This document shows positions 1 to 64,000 of a DNA stretch of 64,000 nucleotides, in pieces (positions within the stretch are counted from its first letter, which is position 1; each line of letters begins with the position of its first letter). The DNA comes from Patescibacteria group bacterium. Lineage in GTDB: Bacteria > Patescibacteriota > Microgenomatia > UBA8517. The DNA is taken from assembly GCA_022562395.1 (NCBI GenBank), contig JADFPI010000001.1:1456-65455 (forward strand). Reading direction: 5' to 3'. A model generated the notes under the pieces. The model worked only from the letters and a program-made list of their open reading frames with translations, did not search any database and was not told the origin of the DNA. A program made the translations under genes and the position numbers.

Positions 1-130
1 TTGATAATCCATATGGAGGATCGGCAAAGATCATATCGAAAGATTCCTTTCTAAATTCGGAAAGTAGTTTTAAAGAATTGCCTAAATAGAGTTTGAAGTT
101 TGGCTTTTCGTAGTAAGACTTAATCCTCAT
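1..130 (-). CDS. DNA methyltransferase, N-terminal fragment (gene runs off window start)
   Basis: Minus-strand ATG at 130-128. Translation MRIKSYYEKPNFKLYLGNSLKLLSEFRKESFDMIFADPPYGLS carries the DPPY motif IV of N6-adenine/N4-cytosine DNA MTases. Not in the ORF track because it is partial. Confidence 0.55.
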   Translation of the reverse strand, partial: MRIKSYYEKPNFKLYLGNSLKLLSEFRKESFDMIFADPPYGLS

Positions 131-331
131 GATCGGGTTTTATTTGGTATATTCATTTGACTATATGTAAGCCTTCTTGTCAAGGGTATTTAAATATATC
201 AAAGTGGGATGCATCCTGAAAGAAGAAATTCTGGCCGTATTATATCAGGTTTTGCGGCAGCAAAAAATGATCGGTGATTAATGATTTGTGGCTAGTCTGT
301 GGATTTTGGAGAGCAAAGGAGAAAAAGATTT

Positions 332-535
332 TTACTTCTTCTTACCCTGAGATTTTCGAATGGGCCAATCCACAATAGTAATTTTCCGTCCCCGAAGTTT
401 GACCACAACCTTTTGCCTCTCGCGCCAGCGGAGTTTGCGCATTATTTCAATCGGTAGGGTCAACCCCAAGCTTCGTCCGCCGCCCATTCTTGTTAGTTTC
501 CTTATATTTTTTTCGCTTAATTTCCTTCTGGCCAT
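332..535 (-). CDS. AbrB/MazE/SpoVT-family small DNA-binding protein (copy 1)
   Basis: 67 aa. RKLTRMGGGRSLGLTLPIEIMRKLRW...KVVVKLRGRKITI fits the swapped-hairpin AbrB/MazE pattern. Duplicated at 1773..1976. Confidence 0.6.
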   Translation of the reverse strand: MARRKLSEKNIRKLTRMGGGRSLGLTLPIEIMRKLRWRERQKVVVKLRGRKITIVDWPIRKSQGKKK

Positions 536-564
536 TTTAACTACTGAGTTAACTACTGAATTAA

Positions 565-584
565 CTACTGAATTAATTCAGTAG
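565..584. promoter_or_regulatory. Perfect 20-bp palindrome CTACTGAATTAATTCAGTAG in the 5' leader of the AbrB-like gene (candidate operator)
   Basis: Exact palindrome, flanked by partial AACTACTGA(A/G)TT tandem units at 539-574. Also found at 1982-2001 and 61545-61564. Confidence 0.6.
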
Positions 585-604
585 CAACTTTCTAATCTGT
601 CCAT

Positions 605-613
605 ATTTTAGCA
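605..613 (-). promoter_or_regulatory. Extended -10 promoter (rc TGCTAAAAT) for AbrB-like copy 1
   Basis: Plus strand reads attttagca; one of seven copies of the motif in the 1-5.4 kb islet. Confidence 0.5.
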
Positions 614-638
614 GAATTGGAGATTAGAGGTTATTTTT

Positions 639-965
639 CTAGGAATTCTGGGCCAAATGGGCCGCGACTTGTGCAACATTAATTGCGTTTACTCCCCAAC
701 GTATTAGATTCCCAATTCTAATAGCTTTTTCGTAAGAAAATGACAACCGGCTACCGGATGCCTTACTCAACGCATATGATCCAATTAACAATGCCGTAAC
801 TCCTGTACTAACTATGGCAGCTGTGTAAAATTCACCACCTTCAGCATATTTGTCTGCGGCAAAGCCTATTTCCTTAAAGCCCAGGCTTGAGTGGGCATAG
901 GTTGAAGTTACAACGTCCACTAAGTTAGCGGCAAAAAAGGAGGTCATTAACGCTTTCTCTTTCAT
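639..965 (-). CDS. hypothetical protein (108 aa)
   Basis: ORF with TGCTAAAAT -10 (979-987) about 14 nt upstream of the ATG and no SD. No recognisable family. Confidence 0.45.
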   Translation of the reverse strand: MKEKALMTSFFAANLVDVVTSTYAHSSLGFKEIGFAADKYAEGGEFYTAAIVSTGVTALLIGSYALSKASGSRLSFSYEKAIRIGNLIRWGVNAINVAQVAAHLAQNS

Positions 966-977
966 AATAATTGGTGG

Positions 978-1051
978 TATTTTAGCACGAAATTAAATTT
1001 TGTGATGTGGATATGAAGTCAAGAGTGTCGAGAGGTCGGACCTCTAAATTG
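978..1051 (-). repeat. Conserved ~74-bp promoter-proximal element (copy a), containing the TGCTAAAAT -10 and an AGAGGTC-G-GACCTCT hairpin
   Basis: About 90% identical to 5337..5411. The hairpin lies at 1031-1045. Confidence 0.7.
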
Positions 1052-1156
1052 TTTCAGATAGAAATAAAATATAATATGTGTTACTATATTAACATCACTA
1101 GGGAGAAACGAACGCTTGACTACGTGTCATGTCGCAACGCCTCCCACTTTTTTTGG

Positions 1157-1690
1157 TTAAATTTTAAGCTTCTCTCTCTCAAATTCTATAAAAGTTTTAT
1201 ATTTATGAAATCGCTTCAATAAAGATGACTCTGATTTTGAATTAGGAATTACGATACGAAGTAACTTTTTCTTTTTCTCTAAGTATTCGTGCAAACAATA
1301 AAAATCGCCGTCTCCTGATACTATTACTGCTCTATCATATTTCGGATACTGAATTGTTGCCGCATGTAAAACCAGCTCTGCGTCAACATTTCCTTTAGGT
1401 TTGCCCAAATTATCCTTGACTGTTGGTTTGAATACCAATTCATAACCGTAAGATTTTAAACGCCCGTAAAGCCTTCGGTTCTGTTTGATATAGCCTATGA
1501 AAAGGAAGGCTTTTTTGACACGAAATTTATCAGCTAAATATATCCTGAATTTTTTGAAATCTAGCTTCCACCCTCTATAAATTAACCTTTTGTTCCTATA
1601 AATATTCTTACTGGTGCCGAGGTTCAAATTTTGGCTATCGATGAAGGCATATATTGCTGGTCGTTTTTTGTTTTTGGAAAGTTTCGCCAT
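1157..1690 (-). CDS. NYN/LabA-like (PIN-related) domain protein, putative RNase
   Basis: IYAFIDSQNL, VDAELVLHAA and VIVSGDGDF motifs typical of NYN/LabA (DUF88). Leaderless with TGCTAAAAT -10 at 1700-1708. The 23-mer cattctggccgtattttagcacg is identical to the one before the protease gene at 5326-5348. Confidence 0.65.
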   Translation of the reverse strand: MAKLSKNKKRPAIYAFIDSQNLNLGTSKNIYRNKRLIYRGWKLDFKKFRIYLADKFRVKKAFLFIGYIKQNRRLYGRLKSYGYELVFKPTVKDNLGKPKGNVDAELVLHAATIQYPKYDRAVIVSGDGDFYCLHEYLEKKKKLLRIVIPNSKSESSLLKRFHKYKTFIEFEREKLKI

Positions 1691-1772
1691 TCTGGCCGTA
1701 TTTTAGCACGCTAAACACTTACGCGTAACGTGGCGAGCCACTTTCTTGAAGCTAAGCAGAGTAAAAAGATTT

Positions 1773-1976
1773 TTACTTCTTCTTGCCCTGAGATTTCCGA
1801 ACGGGCCAATCCACGATAGTAATTTTCTTCCCCCGAAGCCGGACTACCACCTTTTGCCTCTCGCGCCAGCGAAGTTTGCGCATAATTTCAATCGGTAGGG
1901 TTAAGCCGAGGCTTCGTCCGCCGCCCATTCTTGTTAGTTTCCTTATATTTTTTTCGCTTAATTTTCTTCTGGCCAT
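1773..1976 (-). CDS. AbrB/MazE/SpoVT-family small DNA-binding protein (copy 2)
   Basis: 67 aa, 63/67 identical to the 332..535 product. Confidence 0.6.
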   Translation of the reverse strand: MARRKLSEKNIRKLTRMGGGRSLGLTLPIEIMRKLRWRERQKVVVRLRGKKITIVDWPVRKSQGKKK

Positions 1977-1981
1977 TTTAA

Positions 1982-2001
1982 CTACTGAATTAATTCAGTA
2001 G
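1982..2001. promoter_or_regulatory. Palindrome CTACTGAATTAATTCAGTAG (copy 2 operator candidate)
   Basis: Exact palindrome in the leader of 1773..1976, followed by an extra TTAATTCAGTAG half-site. Confidence 0.6.
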
Positions 2002-2058
2002 TTAATTCAGTAGCAATTTTCTAATCTGCCTGTATTTTAGCACAGGCGAAGAATTTGG

Positions 2059-2604
2059 TTATTTTTTGATACTCACTTCAAGTGCGTCGGAGCCGACATC
2101 GTGTGTTGTGCTTTTATATTTCCCGCTTTCGCGCACATATTCCAGGAAGTCGCCCATGTCTTCTTTAAATATTTTTACATTATCCGCAACCACAACCGCT
2201 CCGTTTTGTAAGTTTCCTTCCGCCAGTTTTAAGTAATCCAAATAGTCTTCTTTCGCCGCATCAATGAACATAAAATCAAATGTAGCTGAAAGTGTTGGAA
2301 TCAGCTCTTTTGCGTAGCCTACCTTTATTTCAACTCTATCTTCAAACCCTGCTTTTTTAATATTCTCCCGGGCAATTTCTGCATTTTCCGGATCAACTTC
2401 AATAGTGACTATTTTTGTATTTGCACCAACCGCTTCAGCCATTAGTATTGCAGAATACCCCACATACGTCCCAATCTCTAAAATCCTTTTTGGCTTTTTG
2501 TCTTTAACCACATCCACAAGGACTTTACCTTTTTTAGGTCCGACAAGCATAATATGCCCCTCTGACTCAATTTTTTCTATTACTTTTTTTGCTGCGCTAC
2601 TCAT
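2059..2604 (-). CDS. class I SAM-dependent O-methyltransferase (caffeoyl-CoA OMT / YrrM-TrmR-like family)
   Basis: ILEIGTYVGYSAI is the SAM-binding motif I; FDFMFIDAAKEDY is typical of family-3 O-MTases. A TGCTAAAAT -10 at 2666-2674 leaves an about 60-nt leader. Confidence 0.75.
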   Translation of the reverse strand: MSSAAKKVIEKIESEGHIMLVGPKKGKVLVDVVKDKKPKRILEIGTYVGYSAILMAEAVGANTKIVTIEVDPENAEIARENIKKAGFEDRVEIKVGYAKELIPTLSATFDFMFIDAAKEDYLDYLKLAEGNLQNGAVVVADNVKIFKEDMGDFLEYVRESGKYKSTTHDVGSDALEVSIKK

Positions 2605-2700
2605 ATATTTATTACTTTCTACCGAGCTGGCAAGTTTTTCTTTGTCATACCCAAATTCTGCCCGTATTTTAGCACGGTTTTTAGGCTGAGGCGAAGGCGT

Positions 2701-2982
2701 TTAATTGAGATTTGTAGGTTTGTGTTTTAGCTCAGGAGGAAGAGAAACATTGTGGTGGTAAAGACCCATGAAAATTCTGTCGTAAACATCCGGGTCAATG
2801 CCACCAACCTCATCAACACAAGCTTCTATGTTCTTTTTCTGTTCTACTAAATACCTAGCCGCCTTTTCAACCTCTTCAGGAGAGTGTCTCCCGCGGAAAG
2901 CAATAACCCTCCAGGCTTTTTCACTGTATTGGGAGCCTTTTTTAGCAGTTTCAATCTGCTCTGGCGATAATCTTTCTCTCAT
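2701..2982 (-). CDS. hypothetical protein (93 aa)
   Basis: ORF with TGCTAAAAT -10 (2989-2997) 6 nt before the ATG, so leaderless. Confidence 0.45.
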   Translation of the reverse strand: MRERLSPEQIETAKKGSQYSEKAWRVIAFRGRHSPEEVEKAARYLVEQKKNIEACVDEVGGIDPDVYDRIFMGLYHHNVSLPPELKHKPTNLN

Positions 2983-3133
2983 ATGTATATTTTAGCACGG
3001 AAAGTAAAGCTCGACCGTGGACGAATCTGACAGAAAAATCGAGGGATAATTTACAAGGCAATTGGCCGATTTTTGTGTCTAACTAATATTTAGGCCTTTT
3101 AATGGCAATGATTGTTATCTGCATCTTTCTCTG

Positions 3134-3277
3134 TTACTCAACTGTGTACGGGGGCAACTTATATTTCCCCTTCTCCAGCGCTTTCAAATCCCTGTCGGAC
3201 AGATTAAAAGTTTCTTTCAAATATTTATCCTGCTTCTGCAAAGTAGTAGATTGAACTACTGGCTTTGAATCTTTCAT
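3134..3277 (-). CDS. possible small ORF (47 aa; MKDSKPVVQSTTLQKQDKYLKETFNLSDRDLKALEKGKYKLPPYTVE)
   Basis: Found by manual translation of the minus strand; below the ORF-track size cut-off. No clear SD or promoter. Confidence 0.2.
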   Translation of the reverse strand: MKDSKPVVQSTTLQKQDKYLKETFNLSDRDLKALEKGKYKLPPYTVE

Positions 3278-3350
3278 ATTTTTTAACTATTTAAAAAATC
3301 GGTTAGTTTTTACAGCTTTTCTCAGCAAGGCAAATGGCCGATTATTATGG

Positions 3351-3773
3351 CTAGTGTATCTTTCCGTTAGTGGGAAAGAGTCTTTCGAGTTTGCATTTCT
3401 CTCTATTGCTTAACCCCGGCATTGTTAAATGTATAAAAAATTGTTTCCAGTTTCTTCCGGTAGCTATCAATACTCGTTCGTCGTTTATTATTTTTATTCC
3501 TTCCCACTTATCTTCGTCTTTTGTTATTATCAGCAAATTTTCCCGCCCGTAAATGTTTCTGTAATCCAAACTATATCTTTCTTCTTCTCCGCGGTAGGAT
3601 TCTATTTCCGGTTCGTAAAGCGCGGTTCCGGAAATATCCACTCCTTTCACCTTTCTGTAACTTACAAATAGGACGTTAAAAGGAAAATCATTAAGTTCAG
3701 GCCTATCCTCGATATTTAAATTGTGGGGTATAAACGCGAAACGGTTTTTATATATAAATGTTTCAGCTATCAT
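3351..3773 (-). CDS. hypothetical protein (140 aa) under SAM-I riboswitch control
   Basis: ORF with a strong SD (AGGGAGGTGA) immediately after the riboswitch terminator. No recognisable family. Confidence 0.55.
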   Translation of the reverse strand: MIAETFIYKNRFAFIPHNLNIEDRPELNDFPFNVLFVSYRKVKGVDISGTALYEPEIESYRGEEERYSLDYRNIYGRENLLIITKDEDKWEGIKIINDERVLIATGRNWKQFFIHLTMPGLSNREKCKLERLFPTNGKIH

Positions 3774-3798
3774 TTATATCACCTCCCTTCTAAGTCAC

Positions 3799-3824
3799 GA
3801 AAAAACCTCTCCCGAAAGAGAGGT
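3799..3824 (-). terminator. Intrinsic terminator of the SAM-I riboswitch (GACCUCUC-UUUCGG-GAGAGG + U6)
   Basis: 6-bp GC-rich stem with a 6-nt loop, followed by TTTTTT on the minus strand. Confidence 0.8.
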
Positions 3825-3968
3825 CAAATCTTTGCCAACAAAAAATCGGCCAAATCTTTCCCTTCCGGGCTGGACTTGGCACCGTTTTCCTTCGACTTTA
3901 CTCAGGACCGGTTGCCGGGTGGGTCATTGAGCCAGTACTCTCGCCACCACTCTTGATTTATTGCCTTA
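3799..3968 (-). promoter_or_regulatory. SAM-I (S-box) riboswitch: aptamer (about 3847-3962) plus terminator expression platform
   Basis: Minus-strand RNA matches the S-box consensus. It has AUCAAGAG, then GGUGGCGAGAG-UACUGGCUC (P2 with k-turn-like GA), AAUGACCCACCCGGCAACC, GGUGCCAAGUCC (P3), CCCGGAAGGG (P4 GGAA tetraloop) and GAAAGAUUUGG (P1 3' strand). It is preceded by a TGGTATAAT promoter and followed by a terminator and SD. No ORF lies inside. Confidence 0.85.
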
Positions 3969-3974
3969 CGACTA

Positions 3975-3983
3975 CATTATACC
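3975..3983 (-). promoter_or_regulatory. Extended -10 (rc TGGTATAAT) driving the SAM-I riboswitch transcript
   Basis: Plus strand reads attatacca. The TSS is predicted about 7 nt downstream. Confidence 0.55.
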
Positions 3984-4002
3984 ACACCTTTTTGAGGCTG
4001 AA

Positions 4003-4048
4003 TTTGCCAGAAGTCCTTCGGCAGGCTCAGGATTAAAATCCCTCGGCA
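4003..4048. repeat. Two 21-bp direct repeats (tccttcggcaggctcaggatt / tccctcggcacactcaggatt) separated by aaaa
   Basis: 18/21 identical. They lie between the protease stop and the riboswitch promoter. Confidence 0.6.
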
Positions 4049-4051
4049 CAC

Positions 4052-5329
4052 TCAGGATTGGTCTGCATAGAACCATTCCCAGGAAGGTTCTTCTACCTCC
4101 TTAATCTTGCTTCGATTCATTTTATAAACCCCATCCTCTAAAACTGTCTGCCAGGTACCTTCATAGTAATGATAATCTACTTCTTCGTCATTCCAGTTTT
4201 TTGTTGAAAATTTAACAAAAGCAGTATCGTCGGTATTTTCGTGGGGCTCGGAAATATAAATCTCAACGTCAAGAATATCGGTGAACCTATTTGTCCACTC
4301 CTCAAAATTCGTTTTTTCAAGGTATTTACTAGATAAAAGCGCAAATCCATCCTCCATCCTCCGTGCCTTTAAATAAGTATAAAAAGCTCTAACCGCCTCT
4401 TCCGGGGAAACCGACGGATCTACTTCGATTTTAGTGATTTCGCTGTCGGTAAATTCAGCCGATAGCCCTTCTATCCAATTGGCAGGAATAAATAAAGATA
4501 AACCCGCCAGACCAAGGGTATTCACTCCTACAACTTTACCGCATATATCCACCAGAGGGCCCCCACTCATTCCTTCAACAAGATTTATATCTGTTTGGAT
4601 ATAAGCGGTGCCGGCCGATTTTTGCTCTCTGAACGAGACGTACTCACCTTTTTGGATAGTTGCTTCACCGGCTAAATCTGTTCCCAAGGCGTAACCGGCA
4701 GCAATAAGCTTTTCTCTGTCGTAAAAAACAAGTGGGTCCATCATCTCAAGGACTAAATCCGGATAGTTTTCTTTCGTAAATAAAATGGCAAGGTCATAAT
4801 ATTGGGTACCGGTAATTGTTTCCGGTGTAGCGAAGCTGCCGTCTGAAAAGATTATTTTCGGACTCGGTTCGCCGGCAATGACGTGGAAGTTGGTAAGAAC
4901 CTGATTCTCGGATATAAAAAAGCCCGACCCTTCGGAGTAGCCGCCGACTATCCTTACTACCGAATCTTTAAGTTTTTGGTCCACCCCGTATCCGCACAAG
5001 AATTTAGAGTAGTGTCCGTAGTTTGTTTGGATGTAGTCAACAATGACAAAGAGCGATGCAAAGATATAGATAACCAGTGCCGTTATAAATATCGACTTCA
5101 GAAAGTTTTTCAAACTTCTAAAAGGAAAGGTTATAGTTTCAAAAAATATTTTTATTAATGAAATTAGGGTTTTTATAAAAAACTTAATAATGTAGTAAGT
5201 TGAGTAAGTGATTGTTTTTACTGGGAAAAGATATAGGGGAAAAAGAAGCCGTTTGACGTAATTTTTGAATCTTAAATAAAGCTCGGAGATTCTTTTCTTA
5301 ACGTTTCGCTTAATCCTACCCACCTTCAT
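4052..5329 (-). CDS. membrane-anchored trypsin-like serine protease (S1C/HtrA-like)
   Basis: N-terminal TM segment. Catalytic triad contexts are TNFHVI (His), YDLAIL (Asp) and GMSGGPLV (Ser). Leaderless with TGCTAAAAT at 5339-5347. Confidence 0.8.
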   Translation of the reverse strand: MKVGRIKRNVKKRISELYLRFKNYVKRLLFPLYLFPVKTITYSTYYIIKFFIKTLISLIKIFFETITFPFRSLKNFLKSIFITALVIYIFASLFVIVDYIQTNYGHYSKFLCGYGVDQKLKDSVVRIVGGYSEGSGFFISENQVLTNFHVIAGEPSPKIIFSDGSFATPETITGTQYYDLAILFTKENYPDLVLEMMDPLVFYDREKLIAAGYALGTDLAGEATIQKGEYVSFREQKSAGTAYIQTDINLVEGMSGGPLVDICGKVVGVNTLGLAGLSLFIPANWIEGLSAEFTDSEITKIEVDPSVSPEEAVRAFYTYLKARRMEDGFALLSSKYLEKTNFEEWTNRFTDILDVEIYISEPHENTDDTAFVKFSTKNWNDEEVDYHYYEGTWQTVLEDGVYKMNRSKIKEVEEPSWEWFYADQS

Positions 5330-5336
5330 TCTGGCC

Positions 5337-5411
5337 GTATTTTAGCACGAAATTAGATTTTGTAATGTGGAGATGAAGTCAAGAGTGTCAAGAGGTCGGA
5401 CCTCTACATTG
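5337..5411 (-). repeat. Conserved ~74-bp promoter-proximal element (copy b)
   Basis: About 90% identical to 978..1051. The hairpin agaggtcggacctct lies at 5391-5405. Confidence 0.7.
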
Positions 5412-5433
5412 CCTCACTCTTTCTGTAAGACCG

Positions 5434-5462
5434 TTGACAAAAAGTAAGGAGAATGTTATAAG
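5434..5462 (+). promoter_or_regulatory. sigma70-like promoter TTGACA-N17-TATAAG for vapBC
   Basis: -35 at 5434-5439 and -10 at 5457-5462, 6 nt before the vapB ATG, so leaderless. Confidence 0.6.
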
Positions 5463-5468
5463 TAAGGC

Positions 5469-5726
5469 ATGGCAACGATAATAACCGTTACCAGTAAAGG
5501 ACAAGTGACGCTTCCTAAGAAAATTCGAGAGACCCTTGGTATTAAAAAGGGAGACCGTATTATTGCCAGGACCAAGGGTAAAAAAATAACCCTCGAGCCC
5601 GCAGGACGTGGCATTCTTGATTTTGCTGGAAAACTTGGAAAGCTTAAGGTGCCGAAAGGAAAAACAGTAGATGACCTTATACATGAGGCAACCACAGAAG
5701 TCCTTAGTAAAAATGCTCTCGGGTAA
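5469..5726 (+). CDS. vapB: VapB-like antitoxin (AbrB/SpoVT swapped-hairpin domain)
   Basis: ITVTSKGQVTLPKKIRETLGIKKGDRI motif. Overlaps the downstream PIN gene by 14 nt. Confidence 0.75.
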   Translation: MATIITVTSKGQVTLPKKIRETLGIKKGDRIIARTKGKKITLEPAGRGILDFAGKLGKLKVPKGKTVDDLIHEATTEVLSKNALG

Positions 5727-6120
5727 GATATTTGTCGACACGAACATCTTCATATACCTTCTCTATGAAGTAGATGATAAAAAACATTCTGCGTGTATCG
5801 ATTTACTTAAAAAGGCCAGGGAAGGTGAAGTAAGATTATGGACAACTGAATGGGTTATCGCTGAGCTTATATGGTTTTTACATAGAAGAAAGAAGGTTTG
5901 GAGTGAAATTGAGCTAATAGTAAATAGTATGTTGACTACTAAAGGATTGGAGATAAGAAACAAGAAGTGGCTTTTAGAGATATTGGTACCGTGCAAGAAG
6001 GTAACAGACTTTTTTGATTCTGTAAACATGTCGATTTTATTATCCGAAGGGGTGAATAGAGGCTATTCTTATGACAGGGGGCTTGATAGGTGGAGAAGCT
6101 TCAAAAGGATGGAACCGTAA
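5713..6120 (+). CDS. vapC: VapC toxin (PIN-domain ribonuclease)
   Basis: MLSGKIFVDTNIFIY holds the first PIN Asp; WVIAEL holds the Glu. Start chosen at the internal ATG 5713, since track ORF 5671 overlaps vapB. Confidence 0.75.
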   Translation: MLSGKIFVDTNIFIYLLYEVDDKKHSACIDLLKKAREGEVRLWTTEWVIAELIWFLHRRKKVWSEIELIVNSMLTTKGLEIRNKKWLLEILVPCKKVTDFFDSVNMSILLSEGVNRGYSYDRGLDRWRSFKRMEP

Positions 6121-6250
6121 CTATCTTCAAGTTGTGTCTCTCTTCGTTCGCCACAAGCAAAGCTTGATTCTCGTTGACACTCGCATTCAGCGTTTAATTC
6201 CCTGCACCATTCGGTGCAGGACTAGTCCCATGCCGGATGGTATGGGGCAT

Positions 6251-6275
6251 CCCCAAATTGTTAATTTGGGGTTTT
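6251..6275 (+). terminator. Intrinsic terminator after vapC (CCCCAAATT-gtt-AATTTGGGG + TTTT)
   Basis: 9-bp stem with a 3-nt loop, then a T-run. It follows two further hairpins at 6201-6220 and 6227-6247. Confidence 0.6.
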
Positions 6276-6284
6276 CTTGAATGC

Positions 6285-6293
6285 TGATATAAT
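6285..6293 (+). promoter_or_regulatory. Extended -10 TGATATAAT for the pepE-like gene (leaderless, ATG 6 nt downstream)
   Basis: Sequence tgatataat at 6285-6293; ATG at 6300. Confidence 0.55.
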
Positions 6294-6299
6294 TCAGAC

Positions 6300-6929
6300 A
6301 TGAAACAGCTATTTCTTACTTCCGGTGTCCATGCGGTAGCACACGATATTTCTAAAAAAGTCGACCTTTCTAAAGGCAACAAGCTTGTATTCATTGATAC
6401 CGCTGCAGAGGGTGAAAAGGGAGACAAGCAGTGGCTTAAAAACGACAGGAAAGCACTTGTAGATGCTGGGTTTGAAGTTGCGGACTACTCAATCACAGGT
6501 AAATCAAAGGACGAACTAGAAACTTACCTTCCGAAATTCGACTATATTTATCTCTCGGGCGGTAATACCTCTTACCTTTTACAGCAATCACAAAAGTCGG
6601 GGTTTATTCCTGTAATAAAAGACCTGGTTCTCAAAAAAGGAAAAACATACATTGGCACCAGTGCAGGCTCAATAATTGCCGGCCCGGTGCTACCTGTTTA
6701 TTTACTGGATGACAGCGAGGATATAAAACTAGATGACCCGAAAGGGTATGGTTTTGTTAATTTTACAATTTTGCCGCACTGGGGTTCTGAAGACTTCAAA
6801 AAGATGTATTTAGGGAAAAGATTAGAAACCGTATACAAGGAAGACCAAGTACCGTTACTACTTCTGACGGACAACCAATACGTTCATGTCCGAAACGACC
6901 AAGTGAAGATTGTTGATGTAAACGGTTGA
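6300..6929 (+). CDS. pepE: peptidase S51 (dipeptidase E-like)
   Basis: YIGTSAGS nucleophile-Ser motif and overall PepE-like layout. Confidence 0.65.
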   Translation: MKQLFLTSGVHAVAHDISKKVDLSKGNKLVFIDTAAEGEKGDKQWLKNDRKALVDAGFEVADYSITGKSKDELETYLPKFDYIYLSGGNTSYLLQQSQKSGFIPVIKDLVLKKGKTYIGTSAGSIIAGPVLPVYLLDDSEDIKLDDPKGYGFVNFTILPHWGSEDFKKMYLGKRLETVYKEDQVPLLLLTDNQYVHVRNDQVKIVDVNG

Positions 6930-7071
6930 AGCCCTTCTTCAAAGATTAAAAGTCAAGAAGCTCTTGAGTTACTTTCAGTGTGGTTTCAGGGTGCTCTATC
7001 GTCCCCAACCATTTTAACTGTTCTAAAATCATCCCGTCGGGTGAGGGGTTTCATACAGAGCGAAATATGGG

Positions 7072-7077
7072 TATAAT
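7072..7077 (+). promoter_or_regulatory. -10 TATAAT for alaS (leaderless; ATG at 7087)
   Basis: gggtataat immediately before the CDS. The track's TTG start at 7078 overlaps the -10 and is rejected. Confidence 0.5.
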
Positions 7078-7086
7078 TTGCGCAGG

Positions 7087-8850
7087 ATGAAGGCCAAAAA
7101 TTTGAAGAAAAAATACCTTGATTTTTTTAAAAGTCGGGGGCACGCAGTAATTCCTTCGGCCTCTTTGATTCCAGAGAATGATCCTTCTGTTTTGTTCATT
7201 TCGGCAGGGATGCACCCGTTGGTTCCTTATCTTTTGGGCGAGCCGCACCCGGAAGGCAAAAGGCTGACTAATTTTCAGAGGTGTCTAAGAACCGGTGATA
7301 TTGATGAAGTTGGAGACGCTGCACATCATACCTTTTTCGAGATGCTGGGCAATTGGTCTTTGGGTGATTACTGGAAAAAAGAGGCGATTGAGTGGTCTTA
7401 TGAATTTTTGACCAAAGAACTTTCTTTGAGTTCAAAGAGGCTTTGGATTACCTGTTTTGCAGGAGATAAAGATGCGCCTCGCGACACCGAATCAGCCGAG
7501 GTTTGGAAAAGTTTGGGAGTTCCTGACAAAAGAATATTTTTTTATGGGAAGGAGGAGAATTGGTGGGGGCCGGCAGGAGAAACCGGGCCTTGTGGGCCCG
7601 ACACGGAGATGTTTTATGACACCACCGGTAGTCCACATGCAGGAAATTGTAAGCCCGGCGACAAGTGTGGTCGCTTTTTCGAAATTTGGAACGATGTTTT
7701 CATGCAATACAACAAGACTAAAGAAGGAAAGTATGAACCCCTTGAACAGAAAAATGTCGATACCGGAATGGGAGTTGATCGAACGACTGCGGTTTTATCA
7801 GGGCTCGACGACGATTATAAAGTCACCGACCTCTGGGGAAATATTCTTAAGACAATCGAGGAGTCAACGAAGTCAAAATACAAAGGTAACGAGAAAGCTC
7901 ATCGAGTAATTGCCGACCATGTTCGAGCGGCCACTTTTGTGATTCAAGACGGCGTGGTGCCTTCAAACAAAGAGCGCGGTTATGTTTTAAGAAGACTAAT
8001 AAGAAGGGCGATTCGATACGGACGGATTTTGGGTGTTGATAAACCATTTCTGACAGAAATTTCAAAGTCAGTTATTAAATCTTACCAAGACCAATATCCG
8101 GAACTTGAGGAAAAATCAGGCCAAATAAAAGAGGTGTTGGATGACGAGGAAAATAAGTTTTTCCACACCCTTGCCAAGGGTTTGCGCGAAATCGAAAAAC
8201 TGGGAGAATTGGACGGGAAAAAGGCATTTTTTCTTTACGAAACATTTGGATTTCCCTTGGAGCTTACCGAAGAGATTGCCAGGGACAAGGGGCAAAAAAT
8301 TGATATAGAGGAGTTTGAGGGGCAGTTTGAAAAACATAAAAAGAAATCTCGTAGTGCTTCTGCCGGGATGTTTAAAGGGGGGCTTGCCGATCATTCAAAG
8401 GAGGTAATTAGGCTTCATACTGCAACCCACCTTCTTCATTGGGCCCTGCGGGAAGTCTTAGGCAAAAGTGTTCACCAAGAAGGGAGTAATATTACCAAAG
8501 AGAGGTTAAGATTTGATTTTTCGCACCAACAAAAATTAACTGAAAGTGAAATTAAAAAGGTCGAGAAATTAATTAACGAAAAAATAAAAGAAGATTTACC
8601 CGTTCACAAAAGCGTTGAGGAAAAAGAAAAGGCGTTAAAGTCCGGCGCGCTGGCAAATTTTGCCGAAACTTATCCGGAAAAAGTTTCAGTTTACACCATA
8701 GGGAAAGATTTAAAGAAGAACTGGGTTAGCAAGGAGGTGTGCGGCGGGCCGCACGTAAAGACTACTTCCGAAATTGGGCGTGTTAGAATTAAAAAACAAG
8801 AAAAAATAGGAACGGACCTGATAAGAATATACGCGATTATTGAGAGCTAA
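7087..8850 (+). CDS. alaS: alanyl-tRNA synthetase, short form (catalytic + tRNA-binding + editing core; no C-Ala domain)
   Basis: N-terminal FFKSRGHAVIPSASLIPENDPSVLFISAGMHP class-II AlaRS motifs. Editing motifs HTATHLLHWAL and CGGPHV. The product is only about 588 aa. Confidence 0.85.
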   Translation: MKAKNLKKKYLDFFKSRGHAVIPSASLIPENDPSVLFISAGMHPLVPYLLGEPHPEGKRLTNFQRCLRTGDIDEVGDAAHHTFFEMLGNWSLGDYWKKEAIEWSYEFLTKELSLSSKRLWITCFAGDKDAPRDTESAEVWKSLGVPDKRIFFYGKEENWWGPAGETGPCGPDTEMFYDTTGSPHAGNCKPGDKCGRFFEIWNDVFMQYNKTKEGKYEPLEQKNVDTGMGVDRTTAVLSGLDDDYKVTDLWGNILKTIEESTKSKYKGNEKAHRVIADHVRAATFVIQDGVVPSNKERGYVLRRLIRRAIRYGRILGVDKPFLTEISKSVIKSYQDQYPELEEKSGQIKEVLDDEENKFFHTLAKGLREIEKLGELDGKKAFFLYETFGFPLELTEEIARDKGQKIDIEEFEGQFEKHKKKSRSASAGMFKGGLADHSKEVIRLHTATHLLHWALREVLGKSVHQEGSNITKERLRFDFSHQQKLTESEIKKVEKLINEKIKEDLPVHKSVEEKEKALKSGALANFAETYPEKVSVYTIGKDLKKNWVSKEVCGGPHVKTTSEIGRVRIKKQEKIGTDLIRIYAIIES

Positions 8851-8852
8851 TA

Positions 8853-8976
8853 GTAGAAATTGGTTGTTTGGAAAATGGAAATTAGTAATGGAAATTGGAA
8901 ACTAGAGAATGGATTGAAGCTAATTTCTACTTTCTACTTTCAATTACCAATCTCTAATTTCTAATAACTAATTTCT
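8853..8976. repeat. AT-rich GGAAAT(T)G(G) short tandem repeats in both orientations
   Basis: ggaaaatggaaattagtaatggaaattggaaactagag ... ctaatttctactttctactttcaattaccaatctctaatttctaa. Confidence 0.7.
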
Positions 8977-11220
8977 ATGTCATTAAAGGATTTATTGCCT
9001 AATACAAAAGATAAAGAGAGTAGTGAGCACTTCTGGGCATTGGTTATCGAGCCCGGCTGGGTCCAAGCAGGGATATGGACAATAGAGAAAGATGAGGCAA
9101 GGGTTGTTTCTATGAGTCCGGCCACTGCTTGGGAGGCAGAAGAGGATTTGATAGGAGCTTCTGACACCGCCCTATCGGCCGCAGTTCAGAATTTTGACGA
9201 GGAATTGGGAGAGCCTGAAAAAACTGTTTTTGGAGTTGCTTCTTCTTGGGTTTCCGAGGGCCAGATAAAGAAAGAATACTTGGAAAAAATCAGACAGATA
9301 TGCACCAAGCTTTCTTTGACGCCTTCGGGGTTCGTGGTGCTCCCGGAAGCAATCGCCAATTTTTTGAAGGCTGAAGAGGGCGCGCCGCTAAGCGCAATAG
9401 TGGTTGGCCTTGGGCCGGAAAGTATCGAGGTAGCAGTTTTTAAGCTAGGAAATTTGATAGGAACGGTAGAAGTGGCCAGAAGTGTTTCAATCTCCGACGA
9501 CGTAGCCGAGGGACTTTCTCGCTTTACCCCGGGTGAAACTTTTCCTTCTAGGTTTTTAGTCTATAACGGAAAGAAGGTAGAGTTGGAGGACGCCCGGCAA
9601 GCCTTGCTTAAAACCGACTGGGAGATACTAAAGATTAAATTTTTGCACACTCCCAAAGTTGAACTCATCGACTCTGAAAAGAAAGTTTTAGCGGTTTGTC
9701 TTGCCGGAGCATCAGAACTTGCCGATGTCAACTTGATTGCCAGAGAAGGGGAAGACGAAGAAGCCGTAGAAAATTTGGTTGAGCCCAAAGAAGAAGTTTC
9801 TCCGGAAGAGCTGGGTTTTGTGATAGGCGAGGATATTGCTAAAACTAAGCCCACAAGCGAAGAGGTGAGTGTTCAAGCCCAAGTCCAAAAACAAGTTTCA
9901 AGGCCAGAAAAAGCGGACGTGCCCGAAGCCGGAGAAGTAAAAGAGGCAAAAAAAGAAAAAAAGAAATTTACTGACAGGTTCCTCTTCTTTAAAAAGATTA
10001 ACCCATTTGCTATTTTAAGGGGGGTAAAAAAAGAAATTACGGCCGTTTCTAGAAAAACAGGAAGCTTTGATATTTTAGGTGCAATGACTAAAAGAATGCT
10101 TATCTTTGGGGTAATATTTTTATTTTTGGTTTTGGGTGGCGCTTTTGCTGCTTGGTGGTATTTACCGAAAGCGACGGTTGCAATATTTATTGCTCCCAAA
10201 AAGCTCGAACAGACATTGACCATTTTTGTCGACTCAAGAAACGGCAACCTGGAAGGCAAAGAAAATGTTTTGTCGGGGGAGGCTCTTGAGACAATAGTTT
10301 CTGGAGAAAAAACCAGGCAGGCTTCCGGGACAAAAACGGTCGGCGAGCGGGCCAAAGGAGTTGTCAGTATCCAAAACGGCACAGTAAATGATATCAGTTT
10401 GCCAAGCGGGACTTTTCTTGTTGGGCCAAACGACCTAAGCTTCACCACAGACTCTCAAGTTTTAATCCCGGCGGCTACTTCTCCCAGTAGTCCCGGACAA
10501 GCAGAGACAAACGTGACGGCTTCGGACATTGGGGCGGAATATAACTTGGCAAAGGATGAAAAGTTTAGTGTCGGCAATTTCGCGAAGGCAGAAGTGGATG
10601 CGACCGCTGTTTCTGATTTTAGTGGAGGAACGAGTAAGCAAATAGCGGTTGTTTCGGAAGAAGACCAAACGCAGCTTGAGAATGAGCTAGTCGACGAGCT
10701 TACTGAAAAAGCCTCCAGAGAGCTTCCCGGAAAAATTGCCGAAGGAGAGCTCTTCATTGAAGAGGCATTAAAAAGCGAGATAACAAAGCGCTCCTTTAGC
10801 CATAAGGTTGGCGATGAGACATCTAATGTAAAACTGTCTCTCACAACGGCGGTACTGGGGCTATCGGTGGAACGGGCAGATTTATTACAACTTGCAAAAG
10901 AGATACTTGAGGAGAAAGCTCCAGCCGGCTATGTATTAAGAGAGGAACAGGTGGATGTAAGTTTTAAATTTGTGGGGGAAGAAGAAGGCGTTTATGAATT
11001 GGCGGCGGTGTTCACGGCCAATTTTCTTCCTCAAGTAGATACCGAGGACATAAAGAAAAATATCGTCGGAAAGTATCCAACTATAGCTAGTGATTATTTA
11101 ACGGAGATTGCCGGATTTACCCGCGCTGAAATTTCCATTGTGCCGGAGTTGCCGGGTAGACTCGGAACGTTGCCAAGGATTGGTAAAAATATTAAAATTG
11201 AAATTGCGCCTGAGAGGTAA
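8977..11220 (+). CDS. hypothetical membrane protein (747 aa; N-terminal cytoplasmic domain, one central TM helix, long Glu/Ser/Thr-rich exodomain)
   Basis: Long ORF with TM MLIFGVIFLFLVLGGAFAAWWYL around aa 370. No confident family. The N-terminus faintly resembles the actin/PilM fold (inference, weak). Confidence 0.6.
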   Translation: MSLKDLLPNTKDKESSEHFWALVIEPGWVQAGIWTIEKDEARVVSMSPATAWEAEEDLIGASDTALSAAVQNFDEELGEPEKTVFGVASSWVSEGQIKKEYLEKIRQICTKLSLTPSGFVVLPEAIANFLKAEEGAPLSAIVVGLGPESIEVAVFKLGNLIGTVEVARSVSISDDVAEGLSRFTPGETFPSRFLVYNGKKVELEDARQALLKTDWEILKIKFLHTPKVELIDSEKKVLAVCLAGASELADVNLIAREGEDEEAVENLVEPKEEVSPEELGFVIGEDIAKTKPTSEEVSVQAQVQKQVSRPEKADVPEAGEVKEAKKEKKKFTDRFLFFKKINPFAILRGVKKEITAVSRKTGSFDILGAMTKRMLIFGVIFLFLVLGGAFAAWWYLPKATVAIFIAPKKLEQTLTIFVDSRNGNLEGKENVLSGEALETIVSGEKTRQASGTKTVGERAKGVVSIQNGTVNDISLPSGTFLVGPNDLSFTTDSQVLIPAATSPSSPGQAETNVTASDIGAEYNLAKDEKFSVGNFAKAEVDATAVSDFSGGTSKQIAVVSEEDQTQLENELVDELTEKASRELPGKIAEGELFIEEALKSEITKRSFSHKVGDETSNVKLSLTTAVLGLSVERADLLQLAKEILEEKAPAGYVLREEQVDVSFKFVGEEEGVYELAAVFTANFLPQVDTEDIKKNIVGKYPTIASDYLTEIAGFTRAEISIVPELPGRLGTLPRIGKNIKIEIAPER

Positions 11221-11222
11221 AT

Positions 11223-11930
11223 ATGAAAAAGATGGTTCTTTGGAAAACTGCCAGTCTAGTTTCTTTGATTTTGGGATTTTTTTTATTGGCTTCGGTTGTT
11301 GTTCCCATAATTTCATACGAGAGCGCTTCTCGCGAAAAGTACCCCGATCTCTTGAGCCCTATTGTCGCAAATAAACCCGTCCCCAAGCTTGAGTCCTTTG
11401 ATTATACTCGGGCGAGTAATTGGTTTATTGATGATTTGCCCACGGAAGAATTTATTTCTTCCAATATTTCTTACTATACTTTTTCTATCCCGAAGTTGGG
11501 AATAGAAAATGCCAGGGTCAATATAGGCGGAGAGGATTTGTCAAAGAGCCTTATTCAATATCCCGGAACTGCCCGCCCGGGTAAAGAAGGAAATACTGTA
11601 GTTTTTGGACACTCAATCCTTCCGCAGTTTTTTAATCCAAAAAACTACATTGCAATATTTTCTACATTGCCTGATTTGGAAAAAGGAGACGCAATAAATA
11701 TCGAATATGATGGAATTTCTTATACCTATATAGTTCAGGATATGTTTGAGGTGCTACCGACGGACCTTTATGTATTGGACCAAGGACAGAATGATTCTTA
11801 CCTATCAGTGATAACTTGTGTTCCTCCAGGACACCCTCTTAAGCCAAGAAGATTAGTGGTTAGAGCTAGAATTGTTCCTTTTGAAGCTTCGAGGCTTTCT
11901 CAACAGATAAATGCGGATATTAGGAATTGA
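11223..11930 (+). CDS. sortase (transpeptidase)
   Basis: N-terminal signal-anchor, GNTVVFGHS (His), LSVITCVPPG (TLxTC-type Cys) and RLVVRAR (Arg). Confidence 0.8.
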   Translation: MKKMVLWKTASLVSLILGFFLLASVVVPIISYESASREKYPDLLSPIVANKPVPKLESFDYTRASNWFIDDLPTEEFISSNISYYTFSIPKLGIENARVNIGGEDLSKSLIQYPGTARPGKEGNTVVFGHSILPQFFNPKNYIAIFSTLPDLEKGDAINIEYDGISYTYIVQDMFEVLPTDLYVLDQGQNDSYLSVITCVPPGHPLKPRRLVVRARIVPFEASRLSQQINADIRN

Positions 11931-12291
11931 TTACGGAAAGAAAAAAATTGGATTATCGATAGCGACCTCTCCGATAGCTGAGCCGTATAAGGTTGTCCGT
12001 TTTAAATCAGAAGAGGAGATGTTGGAAAAACTATCAAGGGTGTCAAAGACCCTAAGGGTGGCAAAAATAGTGGTTGGGGTTTCGGAGGGGAAAATGGGAA
12101 AAGAGTCTAGAAGATTTGGCAGTAAAATTGAAGAAAAGCTCAAAATTCCGGTTGTTTTTCAGGATGAGACTTTGACAACCCGAGAGGCCCAAGAACTCTC
12201 ACGAAAAGCAGGACTTAAAAGAAAAAAGAGACGCGGTTTAGAGGATGCCTATTCAGCCACACTAATCCTCCAACGTTATCTTGATAATTAG
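11911..12291 (+). CDS. ruvX: Holliday junction resolvase-like protein YqgF/RuvX
   Basis: ILGIDYGKKKIGLSIA, DETLTTREA and DAYSATLILQRYLD motifs. Confidence 0.8.
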   Translation: MRILGIDYGKKKIGLSIATSPIAEPYKVVRFKSEEEMLEKLSRVSKTLRVAKIVVGVSEGKMGKESRRFGSKIEEKLKIPVVFQDETLTTREAQELSRKAGLKRKKRRGLEDAYSATLILQRYLDN

Positions 12292-12346
12292 AAAATCTTT
12301 ATTTTACTGTTGATACCCTTTACTGTGTTATACTTGGGCTGTCAAT

Positions 12347-12547
12347 ATGTTCAAAAATGTTATCGCGCCGATTCAGGCCTGGCTTTTGAGCCAGGGAAAG
12401 TGTGTGGCCGATGGGCGGTCACTTTCGGAGGGTAAACGTGAGAAAAGGGGCGACGGAACTTTCAAGATTACCCACTCGTGTGGAAGAATATATATGTACG
12501 ACTCCAAAACAAAAAAGTATCGAAGGGCCCTTCTGGAAGAAGTCTAA
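12347..12547 (+). CDS. small hypothetical protein (66 aa)
   Basis: ORF only, with no clear signals. Confidence 0.25.
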   Translation: MFKNVIAPIQAWLLSQGKCVADGRSLSEGKREKRGDGTFKITHSCGRIYMYDSKTKKYRRALLEEV

Positions 12548-12567
12548 TCTGTTAAAATCCTAAAGAA

Positions 12568-13608
12568 ATGAAGAAATTTCCCTTTTTCGTTTTTCTGCTA
12601 ATCATTGTTGCGGTTCTTGTAGGGGTTTTAGGTGCGAGTTGGTGGAAGACCAACATAAAGGCTCCGTCACGCGAAGCTTCAATTGAGAGATTTGTTATTC
12701 CCAAAGGCTATTCTGCTTCCCAAATAGGAAATAGATTGTTTGAGCAGGGATTTATTAAAAATTCTCTGGCTTTCAAGTTTTATGTACAAGTCACCGGAAA
12801 AGCGGAAAAAATTCAAGCAGGTGAATTCACCCTGAGCCAGAACTTTTCATTGATTGAGGTGGTCGAAAGATTAACGGGCGGACCGGAGGAACTTTGGATT
12901 ACAATTCCGGAAGGGTTACGGCGAGAGGAGGTAGTCGAAAGAGTGATAGAAAGCCTGGAATTGGAGCCAGGAAAAGCCACCGTTTTTCGTAAGGAGTTTT
13001 TGGCTGAAACGGATGGTAAAGAGGGATTTTTATTTCCAGATACTTATCTGTTCCCCGGGGACATTGTGGCAAGTGTCGTTGTAGAAAAACTTGAAAGAAC
13101 TCTAGACAATAAAATTAGCGAATTTGCGGGTGCGATCTCTTCAAGCGGATATTCTGAAAAGGAGATTATTACCCTTGCGTCGATTATTGAGAGAGAAACT
13201 AAGACTGATAAAGAAAGGCCGGTTGTTGCCGGAATACTTTTTAATAGGCTTAAAATAGGGATGGCATTGCAAGTAGATGCCACGGTTCAATACGCGGTTG
13301 CAAATGTCAAATGTCAAATGTCCCCGGCCTCGCCAAGCGAAGCGGGGCGGGTAAATGTTAAATGTGGTGACTGGTGGCCGACATTGACGAAACAAGATTT
13401 GAAGATAGATTCACCTTACAATTCGTACAAATTTACCGGCTTACCTCCCGCTCCAATTGCCAATCCCGGAGTTTCTTCAATTCGCGCCGTTATATTCCCT
13501 GAAGATAGTGATTATTTGTATTATATCCACGATTCCGGGGGCAACATTCATTATGCGAAAACGCTAGAAGAACATAATGAGAATGTAAGAAGATATTTGG
13601 GTAAGTAG
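12568..13608 (+). CDS. mltG: endolytic murein transglycosylase MltG/YceG-like
   Basis: N-terminal TM, FVIPKGYSASQIGNRLFEQGFI, LASIIERETK and YNSYKFTGLPPAPIANPG motifs. Contains an in-frame (caaatgt)x3 microrepeat at 13298-13320. Confidence 0.8.
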   Translation: MKKFPFFVFLLIIVAVLVGVLGASWWKTNIKAPSREASIERFVIPKGYSASQIGNRLFEQGFIKNSLAFKFYVQVTGKAEKIQAGEFTLSQNFSLIEVVERLTGGPEELWITIPEGLRREEVVERVIESLELEPGKATVFRKEFLAETDGKEGFLFPDTYLFPGDIVASVVVEKLERTLDNKISEFAGAISSSGYSEKEIITLASIIERETKTDKERPVVAGILFNRLKIGMALQVDATVQYAVANVKCQMSPASPSEAGRVNVKCGDWWPTLTKQDLKIDSPYNSYKFTGLPPAPIANPGVSSIRAVIFPEDSDYLYYIHDSGGNIHYAKTLEEHNENVRRYLGK

Positions 13609-13617
13609 TTTTTCTTC

Positions 13618-13645
13618 TTGACAGGGTCAAAAGTGTGTGTATAAT
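13618..13645 (+). promoter_or_regulatory. Near-consensus sigma70 promoter TTGACA-N16-TATAAT upstream of rpoB
   Basis: -35 at 13618-13623 and -10 at 13640-13645 with an upstream GTGTG. Confidence 0.65.
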
Positions 13646-13675
13646 TTCCCTAGGCGTACGCAACGGTACGCAGAA

Positions 13676-13698
13676 CCCCCGTTTAACGGGGGAATTTT
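13676..13698 (+). promoter_or_regulatory. rpoB leader hairpin CCCCCG-tttaa-CGGGGG + AATTTT (attenuator-like)
   Basis: 6-bp GC stem followed by a U-rich tract, in the 5' UTR. A second hairpin GCGTAC-gcaacg-GTACGC lies at 13654-13671. Confidence 0.5.
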
Positions 13699-13704
13699 CC
13701 GTCT

Positions 13705-16700
13705 TTGACCGCCGAAAGTTTCATCCTAATGGCCCAAGTAAAACGCCGTAATTTTGGAAAAGAAGAAGGTAAGTTGCCTAAGCTGGACCTTTCTGCTGTT
13801 CAGATAGAATCTTGGGAAGGGTTTATAACAGAGGGGATAGCTCAGGAGATTTCCGAAATTACTCCAATAAACGACTTTACTGGAAAAAACTGGCAGCTCA
13901 CCCTTGGTGAGCACATACTTGGCGAACCCTCAATTAGCCCAGGGGTTGCTTCTGAAAAAGGTCTCACTCATTCCTCCCCCCTAAAAGTTAAAACCACCCT
14001 AATAAACAAAAAAACAGGAAAGGAAGTAAGGCAGGAAGTTTTTATGGGAGATCTTCCCCAAATGACCTCTCGCGGAACATTTATAGTAAATGGGGTTGAG
14101 AGAGCCGTGATTAATCAGCTCGTGCGCTCGCCGGGAATTTATTTTTCTGGGGAACTTGATGTCTCCTCAGGCCGAATGCTTTACAAGGCAGAAGTCAGGC
14201 CCCTTCATGGTTCCTGGCTGGAGTTTGAAGTAAACAGAAACGGTGTGATGGCAGCAAGAATAGACAGAAGAAGAAAAGTTACCGCGACCATCCTTCTAAG
14301 AGCGATGGGGATTGAGACAGAAAAAGAGCTAAAGGAGGTTTTTAAAGAGGTAGATAATAATCCTCAGCACAGATATTTGGAAAGTACGCTCGAGAAAGAC
14401 CCGACTGGAAATCGTGAAGAGGCCCTTTTAGAAATTTTTAGAAAGTTAAGACCGGGAGAGCCGGCGGTGCTGGAGAATGCCGAGGAGCTTTTTAATAACT
14501 TGTTCTTTGAGCCAAGGCGCTACAACCTTGGAAAAGTCGGTAGATTCAAAATTAACAAGAGGTTGGGATTGAAGCTCCCTAATGATAAATCAACTTGGGT
14601 TTTGACAAGGCAAGACATTATCGGAACAATTTCCTACCTAATAGGCCTACAAAATGGCGAAGGGAGAGTAGACGACATCGACCATTTAGCCAACAGAAGA
14701 CTAAGGAGGGTTGGTGAACTGGTGGCTACTAATTCTTTCAGGATTGGTCTTTTGAGGCTGGAGAGAAGTGTCAAAGAGAAAATGAGCCTGATTTCGCCGG
14801 ACGACAAGCCAATTCCGGCAAATCTAATAAACGCACGCCCCCTGATTGCTTCCTTGAACGAGTTTTTTCGCTCAAATCAGCTTTCCACAATACTTGACGA
14901 TACCAACCCATTAAGTGAAATAGACAACCTAAGGCGCGTTTCTGTTTTGGGCCCGGGTGGTATCAATCGTGAGCGCGCTTCTTTTTCAATACGCGACGTA
15001 AATTCTTCTCAATACGGAAGAATAGACCCGGTCAGGTCACCGGAGGGACCTAATATTGGTCTGGTTACTTACCTTGCGCTTTATGCACGAGTTAATGAGT
15101 ATGGGTTTTTGGAAACACCTTATAGGAAAGTAAAAAAGGTAAGAAAAGGGAGGAAGATAAAGGCCAAGGTAACCGATGAAATAGAATATCTTGCCGCTGA
15201 TGATGAGGAGGGATATCATATAACACATTCGGGAGTAGGCACAGACGGACATGGGTATATCACCGATAGCAGAGTTGCGTTAAGGTATAAATCAGAGTTT
15301 ATAGAAGGAGCCTCAGAGCTGGTTGACTATATCGATATTAGTCCACGCCAGGTGGTGGGTGCTTCTGCGTCTTTGATTCCTTTCTTGGCCCACGACGAAG
15401 GTAACCGCGCTCTTATGGGCTCGAACATGCAGTGCCAGGCTGTTCCTCTTGTAAAAACAGAATCTCCAATTGTTGGGACTGGAATGGAAGGACCAATTGC
15501 TGAAGGGATGGGAAGAGTTATTAAGGCTAGAAATGCGGGGACGGTGCAAAGCGCTGATGCAAGTCAGGTGGTCGTTAAACTTCACAAAAAGACTTCCGAT
15601 TTTTCCTCAGAAGAGATTGAGGTAAAAGATTCCGGTAAACAGGAGGCATATACGATTACAAAGTTTAAGAAGACTTCGCATTCAACCTGTTATAACCAAA
15701 GGGTTTTGGTCAAAGAAGGACAGAAGATAAAAGCAGGAGATATTTTGGCAGACGGACCGGCAATGGAAGAGGGAGAACTTGCTTTGGGCCAAAACTTACT
15801 AGTTGCCTATTGTTCATTCGAAGGATACGGTTTTGAGGACGCTATTTTGATTTCGGATAGGCTGGTTAAAGAGGACCTGATGACTTCAATTCACATCGAG
15901 GAATATGAGGCAGACATTGTTGATACAAAGCTTGGGCCAGAAGAACTTACTCGCGACATTCCAAATGTGGCGGAGAGTGATTTGGTAAATCTGGCAGAGG
16001 ACGGAATTGTAGTAGTCGGGGCAGAAGTTGGGCCAAACGACATCTTGGTCGGAAAAATTGCGCCCAAAGGGGAAACCGAGCTGACGGCAGAAGAGAGACT
16101 TTTGAGGGCAATTTTTGGCGAAAAGGCGCGTGAAGTTCGCGATACGTCTTTGCGTGTCCCCCATGGCCAAAAGGGAATTGTTGTCGACGTTCAAATACTA
16201 GACCGGGAAAAGGGAGACGAGCTTGGCCCGGGTGTTCTTAAAAGAGTAATAGTGCGTGTTGCCCAGATGAGGAAAATAACGGTAGGAGACAAGGTTGCAG
16301 GAAGACATGGAAACAAGGGGGTTATTGCCAAAATTATGCCGGTTGCCGACATGCCACATCTTGAAGACGGAACGCCAATTGACGTTATTATCTCCCCCCT
16401 GTCAGTTCTTGCTCGAATGAATTTAGGTCAGCTTTTAGAGTGTCACCTTGGTTGGGCCTTAAGCAAAAGGGGCGAGCGTGCCCAAGTTCCTGTGTTTGAG
16501 AAAGTGACCGAGGACATAATCACAAAAGAGCTAAAGGATTCTGGCCTTCCTGTTTCCGGAAAGGCCCAGCTTTATGATGGAAGAACGGGTGAGGCATTTA
16601 AAGAAGATACCGTTGTCGGAATTGGCTACATAATGAAGCTGATACATATGGTTGAGGATAAAACTCACGCTCGTTCTACCGGACCATATTCTTTGGTCAC

Positions 16701-17040
16701 CCAACAGCCATTGGGTGGAAAGGCCCAGATGGGGGGACAGCGTTTAGGAGAAATGGAGGTTTGGGCTCTTGAGGCTCACAGAGCTGCTTACACGTTGCAA
16801 GAGATGTTAACTATTAAAAGTGACGATGTGCTTGGTCGAGATAGAGCCTTTGAGGCGATTGTCAAAGGAGTTGAAATTCCCGAAGCAACGGTACCTGAGA
16901 GCTTTAAAGTTTTAGTTCGTGAACTTAACTCCCTGGGTCTTTCTATTGAAGCAAAGGGGACAGTAGCCGTTAAAGAGGAGGAAAAACCAAAGGACGATGA
17001 AGCAGAAAAACTTGCTCAAGCATCGGGGGCCAAAAATTAA
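13705..17040 (+). CDS. rpoB: DNA-directed RNA polymerase subunit beta
   Basis: 1111-aa ORF with canonical beta-subunit regions. The true start may be the internal MAQVKRR at 13729. Confidence 0.95.
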   Translation: MTAESFILMAQVKRRNFGKEEGKLPKLDLSAVQIESWEGFITEGIAQEISEITPINDFTGKNWQLTLGEHILGEPSISPGVASEKGLTHSSPLKVKTTLINKKTGKEVRQEVFMGDLPQMTSRGTFIVNGVERAVINQLVRSPGIYFSGELDVSSGRMLYKAEVRPLHGSWLEFEVNRNGVMAARIDRRRKVTATILLRAMGIETEKELKEVFKEVDNNPQHRYLESTLEKDPTGNREEALLEIFRKLRPGEPAVLENAEELFNNLFFEPRRYNLGKVGRFKINKRLGLKLPNDKSTWVLTRQDIIGTISYLIGLQNGEGRVDDIDHLANRRLRRVGELVATNSFRIGLLRLERSVKEKMSLISPDDKPIPANLINARPLIASLNEFFRSNQLSTILDDTNPLSEIDNLRRVSVLGPGGINRERASFSIRDVNSSQYGRIDPVRSPEGPNIGLVTYLALYARVNEYGFLETPYRKVKKVRKGRKIKAKVTDEIEYLAADDEEGYHITHSGVGTDGHGYITDSRVALRYKSEFIEGASELVDYIDISPRQVVGASASLIPFLAHDEGNRALMGSNMQCQAVPLVKTESPIVGTGMEGPIAEGMGRVIKARNAGTVQSADASQVVVKLHKKTSDFSSEEIEVKDSGKQEAYTITKFKKTSHSTCYNQRVLVKEGQKIKAGDILADGPAMEEGELALGQNLLVAYCSFEGYGFEDAILISDRLVKEDLMTSIHIEEYEADIVDTKLGPEELTRDIPNVAESDLVNLAEDGIVVVGAEVGPNDILVGKIAPKGETELTAEERLLRAIFGEKAREVRDTSLRVPHGQKGIVVDVQILDREKGDELGPGVLKRVIVRVAQMRKITVGDKVAGRHGNKGVIAKIMPVADMPHLEDGTPIDVIISPLSVLARMNLGQLLECHLGWALSKRGERAQVPVFEKVTEDIITKELKDSGLPVSGKAQLYDGRTGEAFKEDTVVGIGYIMKLIHMVEDKTHARSTGPYSLVTQQPLGGKAQMGGQRLGEMEVWALEAHRAAYTLQEMLTIKSDDVLGRDRAFEAIVKGVEIPEATVPESFKVLVRELNSLGLSIEAKGTVAVKEEEKPKDDEAEKLAQASGAKN

Positions 17041-17164
17041 GGTAACCGATGAGTTGTTGATGCCGACTGGACCGATGGAAATAGAGGAGGCCAAAGCTTA
17101 AACTCGAAGCACGAAAGATATCAGAAATTGGCTGTTAGAAATATGAATTTAGGATTTTAAAACT

Positions 17165-20100
17165 ATGGAGCCTTTAACAAACGTCAGAAATCTAAGTGAC
17201 TTTAAGAGTTTGGTTATTCGTCTTGCATCACCCGAGGAGATAAGGGAATGGTCGAGGGGTGAGGTTACCAAGCCCGAAACGATAAATTACAGAACCTTAA
17301 AGCCTGAAAAGGACGGACTTTTTGACGAGCGCATTTTCGGACCAACAAAAGATTGGGAGTGCTACTGTGGAAAATATAAAAGAATTCGCTTCAAGGGAGT
17401 TGTTTGTGACAAGTGTGGAGTCGAGGTTACTCAAAGCAGAGTTAGAAGGGAGAGAATGGGACATATAAACCTTGCTTCTCCTGTGGTGCACGTTTGGTTT
17501 TTTAAGGGCGCCCCTTCAAAGATCTCTCTCCTTTTAGGGGTTCCGCCCCGTGCAGTTGAGCAGGTAATTTATTTTGCCAAATATTTAATCACAAAAGTAG
17601 ACGATAAAAAGAGGAAAGAGGCGATGGGAGCATTAGAAAAAGTAAGAAGCGAGCGCGAGAATGAAATCAAGGGCACATTTAAGGAGCGAAGGAAGCTTCT
17701 TGCCAAAGAAGTAAAAGAAGCTAAAGAGAAAGTTAGGAAAAAGATTAAAGATAAAGAACAGGCAACTCTTGCTGTTAACGAAATAGATTTGGACGACAGG
17801 AAGAAAGAAACAGCCCTTTTAGAAGAAGAGAAGCAGGTTCAAGAGCAAACGGACAAACTTTTTAGTAATTTAGCCTCTCTGGCTAGAAGCATTAAGCCCC
17901 TGAGTATTCTAAGCGAAGAGGAGTACGACCAACTGGAGAATTACTCAGCCGCCGATTTTATGGAAGTTAAGATGGGTGCCGAGGCTGTTCTTTCGGCAAT
18001 TGAAAAAATTAATTTAGAGGAGCTTGTCGCCAATCTTCGAGAAGAAATTGAAGGATTAAGAGGAAAGGGAGCTCGTTATGTAAAGCTGGTCAAAAGACTT
18101 AAGCTGGCGGATGGCCTGCGGCGGGCAAAGATAGACGCCTCCTGGGTTGTTCTTAAAGTATTGCCGGTACTGCCCCCGGACCTTCGCCCAATGGTTCAGC
18201 TTTCTGGAGGCCGATTTGCCACCAGCGATTTAAACGATTTATACCGAAGGGTAATTAATAGGAATAACAGGTTAAAACACTTGATTGAATTGGGAGCACC
18301 CGAGATTATTTTGAGAAACGAAAAGAGAATGCTCCAGGAATCGGTGGATTCTCTGATAGACGCGTCTCAAAGGAAGGCCACCAGAAGGGGAAGGGGAAGG
18401 CAAGTTTTGCGCTCACTTTCCGATATGTTAAAGGGCAAGCAAGGTCGCTTTCGTCAGAACTTATTGGGAAAAAGGGTCGATTATTCGGGCCGTTCAGTCA
18501 TTATAGTTGGTCCTGAACTAAAGCTTTCAGAGTGTGGATTGCCCAAGGAAATGGCCCTTGAGATGTTTAAGCCTTTTGTTCTTCGCGAGATGATTGCAAG
18601 GGGTCTTGCACCTAACGTTAAAAGCGCAAAAAACATGCTTGAAAGAAGACCCCCTGAAGTTTTTGATATTTTGGAAGAAATTACCGAAAATCACCCAGTT
18701 CTACTGAACCGCGCGCCAACTCTTCACAAGCTAAGCATCCAGGCATTTTACCCCGTATTGATTGAGGGTAGCGCAATTAGGCTTCACCCGGCGGTTTGCT
18801 CCGGTTTTAATGCGGACTTTGACGGAGACCAGATGGCTGTTCATGTTCCTCTTTCCAGAAGGGCAATCGAGGAGGCCAAAGAGCTTATGCTTCCTGACAA
18901 AAACCTTCTTAGGCCAGCTGATGGTTCTCCGATAACAACTCCTGCCAGCAAAGAAATGGCATTAGGAGTCTATTATTTGACAAGTATTGACCCAAGGCTA
19001 AAGGAAAATGACTCCATATTTTCAGATGAACAAGAAGCAATTTTTTCTCATCAGGTGGGGAAGATTGAGCTGAGACAAAAGATGGTAGTTAGGATAAAAG
19101 GAAAGCTTATTACTACCACAATTGGGCGGATTATGTTCAACGAGGTGTTGCCGGCGAACTTTGACTACGTAAACGAAGCCGTTACCTCAACGGTGATAAA
19201 AGAGCTTTTCTCAAAAGCTTATGCTGGCGTTGAAGGTGAAAAGGTTGTCGAAATGGTGGACGCGATTAAAACCCTCGGGTTTTATGGAGGGACAATCTCG
19301 GGCCTTTCGTTTGGAGTTCTGGACATAAAGATTCTACCGGAGAAGGAAGAAATGCTTGAAGAAGCAGAGAAAAAAGTAACCGAAATTGAGAAGAATTACT
19401 CCCAGGGACTGATAACGATAGAGGAAAAAAGGCGTTTAGCTCAGGAGGTTTGGATAAACGTTACAGAGGATTTGGCCGAAAAAACGTGGGAATCCTTTGA
19501 ACCTACAAGCCCAATACGTGTTGTCATTGACGCGAAGGTTGGTCGTGCCTCGCGCGACCAAGTAAAACAGCTTGCCGCAATTAGAGGTTTGGTTGTTGAC
19601 CCCTTGGGAAAAATTGTAGAGTTGCCGATAAAAAGTAACTTTCGTGAGGGGCTATCTGTCTTTGAGTACGTAACTTCATCGCGTGGTTCAAGAAAAGGAT
19701 TGACTGATACGGCTATAAAAACAGCAGACGCCGGATATTTGACCAGAAGACTGGTAGATGTTGCCCATGATGCGATAGTTAGGCTCGAAGATTGCGGCAC
19801 AAATGAGGCAATTGTTATAACGAGGAATACCCGTCCCAAGTCCTTTACCTCAAGGATTAGGGGAAGAATTGCCGCCGAAGATGTGCTGGTTCCAAAAGCA
19901 AAAAAGAAGTTGGTATTAAAAGGTGAATTAATAAGCGAAGAGAAAGCTGAACAAATCGACAAAAAGGAGGTTGAAAAGGTTTCGATACGCTCCCCTCTTA
20001 CCTGTGGGGCAAGATACGGAATTTGTGTAGCCTGTTATGGATGGGATTTATCCGACAAGAAGATGGTTAACGTAGGCACGCCTGTTGGAGTTATTGCAGC

Positions 20101-20896
20101 CCAGTCGATTGGAGAGCCGGGAACCCAGTTGACACTTAGAACAAAACACGCGGCTGGGGCGGTTGGAGTCGACGTTACCCAGGGGTTACCCCGGGTGGAG
20201 GAGCTTTTTGAGGCCAGAACTCCCAAGATTCTCTCTCATCTTTCCGAGATTCCCGGAAAAGTAAAAGTAACAGAAACAGAGGCAGGTTGGAAAGTGAAGG
20301 TGACAAACTCCCAAACAAAGCCCGTCGAGGAGAGAGAGTATCTTATACCAAAAACTCAAGAAGTGACGGTAGAGGATAAGCAGTTAATTAGTGCCGGGAC
20401 TCAACTTGCATCAGGCTCCCTAGATATAAAAGAGGTTTTATCACTAAAGGGGCTGAGAGAAGCACAGGAGTATTTGGTTAATGAGGTTCAAAAAGTTTAT
20501 GAGAGTCAAGGTATCCCAATAGACGACAGGCACTTTGAGGTAATTATCAGAAAAATGAGTGATGAGGTAAGAATTGTAACTCCGGGTGATACCCCACTTT
20601 TGCCAGGAGAGCTAGTTGATAAAGCCTTGTTCGAAGAAGAGAACGAAAAGGTTCTAGCTGCAGGTGGTGAACCAGCCTCAGCTCAGCAGATAGTGCTCGG
20701 TATTACAAGAAGGGCACTTTATACGGCAAGCTGGCTGTCGGCTGCTTCATTTGAACAAACTACTGACGTTTTGACAGAGGCAGCTCTTCTTGCAAGAGAA
20801 GATAGGCTTTTAGGTCTTAAGGAAAATGTGATTATTGGAAGACTAATACCAGTTACTCCGGAGCGTGCTGTCTTGCAGCAAGGTCTGAAGTCATAG
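17165..20896 (+). CDS. rpoC: DNA-directed RNA polymerase subunit beta'
   Basis: 1243 aa with the zinc-binding [23 protein letters not shown] and the NADFDGD active site. Confidence 0.95.
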
Positions 20897-20978
20897 TAAA
20901 ATACGAGCTTGTAAGTCAAAATTCAAAATATTGAATTATAATTTAAGTTTTGAGTTTTTACGTTTTAAGTTAATTATC

Positions 20979-21464
20979 ATGCCTACTGTATCACAATTAG
21001 TAAGACATGGCAGGAAAAAGCCAGTAAAAAAGGTGAAAAAAGCTGCCTTGAGGCGCTGGTTTTCTGCAAAAGACAGAAAGTTTGGAGAATACACCTCTCC
21101 CTTTAAGCGGGGGGTGGTACTTTCCGTAAGAACGATGACTCCCAAAAAGCCGAATTCTGCACTAAGAAAAGTAGCCCGAGTGAGACTTTCCAACAAACAA
21201 GAGGTAACGGTTTATATTCCCGGAGAAGGACACGAGTTGGCCGAGCACTCCATTGTTCTTGTTCGCGGAGGAAGAGTCAAAGATTTACCGGGGGTGAAGT
21301 ATCAGGTAGTCCGTGGAACATACGACACCGCGGGTGTTGTAGGAAGAAAGACCTCAAGAAGCCGTTACGGGACGAAGAAAGGTGGGGTTATAGCTCCCGC
21401 TTCCACGCCAACTGAAGTAGAAAAATCTGATGAGACACCCGAAACTAAATCAACCACGACCTAA
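20979..21464 (+). CDS. rpsL: 30S ribosomal protein S12 with a ~30-aa C-terminal extension
   Basis: Starts [14 protein letters not shown]. Track ORF 20931 begins upstream with no SD and is rejected. Carries a C-terminal [22 protein letters not shown] tail. Confidence 0.9.
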
Positions 21465-21485
21465 TTAACAGATTAACATTTATTT

Positions 21486-21965
21486 ATGCCAAGAAGAGGA
21501 TCAGTTAGAAAAAGAAAAGAAAGCGGCGACCCAATTTACAAAAACAGGCTGGTCGCCAAACTTATAAATAGAAGTATGCGCGACGGTAAAAAAAGCGTCA
21601 TCCAGAAACAAGTCTACAAGGCGCTTGATTTGGTTAAGGAAAAGGAAAAAGACGACCCGATAAAAATTTTTTCCCGGGCGCTTGATAATATCAAGCCAAC
21701 GATGGAGGTTAGACCGAGGCGAGTCGGAGGAGCCGCTTATCAAGTTCCAATGCCTGTAAGAGGCTCAAGGCGCGAATCTCTGGCAATCCGTTGGCTCATT
21801 TTTGCAGCTCGTGCCCTGCCAAATTCTGAATATCACACGTATGCTGAAAAGTTAGCCTTCGAGATTATGGAGGCTGCAAAAAAGGAAGGCGGGGCAGTTA
21901 AAAGGCGCCGAGATATGGAGCGTATGGCAGAGGCCAATAGAGCGTTTGCTCACTTTCGCTGGTAA
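21486..21965 (+). CDS. rpsG: 30S ribosomal protein S7
   Basis: MPRRGSVRKRK...LVAKLINRSMRDGKKS. Confidence 0.95.
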   Translation: MPRRGSVRKRKESGDPIYKNRLVAKLINRSMRDGKKSVIQKQVYKALDLVKEKEKDDPIKIFSRALDNIKPTMEVRPRRVGGAAYQVPMPVRGSRRESLAIRWLIFAARALPNSEYHTYAEKLAFEIMEAAKKEGGAVKRRRDMERMAEANRAFAHFRW

Positions 21966-21968
21966 GGC

Positions 21969-22154
21969 TCAAATGCTCTTTTTTGGTCCTTCCTCTATTT
22001 CCACATCGCCCGATATCTCAACTTTCTTGAAGTGTTGGCCGTAGTGGGTACAATCTTTTGTTTGGCAGACGTGCGCCCCTGCGTCGTGCTCCTCTTGGCT
22101 TACCTCTGCCTTACAAGTACCCGCACAAACGTACTTGACTTTCTTTTCTTCCAA
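21969..22154 (-). CDS. small Cys-rich protein (about 61 aa; CxxxC...CxxxxC, putative zinc ribbon) antisense within the str operon
   Basis: TTG start at 22154, preceded by a perfect SD AGGAGG (22164-22169) and an extended -10 TGGTATAAT (22182-22190). Product MEEKKVKYVCAGTCKAEVSQEEHDAGAHVCQTKDCTHYGQHF.... Track ORF 21969..22202 extends upstream of the SD. Confidence 0.55.
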   Translation of the reverse strand: MEEKKVKYVCAGTCKAEVSQEEHDAGAHVCQTKDCTHYGQHFKKVEISGDVEIEEGPKKSI

Positions 22155-22181
22155 AAAATTCACCTCCTTAACTTGATAGAA

Positions 22182-22190
22182 ATTATACCA
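22182..22190 (-). promoter_or_regulatory. Extended -10 (rc TGGTATAAT) for the small Cys-rich gene
   Basis: Plus strand reads attatacca. Confidence 0.55.
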
Positions 22191-22307
22191 GACTATCCGC
22201 AAGCGCCTGTATTCTCGCCCACTTCAGGTCGTAAGCGTGTGTTGATTTAATACTTATTGACTGGTAAAATCCTTCAAGGAAGCGAGAGGCCGCGTACCAT
22301 GCGGTTA

Positions 22308-22332
22308 CACGGTAAGCTTCCGTGTTTTTTTT
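22308..22332 (+). terminator. Intrinsic terminator-like hairpin CACGG-taagctt-CCGTG + T8, 34 nt upstream of fusA
   Basis: 5-bp stem followed by eight T. Confidence 0.6.
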
Positions 22333-22365
22333 GTTAAGATAAGAAAGTTAATTAACTTAAATACA

Positions 22366-24528
22366 ATGCCTGCACAACAACATAAGAAAAAATCGGCCAT
22401 GGTTATGACGACCACCAAGGACCGTGATGTCCCCATGGAGTTAATCCGAAATATTGGGATTATTGCCCATATTGATGCAGGAAAAACAACCACCACCGAG
22501 CGGATTCTTTTTGAAACCGGAAAAACTTACAAGCTCGGCTCGGTTGACGAAGGAACGACGGTAACTGATTGGATGGAGCAGGAGCGAGAGCGAGGAATTA
22601 CCATAGTATCGGCCGCGATTACTACTTTTTGGGAGCTTAAAAAGGGTGGGGTAGTAAATAAAGGTCGTTATCGAGTAAATATTATTGATACTCCAGGACA
22701 CATTGATTTTACGGCCGAGGTTGAGAGAAGTTTAAGGGTTTTAGATGGAGCCATCATGGTTTTTGACGGACGTACCGGAGTAGAAAGTCAGTCCGAAACC
22801 GTTTGGAGGCAGGCCGACCGCTACGGTGTTCCTCGTATGTGTATTTTAAATAAACTGAATCTTATTGGCGCAGACTTCGAAGGAAGTATTGCTTCAATTA
22901 AAGAGAGATTGGGCGCAAACGCGGCCCCAATTCAAGTCCCAATAGGCTTGGAACATGGTCTTCGCGGGGTTGTCGACTTAGTAACCATGAAAGCCTACAC
23001 CTACAAAGGGATTGAGGATAATAAATTACGCGAAGTTGAAATTCCCCAAGAAGTTATGGCGACTTCAAAAAAATACCGACAAGAGCTAATTGAAAAAGCG
23101 TCTGAGTACGACGATGTTGCCCTGGCGAAATATTTAGAAGGGAAGGAGCCGACAGAGATTGAACTTAAGCGGGCGATAAGAGTAGGGGTAATATCGGGTA
23201 AATTCTTCCCAGTTTTAGGTGGAGATAATCGGACCGTCTTTGTTCAACTTTTACTCGACGCCGTAGTAGAGTATCTTCCGTCGCCCATTGATTTACCGGC
23301 AGCAGAAGGTGAAAATCCAAAAACCGGCAAGAAGGAGACTCGTGAGCCTAAAAACGACGCCCCTTTTTCGGCACTATCTTTTAAGGTTGTTACCGACCCG
23401 CATGTCGGACGACTCGTTTATTTAAGAATTTATTCTGGCAAGCTCAAATCCGGAGAGAAGGTTTACAATGCAACGAAACAAAGAACCGAAAGAGTCGGGA
23501 AACTTGTACTTCTCCACGCCGACCAGAGAGAGCTACTCGACGAGGCATATGCAGGAGAGATAGTTGCCGCCGTTGGAATAAAGGACACGACAACAGGCGA
23601 TACTGTTTGCGACATTAACTACCCGATTTTATTCGAGTCGATTAGATTTCCTGAGCCGGTTATCTCTTTGGCGATAGAGCCGGCTACCAAAGCAGACCAA
23701 GAGAAAATGGGCCTAGCCTTGAAGAAACTCTCTGACGAGGATCCGACCTTTAAGATTAAGTCGGACCAAGAAACAGGACAAACTATAATCTCCGGAATGG
23801 GAGAACTGCAGCTCGAGATTTTGGTCGACAGGATGAAGCGAGAGTTTGGTGTTACGGCAAGAACTGGAAAGCCCCAAGTAGCCTACAAAGAAACAATTAA
23901 AAAGATATCAACCGGTGAGGGTAAGTATATCAGACAAACCGGAGGCAGAGGACAGTACGGCCATTGTTTTTTAAGAATTGAGCCTTTGGGCCGTGGAGAA
24001 GGATACAAGTTTGAATCAGAAATTAAAGGTGCAGCAATTCCATCTGAGTTTATTCCCTCGATTGAAAAAGGAGTCCGCGGAAAGATGGAAAAGGGTATTT
24101 TGGCGGGATATCCGATGACGGATATGAAAGTTATTGTTTATAACGGAACATTTCATGAAGTTGACTCCTCCGACATTGCCTTCAAAATCGCCGGCTCGCT
24201 TGCATTAAGTGAGGCTGCCAAGGGAGCGGACATGGTTCTTTTGGAGCCAATCATGAAGGTTGAGGCGACCACGCCGGAGGAGTTCATGGGAGATATTATC
24301 GGAAACCTATCAGCAAAAAGAGCCCAAATCCAGGGCACAGAAAAGAAAGGTAATTTGATTATAATTTTAGCCCTTGCGCCTTTGGCCGAACTTGCCGGTT
24401 ACGCTACTAAAATTCGCTCAATTTCCCAGGGAAGAGCCTCTTTCTATATGGAGCCTAGTCACTACGAGGAAGTGCCTAGTAACATCGCCGAAAAATTAAT
24501 AGAAAGTAAAGGTGACGATAGAAATTAA
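22366..24528 (+). CDS. fusA: elongation factor G
   Basis: AHIDAGKTTTTE G1 motif, DTPGH and a full domain layout. Confidence 0.95.
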   Translation: MPAQQHKKKSAMVMTTTKDRDVPMELIRNIGIIAHIDAGKTTTTERILFETGKTYKLGSVDEGTTVTDWMEQERERGITIVSAAITTFWELKKGGVVNKGRYRVNIIDTPGHIDFTAEVERSLRVLDGAIMVFDGRTGVESQSETVWRQADRYGVPRMCILNKLNLIGADFEGSIASIKERLGANAAPIQVPIGLEHGLRGVVDLVTMKAYTYKGIEDNKLREVEIPQEVMATSKKYRQELIEKASEYDDVALAKYLEGKEPTEIELKRAIRVGVISGKFFPVLGGDNRTVFVQLLLDAVVEYLPSPIDLPAAEGENPKTGKKETREPKNDAPFSALSFKVVTDPHVGRLVYLRIYSGKLKSGEKVYNATKQRTERVGKLVLLHADQRELLDEAYAGEIVAAVGIKDTTTGDTVCDINYPILFESIRFPEPVISLAIEPATKADQEKMGLALKKLSDEDPTFKIKSDQETGQTIISGMGELQLEILVDRMKREFGVTARTGKPQVAYKETIKKISTGEGKYIRQTGGRGQYGHCFLRIEPLGRGEGYKFESEIKGAAIPSEFIPSIEKGVRGKMEKGILAGYPMTDMKVIVYNGTFHEVDSSDIAFKIAGSLALSEAAKGADMVLLEPIMKVEATTPEEFMGDIIGNLSAKRAQIQGTEKKGNLIIILALAPLAELAGYATKIRSISQGRASFYMEPSHYEEVPSNIAEKLIESKGDDRN

Positions 24529-24538
24529 GTTTTGCTTA

Positions 24539-24568
24539 TTGACAGTTTAATTCGTGCCTAGATATAAT
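24539..24568 (+). promoter_or_regulatory. Consensus promoter TTGACA-N17-(A)TATAAT for tuf
   Basis: -35 at 24539-24544 and -10 at 24563-24568. Confidence 0.65.
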
Positions 24569-24576
24569 ACGAACAT

Positions 24577-24593
24577 ACCGCGTCTGGCGCGGT
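24577..24593 (+). promoter_or_regulatory. tuf leader hairpin ACCGCG-tctgg-CGCGGT followed by a T-rich tract
   Basis: 6-bp stem in the 5' UTR. Confidence 0.4.
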
Positions 24594-24634
24594 TTAGTTT
24601 GTGATTAGGTATTGTTAAGTAATATAATAAAAAT

Positions 24635-25837
<1,203 letters not shown>

Positions 25838-25885
25838 ATATTTAATTTACACCCTAATTTGGGGAAAGTTGCACTTTAAGGGAAT

Positions 25886-26194
25886 ATGCCGCAAGGACGT
25901 CTTCGAATAAAGCTAAAATCTTATGACCACCGCGTCATAGACGAGGCGGCGGCTAAGATATTGGATACAGCAATTGCAACCGGTGCAAAAATTGTTGGTC
26001 CGGTTCCCCTTCCCACTAAGCGCACCGTCATTCCTGTTCAAAAATCTCCCTTTACAGACAAAGACGCTCGAGAGCATTTTGAGATTTTGGTTCACAAGAG
26101 GCTAATTGATCTCATTGACCCTTCCGAGCGAACAATAGATTCCCTCTCGAACCTCGACCTCCCGGCAGGTGTCTCGATTGAGATAAAAATGTAA
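25886..26194 (+). CDS. rpsJ: 30S ribosomal protein S10
   Basis: RLRIKLKSYDHRVIDEAAAKI. Confidence 0.95.
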   Translation: MPQGRLRIKLKSYDHRVIDEAAAKILDTAIATGAKIVGPVPLPTKRTVIPVQKSPFTDKDAREHFEILVHKRLIDLIDPSERTIDSLSNLDLPAGVSIEIKM

Positions 26195-26198
26195 AATC

Positions 26199-26227
26199 TT
26201 GCCCCTTTGTGCTTCATTTGGTATACT
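26199..26227 (+). promoter_or_regulatory. Candidate promoter TTGCCC-N17-TATACT right after rpsJ
   Basis: -35-like at 26199-26204 and -10-like at 26222-26227. Weak. Confidence 0.3.
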
Positions 26228-26292
26228 TTGCCTAACGTGGAGTGGTTCGTCGTAAATAGCCACGATTAGTTTTTTAGGATGTGCCAATTCGA

Positions 26293-26314
26293 GGCGCCTC
26301 CGGCGCCTTTTTTT
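26293..26314 (+). terminator. Intrinsic terminator GGCGCC-tcc-GGCGCC + T7 between rpsJ and rplC
   Basis: Perfect 6-bp GC stem with a 3-nt loop, then TTTTTTT. Confidence 0.7.
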
Positions 26315-26409
26315 GTGCTCGGATTTTCTAAGCACAACCATGGAGAGAGCGAAGCGAACGACAGGGTCTTTGTAATCGCCGAGATTCTATCGCTACGCTC
26401 CAGAATATT

Positions 26410-27186
26410 ATGCTAAATACACTTTTAGGAACAAAGGGACAAATGGGACAAGCCTTCATCGAAGGCGATAGAATTCCTGTTACAAAAATATCTGCGGGAC
26501 CCTGTGTTGTTACCCAAATTAAAAAGGAGGGAAAGGATGGATATTGGGCAGTGCAACTTGGATATGGAGCGAAGAAGATTGGCAAGGTTACCAAGCCAAT
26601 GCAAGGACACCTGAAAGGCGCCACTGAAGGAAAAATGGCGCCTCGTTTTTTGCGCGAGGCCAGGTTAAGCGAAAAGCCGGAATTTAAAGTCGGAGACAAG
26701 GTAGAAGTCTCCGATATTTTTTCTGTCGGAGACAAGGTCGCCGTAACCGGAGTTTCCAAGGGCAAGGGCTTTGCGGGGGTAGTAAAGCGTTGGGGTTTTA
26801 AAGGAGGCCCTAAAACTCACGGGCAATCTGACCGTCCGAGGTCAGCTGGCTCTATTGGCCAAGGGACAACTCCAGGTCGAGTATGGAAGGGCAAAAAAAT
26901 GCCTGGCCGAATGGGTAATCTAAGGAAAACTATTAGCGGCTTGCAAATTACCTCTATTGACCTTGAAACAGGCGAGATTTCTGTTTCGGGCCCCGTACCC
27001 GGAACCTACGGCAGCTTATTGGTTATTAAAAAACTTTCTTCCGGGAAACTTGAGGAGCTTCTTAAAGGAACACAAAAGAGGGTTGTAGAAGGCAAAGAGG
27101 AAGAAGGTGTTGGGGAAGAAGGAGAGCTTAAAGAAGAAAAGAAGGAAAGAGAGAACGAAGGAGAGAAAGGAGTAAAAAATGATTAG
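26410..27186 (+). CDS. rplC: 50S ribosomal protein L3 with a Glu/Lys-rich C-terminal extension
   Basis: L3 core motifs plus a tail EGKEEEGVGEEGELKEEKKERENEGEKGVKND. Confidence 0.93.
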   Translation: MLNTLLGTKGQMGQAFIEGDRIPVTKISAGPCVVTQIKKEGKDGYWAVQLGYGAKKIGKVTKPMQGHLKGATEGKMAPRFLREARLSEKPEFKVGDKVEVSDIFSVGDKVAVTGVSKGKGFAGVVKRWGFKGGPKTHGQSDRPRSAGSIGQGTTPGRVWKGKKMPGRMGNLRKTISGLQITSIDLETGEISVSGPVPGTYGSLLVIKKLSSGKLEELLKGTQKRVVEGKEEEGVGEEGELKEEKKERENEGEKGVKND

Positions 27187-27847
27187 AGTAAATTTGTACA
27201 CCGCGAAAGGTATAAAAAAATCTAGTATTAACTTGCCAAAGAAGTTTAGCGAGAAAGAGAATTTTGTCCTTTTGGCTCAAGCTCTTAGAGTATATGAAGC
27301 CAGAAAGCACCCGGGCTTATCCAAAGTAAAATCCAGGGGTGAGGTTTCTTTGACAACTAGAAAATTGTACCGCCAAAAAGGTACCGGTCGAGCTAGGCAC
27401 GGTGCGCGCTCAGCCCCAATTTTTGTAGGCGGTGGTGTTGCCCACGGGCCAAAAGGGGTCAAAAGAGAACTTTCTCTTCCAAAAAAAATGCGCCAAAAAG
27501 CGCTCAATATTGCGCTAAGCCTGAAAGCCCAAAATGGCGAGGTCGTTGCGGTGAGCGGACTCGATACTTTGAAAAAGACAAAAGAGGCTAAAAAACTGAT
27601 CGATAGCCTGCTTGCCAAAGAAAAAAAAGAAGGGAAAAAGACAACCTTTGTCTTGTCAGAAGCAAGTAAAAACGCGTCCTTGGCGCTAAGGAATATCAAG
27701 GGTGTTGCGATAGTTGATTTTAAAAGCCTCAACGCTTACCAGGTTTATTTTGGCGGAGTTTTAGTGGTTGATAAAAAAGCAATCGCAAAAACACAAAAAG
27801 GCAAACACAGAAACTCAAAACGGACGCAAGGATACAAAAACCCTTAG
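27179..27847 (+). CDS. rplD: 50S ribosomal protein L4
   Basis: Family match and synteny. Confidence 0.93.
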   Translation: MIRVNLYTAKGIKKSSINLPKKFSEKENFVLLAQALRVYEARKHPGLSKVKSRGEVSLTTRKLYRQKGTGRARHGARSAPIFVGGGVAHGPKGVKRELSLPKKMRQKALNIALSLKAQNGEVVAVSGLDTLKKTKEAKKLIDSLLAKEKKEGKKTTFVLSEASKNASLALRNIKGVAIVDFKSLNAYQVYFGGVLVVDKKAIAKTQKGKHRNSKRTQGYKNP

Positions 27848-27878
27848 TGCTTTAGTGTGAATTTGGTGATTTAGTGAT

Positions 27879-28166
27879 ATGAAATTGTTACCGCTACTGA
27901 CAGAAAAAAGCTTAAATGAAGCCAAGAAAGGCAACTATACTTTTTGGGTAGATATGGGTATGAATAAGGCCCAAATCAAAAAAGCCGTAGAAGAAATTTT
28001 TGGCGTAAACGTTGGTCGGGTGCGGACAATGAATTATAAAGGACGACGCGAAAAAGATTCTAAAGGGAGAATTCGTAGGATTTCTCCAAGAAAAAAAGCA
28101 ATGGTGACCGTTGGCGAAAAAGAAAAAATCGATTTGTTTGAGACAGAAACTAAAAAGAAAAAATAA
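27879..28166 (+). CDS. rplW: 50S ribosomal protein L23
   Basis: Family match and synteny. Confidence 0.93.
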   Translation: MKLLPLLTEKSLNEAKKGNYTFWVDMGMNKAQIKKAVEEIFGVNVGRVRTMNYKGRREKDSKGRIRRISPRKKAMVTVGEKEKIDLFETETKKKK

Positions 28167-28243
28167 GCGAAGCTTGCGACTACGTTTACAGCAACGCTGT
28201 ACGGCTTCGTTGTAAAGCAAAGCTTGTTTTTCGTAAACTCAAA

Positions 28244-28996
28244 ATGAAAAGTTTGACGACAATTTTACCTAAAAAAGCAGGCCGTTCTGGCGGCAAGATT
28301 ACCGTTCGGCACAGAGGAGGTAGGAGAAAGAGAAGGTTGAGAGAAGTTGACTTTAAAAGAGGCAAGAGAGACGTTTGGGGAAGGGTTGAGCAGATTGAGT
28401 ATTCGCCAAATAGAAATGCAGAGCTTGCTCTGATTCTTTATGAAGACGGTGAGCGACGCTACATCTTGGCACCGGACACTCTAAAATTAGGACAAAAAAT
28501 TATTGCTTCTGAAAAAGCGCCGCTAGAAATTGGCAACGCCTTACCTCTTTCCAAAATACCGGTAGGTACAACAGTTCATAATATCGAAATAATGCCGGGT
28601 AAGGGAGGCCAGATTGTTAAGAGTGCAGGGGCAGCAGCAGTTATAAAAAGCAAAGAAGACGGATTTGTGGTCGTTCGTTTGCCTTCGAGCGAACTAAGGA
28701 GGTTTAGGCCTGAGTGTTTTGTAACCCTTGGTCAAGTGGGAAGAGTTGAGGCAAGAACACAAAAACTGGGAAAAGCCGGTAGAAAAAGAAGAATGGGTAT
28801 TAGGCCCACGGTTCGTGGAGTAGCAATGCATCCGGGAGCTCATCCTCACGGAGGAGGAGAGGGAAGAAGTGGAGTTGGCCTTAAATATCCTAAAACAGTT
28901 TATGGTAAACCTGCCGTAGGAAAAACTAGGAAGAAAGGCAAATACTCTGATAAGTTAGTTGTTAAAGCAAGAAAGAAAGGCCCACATGTGGGATAA
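28244..28996 (+). CDS. rplB: 50S ribosomal protein L2
   Basis: GRRKRRLREVDFKR...MHPGAHPHGGGEG. Confidence 0.95.
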   Translation: MKSLTTILPKKAGRSGGKITVRHRGGRRKRRLREVDFKRGKRDVWGRVEQIEYSPNRNAELALILYEDGERRYILAPDTLKLGQKIIASEKAPLEIGNALPLSKIPVGTTVHNIEIMPGKGGQIVKSAGAAAVIKSKEDGFVVVRLPSSELRRFRPECFVTLGQVGRVEARTQKLGKAGRKRRMGIRPTVRGVAMHPGAHPHGGGEGRSGVGLKYPKTVYGKPAVGKTRKKGKYSDKLVVKARKKGPHVG

Positions 28997-29023
28997 GCCT
29001 GAGCTAAGCTCATGAAATTCCAA

Positions 29024-29122
29024 ATTCCAAATGGCAAATTCCAAATGGTTCGACAAGCTCACCATCCTGAGCAAAGTCGAAGGACAAATTCAAATAACCA
29101 AAGTCCAAAATTACAAATCAAT
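29024..29122. repeat. CAAATTCCAAATGG-type tandem repeats (rc of GGAAATT family) between rplB and rpsS
   Basis: gaaattccaaattccaaatggcaaattccaaatgg, then degenerate caaattcaaataaccaaagtccaaaattacaaatcaa. Confidence 0.7.
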
Positions 29123-29145
29123 ATATTTGAGACAGTAAAAAGAGA

Positions 29146-29427
29146 ATGAGTAGAAGCAGCAAAAAAGGTCCCTATGTTGACGAGCGCCTTCTAAAGAGGG
29201 TAAAAGCAGGTATGGGAGAAAAAGGCAAGCCGATAAAGACTTGGGCGAGAAATAGCCAGATCCCACCGGAGTTTGTAGGAAAATATTTTGCCGTCCACAA
29301 CGGCAAAATATTCATTGAGGTTTTTGTTACCGAGGACATGGTTGGTCACAGACTGGGGGAATTTGCGCCGACTAGGACGTTTCGTGGACACGGACAAGTG
29401 GTCAAAAGGATAATCGAAAAGACATAA
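29146..29427 (+). CDS. rpsS: 30S ribosomal protein S19
   Basis: Family match. Confidence 0.95.
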
Positions 29428-29478
29428 GGAGGAAATAAGAACCTGCGCTGCGCGCAGAGCCTTGTTTCCATACCGCGT

Positions 29479-29979
29479 ATGGAAATAAAAGCGATACAGA
29501 AGTTTGTTAGAATGTCGCCTAGAAAACTAAGGCTAGTGGCTTCTTTAGTTAATAAATTGCCGCCGACAAAGGCAGTTGAAACACTACCCCACACGGGTAA
29601 AAGAGCAGCCGAGCCTCTTGCCAAAGTCATTCAGTCGGCTATATCAAATGCCAAAAATAAAGGTGTTTCAGAGAGCGATTTAGTTTTTAAGGAAATTCAA
29701 ATAAACGATGGACCGAGACTGAAAAGGGGAAGGCCGGTCGGGCATGGACGTTTCCATCCCTACAAGAAAAGAATGAGCCATATCCGTGTTGTCTTAATGA
29801 CTAAAGAGCCCGAAGCGATAAAGGAAGCCAGAAAGAAAATTGAAAAGAAGGCAGAAATAGAGAAAGAAAAGGAAAAAATAGAGTTAAAGTCAAAATCAGA
29901 ACCCAAGAAACCTAAAAAAGGAGTTAAAATTTTGAAAAAGTTGGCCGGCAAGATTACAAAAAGAAAGGAGGAAAACTAG
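29479..29979 (+). CDS. rplV: 50S ribosomal protein L22 with a K/E-rich C-terminal extension
   Basis: Family match plus an extension. Confidence 0.93.
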   Translation: MEIKAIQKFVRMSPRKLRLVASLVNKLPPTKAVETLPHTGKRAAEPLAKVIQSAISNAKNKGVSESDLVFKEIQINDGPRLKRGRPVGHGRFHPYKKRMSHIRVVLMTKEPEAIKEARKKIEKKAEIEKEKEKIELKSKSEPKKPKKGVKILKKLAGKITKRKEEN

Positions 29980-30012
29980 ACGCTAAACACTAAGCGCTAG
30001 ACCCTAGTTAAT

Positions 30013-30672
30013 ATGGGACAAAAAGTAAATCCAGTAGGTTTTAGAGTAGGGATATTCCTTCCTTGGAAGTCACGTTGGTTTGCAGACGACGGGTCTTACA
30101 AAGATTTGCTTTTAGAAGATATTAAGATTCGAAAAGCGCTTATGCAAAAACTGAAACTTGCTGGAATAACCGACGTAGAAATCGAGAGACTGCCAAAAAA
30201 TATGGCCATAACGATGACCGTTTCCAGACCGGGAGTAGTGATTGGCAGAGGTGGAAGTGGAATCGAGGATGTTAAAAAGTTTGTTTTGGACATTATTCAA
30301 AAAACGCGCGGTTTAAAACAAAAGGAACTGAAGGATTTAAAAATAGACTTAAGGGTAAATGAGCTGAAAAACCCCGAGCTTTCGGCTCAGCTTGTGGCGG
30401 TAAGAATTGCATCAGAGTTTGAGCGCAGACTCCCCCACAGAAGAGTAATTGCCTGGGCAATAGAGCGAGTTATGCAGGCAGGAGCAAAGGGAATTAAAGT
30501 GGTTTTGTCCGGAAGAATTGCCGGCGCAGAAATTGCAAGAACAGAAAAATATCACAAAGGTTCTGTCCCAACTCAGGTTTTAAGAGCAGAGATCGATTAT
30601 GCACAAGTTCCGGCTCTTCTTAAAAGAGGATACGTGGGTATTAAAGTTTGGATACACAAGGAGAAAGAGTAA
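30013..30672 (+). CDS. rpsC: 30S ribosomal protein S3
   Basis: KH domain and S3 C-terminal motifs. Confidence 0.95.
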   Translation: MGQKVNPVGFRVGIFLPWKSRWFADDGSYKDLLLEDIKIRKALMQKLKLAGITDVEIERLPKNMAITMTVSRPGVVIGRGGSGIEDVKKFVLDIIQKTRGLKQKELKDLKIDLRVNELKNPELSAQLVAVRIASEFERRLPHRRVIAWAIERVMQAGAKGIKVVLSGRIAGAEIARTEKYHKGSVPTQVLRAEIDYAQVPALLKRGYVGIKVWIHKEKE

Positions 30673-30678
30673 AAGACC

Positions 30679-31089
30679 ATGTTACAGCCAAAAAAGCAAA
30701 AGTATAGAAAATCATTTCGCGGAAGAAGAAAGGGCAGGTCACATCGAGGAGCCACTGTGGCGTTTGGAGAATACGGATTAAAGGCATTAGGACGTGGTTG
30801 GCTCACCGGAGCACAAATAGAAGCTGCGCGCCGGGCGATAACCAGAAGTATAAAAAGGGGCGGGAAGGTTTGGATAAGAGTTTTTCCGGATAAGCCTGTT
30901 ACGGCAAGGCCGTCTGGACAGAGAATGGGAGGAGGAAAAGGCGAAGTAGAAAAGTTTGTATTTACAGTGACTCCCGGACGCGTGCTGTTTGAAATTGCAG
31001 GAGTCGCCGAAGAATTGGTCAAGGAGGCTTTTGGGAAGGCTGCTACAAAGCTTCCCTTCAAAACAAAAATTGTTAGTAGAGAAGGTTAG
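30679..31089 (+). CDS. rplP: 50S ribosomal protein L16
   Basis: Family match. Confidence 0.95.
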
Positions 31090-31092
31090 TCT

Positions 31093-31350
31093 ATGAAAAA
31101 AAACGATTTAAATTCATTAAGGGCGAAAACTGTTGCCGAGCTTAGAAAAGAGGCAGCCAAGAGGCAAGTCGAGTTATCGAGCTTTTATGCCAAGATAAAA
31201 GCAGGGCAGGAGAAAAATTTGAAAAGGGCTAAAAACGCAAGACGCGACCTCGCCCAGATATTGACATTGATTCGCCAAAAAGAATTATTAGAACAAAGGG
31301 CAGAGAACAAAGAACACAGGAAGAGAGAGGAGACTGAAAAGAGCCCATGA
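31093..31350 (+). CDS. rpmC: 50S ribosomal protein L29
   Basis: Family match. Confidence 0.9.
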   Translation: MKKNDLNSLRAKTVAELRKEAAKRQVELSSFYAKIKAGQEKNLKRAKNARRDLAQILTLIRQKELLEQRAENKEHRKREETEKSP

Positions 31351-31619
31351 AAGTTTTTATCGGTAAAGTAGTCAGTAAAAAGATGGATAAAACAGCCACC
31401 GTAATGGTTGAAAGAGTGGTTGTGCACCCAATTTATCTCAAAAGATACAAAAGAACTAAAAAATATCAGATACACGATGAATTAGGGACAAATGTTGGAG
31501 ACAAAGTTAAGTTTTCTGCTAGTAAACCTTACAGCAAATTAAAAAGGTGGAAGATAGTTGAGATAGTAAAGGTCGATAAGAAACTGACTAAAAGTGGGAA
31601 GAAAAGGAGCAAAAAGTGA
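31347..31619 (+). CDS. rpsQ: 30S ribosomal protein S17
   Basis: Family match. Confidence 0.93.
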   Translation: MKVFIGKVVSKKMDKTATVMVERVVVHPIYLKRYKRTKKYQIHDELGTNVGDKVKFSASKPYSKLKRWKIVEIVKVDKKLTKSGKKRSKK

Positions 31620-31981
31620 TTCAACTAAGAAGTGTGCTAAAGCCAGCAGATAACTCAGGAGCAAAAAAGCTTTTGGTCATCGGTATTTCTACTAAGATCG
31701 GCAAGAAAGCAAGTATTGGAGACGTTGTCACTTGTGTAGTACGTGGGTCAGACCCCGCGGGAGTGGTAGAGAACAAAGAAAAAGTAAAGGCTCTAATTGT
31801 TAGAACAAAAAAGGAAATTAGACGCAAGGATGGTAGTTATGTAAGATTTGACGACAACGCGGCAGTTGTTATTAATAAACAGGGCTTGCCGCGCGGGACC
31901 AGGATTCTTGGGCCGGTGGCTAGGGAAGTCAAAGAGGCTGGTTATAACAAAATTGCGTCGCTTGCTCGTGAAGTTGTTTAA
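31616..31981 (+). CDS. rplN: 50S ribosomal protein L14
   Basis: Family match. Confidence 0.95.
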   Translation: MIQLRSVLKPADNSGAKKLLVIGISTKIGKKASIGDVVTCVVRGSDPAGVVENKEKVKALIVRTKKEIRRKDGSYVRFDDNAAVVINKQGLPRGTRILGPVAREVKEAGYNKIASLAREVV

Positions 31982-31986
31982 AAAAT

Positions 31987-32307
31987 ATGCACAAATTTAA
32001 AGTTGGCGATACGGTAAAAGTAACCTTGGGCAAAGACAGGGATCGTGAAGGAAAGATTGAAAAAATTTTTCCCCAAAAAGACTCGGTTTTAATTCATGGA
32101 ATCAATATTTATAAAAAGCATGTAAAAGGAATTCAAGGCAAAAAGGGAGGAATTTATGATATACCAAGACCTTTATCTTTTGCCAAGATTACCCTTGTTT
32201 GTCCAAAGTGTAAAAAGGCAACAAGAGTAGGTTTTAGGATGACGGGTAAAGAAAAGTCAAGAGTTTGTAAAAAATGCGGAAGAGAAATTGATACGAGAAA
32301 GAAGTGA
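31987..32307 (+). CDS. rplX: 50S ribosomal protein L24, C4 zinc-ribbon variant
   Basis: KOW motif KVGDTVKVTLGKDRDREGKI. The C-terminus LVCPKCKKATRVGFRMTGKEKSRVCKKCGRE (CxxC...CxxC) aligns to the normally Cys-free L24 tail. Confidence 0.9.
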   Translation: MHKFKVGDTVKVTLGKDRDREGKIEKIFPQKDSVLIHGINIYKKHVKGIQGKKGGIYDIPRPLSFAKITLVCPKCKKATRVGFRMTGKEKSRVCKKCGREIDTRKK

Positions 32308-32333
32308 GAAGTGCAAGGTGAGAAGCTAGATTT

Positions 32334-32894
32334 TTGAACATGAGTAGATTAAAGGAAAAGTACGAAAAAGAAATCGCCCCTAAGCTTGCCAAAGAGCTTG
32401 GGATCGAAAATGTTAACGACGTTCCTAAAGTTACCAAGATAGTTGTTAATTCAGGTATTGGCGAAATAGCAAAAGACAAGGGAGCAATTGAGGATTATGC
32501 TAAAGAACTCTCGGTTATTTTGGGACAAAGGCCTGCCATCCGGCAAGCCAAGGTGTCAGAAGCAGGATTTAACTTAAGGGCCGGGATGCCGGTCGGGTTG
32601 AAGGTGACCCTAAGAGGAAAACGTATGTATGAATTTCTAGACAGGCTTATTTCAATAACTCTGCCACGATTAAGAGATTTCAGAGGTTTGTCTTTGAAAA
32701 GCTTTGACAAAGGCGGTAATTATACGATTGGAATATCAGACCATACCGTTTTTCCAGAGCTTGACTTGGGCAAGGTGGGCAAGCCAAGAGGTTTTGAAAT
32801 AACAATTGTAACCAAAAGCAGAAACCCAAAGGAATCTAAAAGATTGCTGGAGCTTATGGGAATGCCGTTTGAGAAACACGAAAACACAAAATGA
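32334..32894 (+). CDS. rplE: 50S ribosomal protein L5
   Basis: Family match. Confidence 0.95.
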   Translation: MNMSRLKEKYEKEIAPKLAKELGIENVNDVPKVTKIVVNSGIGEIAKDKGAIEDYAKELSVILGQRPAIRQAKVSEAGFNLRAGMPVGLKVTLRGKRMYEFLDRLISITLPRLRDFRGLSLKSFDKGGNYTIGISDHTVFPELDLGKVGKPRGFEITIVTKSRNPKESKRLLELMGMPFEKHENTK

Positions 32895-32925
32895 ACACAG
32901 GAGACAACTTAATGTTTTTAGATTA

Positions 32926-32946
32926 CAAATTTGCGAAGCAAATTTG
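32926..32946 (+). promoter_or_regulatory. Hairpin CAAATTTGC-gaa-GCAAATTTG in the rplE-rpsN gap
   Basis: 9-bp perfect stem with no U-run. Confidence 0.35.
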
Positions 32947-33019
32947 AGAGGAGTTGTCGGCTGAAAGCTGAAGGTTCCGAGGTTGACGAGGAACGGAAAG
33001 CCTAAGCCGAACAAGGACG

Positions 33020-33205
33020 ATGGCTAGGAAAGCAAAAGTAGTAAGAGAAAAGAAAAAACTAAGGTACAAAACACGCTATATGAATAGATGCCAACTCTGT
33101 GGGAGGCCGCGTGGTTACATGAGGCGTTTTGGATTGTGTAGGCTTTGTTTTAGGGAACACGCGCATAGGGCAGAAATCCCCGGTGTAAAAAAGGCGAGTT
33201 GGTAA
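33020..33205 (+). CDS. rpsN: 30S ribosomal protein S14, zinc-binding (Z) type
   Basis: 61 aa with [23 protein letters not shown]. Confidence 0.93.
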
Positions 33206-33212
33206 CCTTACT

Positions 33213-33239
33213 CGCACTTTCTTTGGGAAAGAAAGTGCG
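33213..33239 (+). promoter_or_regulatory. Strong hairpin CGCACTTTCTTT-ggg-AAAGAAAGTGCG immediately upstream of rpsH
   Basis: 12-bp perfect stem with a 3-nt loop and no U-run. It lies 23 nt before the rpsH ATG. Confidence 0.45.
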
Positions 33240-33262
33240 GCAAAGAAAAGAGAAGGAAAGTT

Positions 33263-33700
33263 ATGGTAAAGGAAAAATCTAAAAAACAAAAAGGTAGGCA
33301 AAAGACTACCAAAAGAATTGGAAGCTTAGGCTATCCGGTAGGTGATTTTTTGATTAGAGTTAAAAATGCAGCTCTTGCGTACAACAAAGAAATTGAAGTT
33401 GACAAGACAAAATATATCGAGGCGGTAGCAAAGGTTCTAAAAGAGGAAGGCTTTGTTGACGAAGTAAAGGTATCCGGAGAAAAACTTAAAGTCAGACTTG
33501 CATATCAAAAAAAAGAGCCGGTCATGTTAGGCTTGAAGCTTATATCTAAACCAGGCCTGAGAATTTACTCGGATGTTAAAGCGATTGAGAATAGAAAGGG
33601 ACCGTCTGTTTTGATTATTTCTACCCCGAGGGGGGTGGTGTCTACTCGCCGAGCCCTGAAGCTACGTGTCGGCGGAGAAGTTATCGCAAAAATATGGTAA
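33263..33700 (+). CDS. rpsH: 30S ribosomal protein S8 (with a ~20-aa basic N-terminal extension)
   Basis: Family match from YPVGDFLIRVKNAAL onward. Confidence 0.92.
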   Translation: MVKEKSKKQKGRQKTTKRIGSLGYPVGDFLIRVKNAALAYNKEIEVDKTKYIEAVAKVLKEEGFVDEVKVSGEKLKVRLAYQKKEPVMLGLKLISKPGLRIYSDVKAIENRKGPSVLIISTPRGVVSTRRALKLRVGGEVIAKIW

Positions 33701-33724
33701 CCGAAAAGAAAGTACGAGTAGGTT

Positions 33725-34276
33725 ATGAGCAGAATAGGTAAACAACCAATAGAATTGCCCTCCGGCGTTAGCGTCGAGGTTTCTGGTAAGGTAGTTTTCG
33801 TCAGAGGACCCAAAGGGTCCTTAGATAAAAAGTTGCCGGATGGAATTGAAGTTGTGGTTAAAAACTCCGAAGTTAAAGTGGAAAAGAAAAAAAATACTTT
33901 AAAAACCAAAGCTTTACACGGGACGCTTCGGGCGTTAATTAATAACATGGTACGAGGAGTATCCGAGGGTTGGACTAAGGAACTTGAGTTAGTTGGTACG
34001 GGTTATCGAGCAGAAGCCGTCGGTCCCGACCTCGTTCTTAATGTCGGCTATTCTCATTCTGTAAAAATCCAAGCTCCTGAGGGAATATTTTTCAAAGTGC
34101 AAAAGACAGAAATAATAATTGAGGGGGTCGATAAAGAATTAGTTGGTCAAATTGCTGCAAAAATCAGGGCAGTTAGACCACCCGAACCCTACAAAGGCAA
34201 AGGAATAAAGTATAAAGATGAGGTTATTAGAAGAAAGCCGGGCAAGGCTGCAAAAGGAGAAGGGGCAACAGTATGA
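33725..34276 (+). CDS. rplF: 50S ribosomal protein L6
   Basis: Family match. Confidence 0.95.
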
Positions 34277-34638
34277 ACAAAACTAAGTCTAAGGGTGGAA
34301 GAGTGGCAAGGAGAAAACAAAGGACTCGCGCCAAAATTAAAGGTACGGCGGAGCGTCCCAGGCTTTCTGTTTTTCGCTCAAATAAACACGTTTATGCCCA
34401 GCTTATCGACGATACCAGGGGTGTTGTCTTACTCTCAGTTTCCGATAAAAAACTTGCAGAAAATAAAAAAGAGGGAAAGAAAAAGAAAGAGGTAGCCCAG
34501 ATGATTGGCGAGGCTATTGCCGAGAAGGCAAAAAAGAAAAAAATCAAAAAAGTCGTTTTTGATAGGGGTGCCTATAAGTATCACGGAAGGGTTGAGGCAG
34601 TTGCAGAGGGCGCTAGGAGAGGAGGGCTGAAATTTTAA
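34273..34638 (+). CDS. rplR: 50S ribosomal protein L18
   Basis: Family match. Confidence 0.93.
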
Positions 34639-35120
34639 TGTATCAGAGACAAAACGATCAGTTAAAAGAATATCAGGAAACGGTTGTTTCCATAAATAGA
34701 GTTTCCAAAAAGACAAAAGGTGGAAACCGAATGAGGTTTACGGCCTTGGTTGTGGTTGGTGATAAAAAGGGAAAGGTGGGGATTGCTCTTGCTAAGGCAC
34801 CGGACGTTCGTGGGGCAATTACCAAAGCATTCTATACCGCAAAAAGAAAGATGGTCAAAATTTCTCTAAGGGGCGGGACGATTCCATGCTCCGTCACCGA
34901 GAAGTACTCTGCGGCAAGGGTTTTGTTAAAACCCGCTCCTGCCGGAACGGGAATTATCGCAGGGGGCCCGATGCGAGTTGTCTTGGAAGCGGTAGGGGTA
35001 AGAGACGCTGTCGGAAAAATTTTGGGAACTAAAAATAAAATCTCAAATGTTTACGCGACCCTGAACGCTTTAAAGACAATAACCAAAATCGCCGAAAGAA
35101 AGGAAAGAAGGGAGAGATAA
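34638..35120 (+). CDS. rpsE: 30S ribosomal protein S5
   Basis: Family match. It is followed directly by rplO with no rpmD (L30) between them. Confidence 0.95.
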   Translation: MYQRQNDQLKEYQETVVSINRVSKKTKGGNRMRFTALVVVGDKKGKVGIALAKAPDVRGAITKAFYTAKRKMVKISLRGGTIPCSVTEKYSAARVLLKPAPAGTGIIAGGPMRVVLEAVGVRDAVGKILGTKNKISNVYATLNALKTITKIAERKERRER

Positions 35121-35594
35121 ATGCAAAAGAGTTTACCAAAGACTACGACAAAAAGAAAAAAAAGAGTGGGTAGAGGATATGGTAGTGGTCGAGGAGGACA
35201 TACGGCAGGGCGCGGGCAAAAGGGTCAGAAATCGAGGACTAAGTTGGGCGTACTCTTCGAAGGGACAAAGATGAAGAAGTCTTTTATAAAAAGGCTTCCT
35301 TTAAGGCGCGGCAAGGGAAAGTTTAAAGCCAGGCAAAAACCCCTAATCGTCAAGCTTTCTTATTTGAATCTTTTACCAAACGGTGCAAAAGTTAATATAG
35401 AAACATTATCCAAAAATGGCATAGTTAAAGAGGCCGACGCAAAGGAAGCGGGTGTAAAAATTTTGGGCGGCGGGGATTTAAAGAAGAAGCTAATTGTGGA
35501 ATTGCCTATTTCCAAGTCCGCTGCAAAAAAAGTCGAAAAAGTCGGGGGTAAAGTGGTCAAAGAAAGCACTAAGTCAAGAAAGAAAAAAGCATAA
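35121..35594 (+). CDS. rplO: 50S ribosomal protein L15
   Basis: Family match. Confidence 0.95.
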   Translation: MQKSLPKTTTKRKKRVGRGYGSGRGGHTAGRGQKGQKSRTKLGVLFEGTKMKKSFIKRLPLRRGKGKFKARQKPLIVKLSYLNLLPNGAKVNIETLSKNGIVKEADAKEAGVKILGGGDLKKKLIVELPISKSAAKKVEKVGGKVVKESTKSRKKKA

Positions 35595-35597
35595 AAT

Positions 35598-36878
35598 ATG
35601 TTAACTTCAATAACTCAATTTTTCTCACGAGTTGCAAAGTCACCCGATATTATGAGAAAACTGGGAATTACGGCGGTAATACTTTTGGTTTTTAGAATTG
35701 TTGCTCACATCCCGGCAGCCGGAATTGACAGGGGCTCTCTTCAAGCACTTTTCCAAGGAAGCCCCTTGCTTTCCATGCTGGATATGTTTTCGGGGGGTAC
35801 TCTTGCCAACTTTTCGATTATGGCACTAGGGCTTGGGCCTTATATTAACGCCTCAATTATTTTTCAGCTTTTAACTTTTGTAGTTCCTTCTTTGGAGGAG
35901 CTTTCAAAAGAAGGAGAATTCGGCCGGGAAAGGATTAATCAATATACTAGATTTTTGACAGTTCCGCTGGCTTCGCTTCAAGCTTTTGGGATGTATACCC
36001 TTCTTAAAGGACAGGGCGTAATAGGTTCTATTCCGCCACTTTCGCTTTTGGCGCTTGTTCTAACTATGACTGCAGGGACAATCTTTGCCGTTTGGTTGGG
36101 TGAGCTAATCACAGAGTATGGAATAAGTAATGGCATCTCTTTTCTGATATTTGCGGGAATTGTTGCCCGCCTTCCTGTTACCCTCGGTCAGTCGATCAGT
36201 ATAATAAACCCCCAAGACCTCTTGAAGGTAGCTATGTTTTTAGTTTTGGCAGTCGTAATCATGGGGCTTATTGTTTTCATGAACGAGGCGACTCGACAGA
36301 TTCCTATAAACTATGCAAGACGAGCCAGGGGGGGGGCTGGTTCTTCTTCGTATCTTCCGTTAAGGCTCAATCAGGCTGGAGTAATTCCTATTATCTTTGC
36401 ATTGTCCTTAGTGCTTCTTCCTTCACTCGTGAGCCAGTATTTAGCCGGAGTAGGTAATCCGAATATAGCCCTCCTTGCAACAAAACTTGCCACCTCTTTT
36501 AATCCGCAGTCTTTTGTCTATAATGTAGTCTATTTTCTCTTGGTTTTTGGCTTCACCTATTTTTATACAGCCATTGTTTTTAACCCAGAAAAAATCGCCG
36601 AGAATTTGCAAAAAAATGGAGGTTTTATTCCCGGTATTCGACCCGGGAGTCAGACAACCAAGTATGTATCGCATGTTCTTAACAGAATTACGCTAGTTGG
36701 GGCTGCATTTTTAGGTCTCATTGCAATCCTTCCGTCTTTTTTCCAAAATACAATTGGGGTTGCCAATTTGGCCATAGGAGGAACCGGAATTTTAATTGTT
36801 GTGTCGGTTGTATTAGAAATAACTCGTGAACTCGAAGCCAAACTTGTTATGGGGAGGTATGAGGGATTATTGAGATGA
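35598..36878 (+). CDS. secY: preprotein translocase subunit SecY
   Basis: 10 TM segments and SecY motifs. Confidence 0.95.
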
Positions 36879-37513
36879 ATATAATAATATTAGGCCCATC
36901 TGGTTCTGGTAAGGGAACTCAGGCAAAACTGATCTGCAAGGAGTTGGGACTGAACTGTGTTTCAATGGGGGCGATATTAAGAAATGCGGCAAAAAATCGG
37001 CCCGATATTAATGAGCGGATTAACAAAAAAGGAGAACTAGTTCCAGATGAGATAACTTTTAGCGTGTTAAAGGATTATCTTGAGGGGAGGAAAATTTTTG
37101 ACGGTATTTTATTCGACGGTTATCCACGGTCTGTTAAGCAATATAATCTTTTGAAATCTTGGATTGGGAAGAGAGGCGGCCGACTTGATCTGGCGCTGCT
37201 TTTACAAATAAGCGACGAAGAGTCTGTAAGAAGACTTTCTGCTCGAAGAATAGATAAGAAGACCGGCGAAATCTATAATTTAATTACCGAGCCTCCACCC
37301 CAAAGCGTACTTTCAGCCAACCTTATTCAAAGGGATGACGACAAGCCAGAGGCTATTAGAAAACGCCTTCAGTGGTATAAAGACATGACTAATCCCTTGA
37401 CAAGAGTGTTAAAAGAAGAAGGGATTTTGATAGAGATTGACGGCGAGCGGCCTGTAAAAACTATTTTTGAAGACACAATGAGGAAACTCAAAGCAAAAGA
37501 TGGCAAAAAGTAA
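36875..37513 (+). CDS. adk: adenylate kinase
   Basis: [11 protein letters not shown]-loop. Confidence 0.93.
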
Positions 37514-38264
37514 AATAAAAGTAAAGACCAAAAGAGAGATAGAAATTATGAAAGAAGGAGGTAAAAAACTGTCAAACATTAAAACAAAATTATCCAAAGC
37601 GATAAAGGGAGAAACAGACGCTGCAGAAATTGAGAAGATGGCAAATAAGTTAATAGAAGAAGCTGGAGGTAAGCCTTCTTTCAAAATGGTAGCAGGTTAT
37701 TCTTGGGCAACTTGTATTAATGTAAATGAGGGAGTTGTCCACGGAATTCCTAAAAAGGAAACAATTTTTTCAAAAGGAGACATTGTAAGTGTTGATGTAG
37801 GAATGTTTTATAAAGGATTTCATACCGATACCTCATTTACCGTTGGAATTTCGCCAAGCAAAGAGACGACTTTTTTTCTTATGTCTGGTAAAAAAGCTTT
37901 GGAGGCTGCTATAAAACAAGCAGACCTGGGAAGTCGGGTTTTTGATATATCAAAAGCAATACAGGTTAGTATTGAAAACTCTGGTTTTACGCCGGTTCGA
38001 GCACTGGTGGGTCACGGAATAGGTAGGGATTTGCACGAGGAGCCACAAATTCCTTGTTTTGTAAAGGGAGCGCGAAACCGCTCGCCCCTCTTGCCAGAAG
38101 GGGCAGTTTTAGCAATTGAGGTTATGTATACCAAGGGAACACCCAGCGTAACCGTTGTCGATGACGGATGGACAATTGAAACCTCTGATGGTAAAATGGC
38201 AGGGCTTTTTGAAGAGACCGTAGCTGTAACAGGCAACGGTCCTTTAGTTTTGACGACCAACTAG
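37500..38264 (+). CDS. map: methionine aminopeptidase type I
   Basis: Family match. Confidence 0.92.
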   Translation: MAKSKIKVKTKREIEIMKEGGKKLSNIKTKLSKAIKGETDAAEIEKMANKLIEEAGGKPSFKMVAGYSWATCINVNEGVVHGIPKKETIFSKGDIVSVDVGMFYKGFHTDTSFTVGISPSKETTFFLMSGKKALEAAIKQADLGSRVFDISKAIQVSIENSGFTPVRALVGHGIGRDLHEEPQIPCFVKGARNRSPLLPEGAVLAIEVMYTKGTPSVTVVDDGWTIETSDGKMAGLFEETVAVTGNGPLVLTTN

Positions 38265-38282
38265 TTTCTTTTCTGAATATCT

Positions 38283-38504
38283 ATGGTGAAAAATACAAAA
38301 AAGACAGAAAATTTTGACGGCGAAGTAACCGAAGCTTTGCCAAATACCATGTTTAGAGTAACCCTGAAAGATGGGAGAAAAATTTTGGCAATCTTAAAGG
38401 GAAGATTAAGGCGTCGATATGTACGAGTTTTTCCCGGAGACAAGGTTAAGGTTGAAATGACGCCGTATGATAAGGAGAGAGGAAGGATAATATATAAGTA
38501 TTAA
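38283..38504 (+). CDS. infA: translation initiation factor IF-1
   Basis: Family match. Confidence 0.93.
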   Translation: MVKNTKKTENFDGEVTEALPNTMFRVTLKDGRKILAILKGRLRRRYVRVFPGDKVKVEMTPYDKERGRIIYKY

Positions 38505-38522
38505 AAATACTAAATCTCAAGC

Positions 38523-38641
38523 GCCAAATTTCAAACAAATTCAAATGTCTAAAGCACAAAACTTAAAACAAACGAACCAGAATACATTTAAAATTTGAAT
38601 TTAGATATTGTTTGGAAATTGAAAATTGGAAATTGGTAATT
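38523..38641. repeat. GGAAATTG tandem repeats and a conserved 21-mer ttagatattgtttggaaattg upstream of rpmJ
   Basis: ggaaattgaaaattggaaattgg at 38614-38641. The 21-mer recurs at 42563-42583. Confidence 0.7.
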
Positions 38642-38655
38642 TAAGCGTAGCGCAT

Positions 38656-38769
38656 ATGAAGGTTCAATCGTCTATTAAAAAACGTTGTAAAAACTGCAAA
38701 ATTGTCAGAAGGCGTGGGGTAATTTACGTTATTTGTAATAACCCGCGCCATAAGCAAAGACAAGGATGA
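38656..38769 (+). CDS. rpmJ: 50S ribosomal protein L36 (C3H zinc ribbon)
   Basis: Manual translation gives [37 protein letters not shown]. It is below the ORF-track size cut-off. Confidence 0.9.
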
Positions 38770-38859
38770 TATTAGAGTAGAAGAACAGGAGAGTGGGAGA
38801 GCAGGAATCAATTTTATACTCTTCCACTCTTTTACTCTCTTGCTCTAAGCAAAGCGAAT

Positions 38860-39264
38860 ATGGCAAGAATCGCTGGAGTCGAACTAAACGATAACTTTAG
38901 GATAGATTACGCCCTAACTCAAATTAAGGGAATAGGGTGGTCATTGTCCAAGGACCTTTTGGAGAAATTGAAGATAGACGAATCAAAAAGAGTTTCTGAG
39001 CTCACATCAGAGGAACGTGCAAATATTGCCAGTAAAGTTGAGGAGCAGACAATTGAGGGAGAGCTGGCCAGGATAGTTAGGGGGAATATTTCGAGACTGC
39101 AGGCAATCGGTTCATATAGAGGATTAAGACATTCTAGGGGCTTGCCGGTAAGGGGACAGAGAACTCGAACAAACGCTAGAACCAAAAGAGGTAAAAGAAG
39201 AACAGTCGGTGCTTTCAAAAAAGAAGCACTTGTAAAAATGAAACAAACAAAAGAGGTAAAATAA
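38860..39264 (+). CDS. rpsM: 30S ribosomal protein S13
   Basis: Family match. Confidence 0.95.
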   Translation: MARIAGVELNDNFRIDYALTQIKGIGWSLSKDLLEKLKIDESKRVSELTSEERANIASKVEEQTIEGELARIVRGNISRLQAIGSYRGLRHSRGLPVRGQRTRTNARTKRGKRRTVGAFKKEALVKMKQTKEVK

Positions 39265-39265
39265 T

Positions 39266-39631
39266 ATGGCTGCTAAAAAAAAGACAAAGAAGGGACGAGC
39301 CTATATTTCGGCGTCATTTAACAATACTTTGGTGACAATTACCGATACTGAAGGAAATACTTTGACGTGGGGCTCAGCCGGTGCAGGTGGATTTAAAGGA
39401 ACAAGAAAATCTACCCCTTATGCTGCCACGAGCGCCGTCGATAAAGTAATTAGGCGTGCAAAGGACGAGCATGGGGTAGAAGAAGTTGAGATTTACATAA
39501 AGGGGCCGGGTCCGGGAAGAGACGCTGCTTTGAGAGCAATAAAAGGTTCGGGAGTTAAGATTTCAATGATTGCGGATGTTACTCCGATACCGTTCAATGG
39601 CCCAAGACAGAAGAAGAAAAGGAGAGTATAG
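39266..39631 (+). CDS. rpsK: 30S ribosomal protein S11
   Basis: Family match. Confidence 0.95.
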   Translation: MAAKKKTKKGRAYISASFNNTLVTITDTEGNTLTWGSAGAGGFKGTRKSTPYAATSAVDKVIRRAKDEHGVEEVEIYIKGPGPGRDAALRAIKGSGVKISMIADVTPIPFNGPRQKKKRRV

Positions 39632-39720
39632 GTTTAATGTTCAATTATCAATTATCAATTATTAAACAACACAAGGGAATTAATCTTTTTGGAAATTGGA
39701 AATTGGAAATTGGAAATTGG
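39632..39720. repeat. Tandem heptamers (CAATTAT)x3, then (GGAAATT)x4, between rpsK and rpsD
   Basis: caattatcaattatcaattat at 39643-39663. ggaaattggaaattggaaattggaaattgg at 39691-39720. Confidence 0.8.
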
Positions 39721-39736
39721 AGCGAAGGCGACTAAT

Positions 39737-40336
39737 ATGGCTAGATACACTGGACCAAAAGATAGACTGTCAAGACGCGAGGGTTTTGACCTTTTTGGCA
39801 AAGGGGCAAAACTGACTCGCTTAACCGTTCCGCCCGGGGTTCACGGACCAAAAGGTACCAGAAGGCGTTCGGAATATGGAAGGCAGTTGAGAGAAAAACA
39901 AAAAGCAAAAAGATTTTATGGGTTGATGGAGAGGCAGTTTAGAAGATACGTAAGTCAGGCCTTAAAAGCAAAAGGAAACACAGGGGAGAAGCTTATGAAT
40001 CTTTTAGAAAAAAGGCTAGACAACATTGTTTATAGACTTGGTTTTGCTCCGACAAGGCCTGCGGCAAGACAACTTGTGTCACACAAACACGTTTTGGTAG
40101 ATGGAAAGAAAGTAAATATACCTTCCTGTCAGGTCAAACCAGGACAGATAATAAGTTTAACTAAAACCGCTATGGAGATGCCGACTGTTAAGAAGCTTTT
40201 GAGTATTAAGAACCCAAAGGTGCCGGAATGGCTCGAAAGAAAAGCAGCTGTCGGGAAAGTTAAAAGAGAGCCTAAAAGAGAAGACATAATTGAGCCGATT
40301 GTAGAACAGGATATAGTAGAATTCTACTCTCGTTAA
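39737..40336 (+). CDS. rpsD: 30S ribosomal protein S4
   Basis: Starts MARYTGPKDRLSRREG. Track ORF 39689 begins inside the GGAAATT repeat and is rejected. Confidence 0.93.
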   Translation: MARYTGPKDRLSRREGFDLFGKGAKLTRLTVPPGVHGPKGTRRRSEYGRQLREKQKAKRFYGLMERQFRRYVSQALKAKGNTGEKLMNLLEKRLDNIVYRLGFAPTRPAARQLVSHKHVLVDGKKVNIPSCQVKPGQIISLTKTAMEMPTVKKLLSIKNPKVPEWLERKAAVGKVKREPKREDIIEPIVEQDIVEFYSR

Positions 40337-40466
40337 AAGTAGAAAATAACCAATTTCTAATTTCTAAACAATTTAAAAATGAAAAAATGTTTGAATGAAA
40401 TAAAAGTTGAAATTTCGAATTTTGAGATTAATTATTGTTTGGGATTTGAGTATTGTTATTTAGTAT

Positions 40467-40497
40467 TTCCCCGCCCAAATATGGAAATTTTTGGCGG
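40467..40497 (+). promoter_or_regulatory. Hairpin CCCCGCC-(17 nt)-GGCGGGG immediately upstream of the rpoA SD
   Basis: 7-bp GC stem. Confidence 0.35.
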
Positions 40498-40517
40498 GGC
40501 GCGGGGAGGTGAATTAT

Positions 40518-41426
40518 ATGAATGAGCCGTTATTTGAGACTAAACAAAAGAAAAAAGGTGATTATGCTAGGTTTGTGATTTCTCCCCTTGAACAAGGGTA
40601 CGGGTCCACGCTGGGAAATGCTTTAAGACGCGTTTTATTAACCAGCTTGCCGGGAGCTGCAGTAACTGGTGTAAAGATATCTGGTGTTAAACATCAGTTT
40701 TCAACTCTTTCAGGAGTTAAGGAAGACATTGTAGAGTTTTTACTTAATCTTAAAAAAGTAAGGTTTACCTATGATGGTGAAAAGAGTGTTAAAGCCTCTC
40801 TTTCGGTCAATGGCGCAGGGGACGTTAAGGCCAAGGAGATTAAGGTTCCAGCGACCGTAAAGATTGCCAACCCCGAGTTAGTACTGGCCACTCTTAGTAG
40901 AGGAGCAAAGTTAGACGCACAGATTGAAATAGAATCAGGTGCTGGATATTCGCTAGCAGAGGATAGAGAAAAACAAGGAATTGGATACATTCCTTTGGAT
41001 GCTTCATTCTCGCCCATTACCAGAGTCAATTATAAAATCGAAGAGACTCGTGTCGGAAGGTTGACAAACTATGACAAATTGATTTTGGAAATTTGGACAG
41101 ACGGAACAATAGCGCCCAAAGATGCACTTATTAAAGCCGCCAAAACTTTGGTTCCTTATCTAAATCAAATAATTTCTCCTAAAAAAGTCAAGAAAAAGGA
41201 AGAGAAGAAAGATGACGGCCTTGGACAGGTCGGGAAGCTTTCGGTAGAAGAGATTGGCTTACCCACGAGAGTGGCAAACGCTTTGGTTAAAGCGGGATAT
41301 GATTCTGTTGAGGACTTGGCTAAAGCAAAGAGAGAAGATTTTGTGAAGGTGAGGAACTTAGGAGAAAAGTCAATAAAAATTATTACACTTGCTCTTAAGG
41401 AGAAAGGAGTAGATTTTAAGGAGTAA
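40518..41426 (+). CDS. rpoA: DNA-directed RNA polymerase subunit alpha
   Basis: Family match. Start chosen at MNEPLF after the SD GGGGAGGTGA. Confidence 0.93.
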   Translation: MNEPLFETKQKKKGDYARFVISPLEQGYGSTLGNALRRVLLTSLPGAAVTGVKISGVKHQFSTLSGVKEDIVEFLLNLKKVRFTYDGEKSVKASLSVNGAGDVKAKEIKVPATVKIANPELVLATLSRGAKLDAQIEIESGAGYSLAEDREKQGIGYIPLDASFSPITRVNYKIEETRVGRLTNYDKLILEIWTDGTIAPKDALIKAAKTLVPYLNQIISPKKVKKKEEKKDDGLGQVGKLSVEEIGLPTRVANALVKAGYDSVEDLAKAKREDFVKVRNLGEKSIKIITLALKEKGVDFKE

Positions 41427-41430
41427 TATT

Positions 41431-41889
41431 ATGCGGAAAAGAGTGTATGGGCGAAAACTATCAAGAGGAGGTGGGGCAAGAAAGGCACTTTTTAGGGGGC
41501 TTATTTCTGCCATTGTTGCCAATGGGAAGATAAAAACAACAAAGGCTAAGGCAAAAGCAATCCAGGGGCAAATAGACAGACTAATAAATATTTCCAAAAA
41601 GGACACTGTTTCTACAAGGAGAAAAGTCTTGGCATTACTAGGTAACGATAGAGAAACATCTCAAAAAATATTCGAATATATTTCAAAGGCTTTCCCTAAT
41701 AGGAAAAGCGGCTATACTAGGTTGATTCCACTTCCGGTAAGACGCGGAGACGCAGCAGAAATGGTCAGGATGGAGTGGGTGAAAGAGATAGAGATAAGTA
41801 AGCAGCCTAAGTCTAAGAAAGAAAAAGAAAAGATTGAAAAGTCTACAAAGAGCAAGAAGTTAAGAAGTAAAATTTTTAGGAAAAAATAG
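41431..41889 (+). CDS. rplQ: 50S ribosomal protein L17 (K/E-rich C-terminal extension)
   Basis: Family match. Confidence 0.93.
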   Translation: MRKRVYGRKLSRGGGARKALFRGLISAIVANGKIKTTKAKAKAIQGQIDRLINISKKDTVSTRRKVLALLGNDRETSQKIFEYISKAFPNRKSGYTRLIPLPVRRGDAAEMVRMEWVKEIEISKQPKSKKEKEKIEKSTKSKKLRSKIFRKK

Positions 41890-41896
41890 CTTAGAC

Positions 41897-41925
41897 TTCA
41901 ACTTAGACTAAACTCTATTTATAAT
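41897..41925 (+). promoter_or_regulatory. Promoter TTCAAC-N17-TATAAT for rplM-rpsI
   Basis: -35 at 41897-41902 and -10 at 41920-41925. Confidence 0.45.
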
Positions 41926-42045
41926 CGTTGGCAGAACACCCCGATTTAATCGGGGCTGAATGCCAAAAACGATTACAAAATTCCGAGGCAGAATTTAAAA
42001 AAAATTAGCAATGAGCCCGCCAACTCATGTAAACTTGAAAAAATA

Positions 42046-42066
42046 CCGAGGGCTAAAAGCCCTCGG
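42046..42066 (+). promoter_or_regulatory. Hairpin CCGAGGGC-taaaa-GCCCTCGG 6 nt upstream of the rplM ATG
   Basis: 8-bp GC stem, sitting where the SD would be. Confidence 0.45.
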
Positions 42067-42072
42067 AAGTTT

Positions 42073-42501
42073 ATGAAAACTTTTCAACCAAAAGCAAAAG
42101 ATATAAAAAGGCAGTGGCATCTTATTGATATAAAAGGTGCTGTGCTAGGAAGAACTGCAAGCAAAATTTCTACTCTTTTGATGGGTAAAAATAAGGTAAA
42201 TTATGCGCCCCATATGGACATGGGAGATTATGTAGTTGTTGTAAACGCAAAGGACGTTAGAGTAACGGGAAAGAAGGAAAGCCAAAAGGTATATTATAGA
42301 CATTCTGGTTACCCCGGCGGCTTTAAAGAGATTGCTTTTTCAAAATTAAAAAAAAAGCATCCCGAAAAAATAATTGAACTTGCCGTAAAAAGAATGCTTC
42401 CCACTAACAGATTAAAGGATAAAAGAATGAGCAGGCTTAAGGTTTTTGCCGATAGTAATAATCCATATAAGGATAAATTTAAAAATCCAAGCACCAAATA
42501 G
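42073..42501 (+). CDS. rplM: 50S ribosomal protein L13
   Basis: Family match. Confidence 0.95.
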   Translation: MKTFQPKAKDIKRQWHLIDIKGAVLGRTASKISTLLMGKNKVNYAPHMDMGDYVVVVNAKDVRVTGKKESQKVYYRHSGYPGGFKEIAFSKLKKKHPEKIIELAVKRMLPTNRLKDKRMSRLKVFADSNNPYKDKFKNPSTK

Positions 42502-42507
42502 CAAATA

Positions 42508-42606
42508 AATCCAAAATCCAAATGTCAAAATCCAAAATGTTTTGAACATTCGGAAATTTGAACTTAGATATTGTTTGGAAATTGGAAATTGAGAATTGGA
42601 AATTCT
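42508..42606. repeat. AAATCCAAAAT-type and GGAAATTG tandem repeats plus the 21-mer ttagatattgtttggaaattg upstream of rpsI
   Basis: ggaaattggaaattgagaattggaaattc at 42577-42605. Confidence 0.7.
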
Positions 42607-42625
42607 CGACCAAAAGGAGAGTAAA

Positions 42626-43036
42626 GTGGTGAGAAAAAAGAAGAAAAATTACACTTATAGTGTAGGCCGAAGAAGAACGGCTTCTGCTCGTGTGCGCCTT
42701 TTCAGAGGAAAAGGCGAAAATATTGTTAACGATAAGCCGTTTGGGAAATATTTTCCCGGTACTGTTAATAAAATAGCCTGGGAAAGACCTTTCAAAATAA
42801 CCGATACAGAAGGAAAGTATTATGTAACAGTGAAAGTTGTCGGCGGCGGTAAAAACGGGCAACTTGGTGCAGTGGTGCATGGGGTGGCAAGGACCTTGGC
42901 CAAAGTCGACAAGGAAAAATTCAGACATCCTCTTAAAAAAGCGGGCCTTCTAACTCGCGACGCCAGGATTCGCGAGCGCCGTAAAGTCGGCACCGGCGGT
43001 AAAGCAAGAAGAAAGAAGCAATCTCCGAAGAGGTAG
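42626..43036 (+). CDS. rpsI: 30S ribosomal protein S9
   Basis: Family match. GTG start chosen 6 nt after the SD AAGGAG; track ORF 42596 begins inside the repeat and is rejected. Confidence 0.9.
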   Translation: MVRKKKKNYTYSVGRRRTASARVRLFRGKGENIVNDKPFGKYFPGTVNKIAWERPFKITDTEGKYYVTVKVVGGGKNGQLGAVVHGVARTLAKVDKEKFRHPLKKAGLLTRDARIRERRKVGTGGKARRKKQSPKR

Positions 43037-43038
43037 CG

Positions 43039-44706
43039 TTATTCCTCTATCCTCGACCAAAAGATATACACTTCGGATTCGTCGGGGCGCAAAACCCGGC
43101 GAAGGATTTCGACATCTTCTCTGTCTTTTAAATTACTTTCCGTTGCACATCCTTCTGCGTCAACAACCAGTAATCTTTTTACTTCCGGTTTTTCGAAAGC
43201 GTCGCGTGAGGGACAGCGCTGGCCGGTAAAAACGAAATTCTCATGCGTCCAGACCCCCTGTTCTCGCGCAATGGCGTCTTGGTTAAAAATCCTAGGGTCA
43301 CGGCCGGTGAAAAAGGCAATCCAAGGGTAGGGGTCGTCCGGAATATTTGTCAAAATAATTTTGTCATAGTTATCTTGCACCTCATTTAATAAAAGTGCCA
43401 ATTCTTTTGCACCAACATTTCTATAGAGGGGAAGGTGAATCTTGTTGTGGACGAAATACATGTGCAAGAAAAATATTAAGTTAAAAGTTAAAAGTAAAAA
43501 TGCAAAAATCACGACACTTTTTCCTTTTTTAGTTAAGCTGTGAAGAAACCCGATTCCGTAAGCAGCGATAATGCTTATAAATGGGAGCATGAATAAAGCT
43601 CGGTGGAGGTTGGGCGCATCTTCCGTTGTCATGGCAGCAGGAATTGGGGCAAGCAGTAGAAGCAAAAGGGGTAAAGCGCTGTTTTTTCGTTGTGCTATTG
43701 TGACTAATCCTAAGACGAAAAGTAGTGCCCCGACATAGGTCAAAAGCCCCACCCCGACTGTTTGGTAGCGGGTTGGTTTTGGAGTCGTATCTTCTAAGAA
43801 AAAATTGGAGCTGAAATATTTTGCATATTCATTAATAAAATGCCTTGCGTAAACCGAGGGTTTGTTGTGAAACAAGCGGGCGATAAATACTTTGTTTGGC
43901 CCTTCTTCAAAAGGCATTCTTGAAAGTTCATACTGTACGTCTAAATCAGAAAATATTGACACTTGAGAAAAGCGACCCCGGGCCTCTTTGTTTTGAATAA
44001 AGAGAAGAGTAATTATAAATAGTACTCCGAGTACTCCCAAAATGACTTTCTTAATTTTTGTTTTTGAAATTATTTTCCATGAATAGAGAATTATTGCCGC
44101 TATAAAGATTGGAGCTAGCACTCTTACCGTGTGATAAAAGAAATAACTTGTGGCTACAAGCGCTATTGAAGCTAGAGCATGTTTTAGTTTCTGCTCATTT
44201 AGTAATCTCAAAAAAAAGTAAAGCCCAAAAAGTGCCAGAAAAAGTGCAACTACTACTTCGCTCGTTGCCCGACTGACGGAAATGTGCCAGGGAGAAACAG
44301 CCAGTAGCGCGCCTGCTGTAACGGCTAATGGCCAATGGTTAATGTTTGACTTTTTCTTTTTAGCTAACTCCTTAACAAAAAGATAAAGGGGAATGACAGT
44401 CAGGGCTCCGAAAAGGGCAGATGGGAAACGGACGGCGAACTCGTTAGTTCCAAAAACGGCAATCGAGGGAATAGTTAAATAAAAAATTCCAGTTGGCCGG
44501 AAGTCCCCGAAGGTGTTGTAGTAAAGAGCAAATTTATTTCCGCGGTCGTCCTTTCCAGTTTTCAAAATCGAGTATGCATTCCAGCCCACCCTAACTTCGT
44601 CTGCATGAAAGCCAAAAGGAAAGGTTGAGAGGCGATAGGTTCTTAGAAAAAAGGCAAGAAGAAAAACCAGCAAAAGAATTTTTACCTGACGACTAAGCTT
44701 AAACAT
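43039..44706 (-). CDS. GT39/GT83-type (PMT/ArnT-family) integral-membrane glycosyltransferase
   Basis: About 12 TM helices, a first-loop DE motif in FHADEVRVGWNAYSIL, and a C-terminal soluble domain. Confidence 0.75.
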   Translation of the reverse strand: MFKLSRQVKILLLVFLLAFFLRTYRLSTFPFGFHADEVRVGWNAYSILKTGKDDRGNKFALYYNTFGDFRPTGIFYLTIPSIAVFGTNEFAVRFPSALFGALTVIPLYLFVKELAKKKKSNINHWPLAVTAGALLAVSPWHISVSRATSEVVVALFLALFGLYFFLRLLNEQKLKHALASIALVATSYFFYHTVRVLAPIFIAAIILYSWKIISKTKIKKVILGVLGVLFIITLLFIQNKEARGRFSQVSIFSDLDVQYELSRMPFEEGPNKVFIARLFHNKPSVYARHFINEYAKYFSSNFFLEDTTPKPTRYQTVGVGLLTYVGALLFVLGLVTIAQRKNSALPLLLLLLAPIPAAMTTEDAPNLHRALFMLPFISIIAAYGIGFLHSLTKKGKSVVIFAFLLLTFNLIFFLHMYFVHNKIHLPLYRNVGAKELALLLNEVQDNYDKIILTNIPDDPYPWIAFFTGRDPRIFNQDAIAREQGVWTHENFVFTGQRCPSRDAFEKPEVKRLLVVDAEGCATESNLKDREDVEILRRVLRPDESEVYIFWSRIEE

Positions 44707-44749
44707 TTGTCTAGGCCATTTTAATCTATTGAAAAAGTTTTTACACCTT

Positions 44750-44778
44750 TTTGACGATAAGTCTTCTGGGTGCGATAC
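44750..44778 (+). promoter_or_regulatory. Promoter TTGACG-N17-GATACT for the dockerin-enzyme operon
   Basis: -35 at 44750-44755 and -10 at 44773-44778. The GTG start of the first gene lies 11 nt downstream. Confidence 0.45.
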
Positions 44779-44788
44779 TTAAGATAAA

Positions 44789-46498
44789 GTGAGAAAGATA
44801 GCTTTACTTTTCTTCTTGACTGGCGTTTTTGCTATTGGCGCCCTACGTGCCGAGGTGGTTTATGGCGCGGGAAAGGGCTCTTTGACCAACCTTGGAGGGA
44901 TGTGGGGTTGGACTGGGACGAACGAGGCGTTTGTACCGCAGCTAGTTATGTACGCTGACGTGCCGCGTTACTACAATAATCCTGGAAAGATTGATGCAGA
45001 TATTCAGACATTCATCAAAGGACACGGCTTCAGTGGTTTCCATGTAGGAGTCGCTTGCCGCTGGTTTGATTTGAATGAGAAGGATTGTCGCAATATTTCA
45101 GGAAGTAACCCCTTGCCAGACCAGAGGACAATTGATGCCTTAAAAATGCTTATTCAAAAAACTCATGCGGCTGGTGGTATGGTCCACATTTGGATGTGGG
45201 GGGACGCAGAACGCGGGCAAAATCCTTCAGTCAGAAGCGATTGGGGCGGTCTTATGGGGAGTGTTGACAAGCGCCTTCAGGACAAAATTGCCCAGGAATT
45301 GGGGTCGCTGGACGGTTGGAGCATGGGCTACGGGTTTGACCTTGATGAATGGGTAGGGGCAAGTAAGTTAAAGCAGTGGCGGGATTATCTCCAAGGGAGA
45401 CTTCCGAAGTTTCATTTTCTCGGCGGTCGACCGGCAGGACCTAATTCTGGCACAAACCACTCGGCTTTTGTTTCTTGGAATAAGCCGATGGACTACTCAA
45501 GTTACGAACATCACCGACCAACTTACAACGTCTATGTCGCCGCGCTTAGCGCGGTCTCCGGACAGCCGGTGATGTCCGAAGATCGCTTCCGCGTCCGTAG
45601 TGGCGGTCGTTCTAAAGACTACAATTTGGACGATACACGACGAGGCCTTTGGACTTCTACACTGGCGGGGGGAGTTGCAAACATCTGGGGGTACCTGAAA
45701 GACGGCGGCTCCCATGATGCCGGCTCGGCGCCTTATCCAAATAAAAACCAGATCAAAACTTATTCGCGCTTTTTTGAGGACAGGTTTAAAAAAGATATGA
45801 GTAGGTGTGGCAGTTTAACAAGTGGAGGTGCAAGGTGTTTGAAACGTTCAAATAACCGGGATTATGTTTTTTATAGAGAGAGTACTTCGTCCATCCAGAT
45901 GGATTTATCGGGAATGAGCGGTTCACAACCTGCCGTAGCCGTTGATACTAAAAAGACATATGGCGAGATTGACCTAGGTGCATTACAAGCAAAAAACCAG
46001 ACCTGGAATGCGCCGTATTCTTCCGACTGGGCCATTGCAGTCGGAAGTTTTGGTGGTGTCGTTCCTCCACCCTCGCTCACGCCTACTCCGACCGGGCAAG
46101 TTTCACCAACTCCTCCTTCTGATGGTTGGATTTTCTGTGTAAATGAACACGGATTCTGCTCATTCTCCGGAACCAAAGAGGTTAGGTACGGTGCTAACGG
46201 TTTCTATCGCTATCTAGTTTTGTCAAACGGTACCGACTGCACTAATGCGGTTTTTGGCGATCCAATTAAGGGAGTATTTAAGCAATGCCACTACAGGGAT
46301 GTTACTACCGTTTCGCCTTCTCCTATACCTAAACAAGGGGATATTGATAATGATGGAGATGTTGATATATTCGATTACAATATCCTTATTGAAAACTTTG
46401 GCAGCACTAATTGCGGTAATGTAGCCGACATTAACGGAGACTGTAAAGTAGATATTTTTGACTACAACATATTAGTTGAAAACTTCGGTGCGACTTAG
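44789..46498 (+). CDS. secreted protein with a C-terminal dockerin-like module (N-terminal putative glycoside-hydrolase-like domain + Cys-rich beta domain)
   Basis: Signal peptide MRKIALLFFLTGVFAIGALRA. The C-terminus is GDIDNDGDVDIFDYNILIENFG...CGNVADINGDCKVDIFDYNILVENFG, two EF-hand-like Ca loops. Confidence 0.75.
   Translation: MRKIALLFFLTGVFAIGALRAEVVYGAGKGSLTNLGGMWGWTGTNEAFVPQLVMYADVPRYYNNPGKIDADIQTFIKGHGFSGFHVGVACRWFDLNEKDCRNISGSNPLPDQRTIDALKMLIQKTHAAGGMVHIWMWGDAERGQNPSVRSDWGGLMGSVDKRLQDKIAQELGSLDGWSMGYGFDLDEWVGASKLKQWRDYLQGRLPKFHFLGGRPAGPNSGTNHSAFVSWNKPMDYSSYEHHRPTYNVYVAALSAVSGQPVMSEDRFRVRSGGRSKDYNLDDTRRGLWTSTLAGGVANIWGYLKDGGSHDAGSAPYPNKNQIKTYSRFFEDRFKKDMSRCGSLTSGGARCLKRSNNRDYVFYRESTSSIQMDLSGMSGSQPAVAVDTKKTYGEIDLGALQAKNQTWNAPYSSDWAIAVGSFGGVVPPPSLTPTPTGQVSPTPPSDGWIFCVNEHGFCSFSGTKEVRYGANGFYRYLVLSNGTDCTNAVFGDPIKGVFKQCHYRDVTTVSPSPIPKQGDIDNDGDVDIFDYNILIENFGSTNCGNVADINGDCKVDIFDYNILVENFGAT
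46334..46495 (+). repeat. dockerin-like module 1 (approximate bounds)
   Basis: DxDxDGDVDIFDYNxLxENFG x2 with a CGN...GxC pair. Confidence 0.75.
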
Positions 46499-46535
46499 AG
46501 ATGAAATCTTTTAAATTTGCTACCATGTAGGTGGC

Positions 46536-48023
46536 ATGAAGAGGTATTTGTTTTTCTTTCCCCTTCCATTTTTTTTGCTTGCATTTGCTTCTTATGTTCA
46601 GGCGCAGACGATTTGCAAGGTTGGCAATGCGACGGGGAATGATACTGCCAAAATTCAGGCTGCAATTAACTCCTGTGCTGGGGGTGGTGAGGTAAAGTTA
46701 AGTTCGGGCAAAACTTATACTGCGGGGACAATTGTGCTTAAAAGCGGCGTTACGCTGAATTTAAACGGCGCGATACTTGAAACCAGTGCAAAGGAAAGTG
46801 ATTTTCAAAGCATTAGTAACGATACGACCCGGATTACATTTGTGGGAGCTGATAAGGGTACCGCCAATGTGGTCATCGTGGGGCCAGGGATGATAAAAAA
46901 ATCATCCCAATCGGATTTCGAGATTGCCTTTTTGCGTTTTGTGGGAAATACCAATCTCACGTTGAAAAATTTTGAAGTGAACTCTTTATCCGCGCCTCCA
47001 ACCGCGGGGGGATTTCACATTACGCTTGATGATAGCGACGGCGTATTGCTCGATGAGATTACTGTACGAGGCAGGCGAGGAGGGGGACAGGTGTGGGGAA
47101 ATGATGGCATTGATGTTCGCTCTCGCAATGTCACAATTAGGAATTGTGATGTGAATACGCACGATGACGGGATTGTAATTGCAACCCCAGAGAAGTACCC
47201 GAAAGGTGTAAGTAACGTTACGGTGGAAAATTGCCGTGTCTCAAGCGATTCTTCCGCTCTTAAGTTTGGGACCGGCACCCACCATGATATTAACAATGTC
47301 ACATTTGACAAGATAACGATTTACGATGGAGCGGGGATCCGTTTTTCCGTATATGATGGTGCAGAATTGAGTAATGTAATATTTTCGAATATTACATACG
47401 AATCGAATATGAATTATCTTTTTGCGTGTGGCGGGGGCGCGAGTGGCCTCGGAATCATGAAAGATTGCGCAGGCCCTGTTGATCGTGACGGCGATGGTAT
47501 TAAAGAGACAGCCGGAGGGTATATTCGTGACATTGTGTTTGAAGATTTTGACATTTTTGATATAGGTAGCAGGAATGCTCACGGTGAGGCATCGCTTAAT
47601 ACTATGGACCGCGTGACGTTTAAAAATATCCGTTTTCATTCCGGATCCGGTTCTCCGCCTCTCGCTCGCTTTCGAAATATCTGTGGGTTGTCCATTTCGA
47701 ATATTACTTACCCCCACCCTACGATTGCCAATCCGCAAAATGATCTGAATATAGAAGTAAGCGTTACGAACGTCCGCTATGACGGCGGTGCCCCCGTCTG
47801 CGGTGGTGCTCTGCCCACTTCGACTTCTACGCCCACAAAAGAGCCGTCTCCGATGCCAACCGGTGGAGATTTAGACTCCGACGGTGATGTAGATATTTTT
47901 GATTACAACGCTCTAGTTGAGAATTTTGGAGCTAGTGTCTGCGGGAATATCGCCGACATTGACGGGAACTGTAAAGTAGATATTTTTGACTACAATATTC
48001 TGGTAGAGAATTTCGGGCGATAA
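46536..48023 (+). CDS. secreted right-handed beta-helix glycoside hydrolase/lyase (GH28-like motifs) with a C-terminal dockerin-like module
   Basis: Signal peptide; GNDGIDVRSRNVTIRNCDVNTHDDGIVIA resembles the GH28 NTDG/DD motifs; ST-rich linker; dockerin. Confidence 0.7.
   Translation: MKRYLFFFPLPFFLLAFASYVQAQTICKVGNATGNDTAKIQAAINSCAGGGEVKLSSGKTYTAGTIVLKSGVTLNLNGAILETSAKESDFQSISNDTTRITFVGADKGTANVVIVGPGMIKKSSQSDFEIAFLRFVGNTNLTLKNFEVNSLSAPPTAGGFHITLDDSDGVLLDEITVRGRRGGGQVWGNDGIDVRSRNVTIRNCDVNTHDDGIVIATPEKYPKGVSNVTVENCRVSSDSSALKFGTGTHHDINNVTFDKITIYDGAGIRFSVYDGAELSNVIFSNITYESNMNYLFACGGGASGLGIMKDCAGPVDRDGDGIKETAGGYIRDIVFEDFDIFDIGSRNAHGEASLNTMDRVTFKNIRFHSGSGSPPLARFRNICGLSISNITYPHPTIANPQNDLNIEVSVTNVRYDGGAPVCGGALPTSTSTPTKEPSPMPTGGDLDSDGDVDIFDYNALVENFGASVCGNIADIDGNCKVDIFDYNILVENFGR
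47862..48020 (+). repeat. dockerin-like module 2 (approx.)
   Basis: GGDLDSDGDVDIFDYNALVENFGASVCGNIADIDGNCKVDIFDYNILVENFG. Confidence 0.75.
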
Positions 48024-48053
48024 TTAATTACTCTCACATTTTCTTCTGATAGA

Positions 48054-49508
48054 ATGGGTTCAGTGCCTATTAACCTCAAACCCTTCTTTATTATTGTTAT
48101 TGGTGGCCTGCTATTTATATTCATTTCTTTATTTAAAACTTATAGCTTTACTTATGCAGCTACCCCGGAGCTTAAATGGAGCGAAGGTTTTGAAGGAAGC
48201 AAGACCGGGGGTACTCATAGTAGCGGTTGTGGAAATCAAGAATATATTAAAGGGAACCCCGGACTGGCTCATTCTGGTGGGGGAGTTCACATGTCCGAAG
48301 CTACTCAAGATCCGTGTAGTTCCGCGATTCGCTATTACCCAACTTGGGATGGCAACATCCCGCTTCCAGTTCTGGTGATGTTTTGGATGAAAACAGATGT
48401 TCCGGGTTACCCGGGAATATCAAAAACCCAAGCTTATAAAATCATTGGTGGGGATAGATTCAGCCCTTTGACGGTTAAAGAGCGGACCGATAAGGGGAAA
48501 AGTTATCAGTGCGTCGCCAGTGTTTGCAATGGTGGCTTTCGTGCAGGTAAATCTTGCTCAAAAAATGGTGAATGTCCCAATAATGCCCTTCTAATGACTA
48601 CTCACATTCGCAGTGATGGGACCTTTGATATTGGCCACGTTCTAATGACCTTCCGCTCCACCAGTATCAAAGCTCCAATTAATGAGTGGTTTTTGCACAG
48701 TGCCTATATTGAAAATGTTGGTAGTGGTTCAAACTTAAAAACTTGGGTGACTATTTATATGAATGAAAAGGAAGTCTCCCGTGGTTACACTTACGAAACA
48801 GAAAATAAACCTTGGACCGGAGCAGCCAAGCATTGGCACATGGGTTGGTATGGTGACCGAAATGGCAATAGTGGACCTTTTAAAATCTACAACGACGATA
48901 TGAAATTTTACGATGTATCGAGCCAGAATGAGGCTGAATCGATTATTGCCAATGAGATTGGTGGAAGCCCGCCGCCGACCTCGCCACCCGGTACGCCAAC
49001 GCCGACGAAAAAACCGACATCTACTCCAGGTGTACCAACGCCTACTCCAACAACTCCGTCCGACCCAAGTGCTAAGTTTAAGATTGGTGATCGAGTCGAA
49101 ACAACGGAAACGGCCAATGTCAGAGAAAGTCCAGGAGAAGGATTAATTGGTACTCAACCTCCTGGTGTTTCCGGAACAGTCGTTGGTGGTCCAGGATTGG
49201 GTGTAGGAGGTGATCATTGGTGGTGGGTGATTGACTACGACACAGGGACTGACGGCTGGAGCCGAGAAGACCTGCTCAAAAAAATAGCGTCAGCTCCATC
49301 TCCTACACTAACTTCAACGCGGACGCCTACACCTTCCCCGAGTATTCCCGGAGATTTGGATAACGACAACGATGTAGATATTTTCGACTACAATACACTT
49401 TTAGAGAATTTTGGAAATACAAACTGCGGAAATGTAGCCGACATCGACGGAAATTGCAAAGTAGATATCTTTGACTACAATATCCTTTTGGAGAACTTTG
49501 GTTTATGA
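48054..49508 (+). CDS. secreted jelly-roll (ConA-like) domain protein + SH3b-like domain + C-terminal dockerin-like module
   Basis: Signal-anchor; PT-rich linkers; SH3b-like KFKIGDRVETTETANVRESPGEGLIGTQPPGVSGTVVGGP...WWWVIDYDTGTDGWSREDLL; dockerin. Confidence 0.7.
   Translation: MGSVPINLKPFFIIVIGGLLFIFISLFKTYSFTYAATPELKWSEGFEGSKTGGTHSSGCGNQEYIKGNPGLAHSGGGVHMSEATQDPCSSAIRYYPTWDGNIPLPVLVMFWMKTDVPGYPGISKTQAYKIIGGDRFSPLTVKERTDKGKSYQCVASVCNGGFRAGKSCSKNGECPNNALLMTTHIRSDGTFDIGHVLMTFRSTSIKAPINEWFLHSAYIENVGSGSNLKTWVTIYMNEKEVSRGYTYETENKPWTGAAKHWHMGWYGDRNGNSGPFKIYNDDMKFYDVSSQNEAESIIANEIGGSPPPTSPPGTPTPTKKPTSTPGVPTPTPTTPSDPSAKFKIGDRVETTETANVRESPGEGLIGTQPPGVSGTVVGGPGLGVGGDHWWWVIDYDTGTDGWSREDLLKKIASAPSPTLTSTRTPTPSPSIPGDLDNDNDVDIFDYNTLLENFGNTNCGNVADIDGNCKVDIFDYNILLENFGL
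49350..49505 (+). repeat. dockerin-like module 3 (approx.)
   Basis: PGDLDNDNDVDIFDYNTLLENFGNTNCGNVADIDGNCKVDIFDYNILLENFG. Confidence 0.75.
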
Positions 49509-50887
49509 CAAAAGTACGTTTACTATTGGCAGTTTTGGCTTTTCTAACCAGTGCTTTTATTAGTCTCTCTGCTCCGGCAGGATCGTTAGCCGCAAAACTT
49601 ATTTTCAATAGCGGTTTTGAAGCGGATTCTCAGATTACAGGGGGATACGCGGATATATCAGGCACAGATCGTTCTGTTTCGTCTCCCAATAATTGGGATA
49701 ATGCCTGGGATTTTCATTTCAATTACAACGGGGGTAACGGTAGCACAAGGAAGGCTGAGATCGTAGACGATCCAGCAGGAGGGAATAACAAAGTACTTCG
49801 TTTATGGTTGAGGGATGCATATGGTGGCTCGGTACGCTCAACTTCGCGAATCCGACGGCTAGGCAGGACGGAGTGGTTCAGCCGAAGGAGAGTCTATGTA
49901 GACCCGGATTTCTTGTTACTCTCGAATTATACAGGATCCTCAAGGGTCATGTTTGAGGAGATCAAAGTTACACAAACCAAGACGAGTCCAAGCTTTCGCA
50001 TTACCGCGGCCTGGGGTGATATAGCCCGAGGGGTGTCTTGGGATATTGAGGCCGAAGACTTGAGAGCTTCTGGTCCAGCATTTTGGACTTGTACGTCAAG
50101 AACTAGCGTTCCAATCGGCGAGTGGTTTACGCTTGAGACATATTACAGGGCGGGAGACGCGAAAAACGGCCGCTATGTCCTTACCTTCCAAAGGGACGGC
50201 GGGTCTAAACAGACGATTTGTGACGTAACCAACTGGACGTATCATCCCGACATGGGGCCATCCTCTCCATGGACCTACAATCCCATGAAACTCTATATGT
50301 CTCGAGGAGATGACGTGGATTGGATTCGAAACAACGGCGGGGTAGCGCAACTCTATTTTGACGACTGGGAGGTGTGGTCTACAATGCCGGATGGAGAAAT
50401 CCCACCTTTAACTTCAACTTTAAAACCGACCCCTACTATTAGTAAGATCCCCGGAGGAAAATTTAAAGTAGGCGATCGGGTGGAAGTGACTGTTACAGCC
50501 AATGTGAAGTTGACCGCAGGACAAGGATTAAGAGGTACTCAGCCTCCGGGTGCAAGGGGAACCGTCCTTGGCGGACCCGAGATTGGGATAGGAGGTCAGA
50601 ATTGGTGGTGGGAGATTGATTATGATTCTTGGCCTGATGGTTGGAGCCGAGAAGATTTACTTGAAAAGGTTGGTGGTCCAACCTCAACGCCGACACCAAC
50701 TCCTGCAAAAGTTCCAGTTCCTGGCGATATAGATGGCGATGGTGATGTTGATATTTTTGACTACAACATTCTTGTCGCAGAGTTTGGAAGTACAGATTGC
50801 GGCAGAGTGGCAGATATTAATGGCGATTGTAAAGTTGATATTTTTGACTACAATTCTCTGGTTGAAAATTTTGGGAGAACAGTATGA
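49505..50887 (+). CDS. secreted polysaccharide-lyase/glycanase-like jelly-roll protein (PL7-like YYRAG motif) + SH3b-like domain + dockerin-like module
   Basis: Signal peptide. RTEWFSRRRVY and YYRAGDAKNGRYVLTFQ resemble the PL7 RxELR / YFKAG motifs (weak). SH3b-like KFKVGDRVEVTVTANVKLTAGQGLRG...; dockerin. Confidence 0.65.
   Translation: MTKVRLLLAVLAFLTSAFISLSAPAGSLAAKLIFNSGFEADSQITGGYADISGTDRSVSSPNNWDNAWDFHFNYNGGNGSTRKAEIVDDPAGGNNKVLRLWLRDAYGGSVRSTSRIRRLGRTEWFSRRRVYVDPDFLLLSNYTGSSRVMFEEIKVTQTKTSPSFRITAAWGDIARGVSWDIEAEDLRASGPAFWTCTSRTSVPIGEWFTLETYYRAGDAKNGRYVLTFQRDGGSKQTICDVTNWTYHPDMGPSSPWTYNPMKLYMSRGDDVDWIRNNGGVAQLYFDDWEVWSTMPDGEIPPLTSTLKPTPTISKIPGGKFKVGDRVEVTVTANVKLTAGQGLRGTQPPGARGTVLGGPEIGIGGQNWWWEIDYDSWPDGWSREDLLEKVGGPTSTPTPTPAKVPVPGDIDGDGDVDIFDYNILVAEFGSTDCGRVADINGDCKVDIFDYNSLVENFGRTV
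50723..50884 (+). repeat. dockerin-like module 4 (approx.)
   Basis: PGDIDGDGDVDIFDYNILVAEFGSTDCGRVADINGDCKVDIFDYNSLVENFG. Confidence 0.75.
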
Positions 50888-52357
50888 GGAAACTTTTTTT
50901 CGCCTCCTTCTTAACTATATTTATCCTTGCACTTCACTTAAATAAAGTAGACGCACAGACTGTATGTAATGTCGGCAGTGCGACTGGCAATGATACCCAA
51001 AAAATTCAAAATGCTATTGATTCCTGTGCTGGGGGTGGCGAGGCAAAGTTAAGTTCGGGCGAGACTTATACTGCGGGGACAATTGTGCTTAAAAGTGGAG
51101 TAACGCTCAATTTAAATAGCTCAACCATTCAGGCCTCTGATAACGAGAATGACTTTATTTCTTGTAAAGAGGGAAGCACTCGAAATTTTTTCATATGCAC
51201 GAGGGCCAAAACGGACAGTGTGGTCATTACTGGACCGGGGGCTTTAACTAAGACTCCGGGGAGCAAGGTTGACCATTCAATGGTGGAATTTTGGAACTCG
51301 AGCAACTTAACCGTAAGGAACTTAACTATTGATACTACCATGGCAGACAAAACGGTTAGTGGTTTTCACCTGAACACCGCTGCCAGCAATAATATTTTGT
51401 TTGAGAGCATTACTGTGCGCGGTGGTCGGGCAGGAGGACAGGTATGGGGCAACGATGGTATCCACCTCCAGGGTTCACAGAACGTTACTGTCAGAAATTG
51501 CGATATTAGTACCCACGATGACGGAATTCCTATCCCCGCTTCATCAGGTGAAGGGGCGCGGAACGTGTTAGTTGAGGATTGTGTTGTATCAAGCGACTCT
51601 AGCGCACTTAAGTTCGGTACGGGCTCCAGTGATAAATGGGACGGTATAACATTCAGGAACATAACGATAAAGAACACTAACGTTGCAATTGGCTTTGCTG
51701 TTTATGATGGAGGTGAGGTAAGCAATGTAATCTACGACAATATAACTGTTGAGTCAGATGTAAAAGTATTGTTTGCCTGCGGCGGCGGCGCTGCAGGCTT
51801 AGGTGGCATGAAAGACTGTGCCGGGCCGGTGGATAGGGACGGAGACGGAGTTAAAGAGACTCCCGGGGGATATATTCATGATGTAACTTTTCAAAACTTC
51901 GAAATCTTCGGCGGCGGCAGTTCGACATCGCACGGTGAAGCTTCGCTAAATACAATGGATAGAGTGACTTTGAAAAATATTAATTTCCACGAAGGTTCTG
52001 GAACGGCCCCGCTGGCATGGTTCAGGGATATATGTGGGCTTTCAATTTCTGGTTTCACCTCGCACTTAACAGGCGACCCGACTAAGGATATGCAAATTGA
52101 TTCGAAGTGTTACCAATTTAAGGCTGGATGGCGGTACGCCAAACTGTGGGGGTGCCGGTTCTACTCCCACTCCTACTTCCAAACCTCCTCTTACAGGAGA
52201 TTTAGACGGCGATAACGATGTTGATATTTTTGACTACAATATCCTTGTTACAAATTTCGGACAGGCTGGGGAAAACCTAGCAGACATTGATGGTAACGGC
52301 GATGTAGATGTCTTTGACTACAACATACTTCTTGAGAATTTTGGTAAGATACCGTAG
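50884..52357 (+). pseudogene. second GH28-like beta-helix + dockerin gene, split by a +1 frameshift near 52104-52110 (track ORFs 50884..52215 and 52097..52357)
   Basis: Paralog of 46536..48023. Frame 1 ends DMQIDSKCYQ.... Frame 2 continues SVTNLRLDGGTPNCGG...dockerin, matching the paralog's SVTNVRYDGGAPVCGG. This is a real pseudogene or a homopolymer error. Confidence 0.6.
52199..52354 (+). repeat. dockerin-like module 5 (lacks the Cys pair: QAGENLADIDGNGDVDVFDYNILLENFG)
   Basis: GDLDGDNDVDIFDYNILVTNFG...ADIDGNGDVDVFDYNILLENFG. Confidence 0.7.
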
Positions 52358-52464
52358 AACGGTTTGTCCATCAGGAATCATCCTCTTGCCACAAAATACT
52401 TTTCCATCATTCGTTTATCTTGAGAAAGAGGTGTTTAAGAGTGTAGAGTCTAAGAGAGGGCAAA

Positions 52465-54480
52465 ATGAAATTTAGCCGTAATTTACTTCCTTTTTTTCTT
52501 GCCGTCTTTTTCCTATCGAGCCTCTTTCCTTTTAGAGCACTAGCCCAGACCGGAGGAGTAGGAGCTGATGGCAAAACCTTTGAAGAGCGCAAAAAAGACT
52601 GGCTTAACTTTGTTCCACAGCCAAGCTCTGAGATGGACATGACGACGCGTCGACGCTACCTTTTTAGTTGGCTAGAGAAGGGTATATATAACAATGTTGT
52701 TTCCGAGTCAATTCAAGACTTTGTCGGTGGTTATTGGCTGGGTGGTATCAGGGCCCAGGGTGGATATGCGGTTATGATATTAAAAAAATATGGCCAGAAG
52801 GGTTCAGGGCTAATTAGCTCAAATGACGAGAGCAAAATCAAGAACAGGTATAGGCGCTCGATAGAAAACAGCGGTTTTTTCGGACATCTCAATCCAAACA
52901 AGCAGGTATATGCAATGGTTGGGACATATCTTTATACACATTACTACGAGAATAGCTTGCAGTTTCCAGTTTACGGTTACCCCACGTCCCAAGACCCAAG
53001 CAATTTACCCTCCTACTACCAAGATCAGTGGCCGACCTTTTCCTATGGCGGGCGTACCTACAAGTTCGGAAGCGGACCATACAATGCCCAGCAACTTTCA
53101 AGGGACTGGTTGCTGTGGGCTTTTGATAAATGGTATGTTGGCAAATCTCCTTCTAAGGGGCCTCGTGAGTTTGATTCCATCGACTATGCTCGAGCCTTTC
53201 CTGGCGCGACTGCTTTGCTTTGGAGTCTTGCACCCAACTCTGACCAAGCAATTAAGACTCGTGCCAAGATGGCGACGGACCTGCTTCTTCTTGACTCGGT
53301 TCTCGATTTCTCGGCCAATTCATGGGGTGGAACTATGAGCCGCGCAGATTACTACTGGATGGGTCGCTCTCCAATTTTTCCAATGCACATCTATTGGGGA
53401 ATGGGAGAAGACACCGACAGGTTTGACGTGCGTGTTCTCTACCAGGTTGGGTATGTCCCTCCTGATGTAATAATTGACGCTGGGGTTCTAACCGACGAGG
53501 CTGATAACTATTGGTACTGGCACACAGAACATCAGGCTAATGGGTTACTTAATCAGTGGGAGTTTGGCAAATGGAACTTTGTTACCAAAAATTACAATAT
53601 TGGCTCGAATGTAGGATGGGGAAAGAGGGGTTGGCAGGTTAATGTAAAAGGTCCTGGAAGAAAAGCGTTTATCAGATTATGGGTTAATCAGGATGACACA
53701 GAGCCTGTGTCAACCAGCGAAGGCAGCCATATGGGCAACAAAGGGAGGCAGTTTCGTAATGCAATTTTTGCAGATGTTGGCTCTCAACCCTTTTTGTGGG
53801 AAAAAAGAGTTAAGACTGATTGGGACAAAGATGAAATTGATAGCGGGATACAATGCTCAAATGTCGCCTCAAGCACCTGGCGCTGTAGCGGTAGCGGATG
53901 GATTTTTAGAAAGAAAGATAAATCCATGGTGGCCATTTCTCTTGGCGCAAAAACCGCCTCAGCCGAGGTGGCAACAGAAGGTGTAGAGTATTCTAATTGG
54001 AATGCTTTCAAAGGCGCAGTAAGGGCAAACGCTTCTTTAACAACAGGCTCTTACACGACATCTCAAGGTTCAACTATTGGTAAAGAGGACTATTGTGGCC
54101 TAAATGCACCCGGAGATTGCCAGTTTCCCTTTGAGCGAATGAACACACAAGACTTTCGAGGAAATAAGATTGTTGAATGGCTCGCTGGTGACAAAATGAG
54201 AGTTTCTCTTCGTGGTAAAACTTGCACTTACGACTTTAGTAAATGGACTTATTCAGGAAGCTGTGGGGAGAAAGTCCCTGGCCCAACAGATACTCCAACT
54301 CCTACGCCATCCAAAGTAGAAGGCGACCTTGATGGTGACGGTGATGTTGATATTTTTGATTACAACTTTTTGATTGAGAACTTTGGCGATGCTAAGTGTG
54401 GTAATGAAGCAGATATAGACGGAAATTGCAAGGTAGACATATTTGATTACAATATTCTGGTAGAGAATTTCGGTAAATGA
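52465..54480 (+). CDS. secreted protein of unknown function (about 600-aa N-terminal domain) with a C-terminal dockerin-like module
   Basis: Signal peptide, PT linker and dockerin EGDLDGDGDVDIFDYNFLIENFGDAKCGNEADIDGNCKVDIFDYNILVENFG. Confidence 0.7.
   Translation: MKFSRNLLPFFLAVFFLSSLFPFRALAQTGGVGADGKTFEERKKDWLNFVPQPSSEMDMTTRRRYLFSWLEKGIYNNVVSESIQDFVGGYWLGGIRAQGGYAVMILKKYGQKGSGLISSNDESKIKNRYRRSIENSGFFGHLNPNKQVYAMVGTYLYTHYYENSLQFPVYGYPTSQDPSNLPSYYQDQWPTFSYGGRTYKFGSGPYNAQQLSRDWLLWAFDKWYVGKSPSKGPREFDSIDYARAFPGATALLWSLAPNSDQAIKTRAKMATDLLLLDSVLDFSANSWGGTMSRADYYWMGRSPIFPMHIYWGMGEDTDRFDVRVLYQVGYVPPDVIIDAGVLTDEADNYWYWHTEHQANGLLNQWEFGKWNFVTKNYNIGSNVGWGKRGWQVNVKGPGRKAFIRLWVNQDDTEPVSTSEGSHMGNKGRQFRNAIFADVGSQPFLWEKRVKTDWDKDEIDSGIQCSNVASSTWRCSGSGWIFRKKDKSMVAISLGAKTASAEVATEGVEYSNWNAFKGAVRANASLTTGSYTTSQGSTIGKEDYCGLNAPGDCQFPFERMNTQDFRGNKIVEWLAGDKMRVSLRGKTCTYDFSKWTYSGSCGEKVPGPTDTPTPTPSKVEGDLDGDGDVDIFDYNFLIENFGDAKCGNEADIDGNCKVDIFDYNILVENFGK
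54322..54477 (+). repeat. dockerin-like module 6 (approx.)
   Basis: See the CDS. Confidence 0.75.
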
Positions 54481-54560
54481 TTATGGCCCTAATTCATAGC
54501 TTGCCCTGAGCTTGTCGAAGGGTTGAAAACTTTGGTAAAAATTAGCCGTTACTTTAACAG

Positions 54561-54592
54561 TTGACAAAACTAGCGCTTTTCATGACTATAAA
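54561..54592 (+). promoter_or_regulatory. Candidate promoter (TTGACA ... CTATAAAT) for the cohesin operon
   Basis: TTGACA at 54561-54566. The -10 is either GACTAT with a 17-nt spacer or TATAAA with a 20-nt spacer. Confidence 0.35.
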
Positions 54593-54634
54593 TACAGTTA
54601 TCTTATTTGGATTTGCAGTCTTAAAGATATTCGT

Positions 54635-54676
54635 ACCCGCCTGCAAAAGCTATCGCTTAAGCGATTGCGGGCAGGT
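54635..54676. promoter_or_regulatory. Nested inverted repeat with a perfect 14-bp palindrome ATCGCTTAAGCGAT (operator-like) upstream of the cohesin operon
   Basis: Palindrome at 54652-54665, flanked by imperfect arms ACCCGCCTGCAA / TTGCGGGCAGGT. Confidence 0.5.
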
Positions 54677-54776
54677 ATACCCAAAATGTTATTTTTAAAA
54701 CTGTAAACTAAAGTATTTTGAGTATATAGGGGTTGAGGAGACCTCAAATTTCGCATACAATTAAAAAGGACGATTA

Positions 54777-55991
54777 ATGCCAGACACAAGTTCAAATTCG
54801 GGGGAGGGTTTATCAAGATTGCTTTCTAGTAAAAAAGACTTATCCCCATTGGTTTTGGTTTTTATTCTTCTTCTCGGTATAGTAGTCGGAGTTTTTTTGA
54901 TTCAGTTCAGGCAAGAGCTTCGAAGGCGCGCAGCGGTAGCCGGAGTGGATTTCTCGCTTGTTCCCAGTAAAACCACCGTTTCTCCAAATGAGAAGTTTAC
55001 GGTAGATATTGTGATGAATACTAACGAATTTAGCGTCTCGGCTACAGAAATCCACGTTGCCTTTGACGCAAATTATCTTGAGGCTGAAAGTATTCAAGAA
55101 AGCGGCTTTTTGCCGGTTGTTTTGCCGCCTGGGCCACAAGTTGGCAGTGGTACGGCCTCAATTATTTTAGGAAGCTTGCCTTCTGACCCAAAGAAGGGAA
55201 CTGGTACGGTAGCCACGATTAATTTCAAGGCGCTTAAAGCATCAGGTGGGCCAACCGAGATTCGCTTTGATTCAGGCACTCAAACTGCCGCACTTGGAAA
55301 TGCCGGGGATGTAACCAGAAATCTCAGCCCAACCAGCGTAACTGTTCAAGGTGTGGTTGCTCCAACTCCGACGAAAACGCCAACGCCGACAAAGAAACCA
55401 ACAGCAACTCCTACGTCCAAACCTGCGCCGACTTCTACTCCCACTCCCAAAGCAACGGCTACTCCAACTCCTTTGCCAACTCCGACTCCTCTACCGAGCC
55501 CAACACCGGGTAAAGCAAACCTTGAGTTTAAAGTGAAATTCCAGGGAATTTCCTCTCAAAAATCGGCTAGGCTAGTAAGAGTGATGTTAATGCAAGGGGG
55601 AAGTGAAGTGTATAGGTTTGACGACGTTAGTGTAACCGCTGACCAATCTGGAGTTTACCTGGGTTCAGTTGGAAATATCACGCCAGGTACATACGACGTT
55701 TATATTAAAGGCCCGATTCATCTGCAAAAGAGATTTACCAGTATTTCCATCTCATCGGGTTCAAATAGCCAAGATTGGTCTGGAGTGACTCTTAAAGCGG
55801 GCGACTTTGACGCCAATAACGTTTTGAACATTATCGACATTGCGGGCATGTTGGCGGAGTACACTGCACTTTCTGTCCCTGCCAATCAGTCAAATCAAAA
55901 GTTCGACATCGACGCAAATGGTGTTATAAATATTATTGACGTAGCTTTGGTTTTGACAAACTATACAGCGTTGGAGGTACCAGGAGACTAA
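54777..55991 (+). CDS. membrane-anchored adaptor scaffoldin-like protein: N-terminal TM, cohesin-like domain, PT linker, beta-sandwich domain, C-terminal dockerin of a second sequence type
   Basis: TM LVLVFILLLGIVVGVFLI. Cohesin-like FSLVPSKTTVSPNEKFTVDIVMNTNEFSVSATEIHVAFDANYLE...GTVATINFKALKASGGPTEIRFD. (TPTP)n linker. Dockerin DFDANNVLNIIDIAGML...DIDANGVINIIDVALVLTNY. Confidence 0.7.
   Translation: MPDTSSNSGEGLSRLLSSKKDLSPLVLVFILLLGIVVGVFLIQFRQELRRRAAVAGVDFSLVPSKTTVSPNEKFTVDIVMNTNEFSVSATEIHVAFDANYLEAESIQESGFLPVVLPPGPQVGSGTASIILGSLPSDPKKGTGTVATINFKALKASGGPTEIRFDSGTQTAALGNAGDVTRNLSPTSVTVQGVVAPTPTKTPTPTKKPTATPTSKPAPTSTPTPKATATPTPLPTPTPLPSPTPGKANLEFKVKFQGISSQKSARLVRVMLMQGGSEVYRFDDVSVTADQSGVYLGSVGNITPGTYDVYIKGPIHLQKRFTSISISSGSNSQDWSGVTLKAGDFDANNVLNIIDIAGMLAEYTALSVPANQSNQKFDIDANGVINIIDVALVLTNYTALEVPGD
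54939..55347 (+). repeat. cohesin-like domain 1 (approx.)
   Basis: See the CDS. Confidence 0.6.
55800..55988 (+). repeat. type-2 dockerin-like module (DxDANxVxNIIDxAxxL x2)
   Basis: Its sequence differs from the six enzyme dockerins. Confidence 0.65.
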
Positions 55992-56597
55992 ATGAAAAAC
56001 CTGTCCCAAAAAAATAGGTTGCTGCTTGCTTTCGTAATTGGAGGTGTAGGGATATTAATTGGAGTTTCCTTGGGCAATTATTTTGTAAAGGGAAGAGGCC
56101 CGAGTCCAACGCCCGAGGTTACAACAGCGCCTTCAAAAAGTAGGGCAACCCTTTCTTTCTATCCCGAGGAAACAGAGGTTGACGTGGGTGATGAATTTAG
56201 CGTTGAGATTAGGCTAAATGCTGAAGGCTTAGTTCTTTCCGGATTAGCGGTAAGGATGGTTTACGAATACGAGGGCGATTTGCCGCTTGAGCCCCAGGAT
56301 GTAAAGATGAGAGTCAATCCAGCGCTAGCTGGAATGGATTGGGTGTTTCCAGTAAATACGATAGAGGTTGATGAGAGGAACAAAAGAGTCGTCGCAGAGC
56401 TGGCCGCAGTCAATTTAAACCCCGGAGGATATCCGGCCGAAGGCTCAGTCACTTTTGCGACTATTGATTTTAATGCTGAAAGCTCAAGCAGTAACGACTT
56501 GGCCTTTACTTTTGACGCTGAAAACACGAAATTACTTACCAAAGATGGACGAGAGGTGGAGATAGAACTAGTCGAGAGGCTGTACAGCGTAGATTAA
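55992..56597 (+). CDS. membrane-anchored cohesin-like domain protein (201 aa)
   Basis: N-terminal TM LLLAFVIGGVGILIGVSL. Cohesin-like LSFYPEETEVDVGDEFSVEIRLNAEGLVLSGLAVRMVYEYEGDL...GSVTFATIDFNAESS. Its start abuts the stop of the previous gene. Confidence 0.65.
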   Translation: MKNLSQKNRLLLAFVIGGVGILIGVSLGNYFVKGRGPSPTPEVTTAPSKSRATLSFYPEETEVDVGDEFSVEIRLNAEGLVLSGLAVRMVYEYEGDLPLEPQDVKMRVNPALAGMDWVFPVNTIEVDERNKRVVAELAAVNLNPGGYPAEGSVTFATIDFNAESSSSNDLAFTFDAENTKLLTKDGREVEIELVERLYSVD

Positions 56598-56646
56598 AAT
56601 TACGCAGTTGACGGGTCGCAACATTCGTCTCTATGATTAAAATACT

Positions 56647-57558
56647 ATGGCAGTAAAACCAACCGTTAAAACAATTCTTGCAATTTTGGTAATTTTAGTG
56701 CTGGTAATAAGCATTCCAGTTGCCGTGTTTTTGATAAGACAGCGGCAGGAGATTAGGGAGAAAGCTGCAGTTCCCACTGGACAGGCAACCGTATCCCTAT
56801 CACCGACGAGTGCAACTTACGATGTTGGGCAGTCGTTTAGTGTTAGCGTTTCTTTTAATACGGCAAATATAGCGATATCAGCAGTCGCGGTCAGGCTAAC
56901 TTATCCCTACTCTGGAACAACACCGGAACTTACAGCCTCCGATATTCAAATAAATCCGTCACTATTGGCGACAGGAAGCTGGAGCTGTCCGGTTAAAACG
57001 ATTACCCCTTCAAGCGGAACGGTTCAAATAGATATAGCCTGTGTAAACACCGATATTAATGGATATACCTCGGCAACCGATACACAACTGGCGTCATTTA
57101 GCGTGGTTGCCAACCAAGTTCCAGCAACCAACCCAACCACTTTGAGGTTCGACCCGAATTTGAGTGTTATTACCCAAAAATCAGACGGGCAAGACGTCCT
57201 TTTGATTCCCACAAGCACTGGTTCTTATACAATTTCCGGAGGTGCAGGTCCAACTCCAACCCCAACTCCAACTCCAACGCCCACCCCGACAAGTGGTATA
57301 GGCGGTGGGGCAACCGCAACTCCAACCCCCACTCTCACAGAAGACGAGCAAGATTTGACACCAACCCCCACTCCTAGCCCAACCCCTACGGGAGGCACTG
57401 GCGGTGGGGCAACCGCAACACCAACCCCCACTCCGACAGAAATTGAGGAGCTTCTAGACTCGGGGGTATCAACGCCTACTTTACTGGCCGCATTTGTAGG
57501 ATTTTTGCTGCTTCTTGTTAGCGCTGGAACCTTCTCAGTGGTATTTTTGAGAAAGTAG
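56647..57558 (+). CDS. cohesin-like domain protein with an N-terminal TM, a (PTPT)n linker and a C-terminal hydrophobic anchor
   Basis: TM ILAILVILVLVISIPVAVFLI. Cohesin-like VSLSPTSATYDVGQSFSVSVSFNTANIAISAVAVRLTYPY...TQLASFSVVANQV. GPTPTPTPTPTPTPTSG linkers. C-terminal LLAAFVGFLLLLVSAGTFSVVFLRK. Confidence 0.65.
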   Translation: MAVKPTVKTILAILVILVLVISIPVAVFLIRQRQEIREKAAVPTGQATVSLSPTSATYDVGQSFSVSVSFNTANIAISAVAVRLTYPYSGTTPELTASDIQINPSLLATGSWSCPVKTITPSSGTVQIDIACVNTDINGYTSATDTQLASFSVVANQVPATNPTTLRFDPNLSVITQKSDGQDVLLIPTSTGSYTISGGAGPTPTPTPTPTPTPTSGIGGGATATPTPTLTEDEQDLTPTPTPSPTPTGGTGGGATATPTPTPTEIEELLDSGVSTPTLLAAFVGFLLLLVSAGTFSVVFLRK

Positions 57559-57753
57559 TTTAGGAGTTATTTTTCTCCATTTGCTTTTGAGCTTTTTCTT
57601 TTTGTTTTTCTATTTTTTCGTCTTCCTCTTACATTATATACCTAGTTTCACTCTAGTTTGCATTAAAAATAGCTGTTATAGGTATATACGAATACCTTAT
57701 TTTTGCAAATTCAAGTAAGATGAGTATACCCATTGGTACAGGCAAAATTTTTA

Positions 57754-58473
57754 CTAAGAGAATACTAATAATTTTATCCCTATTAGGAAAAGAAAAATTG
57801 AAATCACCAGTCTAAATTTTTCTTGCGGAATTTTTCCGACCGTTCTTTTTGCCAATCCGGCTCCCACAAGGGAAATGGGAATTGAGAAAAGAAGCGCAAG
57901 TAAAAGTTGTCTTGGAAAGGTAGTTCCACTAGAAATATAAGTGGTGATTCGTGTTGTGTCTATTATTAAGGCAATTGCCCCGGAGGTAAATATGTACGTT
58001 GTTTTAGGCAAGTCAAAAGCGGAAAGAAAGGCTCCTCTGATTGCGCCCCCTATTCCAAAAACTCCGGCGAAGAATCCTGATAAAACTCCGCCTGATACAG
58101 CGGTAGATAAATTTTGTGCAAGTTTGAAAGCTGGTTTTAGGGCTAGAAATACTACGTAAGAAATCAAAAAAACTCCGAGAATTCGCGACAGGATAGCCTC
58201 GGGAGCTGTCAAGACTATCGATGCCCCAAGATAGCTTGCGATAATTCCAGGAATGCCGAATCCGAGAATAATTTTCCAATTGACAGCCTTTTTAAAAAGA
58301 ATTATTTTCCAAATGTCGTTGAACCAATGGATTATGCCGACGAACAGAAGTGCTTGCGGTAGGGGGAAAAATATGACAATGACTGGGAGCATGATAGTTG
58401 ATGAGCCAAAACCGGTGAGGGTTCCCACAAAAGCAGCAACGATTGTCAAAAGGGCAATCAATGCTATTTCCAT
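57754..58473 (-). CDS. TauE/SafE-family (DUF81) anion exporter
   Basis: Seven to eight TM segments and a duplicated GxGGG-type motif. Confidence 0.7.
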   Translation of the reverse strand: MEIALIALLTIVAAFVGTLTGFGSSTIMLPVIVIFFPLPQALLFVGIIHWFNDIWKIILFKKAVNWKIILGFGIPGIIASYLGASIVLTAPEAILSRILGVFLISYVVFLALKPAFKLAQNLSTAVSGGVLSGFFAGVFGIGGAIRGAFLSAFDLPKTTYIFTSGAIALIIDTTRITTYISSGTTFPRQLLLALLFSIPISLVGAGLAKRTVGKIPQEKFRLVISIFLFLIGIKLLVFS

Positions 58474-58612
58474 TAATTAAGAATATCACGACCATAATTT
58501 TTACTGCGATGATTGTCGAAGAAAAGCAGTAAGGTGAGTGGAGAAAAGTAGCGTTTAGCTTGGGGAAATTCTATCTTCATAAGTTTTACTCGGCTCTGAA
58601 AGAAAGAGTAGC

Positions 58613-60421
58613 TTAGATTTTCCCCAGGTTCTTTGCGAGGGCGTTTGTTTCCTTGAGAAGAGTTTCAACTTCGGCGATGCCCTTTTCCCAGAAGTCTTTT
58701 TTTGAAATATCGATGCCAAGCTTTTTGAAACTGTCCTTAGGGGATTCGGACAGCCCCACCGAAAGGAATTCTTTTACAGCACCTATAAATTTGGAATCTT
58801 TTTTGACTTCGGCTTGCATGGTTTTTGAGATTAGTAGGCCTCCGGCATAGGAGTAAACGTAGAAGAAAAAGCGAATATGTTGCCAGTGTACCCACCAGTT
58901 TTCAGAGCCAGGGGATTGCAGCACGTAAGGGCCCATGTACGAATCCATATGTTTCTGAAACGTTTTGCCGATTTCTTCCTTGCTTAGATAACCCCTCTCT
59001 CGAAAAGTTTTATGCAACTCGGTTTCAAAGTTATAAAGGGCGATCTGCCTAAAGATTGTTTTTACGTCTTCGTCGAGTTTATTGACCATTAAAGCAAGCC
59101 TGGTTTCCTTGTCAGCCCTTTTTAACAATTCTTGAAATACAAAGTCTTCCATAAATGTACTCGCAACTTCTGCCGTTGACCTGGGTGTGCCAAAATTGAG
59201 CGCGTTTTGTTTTCTGCGAATGAGCTCAAAGTTTATTCCGTGTCCGAGTTCGTGTGCAAAAGTTAGAACGTCTTTGAGCATGTTTGTCCAATTGAGAAGT
59301 AAAAAGGTCGGCTGGGACAAGAGTGTGTAGGCTGTAAAAGCTCCACTACGCTTTCCACTTCTAGGGTAAACGTCGACTCTGCCCTCATTTACAAAGTCTG
59401 AGAAGAGATTGCTGAAATCTTTATCTAGGTTTTTGTATACGCTTTCAATTATTGAAACGGCGTCTTTATAAGAATATTTCGCTTCGATTTTGCCGTATTC
59501 AACGAGCCTTTCGTGATACTCCAACTTTTTAACTCCTAGAAGTTTTGCTTTGAGCTTGTAATGATGCATTGCTACGTCAAAGTGTGAAGATACAGAGCTC
59601 ACTAGTGTGTCGACAGTGTCGGTGTCGACGTCGTCTGAAATGTGGCGATCAGTATCTGCTCTTTCGTAATTACGCAATCCGTCGTCTATTTTTTTGTTTT
59701 GCAGTACGGCGTTTAACTCATGCTCTGCTGTATCGGTATGACTTGCTAAAATGTCGTTGAATGCATTAGCGGCAGAATTCCGAACTCTTTTGTTCCTAGA
59801 ACCCATTAACCCCAGGATGTCAGAGAAACTCTTCTTGTCCTTTCTCCTTTTTTCATTTAATATCATCCTTTCTTCCTTAGACAAAAATCCAGAAGTCATT
59901 TTTGTCCAGTTGTCGTGAGCCACGGGGGATTTTAGATTCATTATTTTTTCTTCTGGCTCGGTGAGTAGGTGTTTCGCCTGCAAAAACAGTCTCTCCAAAA
60001 AGTGTTTATAGGGCATTAGTGGTTTGTAGTTTAAAAACTGGCTTTGTTGACGGGGATCGATCTTCGCAAGCCTTAACTCGAAAAATTGAATTTGATTTTG
60101 CATTTTTTTAACAAATTCTATTGATTTATTGTATTTGGCTTTGAGTTTTGGAGCGTTTTGGTCTTGTGAGGTTTTTAGCGAGTAATAGTAGTGTTCGCCG
60201 CCTTTGGGATCAAAATTTTTTCTCCAATCTTCGTATTCGCTTAGCGCTGCAAGTAATACTTTTGGTTTTTTAAGGTAATCGTCTCTGTTCTTCCACTTCT
60301 TTACAAACTGGCTAGTTTTCTTCTCGGTTATCTTTCTGAGTTTTTGGATTTCTGTGTCATTCTCTGATTTGAATAAAAGAGTTAGGTCCCAGGAGGTTCT
60401 ATTAGCTTTTAGTTTTGCCAT
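58613..60421 (-). CDS. pepF: oligoendopeptidase F (M3B family)
   Basis: HELGHGINFE HExxH zinc site and an overall M3B layout. Confidence 0.85.
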   Translation of the reverse strand: MAKLKANRTSWDLTLLFKSENDTEIQKLRKITEKKTSQFVKKWKNRDDYLKKPKVLLAALSEYEDWRKNFDPKGGEHYYYSLKTSQDQNAPKLKAKYNKSIEFVKKMQNQIQFFELRLAKIDPRQQSQFLNYKPLMPYKHFLERLFLQAKHLLTEPEEKIMNLKSPVAHDNWTKMTSGFLSKEERMILNEKRRKDKKSFSDILGLMGSRNKRVRNSAANAFNDILASHTDTAEHELNAVLQNKKIDDGLRNYERADTDRHISDDVDTDTVDTLVSSVSSHFDVAMHHYKLKAKLLGVKKLEYHERLVEYGKIEAKYSYKDAVSIIESVYKNLDKDFSNLFSDFVNEGRVDVYPRSGKRSGAFTAYTLLSQPTFLLLNWTNMLKDVLTFAHELGHGINFELIRRKQNALNFGTPRSTAEVASTFMEDFVFQELLKRADKETRLALMVNKLDEDVKTIFRQIALYNFETELHKTFRERGYLSKEEIGKTFQKHMDSYMGPYVLQSPGSENWWVHWQHIRFFFYVYSYAGGLLISKTMQAEVKKDSKFIGAVKEFLSVGLSESPKDSFKKLGIDISKKDFWEKGIAEVETLLKETNALAKNLGKI

Positions 60422-60708
60422 GTAGGGATTTTAACATAAAAAGAGCCCGGTAGAAGACATCTCTCCAGACAGTTATAAGTTTTCATAGATCTATTTACAT
60501 TCAACTCTACACGCGCGATCGCCTACAAATAGTTGAGGCTATTTGAGAGAAAGAAATTATTTTTATTGGGAGAACCGTATTTATCAATTTCTTGAAGTGC
60601 AACCTTTTCAGCTTTTTAAGCAACCTCTTTATATCTTTTAACTTCAAATATTGTCGTGAATGTCCGAAAGTACTGTAACCTTCATGCTAAAGTCTATTAT
60701 GCCGAAAC

Positions 60709-60736
60709 TTGACAATCTTTATCAGAACATTATAAT
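60709..60736 (+). promoter_or_regulatory. Consensus promoter TTGACA-N16-TATAAT for the relB/yafQ-like pair (leaderless; ATG 9 nt after the -10)
   Basis: -35 at 60709-60714 and -10 at 60731-60736. Confidence 0.65.
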
Positions 60737-60745
60737 TATATTGCT

Positions 60746-61033
60746 ATGCAGAAGGTGATTGTACAGGTTCCAATGACTAAAAAATTAAGAGACGCCGCAA
60801 CTCGCGCTGCGAAAGATTCAGGTTTCTCGTCTTTACAGGAAGTAATTCGTTTGTTTACCACCAAGCTTGCCAAGAAGCAGGTTTCGATTGATATTTCTGG
60901 AGTGGAATATTTGACTCCCCAGGAAGATGCTATTTTGGAAAAGAGGTATAAAGAATTTCTAGCCGAGAAGAAGAAGGGTAAAACTTATAAAGCAACCTCT
61001 GCCAAGGAGATGATAAGGCAACTGACTTCTTAA
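60746..61033 (+). CDS. RelB/DinJ-like antitoxin (putative)
   Basis: 95-aa basic protein immediately upstream of a RelE/YafQ-family toxin; assigned by gene context. Confidence 0.5.
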   Translation: MQKVIVQVPMTKKLRDAATRAAKDSGFSSLQEVIRLFTTKLAKKQVSIDISGVEYLTPQEDAILEKRYKEFLAEKKKGKTYKATSAKEMIRQLTS

Positions 61034-61036
61034 TAG

Positions 61037-61312
61037 ATGGCCACAATCGAATACGACAGGAGGTTTAAGAAGCACTTCAAAACAAGAATTTTTCTCAATA
61101 GAAAACTTGCAAAAAGATATGAAGAACGACTGGATTTATTTTTGAAAGATAGACGTAATTCCATATTAAATGACCATAAGCTTGTTGGGAGGCTAGAAGG
61201 CACGAAAGCTTTTAATATTACCGGGGATATTAGAGTTATTTATGTCGAAGCATGAGACACAAGCTATGCTTATGTCGAAGTAGACAAGAACCACTTTATT
61301 TTTCTAGATATC
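61037..61312 (+). pseudogene. RelE/YafQ-family toxin interrupted by an in-frame 30-bp tandem duplication carrying a TGA stop (track ORF 61037..61255)
   Basis: HKLVGRLEGTKAFNITGDIRVIYVEA then stop. Removing 61251-61280 restores ...VIYVEVDKNHFIFLDIGTHPQIYGM, the expected RelE/YafQ C-terminus. The duplicated ttatgtcgaag is visible at 61240-61250 and 61270-61280. Confidence 0.6.
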
Positions 61313-61396
61313 GGCACCCATCCTCAAATTTATGGTATGTAGCTAGGGGGGAATTTCGCTTCAATTTAAACACAGGGTTTGGTAAAATACAACAAG

Positions 61397-61467
61397 CGGG
61401 GAGTAGTTTAGTGGTAGAATGTGCGCATGGGGTGCGTGCGGCCCGAGTTCGATTCTCGGCTCCCCGA
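61397..61467 (+). tRNA. tRNA-Pro (anticodon GGG)
   Basis: Manual fold gives acceptor CGGGGAG/CTCCCCG, anticodon loop AT-GGG-GT with U33 and G37, T-arm CCGAG-TTCGATT-CTCGG, discriminator A and no encoded CCA. The D-stem is weak (GU pairs). Confidence 0.65.
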
Positions 61468-61489
61468 CACTATAGGATTTTGATATTCC

Positions 61490-61773
61490 AGTTGTTGACT
61501 TAGGGTTATCTTTGATGACAATAATGATTTCACTTTGTAAATTTGCTACTGAATTAATTCAGTAGTTAAGACAACTGCATCAAGCCGAATTCCCCCCGCC
61601 AGCAACTGCGTAGCTTTGAGCGGGGGGCGGGTGAGGCGTAGTCTCCGATAAAATCGGGGTAGCAATGCGGCGTCTAGAAGCCTCTCGGCAAAGCCGAGTT
61701 AATCCTTCAGGATATTGAAGAAGTCCCGAGCCTCTGTGCTCGGGGAGGCTTCACTTCAGTAGTTAAAATGGCC
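61490..61773 (+). repeat. Degenerate third AbrB-like cassette on the plus strand: promoter, palindrome (61545-61564), a ~190-bp hairpin-rich insert (61565-61754), then ttcagtagttaaaATGGCCAGCCCCGACTAA (5-codon remnant)
   Basis: Matches the 5' leader and first codons of copies 1 and 2. The ttcagtagttaa on each side of the insert looks like a 12-bp duplication. Confidence 0.6.
61565..61754. mobile_element. ~190-bp hairpin-rich insertion (MITE-like or structured ncRNA candidate)
   Basis: Stems CCCCCCGC/GCGGGGGG, CCGAT-aaa-ATCGG, CTCGGC-aaa-GCCGAG, CTTCA-ggatat-TGAAG and CCCGAGC-ctctgt-GCTCGGG. Flanked by a ttcagtagttaa direct repeat. No ORF. Confidence 0.4.
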
Positions 61774-61781
61774 AGCCCCGA

Positions 61782-62423
61782 CTAAATTATCTTGTGCTCA
61801 ACTAAGAAATCTCTGACAATCTCAAAAATTTTCTTATGACCTTCAGTGTTTGGATGTATACCGTCAAAAAGTAATGTGTCTACTTTTGCTTGAGACGTTT
61901 TCCTTAAATTAACATAGTCTAAATTTTTCTCATTACAGACAGATTTAATTATATTATTAAACTCAGAGATTGATGTGTTTTTGTAAGATAATTCTTTGTC
62001 CCATGGCACGGGATTAACCCTTTTTTCATCGACACGAGTTAATCCCAGAAAAATTATTACATTTGTAAACTTTTTTGCAAGTGAAACAAGTTTAATTAGA
62101 TTTTTTTGAAATTCATTCGGTGTAAATCTTGCATTACCGCCGGGGTATTTTACAGCAGAATCGTTTGTTCCTAGTTGGAAGATAATTATCAGCTTTCCTC
62201 CCTCCCAGGCCCGAGGTTTGGTCTCAACCTCAAAGTGCTCTAATAATGTTTCAGCTGTCTCGCCGGCTACACCAAGGTTATAAACCGTAAAAGTTTCCTT
62301 AAGCCACCAGTTTTGCCTGGTATACTTTTTGTCTACAAAGTTTCTTAATTTATTGACCCATCCGCTTTCTTTGTCCCAGCGACCGTAAGCAACACTGTCT
62401 CCAAAAACCAGGATATTCGCCAT
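61782..62423 (-). CDS. SGNH/GDSL-family hydrolase
   Basis: VFGDS (block I Ser), GTND and DGIHPN (block V Asp-His). Confidence 0.75.
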   Translation of the reverse strand: MANILVFGDSVAYGRWDKESGWVNKLRNFVDKKYTRQNWWLKETFTVYNLGVAGETAETLLEHFEVETKPRAWEGGKLIIIFQLGTNDSAVKYPGGNARFTPNEFQKNLIKLVSLAKKFTNVIIFLGLTRVDEKRVNPVPWDKELSYKNTSISEFNNIIKSVCNEKNLDYVNLRKTSQAKVDTLLFDGIHPNTEGHKKIFEIVRDFLVEHKII

Positions 62424-62567
62424 GAAGAAATTTTACCACAACCTTGAGCGAAATTGAGGTTATTAAAAGCTTCAAGAATACCCCGATTCAGTCGGGGATG
62501 AATTGAAGCTGTAACAATATCTTCCTTTACGACGAAGACGTACAGCTTTGCTGTAGAGGGGAAGATG

Positions 62568-63077
62568 TTATTTTTTAGCTTTGTTTTTATACCACTTTTG
62601 TAAATCTTTTATAGCTTCGTTTGCGCTTTTGAAGGACATTTTAGGGACTTTGTCTATGGGAAACCAGACCAGCTCACTTACGTCATCTTCGGCCTTCATT
62701 TCCCCGCCCTTTATTTCTGCCAAATAGTAGAGATTAAGAGTTTCATAGACTATTCCTTCATACTCGTAGCTATCCGTGTAAATTCCAAGTAAATTGCCAA
62801 GCTTTATGTCAAGCCCGGTTTCTTCTTTTGTTTCTCTCGCAGCAGCGGCTGGAGGGGATTCTCCTTCATTTAAAAATCCCCCTATTGAGTCCCACCTGCC
62901 TTTTTTGGGCTCTCTGGCTCTTTTGGCAATAAGCACTTTGCCACCTTTTATGAGTAAGACTGATACTCCGGGATAAGAACGCGCAAAAACCTTTCTTTTA
63001 CAAGATAAGCATTGATAACTCTCTCCGCTGTAGGAAAGCTTTCCCTTGCAATAAGGACAGTATTTGTACGCTAGCAT
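62568..63077 (-). CDS. NUDIX hydrolase with an N-terminal C4 zinc ribbon
   Basis: Nudix box GGFLNEGESPPAAAARETKEETGL. CPYC...CLSC ribbon. Start moved to the internal ATG (MLAYKYCPYC) so as not to overlap recA; the track ORF ends at 63140. Confidence 0.7.
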   Translation of the reverse strand: MLAYKYCPYCKGKLSYSGESYQCLSCKRKVFARSYPGVSVLLIKGGKVLIAKRAREPKKGRWDSIGGFLNEGESPPAAAARETKEETGLDIKLGNLLGIYTDSYEYEGIVYETLNLYYLAEIKGGEMKAEDDVSELVWFPIDKVPKMSFKSANEAIKDLQKWYKNKAKK

Positions 63078-63133
63078 TATCGGGATAGATGTATCTTGTA
63101 TTTTACCAGAGAGTGTGATACAAATTTGGCGAG

Positions 63134-64000
63134 ATGGCAAGAAAGAAGAAAAAGGAAGTTAAGAAACCAGAGCCTCAAAAAGATGCATCAGCTAAACTTC
63201 AAGCAATAAAACTTGCCATGGAACAGATTGAAAAGCAGTACGGCAAGGGTTCTATTATGCGCCTTGGAGCAAAAACTGACGGGAGACTTAAGATTAGCGT
63301 TATCCCCACTGGGTCAATTGCGCTTGATTTGGCTTTGGGGGTTGGGGGATTGCCTCGAGGGCGTATTGTTGAAATTTATGGGCCGGAAGCCTCGGGAAAG
63401 ACTACTCTGGCGCTGTCAGTTATCGCCGAGGCTCAAAAAGCTGGGGGGCAAGCAGCCTTTGTAGATGCTGAGCACGCAGTTGACGCTACTTGGGCAGAGA
63501 TTGTTGGAGTTAATTTAGACGACCTTCTTTTATCTCAACCTGACACAGGAGAGCAAGCTTTGGAGATAACGGAGACGCTGATTCGTTCCGGTGCACTAGA
63601 TGTAATTGTTGTCGACTCGGTTGCGGCACTTGTCCCACGGGCTGAGCTTGAAGGTGAAATGGGAGATGCGGTTATGGGAATGCAGGCGAGGCTTATGAGT
63701 CAGGCATTGAGAAAGTTAACTGGTGCAATTTCAAAGTCTAGGACTATTCTGGTATTTACTAATCAAATAAGGATGAAAATTGGAGTGATGTTTGGAAATC
63801 CGGAAACTACTTCGGGAGGACTGGCTCTTAAGTTTTATTCTTCGGTCAGGCTTGATGTCAGGCGAATAGAGATATTAAAAGATGGAGAGGTCGCAATCGG
63901 CTCAAGACACAGAGTGCGAGTTGTTAAGAATAAGGTTGCGCCTCCTTTGAGGGTTGCGGAGCTTGACATTATGGCCGATGAGGGAATTTCAAAGGCAGGG
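63134..64000 (+). CDS. recA: recombinase RecA, 5' partial (runs off window end)
   Basis: Manual translation gives [45 protein letters not shown]...[17 protein letters not shown]...[19 protein letters not shown]. Absent from the ORF track because there is no stop within the window. Confidence 0.9.

Follow-up and report, generated by a model that had tools for sequence, protein, structure and literature searches.

The comparative analysis presented here indicates that the glycosyltransferase encoded at 43039-44706 (hereafter GT) is probably a core, vertically inherited envelope enzyme of the GT-C_A class in Microgenomates, one that uses a polyprenyl-phosphate-sugar donor and whose adjacency to a cohesin-dockerin gene cluster reflects no dedicated partnership. 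Comparative genomics in this case separates an inference of guilt by adjacency from the reading that the evidence supports, namely that GT is a conserved envelope enzyme rather than an accessory of the dockerin cluster. Coordinates throughout refer to the window, by which we mean the whole 64,000-nucleotide stretch of DNA that was analysed, and the features that frame GT within it are as follows.

42596-43036, + strand: rpsI (ribosomal protein S9), the end gene of the ribosomal-protein/rpoA operon (ORF and synteny)
43039-44706, - strand: GT, a PMT_2-type integral-membrane glycosyltransferase of 555 aa with a GT-C_A fold (ORF, Pfam and fold)
44707-44788, no strand: divergent intergenic spacer of 82 bp, from the GT start to the first dockerin gene
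44789-57558, + strand: dockerin/cohesin cluster of nine genes for PT-linker-rich secreted proteins
63188-64000, + strand: recA, which runs past the window end

The GT open reading frame opens with ATG and has limits of exactly 43039-44706 on the - strand in the ORF listing, and the identical protein is present in public databases as 'glycosyltransferase family 39 protein [Patescibacteria group bacterium]' (P0001). At coordinates below GT in the window, the + strand up to 43036 is occupied by rpoB/C, fusA, tuf, the ribosomal-protein superoperon, secY, rpoA, rplQ, rplM and rpsI, the last of which converges on GT tail to tail with the two stop codons 2 bp apart. At its start, GT stands head to head with the first cluster gene over the 82-bp spacer; since the two are divergently transcribed, they do not form one operon. 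The spacer contains a single sigma-70-like match (+ strand, 44751-44779), a count no higher than chance, and promoter and terminator scans around GT returned counts not above those in shuffled sequences.

Fold and family of the glycosyltransferase

The initial annotation had placed at this position a glycosyltransferase of the 'GT39/ArnT family', and the gene proved to be real: its 555-aa multi-pass product matches Pfam PMT_2 (PF13231) over residues 71-232 with an E-value of 1.4e-11 and 45.3 bits against a gathering cut-off of 26.1. The same domain, above the Pfam gathering threshold for the window GT, was found in 49 of the 50 orthologues that we aligned (47-81% identity), and 59 positions are invariant across this alignment. 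The protein has about 12-13 transmembrane (TM) helices, and the positive-inside rule, applied to K3, R6 and K9 in the sequence before TM1, puts the N-terminus in the cytoplasm and loop 1 outside the cell. Directly after TM1, loop 1 carries the motif H34-A-D36-E37, of which H34, D36 and E37 are invariant in all 50 orthologues. Invariance extends to a further set of residues in predicted extracytoplasmic loops (D53, D54, D68, R70, R146, E150, H192, R195, R245, E362, D363, N366, R369, H420 and R429) and to the pair C498/C520 in the C-terminal domain. The loop-1 Asp-Glu pair supplies the acidic motif, catalytic or metal-binding, that GT-C_A enzymes carry in their first extracytoplasmic loop, and may be equivalent to their known catalytic residues.

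Structural prediction placed the fold class with certainty. In the AlphaFold2 model of GT (pLDDT 90.7, pTM 0.91) the membrane core is helical, residues from about 240 to 320 form a long loop, and those from about 430 to 555 fold into an alpha/beta domain that is C-terminal and extracytoplasmic; the multi-pass TM core shows the conserved helical arrangement of GT-C_A. Foldseek searches against the PDB returned STT3/PglB/AglB as the best matches (E 5e-9 to 1e-7), followed by ArnT (5e-7), Chaetomium thermophilum Pmt4 (6e-6) and then DPY19, ALG9, EmbC and AftD, with TM-scores all near 0.5. All of the strong fold matches are GT-C_A enzymes that use lipid-linked sugar donors, glycan- or lipid-directed enzymes such as ALG12, ArnT and AftA/D fit the model equally well, and the isolated C-terminal domain gave fold matches that are weak and generic. 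GT is certainly of the GT-C_A fold class, and no single family within it stands out.

At the sequence level GT is distant from every solved GT-C enzyme. Neither phmmer with GT alone nor hmmsearch with the 50-sequence profile recovered any GT-C enzyme at E<=10 from the full set of PDB chains, Pmt1/2/4 included, and these searches yielded just a chance match to L44e (E 1.2). Matches of GT to NCBIfam models were all below threshold, among them Agl23 (42 bits; cut-off 126 bits), the LA_3751 family and archaeal STT3 (E 0.046; cut-off 450 bits). The PMT domain PF02366 has no match in the window GT at E<=1 and is matched weakly, at E<=0.01, by 33 of the 50 orthologues (best 3.9e-13), a signal that does not discriminate between families, as PF02366 is common to ArnT-type enzymes as well. 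The C-terminal four-TM domain of GT39, PMT_4TMC (PF16192), occurs in 0/50 orthologues, and the MIR domain is absent from them.

Three family memberships were considered and found unsupported: GT66, whose STT3/AglB/PglB model is not matched and whose WWDYG-bearing C-terminal domain is lacking; GT39, given the missing PMT_4TMC and the lack of sequence homology to solved PMTs in our searches; and ArnT/GT83, whose equivalog model PRK13279 scores far below its cut-off. 'GT39' is therefore a database label that trails the PMT_2 match, and membership in that family is not demonstrated. The classification among PMT, ArnT and GT83 that had been proposed as a check thus settled on PMT_2, with neither a firm lipid A transferase class nor a GT39 class emerging, so that the original family name holds at the level of the GT-C superfamily and fold and is supported for neither GT39 nor ArnT individually. 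GT is assignable to the PMT_2 or 'GT39-83-like' superfamily of GT-C membrane glycosyltransferases, and can be placed in neither GT39 nor ArnT/GT83.

The window belongs to a Patescibacteria/Microgenomates genome, and the closest GT orthologues are found in Woesebacteria, Blackburnbacteria and Microgenomates; the group to which we refer as Microgenomates comprises Woesebacteria, Blackburnbacteria and their relatives. GT has at least 772 homologues, among them full-length orthologues with identities of 47-80%, and its family spans 9,538 clusters at 50% identity for E<=1e-3 and 1,657 for E<=1e-30. Our search of the literature on CPR/Patescibacteria in combination with dockerin, ArnT or mannosyltransferase found nothing on this family. 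Together these observations define a subfamily of PMT_2/GT-C_A enzymes that is large, well conserved, biochemically uncharacterised and core to Microgenomates, and nothing about GT itself would surprise a specialist.

Conserved neighbours, donor and acceptor

Orthologous GT loci were collected by exact-protein look-ups, by one scan of species-representative genomes and by one alignment-based scan of metagenomes, and were annotated by local BLAST and HMM searches; removal of duplicates and of the window's own strain left 79 distinct loci. Among the 65 loci whose flanking sequence sufficed, 28 have rpsI within 5 kb downstream of GT (18 within 300 bp), usually tail to tail, and in 24 of the 79 loci recA lies upstream at a distance of 79-5,518 bp. 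As a separate observation, synteny with ribosomal genes carries no information on function. The GT-recA interval measures 18.5 kb in the window, where the dockerin/cohesin cluster is followed by genes for TauE, an M3 peptidase, a GDSL hydrolase and a NUDIX protein. In relatives it measures 0.08-5.5 kb, and two of them (L001 and L035) also have a NUDIX gene between recA and GT. This difference in spacing shows that the cluster sits in an interval that varies, while the genes anchoring its two ends are conserved. The position of GT is set by rpsI and recA, and not by the cluster.

Genes of polyprenyl-carrier metabolism recur beside GT in its relatives. A polyprenyl-carrier gene, or a small GT2 resembling polyprenyl-phosphate-sugar synthases, lies within 4 kb of GT in 22 of the 79 loci. 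In L001 and L002 GT follows, after 5 bp, a polyprenyl synthase gene of the same strand, beside which lies a divergent UppS-type cis-prenyltransferase gene, and UppS adjoins GT in seven loci. Blackburnbacteria show the order BacA (UppP), a TMTC-like GT-C/TPR gene, a 228-aa GT2 and GT, in which the TMTC-like multi-TM protein bears 'FWDDEDNV' after TM1 and TPRs at its C-terminus. The best NCBIfam matches of this GT2 are AglJ, PgfS, PpgS, Dol-P-hexose transferase and ArnC, all of them polyprenyl-phosphate monosaccharide synthases and all matched below equivalog cut-offs. In more distant loci, GT-C paralogues stand in arrays of three to six, together with GT2 genes. The 64-kb window itself holds no donor-synthase GT2, flippase or carrier-lipid gene, and the donor pathway is therefore drawn from other genomes.

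These carrier and GT2 neighbours lend indirect support to a standard GT-C mechanism for GT. A small cytoplasmic GT2, of the kind found beside GT in relatives, would place a single sugar on polyprenyl phosphate, the lipid-linked sugar would be flipped over the membrane, and GT would move it onto an extracytoplasmic acceptor. The GT active site is predicted to be Asp36-Glu37, where the helix of the first extracytoplasmic loop begins, and would face the cell exterior. The acceptor may be a glycopolymer or lipid of the cell envelope, or else the Ser/Thr-rich segments that many secreted proteins contain, and in the lineage of the window the dockerin/cohesin cluster would simply fill a variable island bounded by two conserved genes, GT and recA. 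With regard to the donor, Foldseek ranks the oligosaccharyltransferases STT3/PglB/AglB highest, and as these enzymes take oligosaccharides from polyprenyl diphosphate, a diphosphate-linked donor for GT is possible.

Among the candidate acceptors, we regard it as possible, though doubtful, that GT is a general protein O-glycosyltransferase acting on Ser/Thr in Pro/Thr-rich disordered linkers, with the cluster proteins among its substrates rather than its raison d'etre and with the linkers shielded from proteolysis as a result. The PF02366 matches of the 33 orthologues fit such a role but cover ArnT-type enzymes too, the missing PMT_4TMC and MIR domains argue against it, and a PT-rich ORF lies within 5 kb of GT in only 9 of the 79 orthologous loci. 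Its core-gene status is consistent with a general glycosylation system, as is the location of the Blackburnbacteria orthologue beside a TMTC-like GT-C/TPR gene. The loop-1 Asp-Glu pair also matches the 'DE motif' of GT39, reported to be required for activity in the actinobacterial GT39 enzyme that heavily mannosylates CenA, a linker-bearing cellulase of Cellulomonas fimi (PMC11727336). Glycosylation of Ser/Thr-rich linkers by GT-C enzymes is further known from streptococci, where the GT2 and GT-C pairs GtrB/PgtC2 and PgfS/PgfM1 modify Ser/Thr-rich disordered regions and thereby protect them from proteolysis (bioRxiv 10.1101/2024.05.05.592596).

A bolder form of this proposal, which we offer as a tentative and rather unlikely conjecture, would make the PMT_2 subfamily of GT the general protein O-glycosyltransferase of Microgenomates/Patescibacteria, a new GT-C family outside GT39, GT83 and GT66 that transfers a polyprenyl-phosphate sugar to the Pro/Thr-rich linkers of secreted and surface proteins, those of the cellulosome-like assembly beside GT included. 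The weight left over after O-glycosylation of linkers in general and the two much weaker readings considered below goes to an envelope glycopolymer, lipid or other acceptor, reached by the same overall mechanism. Whichever it is, the acceptor of this family would shed light on the way in which the envelope of ultrasmall Patescibacteria is built or decorated.

The dockerin/cohesin island

The cohesin-dockerin cluster that had been noted beside GT is real and comprises nine genes at 44789-57558. These are given below by coordinate, with dockerins called from dockerin type I matches or from clear dockerin repeats.

44789, + strand: dockerin protein
46536, + strand: dockerin protein, GH28/pectate-lyase-like
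48054, + strand: dockerin protein
49505, + strand: dockerin protein
50884, + strand: GH28-like protein, frameshifted, with the PT linker and dockerin in the +1 frame at 52070-52357
52465, + strand: dockerin protein
54777, + strand: cohesin and dockerin protein
55992, + strand: cohesin-like protein, N-terminally anchored
56647, + strand: cohesin-like protein, N-terminally anchored

A run rich in P/T/S was detected in eight of the nine proteins as called, and the ninth (50884) regains its PT linker in the +1 frame, which bears out the claim that every cluster protein carries such linkers; elsewhere in the 64-kb window PT runs are confined to one spurious antisense ORF. Codon composition, compared as a check for horizontal origin, does not set the cluster apart, as its GC3 of 0.39-0.46 overlaps that of the rest of the window (0.37-0.43) with no clear difference, and it is a variable island defined by synteny only. 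Its parts are rare: 5.8 billion proteins contain 5 homologues of the cohesin, all on contigs shorter than 2 kb, and the 52465 domain has 19, including those on two long non-CPR contigs with EPS-type (polysaccharide) clusters. A PMT_2 gene that lies 6 kb from one of the 52465 homologues (L106) was considered as a case of linkage and set aside, since by BLASTP (E 0.44) and hhalign (probability 0.65%) it is no relative of the GT in the window.

The initial annotation had proposed that GT glycosylates the linkers of its neighbours, and in its strict form, in which GT is the dedicated partner of the cohesin-dockerin cluster, shares a divergent promoter region with it and is specific for its PT linkers, we consider this very improbable. 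The head-to-head arrangement over 82 bp and the restriction of credible PT linkers within the window to the nine cluster proteins are what such a partnership would predict, and in the nearest relative (L022, assembly GCA_964362165.1; GT 77% identical) a 52465-like gene, split in two, again lies divergently upstream of GT. But co-occurrence with cohesin/dockerin clusters in related genomes, the test named beforehand, returned a homologue of at least one of the nine cluster proteins in that single locus alone (1/79), with the other 78 of the 79 lacking one; where the upstream flank reaches 2 kb or more, which is so in 54 loci, there was none. The seven dockerins of the window, turned into an HMM, gave no non-self match in the 79 loci and recovered only the window's own strain (L021). 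The GT family moreover exceeds the 5 cohesin and 19 52465-domain homologues by orders of magnitude, the 52465 homologues of other bacteria sit in polysaccharide clusters, the PMT_2 gene seen in one of these (L106) being unrelated to GT, and rpsI and recA, not the cluster, fix where GT lies.

The co-occurrence test largely refutes a dedicated partnership. The adjacency of GT and cluster arose by local accident in a single lineage and is not evidence of linker glycosylation, and it is at least as old as the small clade that includes L022, since a 52465 homologue lies divergently upstream of GT there too. The rarer and more unusual element of this region is the cellulosome-like dockerin/cohesin island rather than GT, and the island should be judged on its own merits, without an assumed linked glycosylation system.

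Comparison with known systems

Set against characterised enzymes, the reading of GT as an ArnT-like lipid A or undecaprenyl-phosphate-Ara4N transferase is hardly credible: JGI names several orthologues '4-amino-4-deoxy-L-arabinose transferase-like', but PRK13279 scores 8.2 bits (E 0.83) where its cut-off is 567, no ArnT structure is matched by sequence even with a profile, the best structural match is not ArnT, and no arn- or lpx-like genes occur within the 64-kb window. Patescibacteria are generally described as lacking lipid A/LPS biosynthesis, which makes an ArnT-type role for GT unlikely.

GT differs from the oligosaccharyltransferases STT3, AglB and PglB (GT66) in having neither WWDYG nor a large C-terminal OST domain, and the GT2 genes that neighbour its relatives point to a mono-phosphate, single-sugar donor. 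It differs from the GT39 enzymes (yeast Pmt1/2/4, Mycobacterium tuberculosis Rv1002c and the Corynebacterium glutamicum Pmt Cg_1014) in lacking PMT_4TMC (PF16192) and MIR, in showing no detectable sequence similarity to solved Pmt chains and in possessing a C-terminal extracytoplasmic alpha/beta domain of about 125 aa. No ppm1-like gene was seen in the window, and for GT both mannose as the sugar transferred and protein as the acceptor would be putative.

The Firmicute pairs GtrB/PgtC2, PgfS/PgfM1 and CsbB/YfhO, which act in protein or teichoic-acid glycosylation, follow a two-step logic of GT2 and GT-C that the gene neighbours of GT in its relatives suggest is shared. The NCBIfam models that best match the GT2 beside GT in relatives include PgfS, and the Firmicute acceptors include Ser/Thr-rich disordered regions. 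The GT-C component of those pairs, however, belongs to the YfhO family whereas GT is a PMT_2 protein, and no GT2 adjoins GT in the window. With ArnT (GT83, undecaprenyl-phosphate-L-Ara4N:lipid A transferase) and other PMT_2 enzymes, GT shares the PMT_2 family itself, a length of about 550 aa, a TM bundle followed by a small C-terminal periplasmic domain and, probably, the use of a polyprenyl-phosphate monosaccharide donor.

Surroundings of the glycosyltransferase gene

Many Woesebacteria carry rpsI and the gene of the PMT_2-type GT-C glycosyltransferase (GT) tail to tail with only 1-3 bp between the stop codons, a spacing that leaves no room for separate rpsI and GT terminators, and a search for a terminator-like hairpin at the rpsI/GT junction of the window found none. 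In one Woesebacteria lineage the gene of a secreted protein is placed between GT and rpsI, which is another sign that insertions of surface-protein genes are tolerated on both GT flanks.

Window 43036-43041: close rpsI/GT stop junction, as in L001, L007, L033, L037, L049 and L098 (loci of other genomes)
L005:11731-15138: secreted fn3/LysM/CarboxypepD_reg protein gene, 1,135 aa, also in L018 and L045
L024:6224-11731: Blackburnbacteria glycosylation neighbourhood, also in L014, L060 and L094

The Blackburnbacteria genes form one compact glycosylation neighbourhood, in which BacA/UppP is followed by the gene of a TMTC-like protein (multi-TM, with FWDDEDNV after TM1 and TPR repeats at the C-terminus), an overlapping gene for a 228-aa GT2 that resembles polyprenyl-phosphate sugar synthases, and the GT orthologue. 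Four loci of more distant relatives, whose GT is <50% identical (L047, L066, L067 and L093, taken whole), hold arrays of 3-6 paralogous GT-C (PMT_2-like) genes with GT2 genes scattered among them. Such arrays suggest that this class of enzyme has expanded greatly in particular lineages of CPR bacteria.

Enzymes and putative surface proteins of the window

Window 8977-11220: 747-aa ORF directly upstream of the sortase gene
Window 11223..11930: sortase gene
Window 50884..52215: GH28-like gene with an apparent frameshift near ~52095
Window 52465-54480: dockerin protein, 671 aa
L106:8001-9830 and L107:5442-7241: homologues of the 52465 catalytic domain on long contigs of other bacteria

The 747-aa ORF, whose sole Pfam match is a weak one to Baseplate_J-like (E 5e-4), may encode a sortase substrate or surface protein. 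The GH28-like gene 50884 is either a pseudogene or the product of an assembly error: its remainder lies in the +1 frame (52070..52357), where the PT linker starts at 52157 and is followed by a whole dockerin at 52196..52354, and its paralogue (46536..48023) is unbroken. The catalytic domain of the 52465 protein falls in no Pfam family and has only 19 homologues. Those on L106 and L107 belong to clusters of exopolysaccharide type, where the next gene downstream is heparinase II/III-like and the other members include Phosphodiest, GT4, Wzx, GT2+DUF2304 and polysaccharide deacetylase genes, and these surroundings suggest that the domain acts on polysaccharide.

Cohesin proteins and a cellulosome-like layout

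Three genes in tandem (54777, 55992 and 56647; window 54777-57558) encode proteins of cohesin type, all of which carry a TM anchor at the N-terminus. The 54777 protein combines a Pfam cohesin, a PT linker of ~50 aa and a dockerin (DFDANNVLNIIDIAG...DIDANGVINIIDVAL) that differs from the six near-identical enzyme dockerins (GDxDGDGDVDIFDYNxLVENFG). The 55992 and 56647 proteins share 31% identity, and the latter has a hydrophobic stretch and then RK at its C-terminus. This cohesin/dockerin layout resembles that of a two-tier cellulosome, in which enzyme dockerins would bind a scaffold cohesin and the scaffold dockerin would bind an anchoring cohesin.

Follow-up and report, generated by a model that had tools for sequence, protein, structure and literature searches.

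Six genes on the + strand (g1 to g6, 44789-54480) form a single tandem array in the 64,000-nucleotide stretch of Patescibacteria group bacterium DNA analyzed here, referred to as the window, and each of them ends in a C-terminal dockerin of 50-51 amino acids. Five of these modules carry a pair of cysteines and one carries none, and the locus therefore raises two questions, namely what the Cys pair does and why the modules are alike. The six dockerins that had been proposed from the sequence alone were borne out at the positions given below, including the sixth, which indeed lies in the second frame of a frameshifted gene.

46340-46492, + strand: g1 dockerin module, translation DIDNDGDVDIFDYNILIENFGSTNCGNVADINGDCKVDIFDYNILVENFGA; gene 44789-46498; Cys codons 46412-46414 and 46442-46444
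47868-48020, + strand: g2 dockerin module; gene 46536-48023; Cys codons 47940-47942 and 47970-47972
49353-49505, + strand: g3 dockerin module; gene 48054-49508; Cys codons 49425-49427 and 49455-49457
50726-50878, + strand: g4 dockerin module; gene 49505-50887; Cys codons 50798-50800 and 50828-50830
52105-52106, + strand: g5 frameshift site, AA in the window against a single A in the strain L076
52199-52348, + strand: g5 Cys-less dockerin module, translation DLDGDNDVDIFDYNILVTNFGQAGENLADIDGNGDVDVFDYNILLENFGK; gene 50884-52357 after frameshift correction
54325-54477, + strand: g6 dockerin module; gene 52465-54480; Cys codons 54397-54399 and 54427-54429

All six gene products had been called enzymes. 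The g2 protein, which is identical to P0035 (named hypothetical protein IID21_00300 at NCBI), has a body of the GH28/pectate-lyase fold, and the same fold is recognizable in g5. Since a catalytic domain could be recognized in only these two of the six dockerin genes, the term is appropriate for g2 and g5, but is an assumption for g1, g3, g4 and g6.

Membership in the dockerin fold was examined by several means. All six modules consist of two tandem segments of ~22 residues, and both segments present an EF-hand-like loop of 12 residues with the Ca-loop pattern (D/N at 1, 3, 5, 9 and 12), which leads into a helix. Pfam Dockerin_1 (PF00404; cut-off 22.9 bits) scored g1 at 23.6, g4 at 22.3, g6 at 18.5 and g3 at 11.5 bits, while the scan returned no match for g2 or g5; thus, the majority of the module scores fell under the gathering threshold and g1 alone was above it. 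A profile built from the modules gave a full-length match to the solved dockerin 2y3n_B (E=3.4e-5). The AlphaFold2 model of the g1 module (pLDDT 97.6) shows residues 12-21 and 41-49 as helical, and its top Foldseek matches were all dockerins, the predicted superposition on 2y3n_B giving a TM of 0.89 and an rmsd of 0.8 A. These results show the modules to be bacterial F-hand dockerins, with the fold taken from prediction and not from a solved structure.

The structure thus retrieved, the Cel48 dockerin of Bacteroides cellulosolvens, is the closest solved example of PF00404 to the window modules, and shares with them the tandem F-hands, the D/N positions and the ensuing helix. The modules also resemble cellulosomal dockerins in being C-terminal after a Pro/Thr linker, in belonging to secreted proteins, in their near-symmetric duplicated helices, and in the presence of cohesin genes at the same locus. 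They differ from 2y3n_B in being shorter (51 amino acids), with a linker that spans 8 residues in the Cys-pair type where 2y3n_B has 12, in the absence of a linker helix from the model, in the helix motif DIFDYNxLxxNFG, and in having Cys at loop-2 position 6 and at -5, where Gly and Val are aligned in 2y3n_B; the host, moreover, is a Patescibacteria bacterium, as opposed to the Clostridia that produce cellulosomes. Segments 1 and 2 within the modules are 71-76% identical, and co-variation links helix position 19 with its equivalent 48, and 15 with 44; this internal symmetry fits a dual-binding-mode dockerin. The modules are compact and belong to a 'DIFDYN' family typical of Microgenomates/Patescibacteria, whose Cys-less members include g5 and the dockerins found in MAGs of Woesebacteria, Daviesbacteria and Gottesmanbacteria (L004-L014). 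The latter share with the window the duplicated GD(I/L)DxxxxVDIFDYNxLxxNFG, the C-terminal location, the multi-gene arrays and nearby g7-like cohesins, whereas their loop-2 position 6 is Gly, rarely Lys, the linker Cys is absent, and the linker measures 6-11 residues as compared to 8-9 in the Cys-pair type.

Cohesin genes of the same organism, which are a criterion for dockerins, were found directly downstream of the array.

54777-55991, + strand: g7, Cys-free; membrane/signal segment at the N terminus, cohesin domain, Pro/Thr linker, divergent dockerin
55803-55988, + strand: second-type dockerin of g7, Pfam Dockerin_1 17.6 bits
55992-56597, + strand: g8, a membrane-anchored cohesin-like protein; Cys-free
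56647-57558, + strand: g9, cohesin-like; membrane segment at the N terminus, Pro/Thr linker, and a hydrophobic C-terminal tail with RK as its last residues

Pfam Cohesin scored g7 at 30.1 bits (cut-off 24.1); by BLASTP, g8 matched g9 at E=2e-17 and g7 at E=0.001, and g9 matched g7 at E=2e-7. A joint profile (A2) retrieved 6kg8_A, a solved cohesin, at E=2e-7, and g9 too had its profile match among solved cohesins. Cohesins resembling g7 adjoin DIFDYN dockerin genes in four other loci (L009, L011, L012, L014) and lie within proteins of two more (L001 and L003), and we infer that the DIFDYN dockerins likely dock to g7. In the arrangement proposed, the dockerins would tether the secreted Pro/Thr-linker proteins to the membrane-anchored cohesins g7-g9. 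Cellulosomes, like synthetic enzyme scaffolds, use dockerin-cohesin pairs as their standard components. The locus documents a complete Patescibacteria/Microgenomates set, comprising six cargo proteins that bear dockerins, three that bear cohesins, and dockerins of three types; in the literature searched, no description of cohesin-dockerin systems in this group was found.

As to the likeness of the modules, the sequence-only reading had regarded them as near-identical and had proposed module shuffling or gene conversion, i.e., concerted evolution. This description did not survive alignment, as pairwise identity in the window was 64-84% in amino acids, 67-75% in nucleotides, and 36-57% at the third codon position. 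The location of the six genes in one tandem array would favor a recent homogenization of the modules by shuffling or conversion, and so would the greater likeness of modules than of bodies. The latter, claimed to be large, is indeed seen, though weakly, where the bodies are homologous, with nucleotide identities for module and body of 68% vs 60% in the g2/g5 pair and 70% vs 44% in the g3/g4 pair; outside these pairs it does not apply, the bodies being unrelated to one another. Against homogenization stand the nucleotide and third-position identities given above, and the synonymous and nonsynonymous rates in the module alignment carried no conversion signal: among the five Cys-bearing paralogous modules, pS was 0.64-0.99, i.e., saturated, and dN was 0.11-0.21. 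Identical residues used the same codon in 206 of 402 cases, against 179 expected from codon usage. Orthologous modules, furthermore, were 81%, 92% and 95% identical in DNA, compared to 68-79% among the paralogues of either genome. The g3 module shares 92% of its DNA and 96% of its protein sequence with its orthologue in the syntenic contig L075; for g4 the DNA identity is 95%, and the g4-specific residues AEFG, CGR and NSL are kept in the orthologue. At the protein level, the nearest neighbor of every module lies outside the window. Gene conversion was rejected, as neither elevated synonymous identity nor paralogues closer than orthologues were found, and we consider it extremely unlikely. Because saturated synonymous sites coexist with strong protein likeness, module similarity alone is no evidence of concerted evolution; judged from these alignments, the likeness is one of old common ancestry combined with strong purifying selection for cohesin binding.

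We then turn to the Cys pair itself. In the five modules of g1-g4 and g6, the two Cys, said to be about 10 residues apart, are spaced by exactly 10 (C-x9-C), one at -5 and the other at position 6 of Ca loop 2. The motif CGN(V/I)ADI(D/N)G(N/D)CKVDIFDYN that had been drawn up for all five is exact in g1-g3, but g4 reads CGRVA and g6, whose module has an identical copy in L076, reads CGNEA. The disulfide had been envisaged as bridging the two Ca-binding segments, whereas both Cys were found in the second segment, which comprises linker and loop 2; since the first Cys is in the linker at -5 and the second is loop-2 position 6, any bridge would be local to segment 2. The pair is unusual, as had been surmised: of 213 dockerin-type loops, taken from 73 loci, 175 have Gly at position 6 and 4 have Cys.

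Conservation of the Cys in related clusters, a test set beforehand, was observed. The pair occurs in all four modules (4/4) of L075, which is from another metagenome, and also in the genome loci L001, L002 and L003. In other metagenomes it is carried by at least 106 representative proteins, out of a search space of 1.84 billion (106 of the best 152 representatives), these best matches being enriched for the pair because the profile was built mainly from Cys-bearing modules. Among 100 DIFDYN-type modules, 76 have both Cys, 24 have neither and none has a single one, and the linker Cys keeps to -5 throughout; when all domains in the best matches are counted, 108 have both, 64 neither and 11 a single Cys, the last all from distant multi-repeat proteins. 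By APC-corrected mutual information, Cys27-Cys37 ranked first of 1378 column pairs. These co-occurrence counts are not phylogenetically independent, and since the pair may have arisen only once, the lack of singletons speaks for conservation more than for repeated co-gain. Nonetheless, saturated synonymous sites and strict co-occurrence in homologues confirm, at the level of sequence, that both Cys are kept beyond chance.

A possible single origin would also suit a reading in which the pair is the lineage marker of one dockerin clade, inherited without a structural role, and the existence of a conserved, apparently functional Cys-less sister subtype points the same way. We consider this quite improbable, given that both Cys are invariant despite saturated synonymous sites and host proteins less than 50% identical, that no single-Cys intermediates occur among the 100 DIFDYN-type modules, and that a functionless swap of a near-universal Gly is unlikely.

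The pair probably forms a disulfide clamp on Ca loop 2. The five carriers in the window have 10, 10, 8, 4 and 8 Cys, all even numbers, and signal-peptide-like hydrophobic N termini (by inspection); among 72 full-length carriers elsewhere, the Cys count is even in 62 and odd in 10 (binomial p=2.7e-10). Even-Cys parity is the signature by which Dutton et al. (2008, PNAS) reportedly inferred the oxidative folding of exported proteins. An intramodule disulfide would close an 11-residue ring, C-G-N-x-A-D-x-D-G-x-C, around the loop-2 Ca ligands at positions 1, 3 and 5. It would hold the very short linker against the loop and would pre-organize or stabilize the second F-hand in its extracellular setting. 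Both the bonding of the two Cys and the stabilization of loop 2 are what we infer from this pattern. It counts against the clamp that extracellular disulfides could be reduced, since many Patescibacteria live in anoxic groundwater, and so does the failure to find a DsbA/DsbB/VKOR-type gene in that part of the window ORFs which was scanned. Overall, the explanation that we favor, and hold to be fairly probable, is that of Cys-stapled, cohesin-tethered DIFDYN dockerins that owe their likeness to old ancestry and purifying selection.

Conservation and co-variation would be equally strong if the two Cys acted as thiols, either as a redox switch that makes loop 2 stiffer or looser and thereby controls complex assembly at oxic/anoxic transitions, or as soft-metal ligands. 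The Patescibacteria lineage frequently lives at redox boundaries, and no oxidative-folding gene of the DsbA/DsbB/VKOR type was found among the scanned subset of window ORFs, both of which would accord with thiols. However, position 6 of EF/F-hand loops is a non-ligand, directed away from the ion; two thiols on their own would be an unusual metal site, with neither His nor additional Cys conserved close by; lastly, the even-Cys parity of the carriers indicates stable pairing. Functional thiols are, thus, unlikely. As to a reversible disulfide, or redox clamp, it is improbable that an oxidized state locks loop 2 and the linker for tight, perhaps less Ca-dependent docking, and just as improbable that in the reduced state the second F-hand loosens, such that enzymes are released or the binding orientation is switched. 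If true, such a clamp would let episymbiotic Patescibacteria assemble or shed a surface enzyme complex at oxic/anoxic boundaries, and the Cys-less g5 subtype would then be a redox-insensitive channel, possibly for a different cohesin of the three.

The Cys could, in principle, also engage in an intermolecular disulfide, by which a cohesin, or some other partner, would be docked covalently. The g9 protein does contain two Cys (residues 114 and 132), and engineered cohesin-dockerin pairs with intermolecular disulfides are on record (cited in PMC12484212). However, g7 and g8 are Cys-free, the two Cys of g9 make an even pair of their own, and strict co-occurrence within the module, together with even parity, fits an intramolecular pair, which renders covalent docking very unlikely.

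If the intramodule disulfide clamp is true, it would show an F-hand that is stabilized without Gly at position 6, in a 51-amino-acid format, and may find use in robust or redox-controllable docking tags. Natural bacterial dockerins have, to our knowledge, been described as Cys-free and Ca-stabilized. In the literature searched, dockerin disulfides appear only as engineered additions. The idea has a counterpart in extracellular proteins of eukaryotes, namely thrombospondin type 3 repeats and the EF-hand pair of SPARC/BM-40, whose Asp-rich Ca loops are held by a nearby disulfide. This is an analogy alone: neither the spacing of the Cys nor the context of the fold is shared, Pfam gave no match to TSP_3 or SPARC, and sequence homology to the window modules was not detected. 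The dockerins of Neocallimastigomycota fungi are likewise small and Cys-containing, and belong to secreted carbohydrate-active enzymes, but they have a disulfide-rich beta fold that lacks F-hand Ca loops, is unrelated in architecture, and is not homologous to the window modules.

The g5 module, which had been taken as a copy that lost both Cys, indeed has neither; its linker is shorter by one residue and its loop-2 position 6 is Gly. The loss itself was not upheld. At the frameshift the sequence is GATTCGAAGTGTT in the window and GATTCGAGTGTT in L076, and blastn aligned the window with L076 at 99.63% identity over 3775 nucleotides with one gap. Removal of one A from g5 yields a 490-amino-acid protein with 4 substitutions relative to P0153, the intact 490-residue allele of g5 in L076, whose module is the same and likewise Cys-less. 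A decayed copy was rejected on this account, as a strain 99.6% identical has an intact gene with that module. The nearest g5 homologues (P0154-P0156) are also Cys-less and have the short linker. By comparison with these relatives, the g5 module is a stable Cys-less sister subtype, and in other Microgenomates loci the common form of the DIFDYN dockerin is, in fact, the Cys-less one.

The dockerin modules of the window are carried at the C termini of six consecutive genes on the plus strand (44789-54480), designated g1 to g6:

44789-46498, plus strand: g1, gene with a C-terminal dockerin module
46536-48023, plus strand: g2, gene with a C-terminal dockerin module
48054-49508, plus strand: g3, gene with a C-terminal dockerin module
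49505-50887, plus strand: g4, gene with a C-terminal dockerin module
50884-52215, continuing to 52357 in another frame, plus strand: g5, gene with a C-terminal dockerin module
52465-54480, plus strand: g6, gene with a C-terminal dockerin module

Each product has a hydrophobic, signal-peptide-like N terminus, a Pro/Thr-rich linker and a C-terminal module of 50-51 amino acids. The first half of the module reads D-x-D-x-D-x-D-V-D-I-F-D-Y-N-x-L-x-x-N-F-G and is followed by a short linker, and the second half reads D-I-D/N-G-D/N-x-x-V-D-I-F-D-Y-N-x-L-x-E-N-F-G. A six-frame scan of the 64-kb window recovered this Ca-loop pattern in the twelve loops of g1-g6, in two loops of the downstream gene g7, and nowhere else. 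In g1, g2, g3, g4 and g6, one Cys lies in the linker, 5 residues ahead of the first Asp of loop 2, and a second occupies position 6 of that loop, in a C-x9-C spacing; the g5 module lacks both and has a linker shorter by one residue. The sequence-only reading had placed the modules at the correct coordinates, while its consensus for the Cys-containing segment was slightly too strict, because g4 has CGRVA and g6 has CGNEA.

Among the six bodies, a catalytic fold, that of GH28/pectate lyase, is recognisable only in g2 and g5; sequence searches of Pfam and the PDB with the bodies of g1, g3, g4 and g6 turned up nothing beyond a weak SH3_3 match in g3. Directly ahead of the dockerin linker, g3 and g4 (48054-50887) have in common a conserved segment of about 70 amino acids, KFK(I/V)GDRVE...WWW(V/E)IDYD...GWSREDLL, with a weak bacterial SH3 match in g3 only (E=0.02). 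The C-x9-C spacing was seen three more times in the bodies (g1 residues 90/100 and 340/350; g6 residues 464/474), and all Cys of g1 and g6 fall in closely spaced pairs. The g2 protein is identical to the NCBI entry 'hypothetical protein IID21_00300 [Patescibacteria group bacterium]', encoded on a contig of 67 kb.

Sequence pattern, profile match and predicted fold all assign the modules to the bacterial dockerin superfamily, in which they form an outlying, compact branch with most copies under the Pfam threshold. The Dockerin_1 scores were weak, namely 23.6, 22.3, 18.5 and 11.5 bits against a cut-off of 22.9, and g2 and g5 gave no match; a profile of the modules, however, matched the solved Bacteroides (B.) cellulosolvens dockerin 2y3n_B from end to end (E=3.4e-5). 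An AlphaFold2 model of the g1 module, built from an 11-sequence alignment, had a mean pLDDT of 97.6 and two predicted helices (12-21 and 41-49). The best structural neighbours of this model were all dockerins, with 2y3n_B superimposed at a TM-score of 0.89 and an rmsd of 0.8 Å over 53 columns. In the profile alignment, the linker is 12 residues long in 2y3n_B and 8 in the modules of the window, and the linker helix is absent from the g1 model. The two segments within each module are 71-76% identical to each other, an internal resemblance also seen in dockerins with a dual binding mode.

The sequence-only reading had made conservation of the Cys in homologous clusters a test of the observation, and such conservation was indeed found. 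L075, a syntenic contig from another metagenome, encodes orthologues of g1, g3 and g4 and one other gene, all four with the Cys pair. A word-indexed search with the 55-amino acid module gave only 6 short matches, and 10,870 matches at E<=0.001 (912 at E<=1e-10) came from an HMM search run exhaustively against 1.84 billion representative proteins. When the best 150 of these 10,870 were combined with two proteins from the word-indexed search, 106 of the 152 had both Cys in at least one module. Among strictly parsed modules of the DIFDYN type, the dockerin family named after its helix motif, 76 had both Cys, 24 had neither and none had one only; in the Cys-pair class the linker Cys stood at -5 without exception, and the linker was 8-9 residues long, as against 6-11 in the Cys-less class. 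For the full set of 183 resolved domains, the corresponding counts were 108, 64 and 11, the 11 single-Cys domains all residing in distant multi-repeat proteins, some with a shifted second Cys. In APC-corrected mutual information over 182 unique domains, the two Cys columns ranked first of 1378 pairs. Position 6 was Gly in 175 and Cys in 4 of 213 dockerin-type loops of the compared loci, and the substitution is therefore rare in general. Overall, the Cys pair is a real feature and is under selection. Next in mutual information came the symmetry-equivalent positions 19/48 and 15/44 of helices 1 and 3, whose strong co-variation would be expected if two-fold symmetry, as in the dual binding mode, were kept by selection or intragenic exchange.

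Since the ten carrier clusters that were looked up proved to be metagenome proteins, the taxonomic range of the Cys pair is defined by the NCBI name of g2 and by three loci from species-representative genomes: L001, a Microgenomates MAG; L002, a Syntrophobacteraceae MAG; and L003, a contig labelled Gammaproteobacteria with a gene content that looks candidate-phyla-like. Loci of Woesebacteria, Daviesbacteria and Gottesmanbacteria are rich in DIFDYN dockerins of the Cys-less form. Eight contigs (L003, L004, L007, L008, L009, L012, L015 and L039) are titled 'uncultured Gammaproteobacteria' and yet carry DIFDYN dockerins typical of Microgenomates-type MAGs, and these labels look doubtful. In L001 (1276-3882) and L003 (1296-3095) the dockerin with the Cys pair lies inside the protein, preceded by a cohesin-like domain at the N terminus and followed by a C-terminal domain rich in Cys, in which L003 shows an HExxH zincin-like motif; in the window, by contrast, the modules are C-terminal on cargo proteins. 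On L075, the gene at the place of g2 (640-2734) encodes a different protein, the dockerin of which has the Cys pair; it is called as two overlapping ORFs of 549 and 168 amino acids, and the split may be another frameshift. Environmental dockerin-like repeats with an NWG-type helix, from Planctomycetes- and Deltaproteobacteria-labelled contigs (L028, L060 and the protein P0083), have Cys in or beside the Ca loop at shifted positions, such as C at -3 with C at position 6, or Cys at position 7. Dockerin loops may have acquired Cys bracing more than once.

The most likely reading of the pair, and one we regard as probable though well short of certain, is a disulfide; it is favoured because the two Cys occur strictly together, the proteins appear to be exported and the Cys counts are even. 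The Cys-containing proteins of the cluster have 10, 10, 8, 4, 8 and 2 Cys, and in other metagenomes the count was even in 62 of 72 full-length carriers of the Cys pair (p=2.7e-10), a bias that is a classical sign for inferring oxidative folding of exported proteins. Weighing against a disulfide are the lineage's frequent occurrence in anoxic habitats, the fact that the co-occurrence counts are not phylogenetically independent, and the finding of no oxidative-folding gene among the scanned ORFs of the window, which lie outside approximately 13.7-40 kb. The ORFs of that interval look like an RNA polymerase/ribosomal protein block, judging by size, order and the translations at 39.7-43 kb. The geometry would differ from the originally proposed bridge across the two Ca-binding segments, which was rejected on the location of both Cys in the second half of the module. 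Instead, the disulfide would tie loop 2 to the short linker, and Ca ligands 1, 3 and 5 of the loop would lie within the resulting ring, C-G-N-x-A-D-x-D-G-x-C.

The Cys-less module of g5 had been taken for a copy that lost both Cys in a frameshifted gene. An additional A at 52105/52106 of the window does indeed put the module into a second frame. An independent assembly, L076, matches the window over 3775 nucleotides at 99.63% identity (13 mismatches, one gap), shows one A in place of the AA of the window, and encodes an intact protein of 490 amino acids, P0153; four substitutions separate P0153 from the corrected g5 product, and the Cys-less module is identical in the two. Pseudogene decay is accordingly rejected as the origin of the module, and the extra A in g5 (50884-52357) reflects either a mistake in the assembly or a frameshift that is strain-specific and very recent. 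The nearest other homologues, P0154, P0155 and P0156 (54-62% identity), are likewise Cys-less with short linkers, whereas more distant members of the family, namely g2 and P0164, have the Cys pair. Judged from these sequences, the g5 module represents a different subtype, independent of the frameshift.

Gene conversion, or concerted evolution, had been suggested as the source of the similarity among the modules, but the nucleotide data speak against it. Module pairs are 64-84% identical in protein and only 67-75% in DNA, with third positions at 36-57%. For the five Cys-pair modules, the Nei-Gojobori method gave a pS of 0.64-0.99, too high for correction in nine of the ten pairs, and a dN of 0.11-0.21. 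The same codon was used at 206 of 402 identical-residue sites, compared to 179 expected from codon usage alone. Orthologous modules of L075 and the window are closer in DNA (g3 92%, g4 95%, g1 81%) than paralogous ones across or within the two contigs (68-79%), and the g4-specific residues AEFG, CGR and NSL are preserved between orthologues. Between orthologues, too, the module is better conserved than the body: g3 and P0026 are 79% identical in the body, and their modules, compared in register on L075, the contig of P0026, are 96% identical. Together, the saturated pS, the codon usage and the orthologue comparison rule out gene conversion, and the likeness of the modules therefore goes back to old common descent and to strong purifying selection, for which recognition by a shared cohesin is the simplest reason.

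Directly downstream of the six dockerin genes are three consecutive cohesin-type genes, g7-g9 (54777-57558), of which the first is:

54777-55991, plus strand: g7, cohesin gene (Pfam Cohesin, 30.1 bits against a cut-off of 24.1) with a divergent C-terminal dockerin at 55803-55988

The three products are mutually homologous by BLASTP (g7/g8, E=0.001; g7/g9, 2e-7; g8/g9, 2e-17), and a profile of them with relatives from other loci matches solved cohesins (6kg8_A, E=2e-7). Cohesins similar to g7 adjoin DIFDYN dockerin genes in L009, L011, L012 and L014, and are also part of the L001 and L003 proteins that carry the Cys-pair dockerin. The dockerins of the window are of the Cys-pair type (five copies), the Cys-less DIFDYN type (one) and the g7 type (one). 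Given the adjoining cohesins, the locus is therefore, on the predicted proteins, a cohesin-dockerin system of small size, in which three types of dockerin face an equal number of cohesin proteins; the pairing of particular dockerins with particular cohesins is presumptive. The second, divergent dockerin on the cohesin protein g7 suggests hierarchical assembly. The C terminus of g9 (57440-57558) has a hydrophobic stretch followed by RK, and resembles a cell-wall sorting signal without a clear LPXTG motif. A sortase gene is found at 11223-11930 (Pfam Sortase, E=1.6e-22), directly preceded by a 747-amino acid ORF (8977-11220) with no match other than a weak one to Baseplate_J.

Thrombospondin type 3 repeats, the EF-hands of SPARC and the Cys-rich fungal dockerins are functional analogies to Cys-stapled modules and are not homologous to them. 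The Cys-stapled dockerin is a tidy structural variant within dockerins rather than a new kind of system, and it extends over some hundred protein clusters or more in a lineage that has been little studied. The literature searched, the coverage of which was incomplete so that a prior description is possible, nowhere mentioned a native Cys pair in a bacterial dockerin or a cohesin-dockerin system in these candidate phyla. A 2025 review treats disulfides in the cohesin-dockerin context only as engineered features (PMC12484212). Unrelated to the dockerins, the window also has a SAM riboswitch (S-box, 48.9 bits) at 3849-3962 on the minus strand and a tRNA gene at 61397-61467 on the plus strand.

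Follow-up and report, generated by a model that had tools for sequence, protein, structure and literature searches.

Introduction

In Ruminococcus flavefaciens the scaffoldin genes are clustered, with ScaC, ScaA, ScaB, CttA and ScaE encoded in the sca cluster. ScaE, an anchor with a single cohesin and a terminal sortase signal, receives the X-module-dockerin dyads (X-Doc) of ScaB and CttA. ScaC is a monovalent adaptor scaffoldin composed of one cohesin and a dockerin, and ScaG/CohG is an autonomous small cohesin protein. The locus described here, positions 44789–57558 of a 64-kb stretch of DNA (the window), resembles this cellulosome in its clustered scaffoldins, a single-cohesin anchor with a sortase signal, a monovalent adaptor and a small cohesin protein. 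Moreover, of its three cohesin proteins, designated A, B and C, the last finds cohesins of ScaE (2zf9), CohG (4n2o/4wkz) and ScaB (5aoz/5m2o) among its matches in structure and sequence. In contrast to R. flavefaciens, which belongs to the Firmicutes, the locus resides in a member of the CPR (Patescibacteria) and all of its scaffolds are monovalent. In addition, A and C carry an N-terminal transmembrane segment (TM) and next to it the conserved motif RQxQEIRxxAA. Sorting motifs are of the LPDAG/IPVTG kind (LLDSG in the present genome), often without a basic tail, and the cargo consists of GH28-like and unrecognized proteins, without recognizable cellulases or carbohydrate-binding modules (CBMs).

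A second point of reference is Clostridium (Acetivibrio) thermocellum, where the X-DocII of CipA is paired with SdbA, OlpB and Orf2p, which carry type II cohesins. As in this system, one dockerin type is found on the enzymes, and a second type, an X-Doc, would serve for anchoring. The anchors of the present locus rely on TMs and a sortase signal instead of SLH domains, however, and the adaptor has one cohesin where CipA has nine, lacks a CBM3 and is itself membrane-anchored. A further difference is that in relatives X-Doc dyads are also appended directly to enzymes.

Cohesin and dockerin modules outside of cellulosomes are reportedly scattered in bacteria and archaea, according to the survey of Peer et al. 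from 2009. The present modules share with these the occurrence of single cohesins and dockerins on non-cellulolytic proteins, outside the classical cellulosome producers. They differ in forming a coherent syntenic system, with six cargos encoded together with an adaptor and two terminal cohesins, and in that the family of C is a lineage-wide core gene. In our assessment the locus is probably a monovalent cohesin-dockerin display system in the CPR which includes a cohesin clade unseen by Pfam. It looks like a pared-down version of the cellulosome of fibre-degrading Firmicutes, here found in an ultra-small, uncultivated CPR bacterium.

Overall organization of the locus

The cluster encodes six secreted dockerin-tagged proteins, followed downstream by the three single-cohesin surface proteins A, B and C. 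A, B and C are tandem open reading frames on the forward strand at 54777–55991, 55992–56597 and 56647–57558, exactly as located in the preliminary description. The six dockerin genes are situated directly upstream at 44789–54480. The start codon of B abuts the stop codon of A. Each of the three proteins harbors exactly one cohesin, and the three cohesins belong to different clades. Neither a further cohesin reading frame nor a multi-cohesin scaffoldin could be detected in the 64-kb window; relatives with several cohesins occur elsewhere (four in P0155, P0161 and P0162, two in P0113).

An N-terminal TM is seen in A, B and C as an uncharged stretch of 19–22 residues that is not followed by an AxA site. 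The cargo enzymes, by comparison, possess Sec-type secretion signals with short h-regions and subsequent AxA sites, which are absent from A, B and C. The PT-rich linkers previously noted are present in A (residues 194–246) and C (residues 199–265). Divergent from the first dockerin gene, a membrane glycosyltransferase of the PMT_2/GT-C family is encoded on the reverse strand (43039–44706; PF13231, E 1.4e-11). This gene is the sole hint at O-glycosylation of the PT linkers; a role of its product in such a modification is speculative, and its association with the cluster is not conserved in locus L003.

The dockerin-tagged proteins

All six upstream proteins are encoded on the forward strand and end in one common type of dockerin, which is characterized by two near-identical D-x-D-x-D-G-x-V-D-I-F-D-Y-N repeats (DIFDYN dockerin). 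Two of the six display a GH28-like, pectin-type β-helix, and in the other four no recognizable family is found. Searches of Pfam, NCBIfam and PDB sequences detected no CBM and no cellulase family among them.

The first GH28-like protein (46536–48023; 495 residues; polygalacturonase/rhamnogalacturonase type) matches PF00295 (E 5.7e-9), PF12708 (E 2.9e-10) and, below the cutoff, a PglB-like NCBIfam model (E 8e-27); the calcium loops of its dockerin are located at 47868–47993. The second (50884–52357; PF00295, E 4e-10; loops 52199–52321) contains a +1 frameshift near 52101–52106, with a switch of frame at residue 407/409 in a tblastn comparison with its paralogue, and is a pseudogene unless the frameshift stems from a faulty assembly.

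Dockerin protein 1 (44789–46498; 569 residues) comprises a cleavable-type signal peptide, an unrecognized N-terminal domain and the C-terminal dockerin with calcium loops at 46340–46378 and 46427–46465. It has no match among PDB sequences and is the sole cargo protein to exceed the Pfam Dockerin_1 cutoff (23.6 versus 22.9 bits); the other cargo dockerins score 16–22 bits and thus miss this gathering score. In the three remaining proteins the catalytic part is unrecognized. Protein 3 (48054–49508; 484 residues; loops 49353–49478) has no match in Pfam or the PDB. Protein 4 (49505–50887; 460 residues; loops 50726–50851) matches Dockerin_1 with E 1.5e-4, and its dockerin region matches 5lxv_B (E 3.7e-4), which is annotated as a carbohydrate-binding protein. 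Protein 6 (52465–54480; 671 residues; loops 54325–54450) matches Dockerin_1 with E 0.0023 and has no match in the PDB. Together with the dockerin of A, most cargo dockerins are, by their sequences, divergent members of the dockerin family.

Protein A resembles a monovalent adaptor scaffoldin

Protein A (54777–55991, forward strand; 404 residues) has the architecture of a monovalent adaptor scaffoldin, in which a TM, a cohesin, the PT linker, an X module and a dockerin succeed one another. A predicted cytoplasmic tail (residues 1–21) precedes the TM (residues 22–42; 54840–54902), which is directly followed by the juxtamembrane motif QFRQELRRRAA (54903–54935). The A-type cohesin, initially assigned to 54939–55347, spans residues 56–190 (54942–55346) and is recognized by PF00963 over residues 63–190 with 30.1 bits at a cutoff of 24.1. 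The linker leads to the X module (residues 247–340; 55515–55796) and the dockerin (residues 341–404; 55797–55988). The latter had been assigned to 55800–55988, in agreement with its two canonical calcium-loop repeats at 55803–55841 and 55905–55943. These repeats, DFDANNVLNIID and DIDANGVINIID (55803–55943), are each followed by a helix in the AF2 model, in keeping with the dockerin pattern of tandem ~22-residue units that contain an EF-hand-like calcium loop (D-x-[DN]-x-[DN]...D). The Dockerin_1 score of this module amounts to 17.6 bits and is below the gathering score of 22.9.

An AF2 model of the last 165 residues (240–404) reached a pLDDT of 94.6 and a pTM of 0.87. All ten of the ten best Foldseek matches in the PDB are type II X-Doc dyads of CipA, CipB and ScaA (among them 5g5d_B, 2b59_B, 5k39_B, 3kcp_A and 4fl4), with E ~1e-7, TM-scores of 0.53–0.58 and 161–172 aligned columns covering both modules. 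A search of PDB sequences likewise retrieved the CipA X-DocII dyad 2b59_B (E 4e-4). The model, the structural matches and a comparison of the calcium loops bear out that the C-terminus of A is an Ig-like X module packed directly against a subsequent type II-like dockerin, unlike the dockerins of the enzymes.

One implication of the original picture of A finds no support: the X-Doc does not single out adaptors, since the same module is found on GH42-like and β-helix enzymes in relatives. Nor is A, with its own N-terminal anchor, a freely released adaptor like CipA. Given this membrane anchor, a purely anchoring role of its X-Doc would be redundant.

Proteins B and C contain cohesins missed by Pfam

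Protein B (55992–56597, forward strand; 201 residues), annotated by NCBI as a hypothetical protein, consists of an N-terminal TM (residues 10–32; 56019–56087), the sequence of which is kept in orthologues, and a B-clade cohesin (residues 51–184; 56142–56543), the two being separated by a short spacer rich in P and T; it has neither a dockerin nor a sorting signal. Protein C (56647–57558, forward strand; 303 residues) is composed of a TM (residues 9–30), the motif RQRQEIREKAA (56737–56769), a C-clade cohesin (residues 45–198; 56779–57240), a PT/G-rich linker (residues 199–265), a sorting motif, a hydrophobic tail (residues 276–300) and a terminal RK. Members of the C family share the N-terminal TM, the conserved juxtamembrane motif, a cohesin with a conserved pair of cysteines, the PT linker and the sorting signal.

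Both B and C had been termed cohesin-like from their sequences, and neither matches PF00963 at E ≤ 1 or any NCBIfam model; nearly all of the ~107 homologues of C are likewise without a precomputed Pfam match. In the AF2 model of C, which was calculated from an alignment of 43 sequences, the cohesin domain has a pLDDT of 92–98. The model agrees with the nine-stranded β-sandwich (jelly-roll) of solved cohesins, on which it superimposes. All of the Foldseek matches at ranks 1–35 in the PDB except rank 32 are cohesins; the best match, 6kgc_A, was obtained with E 5e-10 and a target-normalized TM-score of 0.75, and TM-scores among the matches reach 0.77. A profile of C, searched against PDB sequences, finds R. 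flavefaciens cohesins with E ~0.1 only. Profile-profile alignment with hhalign relates the A-type cohesins to those of the B and C clades with probabilities of 97% and 91%, respectively. Because B matches C with E 2e-17 in BLASTP and the HMM of the C-clade cohesins with E 5e-21, we infer that B, as a paralogue, shares the cohesin fold of C.

The sorting signal of C and the sortase

Protein C terminates in ...EIEELLDSGVSTPT-LLAAFVGFLLLLVSAGTFSVVFL-RK, where a hydrophobic stretch separates a pentapeptide from a basic tail. The tail, LLAAFVGFLLLLVSAGTFSVVFL-RK, has a Kyte-Doolittle peak of 2.35 and forms a helix (residues 276–302) in the AF2 model. The pentapeptide LLDSG (residues 269–273; 57451–57465) lacks the canonical proline and differs from LPDSG by one C-to-T change. 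It recurs in an independent assembly (P0001), and LPDSG is found in two 90%-identical sequences (P0002 and P0003). At the homologous position, orthologues of C contain LPDAG (50 sequences), IPVTG (11), LPDSG, LPETG, LPEAG and similar motifs. In ~100 orthologues the pattern [LIV]Px[TA]G and a hydrophobic tail are located at the very end, and over 90% of ~100 homologues have one of the motifs LPDAG, LPETG, LPDSG and IPVTG at this site. A literal LPXTG is indeed absent from A, B and C, as the preliminary description had stated; its view that C has a hydrophobic anchor in place of LPXTG does not hold, because the tail corresponds to a variant sortase-type signal. On this basis the C family can be placed in the LPXTG class by its pentapeptide, and the allele of the present genome is degenerate.

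The C-terminus of C thus resembles that of Gram-positive LPXTG substrates in its tripartite build (pentapeptide, ~25 hydrophobic residues, RK), in the occurrence of LPETG among orthologues and in the presence of a sortase in the genome. It deviates from them by the replacement of proline with leucine, the dominance of LPDAG in the family and the lack of a basic tail in most orthologues. Furthermore, the N-terminus of C looks like a retained TM and not like a cleaved signal peptide. The LPXTG_anchor model TIGR01167 matches neither C nor seven homologues; a cohesin protein with a sortase signal from L003 scores 13.9 bits at a cutoff of 15.9.

The sortase previously located at 11223–11930 (forward strand; 235 residues), 45 kb from C, is corroborated by PF04203 (E 1.6e-22) and TIGR01076 (43.2 bits, cutoff 39.35), matches that assign it to no particular sortase class, and is a candidate for the processing enzyme of C. 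In a scan of C-terminal tails, C was the only reading frame of the window to combine a hydrophobic tail with an LPXTG-like motif ahead of it. With its degenerate signal taken into account, the sortase is probably relevant to C itself. Sortases are reported to be near-ubiquitous in Microgenomates (PMC6744442).

Synteny and a possible hierarchy of display

Comparison with related loci revealed a recurrent order of Coh-XDoc adaptor(s), a B-like gene and C, with abutting or overlapping genes, in L003, L006, L010, L011, L015 and partly L012. A B-like gene is present in all six loci with X-Doc adaptors beside C and in none of the eight loci with a lone C. Three clades stand apart in a neighbor-joining tree: B sequences, none of which has a dockerin or a sorting signal, adaptor CohC modules, all of which are joined to an X-Doc, and C sequences, which possess a sorting signal. 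The X-Doc is always found on adaptor cohesins and never on B-clade or C-clade cohesins, in keeping with a role of B and C as terminal receptors.

Taken together, the region 44789–57558 is probably a cohesin-dockerin surface-display locus of Microgenomates-type Patescibacteria, in which a hierarchy of interactions would hold cargo at the cell surface. The dockerins of the enzymes would bind to the cohesin of A, possibly also to that of either B or C, and the X-Doc of A might engage the terminal cohesins of B and/or C, whereby the enzymes would be kept at the cell surface. The sortase could link protein C covalently to the wall; if the proline-to-leucine change blocks cleavage, C would instead be held by its C-terminal TM. 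Since every scaffold is monovalent, enzymes would be displayed singly, unlike the many enzymes assembled on one scaffoldin in classical cellulosomes. The proposed pairings are drawn by analogy and from the rule that the dockerin of a scaffoldin avoids its own cohesins, and both enzyme-to-A and A-to-B/C binding appear compatible with the evidence from clades and synteny. All four combinations of A-type or C-type cohesin with X-Doc or plain dockerin occur on single polypeptides in relatives, so that pairing rules at the level of module types are not clean.

Alternative explanations

A display in parallel, without hierarchy, is somewhat unlikely. Here A, B and C would be independent anchors, with the enzyme dockerins binding directly to B and/or C, and the X-Doc of A would find its partner outside the locus, for example in a sortase-anchored A-type cohesin protein encoded elsewhere in the genome, or in the cohesin of a neighboring A molecule, giving rise to chains or lattices. 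Such an arrangement would suit the TM and 21-residue cytoplasmic tail that A already possesses, and sortase-signal A-type cohesin proteins do exist in relatives (P0138, P0143 and a 238-residue protein of L003). The X-Doc dyads attached directly to enzymes in relatives point to a general targeting tag, and C orthologues are found in eight loci without an X-Doc adaptor nearby. Against a parallel display stand the strict co-occurrence and translational coupling of the B-like gene with X-Doc adaptors, the position of the adaptor genes, always directly upstream of C, and the absence of other cohesin genes from the 64-kb window.

Attachment in place of enzyme display is quite improbable. In an episymbiotic CPR cell, pairs of cohesin and X-Doc would serve as tethers to a host or to sister cells, or as building blocks of a surface coat; adhesion or wall remodeling would then be the task of the dockerin proteins encoded upstream. 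The location of C, as a core gene, in an envelope neighborhood (PGA_cap, peptidase M50, Wzy_C, MreB and PBP2; nine loci) is in line with this idea, as is the lack of a known catalytic fold in four of the six dockerin proteins. A dockerin-domain envelope protein has, moreover, been reported to be essential in a cultivated Saccharibacterium (PMC10633639). Against it, a GH28-like character is clear for two of the six proteins with dockerins, the same modules are carried by GH42-like, GH39, GH99 and pectate-lyase-like enzymes in relatives, and none of the results at the locus identifies a host ligand.

That neither B nor C receives dockerins, and that both are instead Ig-like/β-sandwich surface or pilin-type subunits (sortase-polymerized or Pam-like CPR pilins, for instance) with a cohesin-like fold only, is barely credible: the silence of Pfam and NCBIfam, the E ~0.1 in the profile search of PDB sequences, the sortase-type signal that C shares with Gram-positive pilins and the recent description of CPR-specific Ig-fold Pam pilins, which have two domains, the C-terminal one being a donor-strand domain (bioRxiv 10.64898/2026.03.03.709456), are outweighed by the bona fide cohesins among the best structural matches of C, the profile-profile homology to Pfam-positive cohesins, the fusion of C-type cohesins to X-Doc or dockerin modules in adaptors, as in scaffoldins, and the absence from C of a donor-strand C-terminal domain and of pilin-motif and CnaB-type domains.

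Implications for the Microgenomates

Protein C belongs to a core gene family of the Microgenomates. It is conceivable, though rather doubtful, that the C family as a whole serves as a universal, sortase-processed docking platform of this lineage, to which enzymes, adaptors and adhesins tagged with X-Doc or dockerin modules are recruited. If this applies, the N-terminal RQxQEIRxxAA motif would be a lineage-specific sorting or retention signal, and the present locus, with three cohesins, two dockerin types and six cargos, would provide a minimal and experimentally tractable example. The pairing of cohesins and dockerins would then represent a general system for surface display, and possibly for host attachment, in a major lineage of the CPR.

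Gene organisation and domain structure of protein A

The three cohesin genes form a tandem array on the forward strand, exactly at the positions assigned in the preliminary description, and encode proteins of 404 (A, 54777-55991), 201 (B, 55992-56597) and 303 amino acids (C, 56647-57558). The start codon of B abuts the stop codon of A, and B and C are separated by 49 nt. A promoter and terminator scan of 54300-57900 gave nothing informative. The contig belongs to the Patescibacteria (CPR), and homologues carry the names Woesebacteria, Microgenomates or Gottesmanbacteria. B and the sortase of the window are identical in sequence to MCH7729955.1 and MCH7729904.1 ('Patescibacteria group bacterium' MAG), the former labelled in the public record as 'hypothetical protein' and nothing more. 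Cumulative GC skew climbs monotonically over the window (1-64000) and almost all genes between 6300 and 57558 lie on the forward strand, consistent with a single replichore of strong strand bias. A SAM-I riboswitch is found on the reverse strand at 3849-3962 (RF00162, 48.9 bits vs a gathering score of 44.4).

The cohesin previously assigned to A is recognised by Pfam at aa 63-190, above the cutoff (30.1 vs 24.1 bits). The C-terminal dockerin stays below threshold (aa 341-392, 17.6 vs 22.9 bits), and a search of PDB sequences matched aa 303-398 to the X-module and type II dockerin of CipA from C. thermocellum (2b59_B, E 4e-4). A structure model of aa 240-404, built from an alignment of 23 homologues (pLDDT 94.6, pTM 0.87), displays a β-sandwich followed by two loop-helix repeats. 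Its ten best Foldseek matches in the PDB are all X-module/type II dockerin dyads, from CipA, CipB and A. cellulolyticus ScaA, covering both modules with E-values of about 1e-7 and TM-scores of 0.53-0.58; moreover, both Ca-loop repeats contain the canonical D-x-D-x-N...D pattern. Sequence match, model, Foldseek dyads and Ca-loop repeats thus uphold the type-2 dockerin proposed for A, which is more exactly an X-module-dockerin dyad (X-Doc).

B and C are cohesins outside the standard domain models

B and C yielded no match whatever in Pfam or NCBIfam, and a profile of the C family gave no more than marginal cohesin matches among PDB sequences (E ~0.1). Since sequence profiles were silent or marginal, structure prediction was required. 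C has about 107 homologues, each of about 270 aa and with 40-90% identity, almost all of them lacking Pfam annotation. In an AF2 model of C based on 43 aligned sequences, aa 46-197 form a confident β-sandwich (block pLDDT 92-98), with a helix on its N-terminal side (aa 7-41) and, towards the C-terminus, a disordered PT linker and a further helix (aa 276-302). The modelled domain adopts the cohesin fold: Foldseek ranks 1-35 in the PDB are cohesins, save rank 32, with E-values down to 5e-10 and a best target-normalised TM-score of 0.77. They include C. acetobutylicum CohA2, type I cohesins of C. cellulolyticum and C. thermocellum, and ScaE, ScaB and CohG of R. flavefaciens.

B shares 31% identity with C (BLASTP, E 2e-17) and is matched by the C-type HMM at E 5e-21; judged from sequence, B is a paralogue of C. 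Profile-profile comparison with Pfam-positive A-type cohesins links the cohesin type of A to that of B with 97% and to that of C with 91% probability. Together with the C model, these relationships sustain the earlier designation of both proteins as cohesin-like. A phmmer search over 1.84 billion cluster representatives retrieved 276 members with E ≤ 1e-3, of which 176 reach E ≤ 1e-10; their domain mostly begins near residue 40. The C-type cohesins form a modest, lineage-restricted clade that escapes standard models.

Cys114 (56986-56988) and Cys132 (57040-57042) of C belong to a near-invariant pair of the C-clade cohesin (W-x-C-P ... D-x-x-C-x-N) and fall on adjacent predicted strands, where B has Phe and Ala. 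The pair points to a disulfide bond and to a location outside the cytoplasm. Identity of B and C with Pam-type CPR pilins was rejected on architecture, since Pam pilins consist of two domains with donor-strand exchange.

The C-terminal sorting signal of C

C had been described as carrying a hydrophobic anchor instead of LPXTG, a reading that its orthologues do not bear out. In their C-termini, a few residues separate [LIV]-P-x-[TA]-G from a hydrophobic tail, the motif being LPDAG in 50 cases, IPVTG in 11, LPDSG and LPETG in 4 each and LPEAG in 3, besides rarer variants. In C of the window the corresponding sequence is E-L-L-D-S-G (ctt cta gac tcg ggg for the last five residues, 57451-57465), with 25 hydrophobic residues and then RK behind it; a basic tail is absent from most orthologues. 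P0002 and P0003, homologues 90% identical to C, contain ELPDSG. Since ELLDSG recurs in P0001, a protein of this species from a separate assembly, the change to LLDSG is real; a single C-to-T transition (CCA to CTA) accounts for it. The proline is also missing in a few further orthologues (LMESG, LMNSG, LTDAG). Among all ORFs of the window with 80 aa or more, C alone has such a C-terminal tail. The NCBIfam LPXTG anchor model TIGR01167 is reached neither by C nor by the seven homologues scanned. By homology, the tail of C is predicted to be a sorting signal of the sortase type whose motif is degenerate, in a core Microgenomates cohesin family.

In model sortases the proline of the sorting motif is important, and the LLDSG allele may therefore stay membrane-embedded; the chances that this allele is processed by the sortase appear evenly balanced. 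The sortase gene itself is present at 11223-11930, as had been noted. Sortases are reported to be near-ubiquitous in Microgenomates (PMC6744442), and the literature found on sortase in CPR/Patescibacteria offers general statements, nothing more specific. Abutting the sortase start, a forward-strand gene (8977-11220) encodes a 747-aa protein with a central TM (~aa 372-395) and a weak Baseplate_J match; it matches otherwise no family and has no C-terminal sorting signal. The two genes appear to form one operon.

N-terminal segments and linkers

A classical cleaved signal peptide is unlikely in A, B and C, whose N-terminal segments comprise 19-22 uncharged residues without an AxA site. In A, moreover, the N-terminal tail comprises 21 residues, and in B orthologues the TM sequence is conserved, which both argue against cleavage. 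The tail of A leads into an uncharged segment, also of 21 residues, and the motif QFRQELRRRAA, ahead of the cohesin. Unlike A, B and C, all six secreted dockerin-bearing proteins encoded upstream (the cargos) have AxA-type sites after short h-regions.

Directly following the N-terminal TM, A (aa 43-53, 54903-54935) and C (aa 31-41, 56737-56769) share the juxtamembrane motif [RQ]-Q-x-Q-E-[IL]-R-x-x-A-A. It recurs in the homologues P0113-P0153 and in virtually every C orthologue, and many cohesin and X-Doc proteins of CPR bacteria, enzymes included, have it as well; B and the six cargos lack it. We know of no family that describes this motif, which could represent a lineage-specific retention or processing signal.

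The PT/G linker of C (57241-57441) is 33 aa longer than that of P0001, the proteins being otherwise identical. The extra stretch is a duplicated unit, ...PTPT-GG-x-GGGATATPTPT..., and on the basis of these two sequences the difference is a length polymorphism within one species. On the reverse strand at 43039-44706, divergent from the first dockerin gene, lies a gene for a PMT_2 membrane glycosyltransferase (GT-C, protein-O-mannosyltransferase-like), a possible glycosylase for the PT linkers; this adjacency is not kept in the related locus L003.

The cargo proteins and their dockerin

A six-frame scan revealed that all six genes of 44789-54480 end in one dockerin type, composed of two near-identical repeats of GD(I/L)DxDGDVDIFDYN(I/A)L(V/I)ENFG. 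The repeats of the A dockerin (NVLNIIDIAxxLxxYTAL) differ from this type. Among the cargos, one dockerin clears the Pfam cutoff and the others fall just short of it, and one cargo dockerin region matches PDB chain 5lxv_B, annotated 'Carbohydrate-binding protein'. Weak NCBIfam matches to 'GC-type dockerin' were also obtained. Five cargo dockerins share a conserved pair of cysteines (…CGN…G[DN]CK…) that lies between and inside the two Ca loops (46379-46426, 47907-47954, 49392-49439, 50765-50812 and 54364-54411).

Two of the six cargos are GH28-like β-helix proteins. One of their genes (50884-52357), whose dockerin has no Cys pair, is interrupted at about 52101-52106 by a +1 frameshift; when the paralogue at 46536-48023 is aligned to it, the match runs in frame 1 as far as aa 407 and resumes in frame 2 at aa 409. 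Either this is a pseudogene or the assembly contains an error here. In the other four cargos (44789-46498, 48054-49508, 49505-50887 and 52465-54480; 460-671 aa), no catalytic domain was recognised and no Pfam, NCBIfam or PDB-sequence match was found beyond the dockerin, making them candidates for new carbohydrate-active or adhesin families.

Conservation in other genomes

C orthologues occupy a fixed setting in the gene order L33-C-PGA_cap-peptidase M50-L28-fmt-def-Wzy_C-MreB-PBP2 (loci L001/2, L003, L005 and L013-L016; C orthologue at locus position ~8001-10001). This fixed chromosomal position marks C as a core envelope gene. In the window, C lies outside this setting, with TauE and an M3 peptidase downstream, so that the cluster has moved in this lineage.

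Directly upstream of C, six loci (the window, L003, L006, L010, L011 and L015; L012 ends at the contig end) contain inserted cohesin-X-Doc adaptor genes and a short B-like gene, with reading frames that abut or overlap. The B-like gene occurs at 6/6 adaptor loci and at 0/8 loci where C stands alone. In a rough NJ tree, the C-type cohesins fall into three clades: B-like proteins, which never carry a dockerin or sorting signal, adaptor cohesins, which always carry an X-Doc, and C orthologues, which have the sorting signal and rarely a dockerin. Domain architectures of the homologues combine the two cohesin types with X-Doc, plain dockerin and the sorting signal in freely shuffled arrangements; X-Doc extends to enzymes, and four cohesins are present in a few proteins. 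A separate genome search with a 10-sequence alignment returned seven loci.

Upstream in L003 (GCA_040961665.1) are dockerin-tagged enzymes, including a pectate-lyase-like β-helix protein and a GH99. Here (10001-10864 and 11406-12122) the C orthologue has a plain dockerin in place of the sorting signal, and a separate A-type cohesin protein bears a canonical signal of LPESG, a TM and RYRIKE. In this related genome the anchoring hierarchy seems to have been rewired.

Proposed assembly and comparison with cellulosomes

The analyses establish which modules are present and how they fold, two types of dockerin, three clades of cohesin, the synteny and, by homology, the sorting signal; 44789-57558 very probably encodes a functional cohesin-dockerin surface display system. 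The observations of the preliminary description were largely confirmed, and its interpretation, in which enzymes bind A and A binds B or C, was partly supported. In the proposed mechanism, the enzyme dockerins would bind the cohesin of A, perhaps also B or C, the X-Doc of A would bind B and/or C, and the sortase would attach C. Docking of A onto B or C is suggested by analogy with CipA-SdbA and ScaB-ScaE, by the rule that the dockerin of a scaffoldin avoids the scaffoldin's own cohesins, and by the B and C clades being the only ones in which X-Doc is never present. Three points speak against a simple hierarchy: A is itself anchored, all four combinations of cohesin and dockerin type occur on single chains in relatives, and C stands alone in many genomes. 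The specific order from enzymes to A and from A to B/C is about as likely to hold as to fail.

The sca cluster of R. flavefaciens comes closest: its single-cohesin ScaE is sortase-anchored and receives an X-Doc, ScaC is a monovalent adaptor and ScaG an autonomous cohesin. Next is C. thermocellum CipA, whose X-DocII pairs with type II cohesins. In contrast to both, the present system belongs to another phylum and has strictly monovalent scaffolds, N-terminal TMs with the conserved juxtamembrane motif, sorting motifs of the LPDAG type (here LLDSG), and pectin-type and unknown cargo without CBM. The strict definition of a cellulosome does not apply, since a multi-cohesin scaffoldin is absent; as predicted from its genes, the system would work like a miniature cellulosome.

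Cellulosome-type cohesin-dockerin assembly is textbook knowledge for a few Firmicutes. The literature searched on cohesins, dockerins and cellulosomes in CPR bacteria, Patescibacteria and Microgenomates contained passing mentions only and described no organised system in these bacteria, which does not by itself prove novelty. With three cohesins and two dockerin types, the system is small enough for the full interaction matrix to be tested with few recombinant modules. If the proposed interactions hold, they would supply new orthogonal cohesin-dockerin pairs useful for synthetic 'designer cellulosome' work, bring to light about 276 clusters (50% identity) of cohesins overlooked by standard domain models, and provide the Microgenomates sortase with a conserved candidate substrate, C. 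Ultra-small, metabolically reduced bacteria would then tether to the cell surface pectin- and polysaccharide-active proteins, together with proteins of unknown function, by a modular plug-and-socket.
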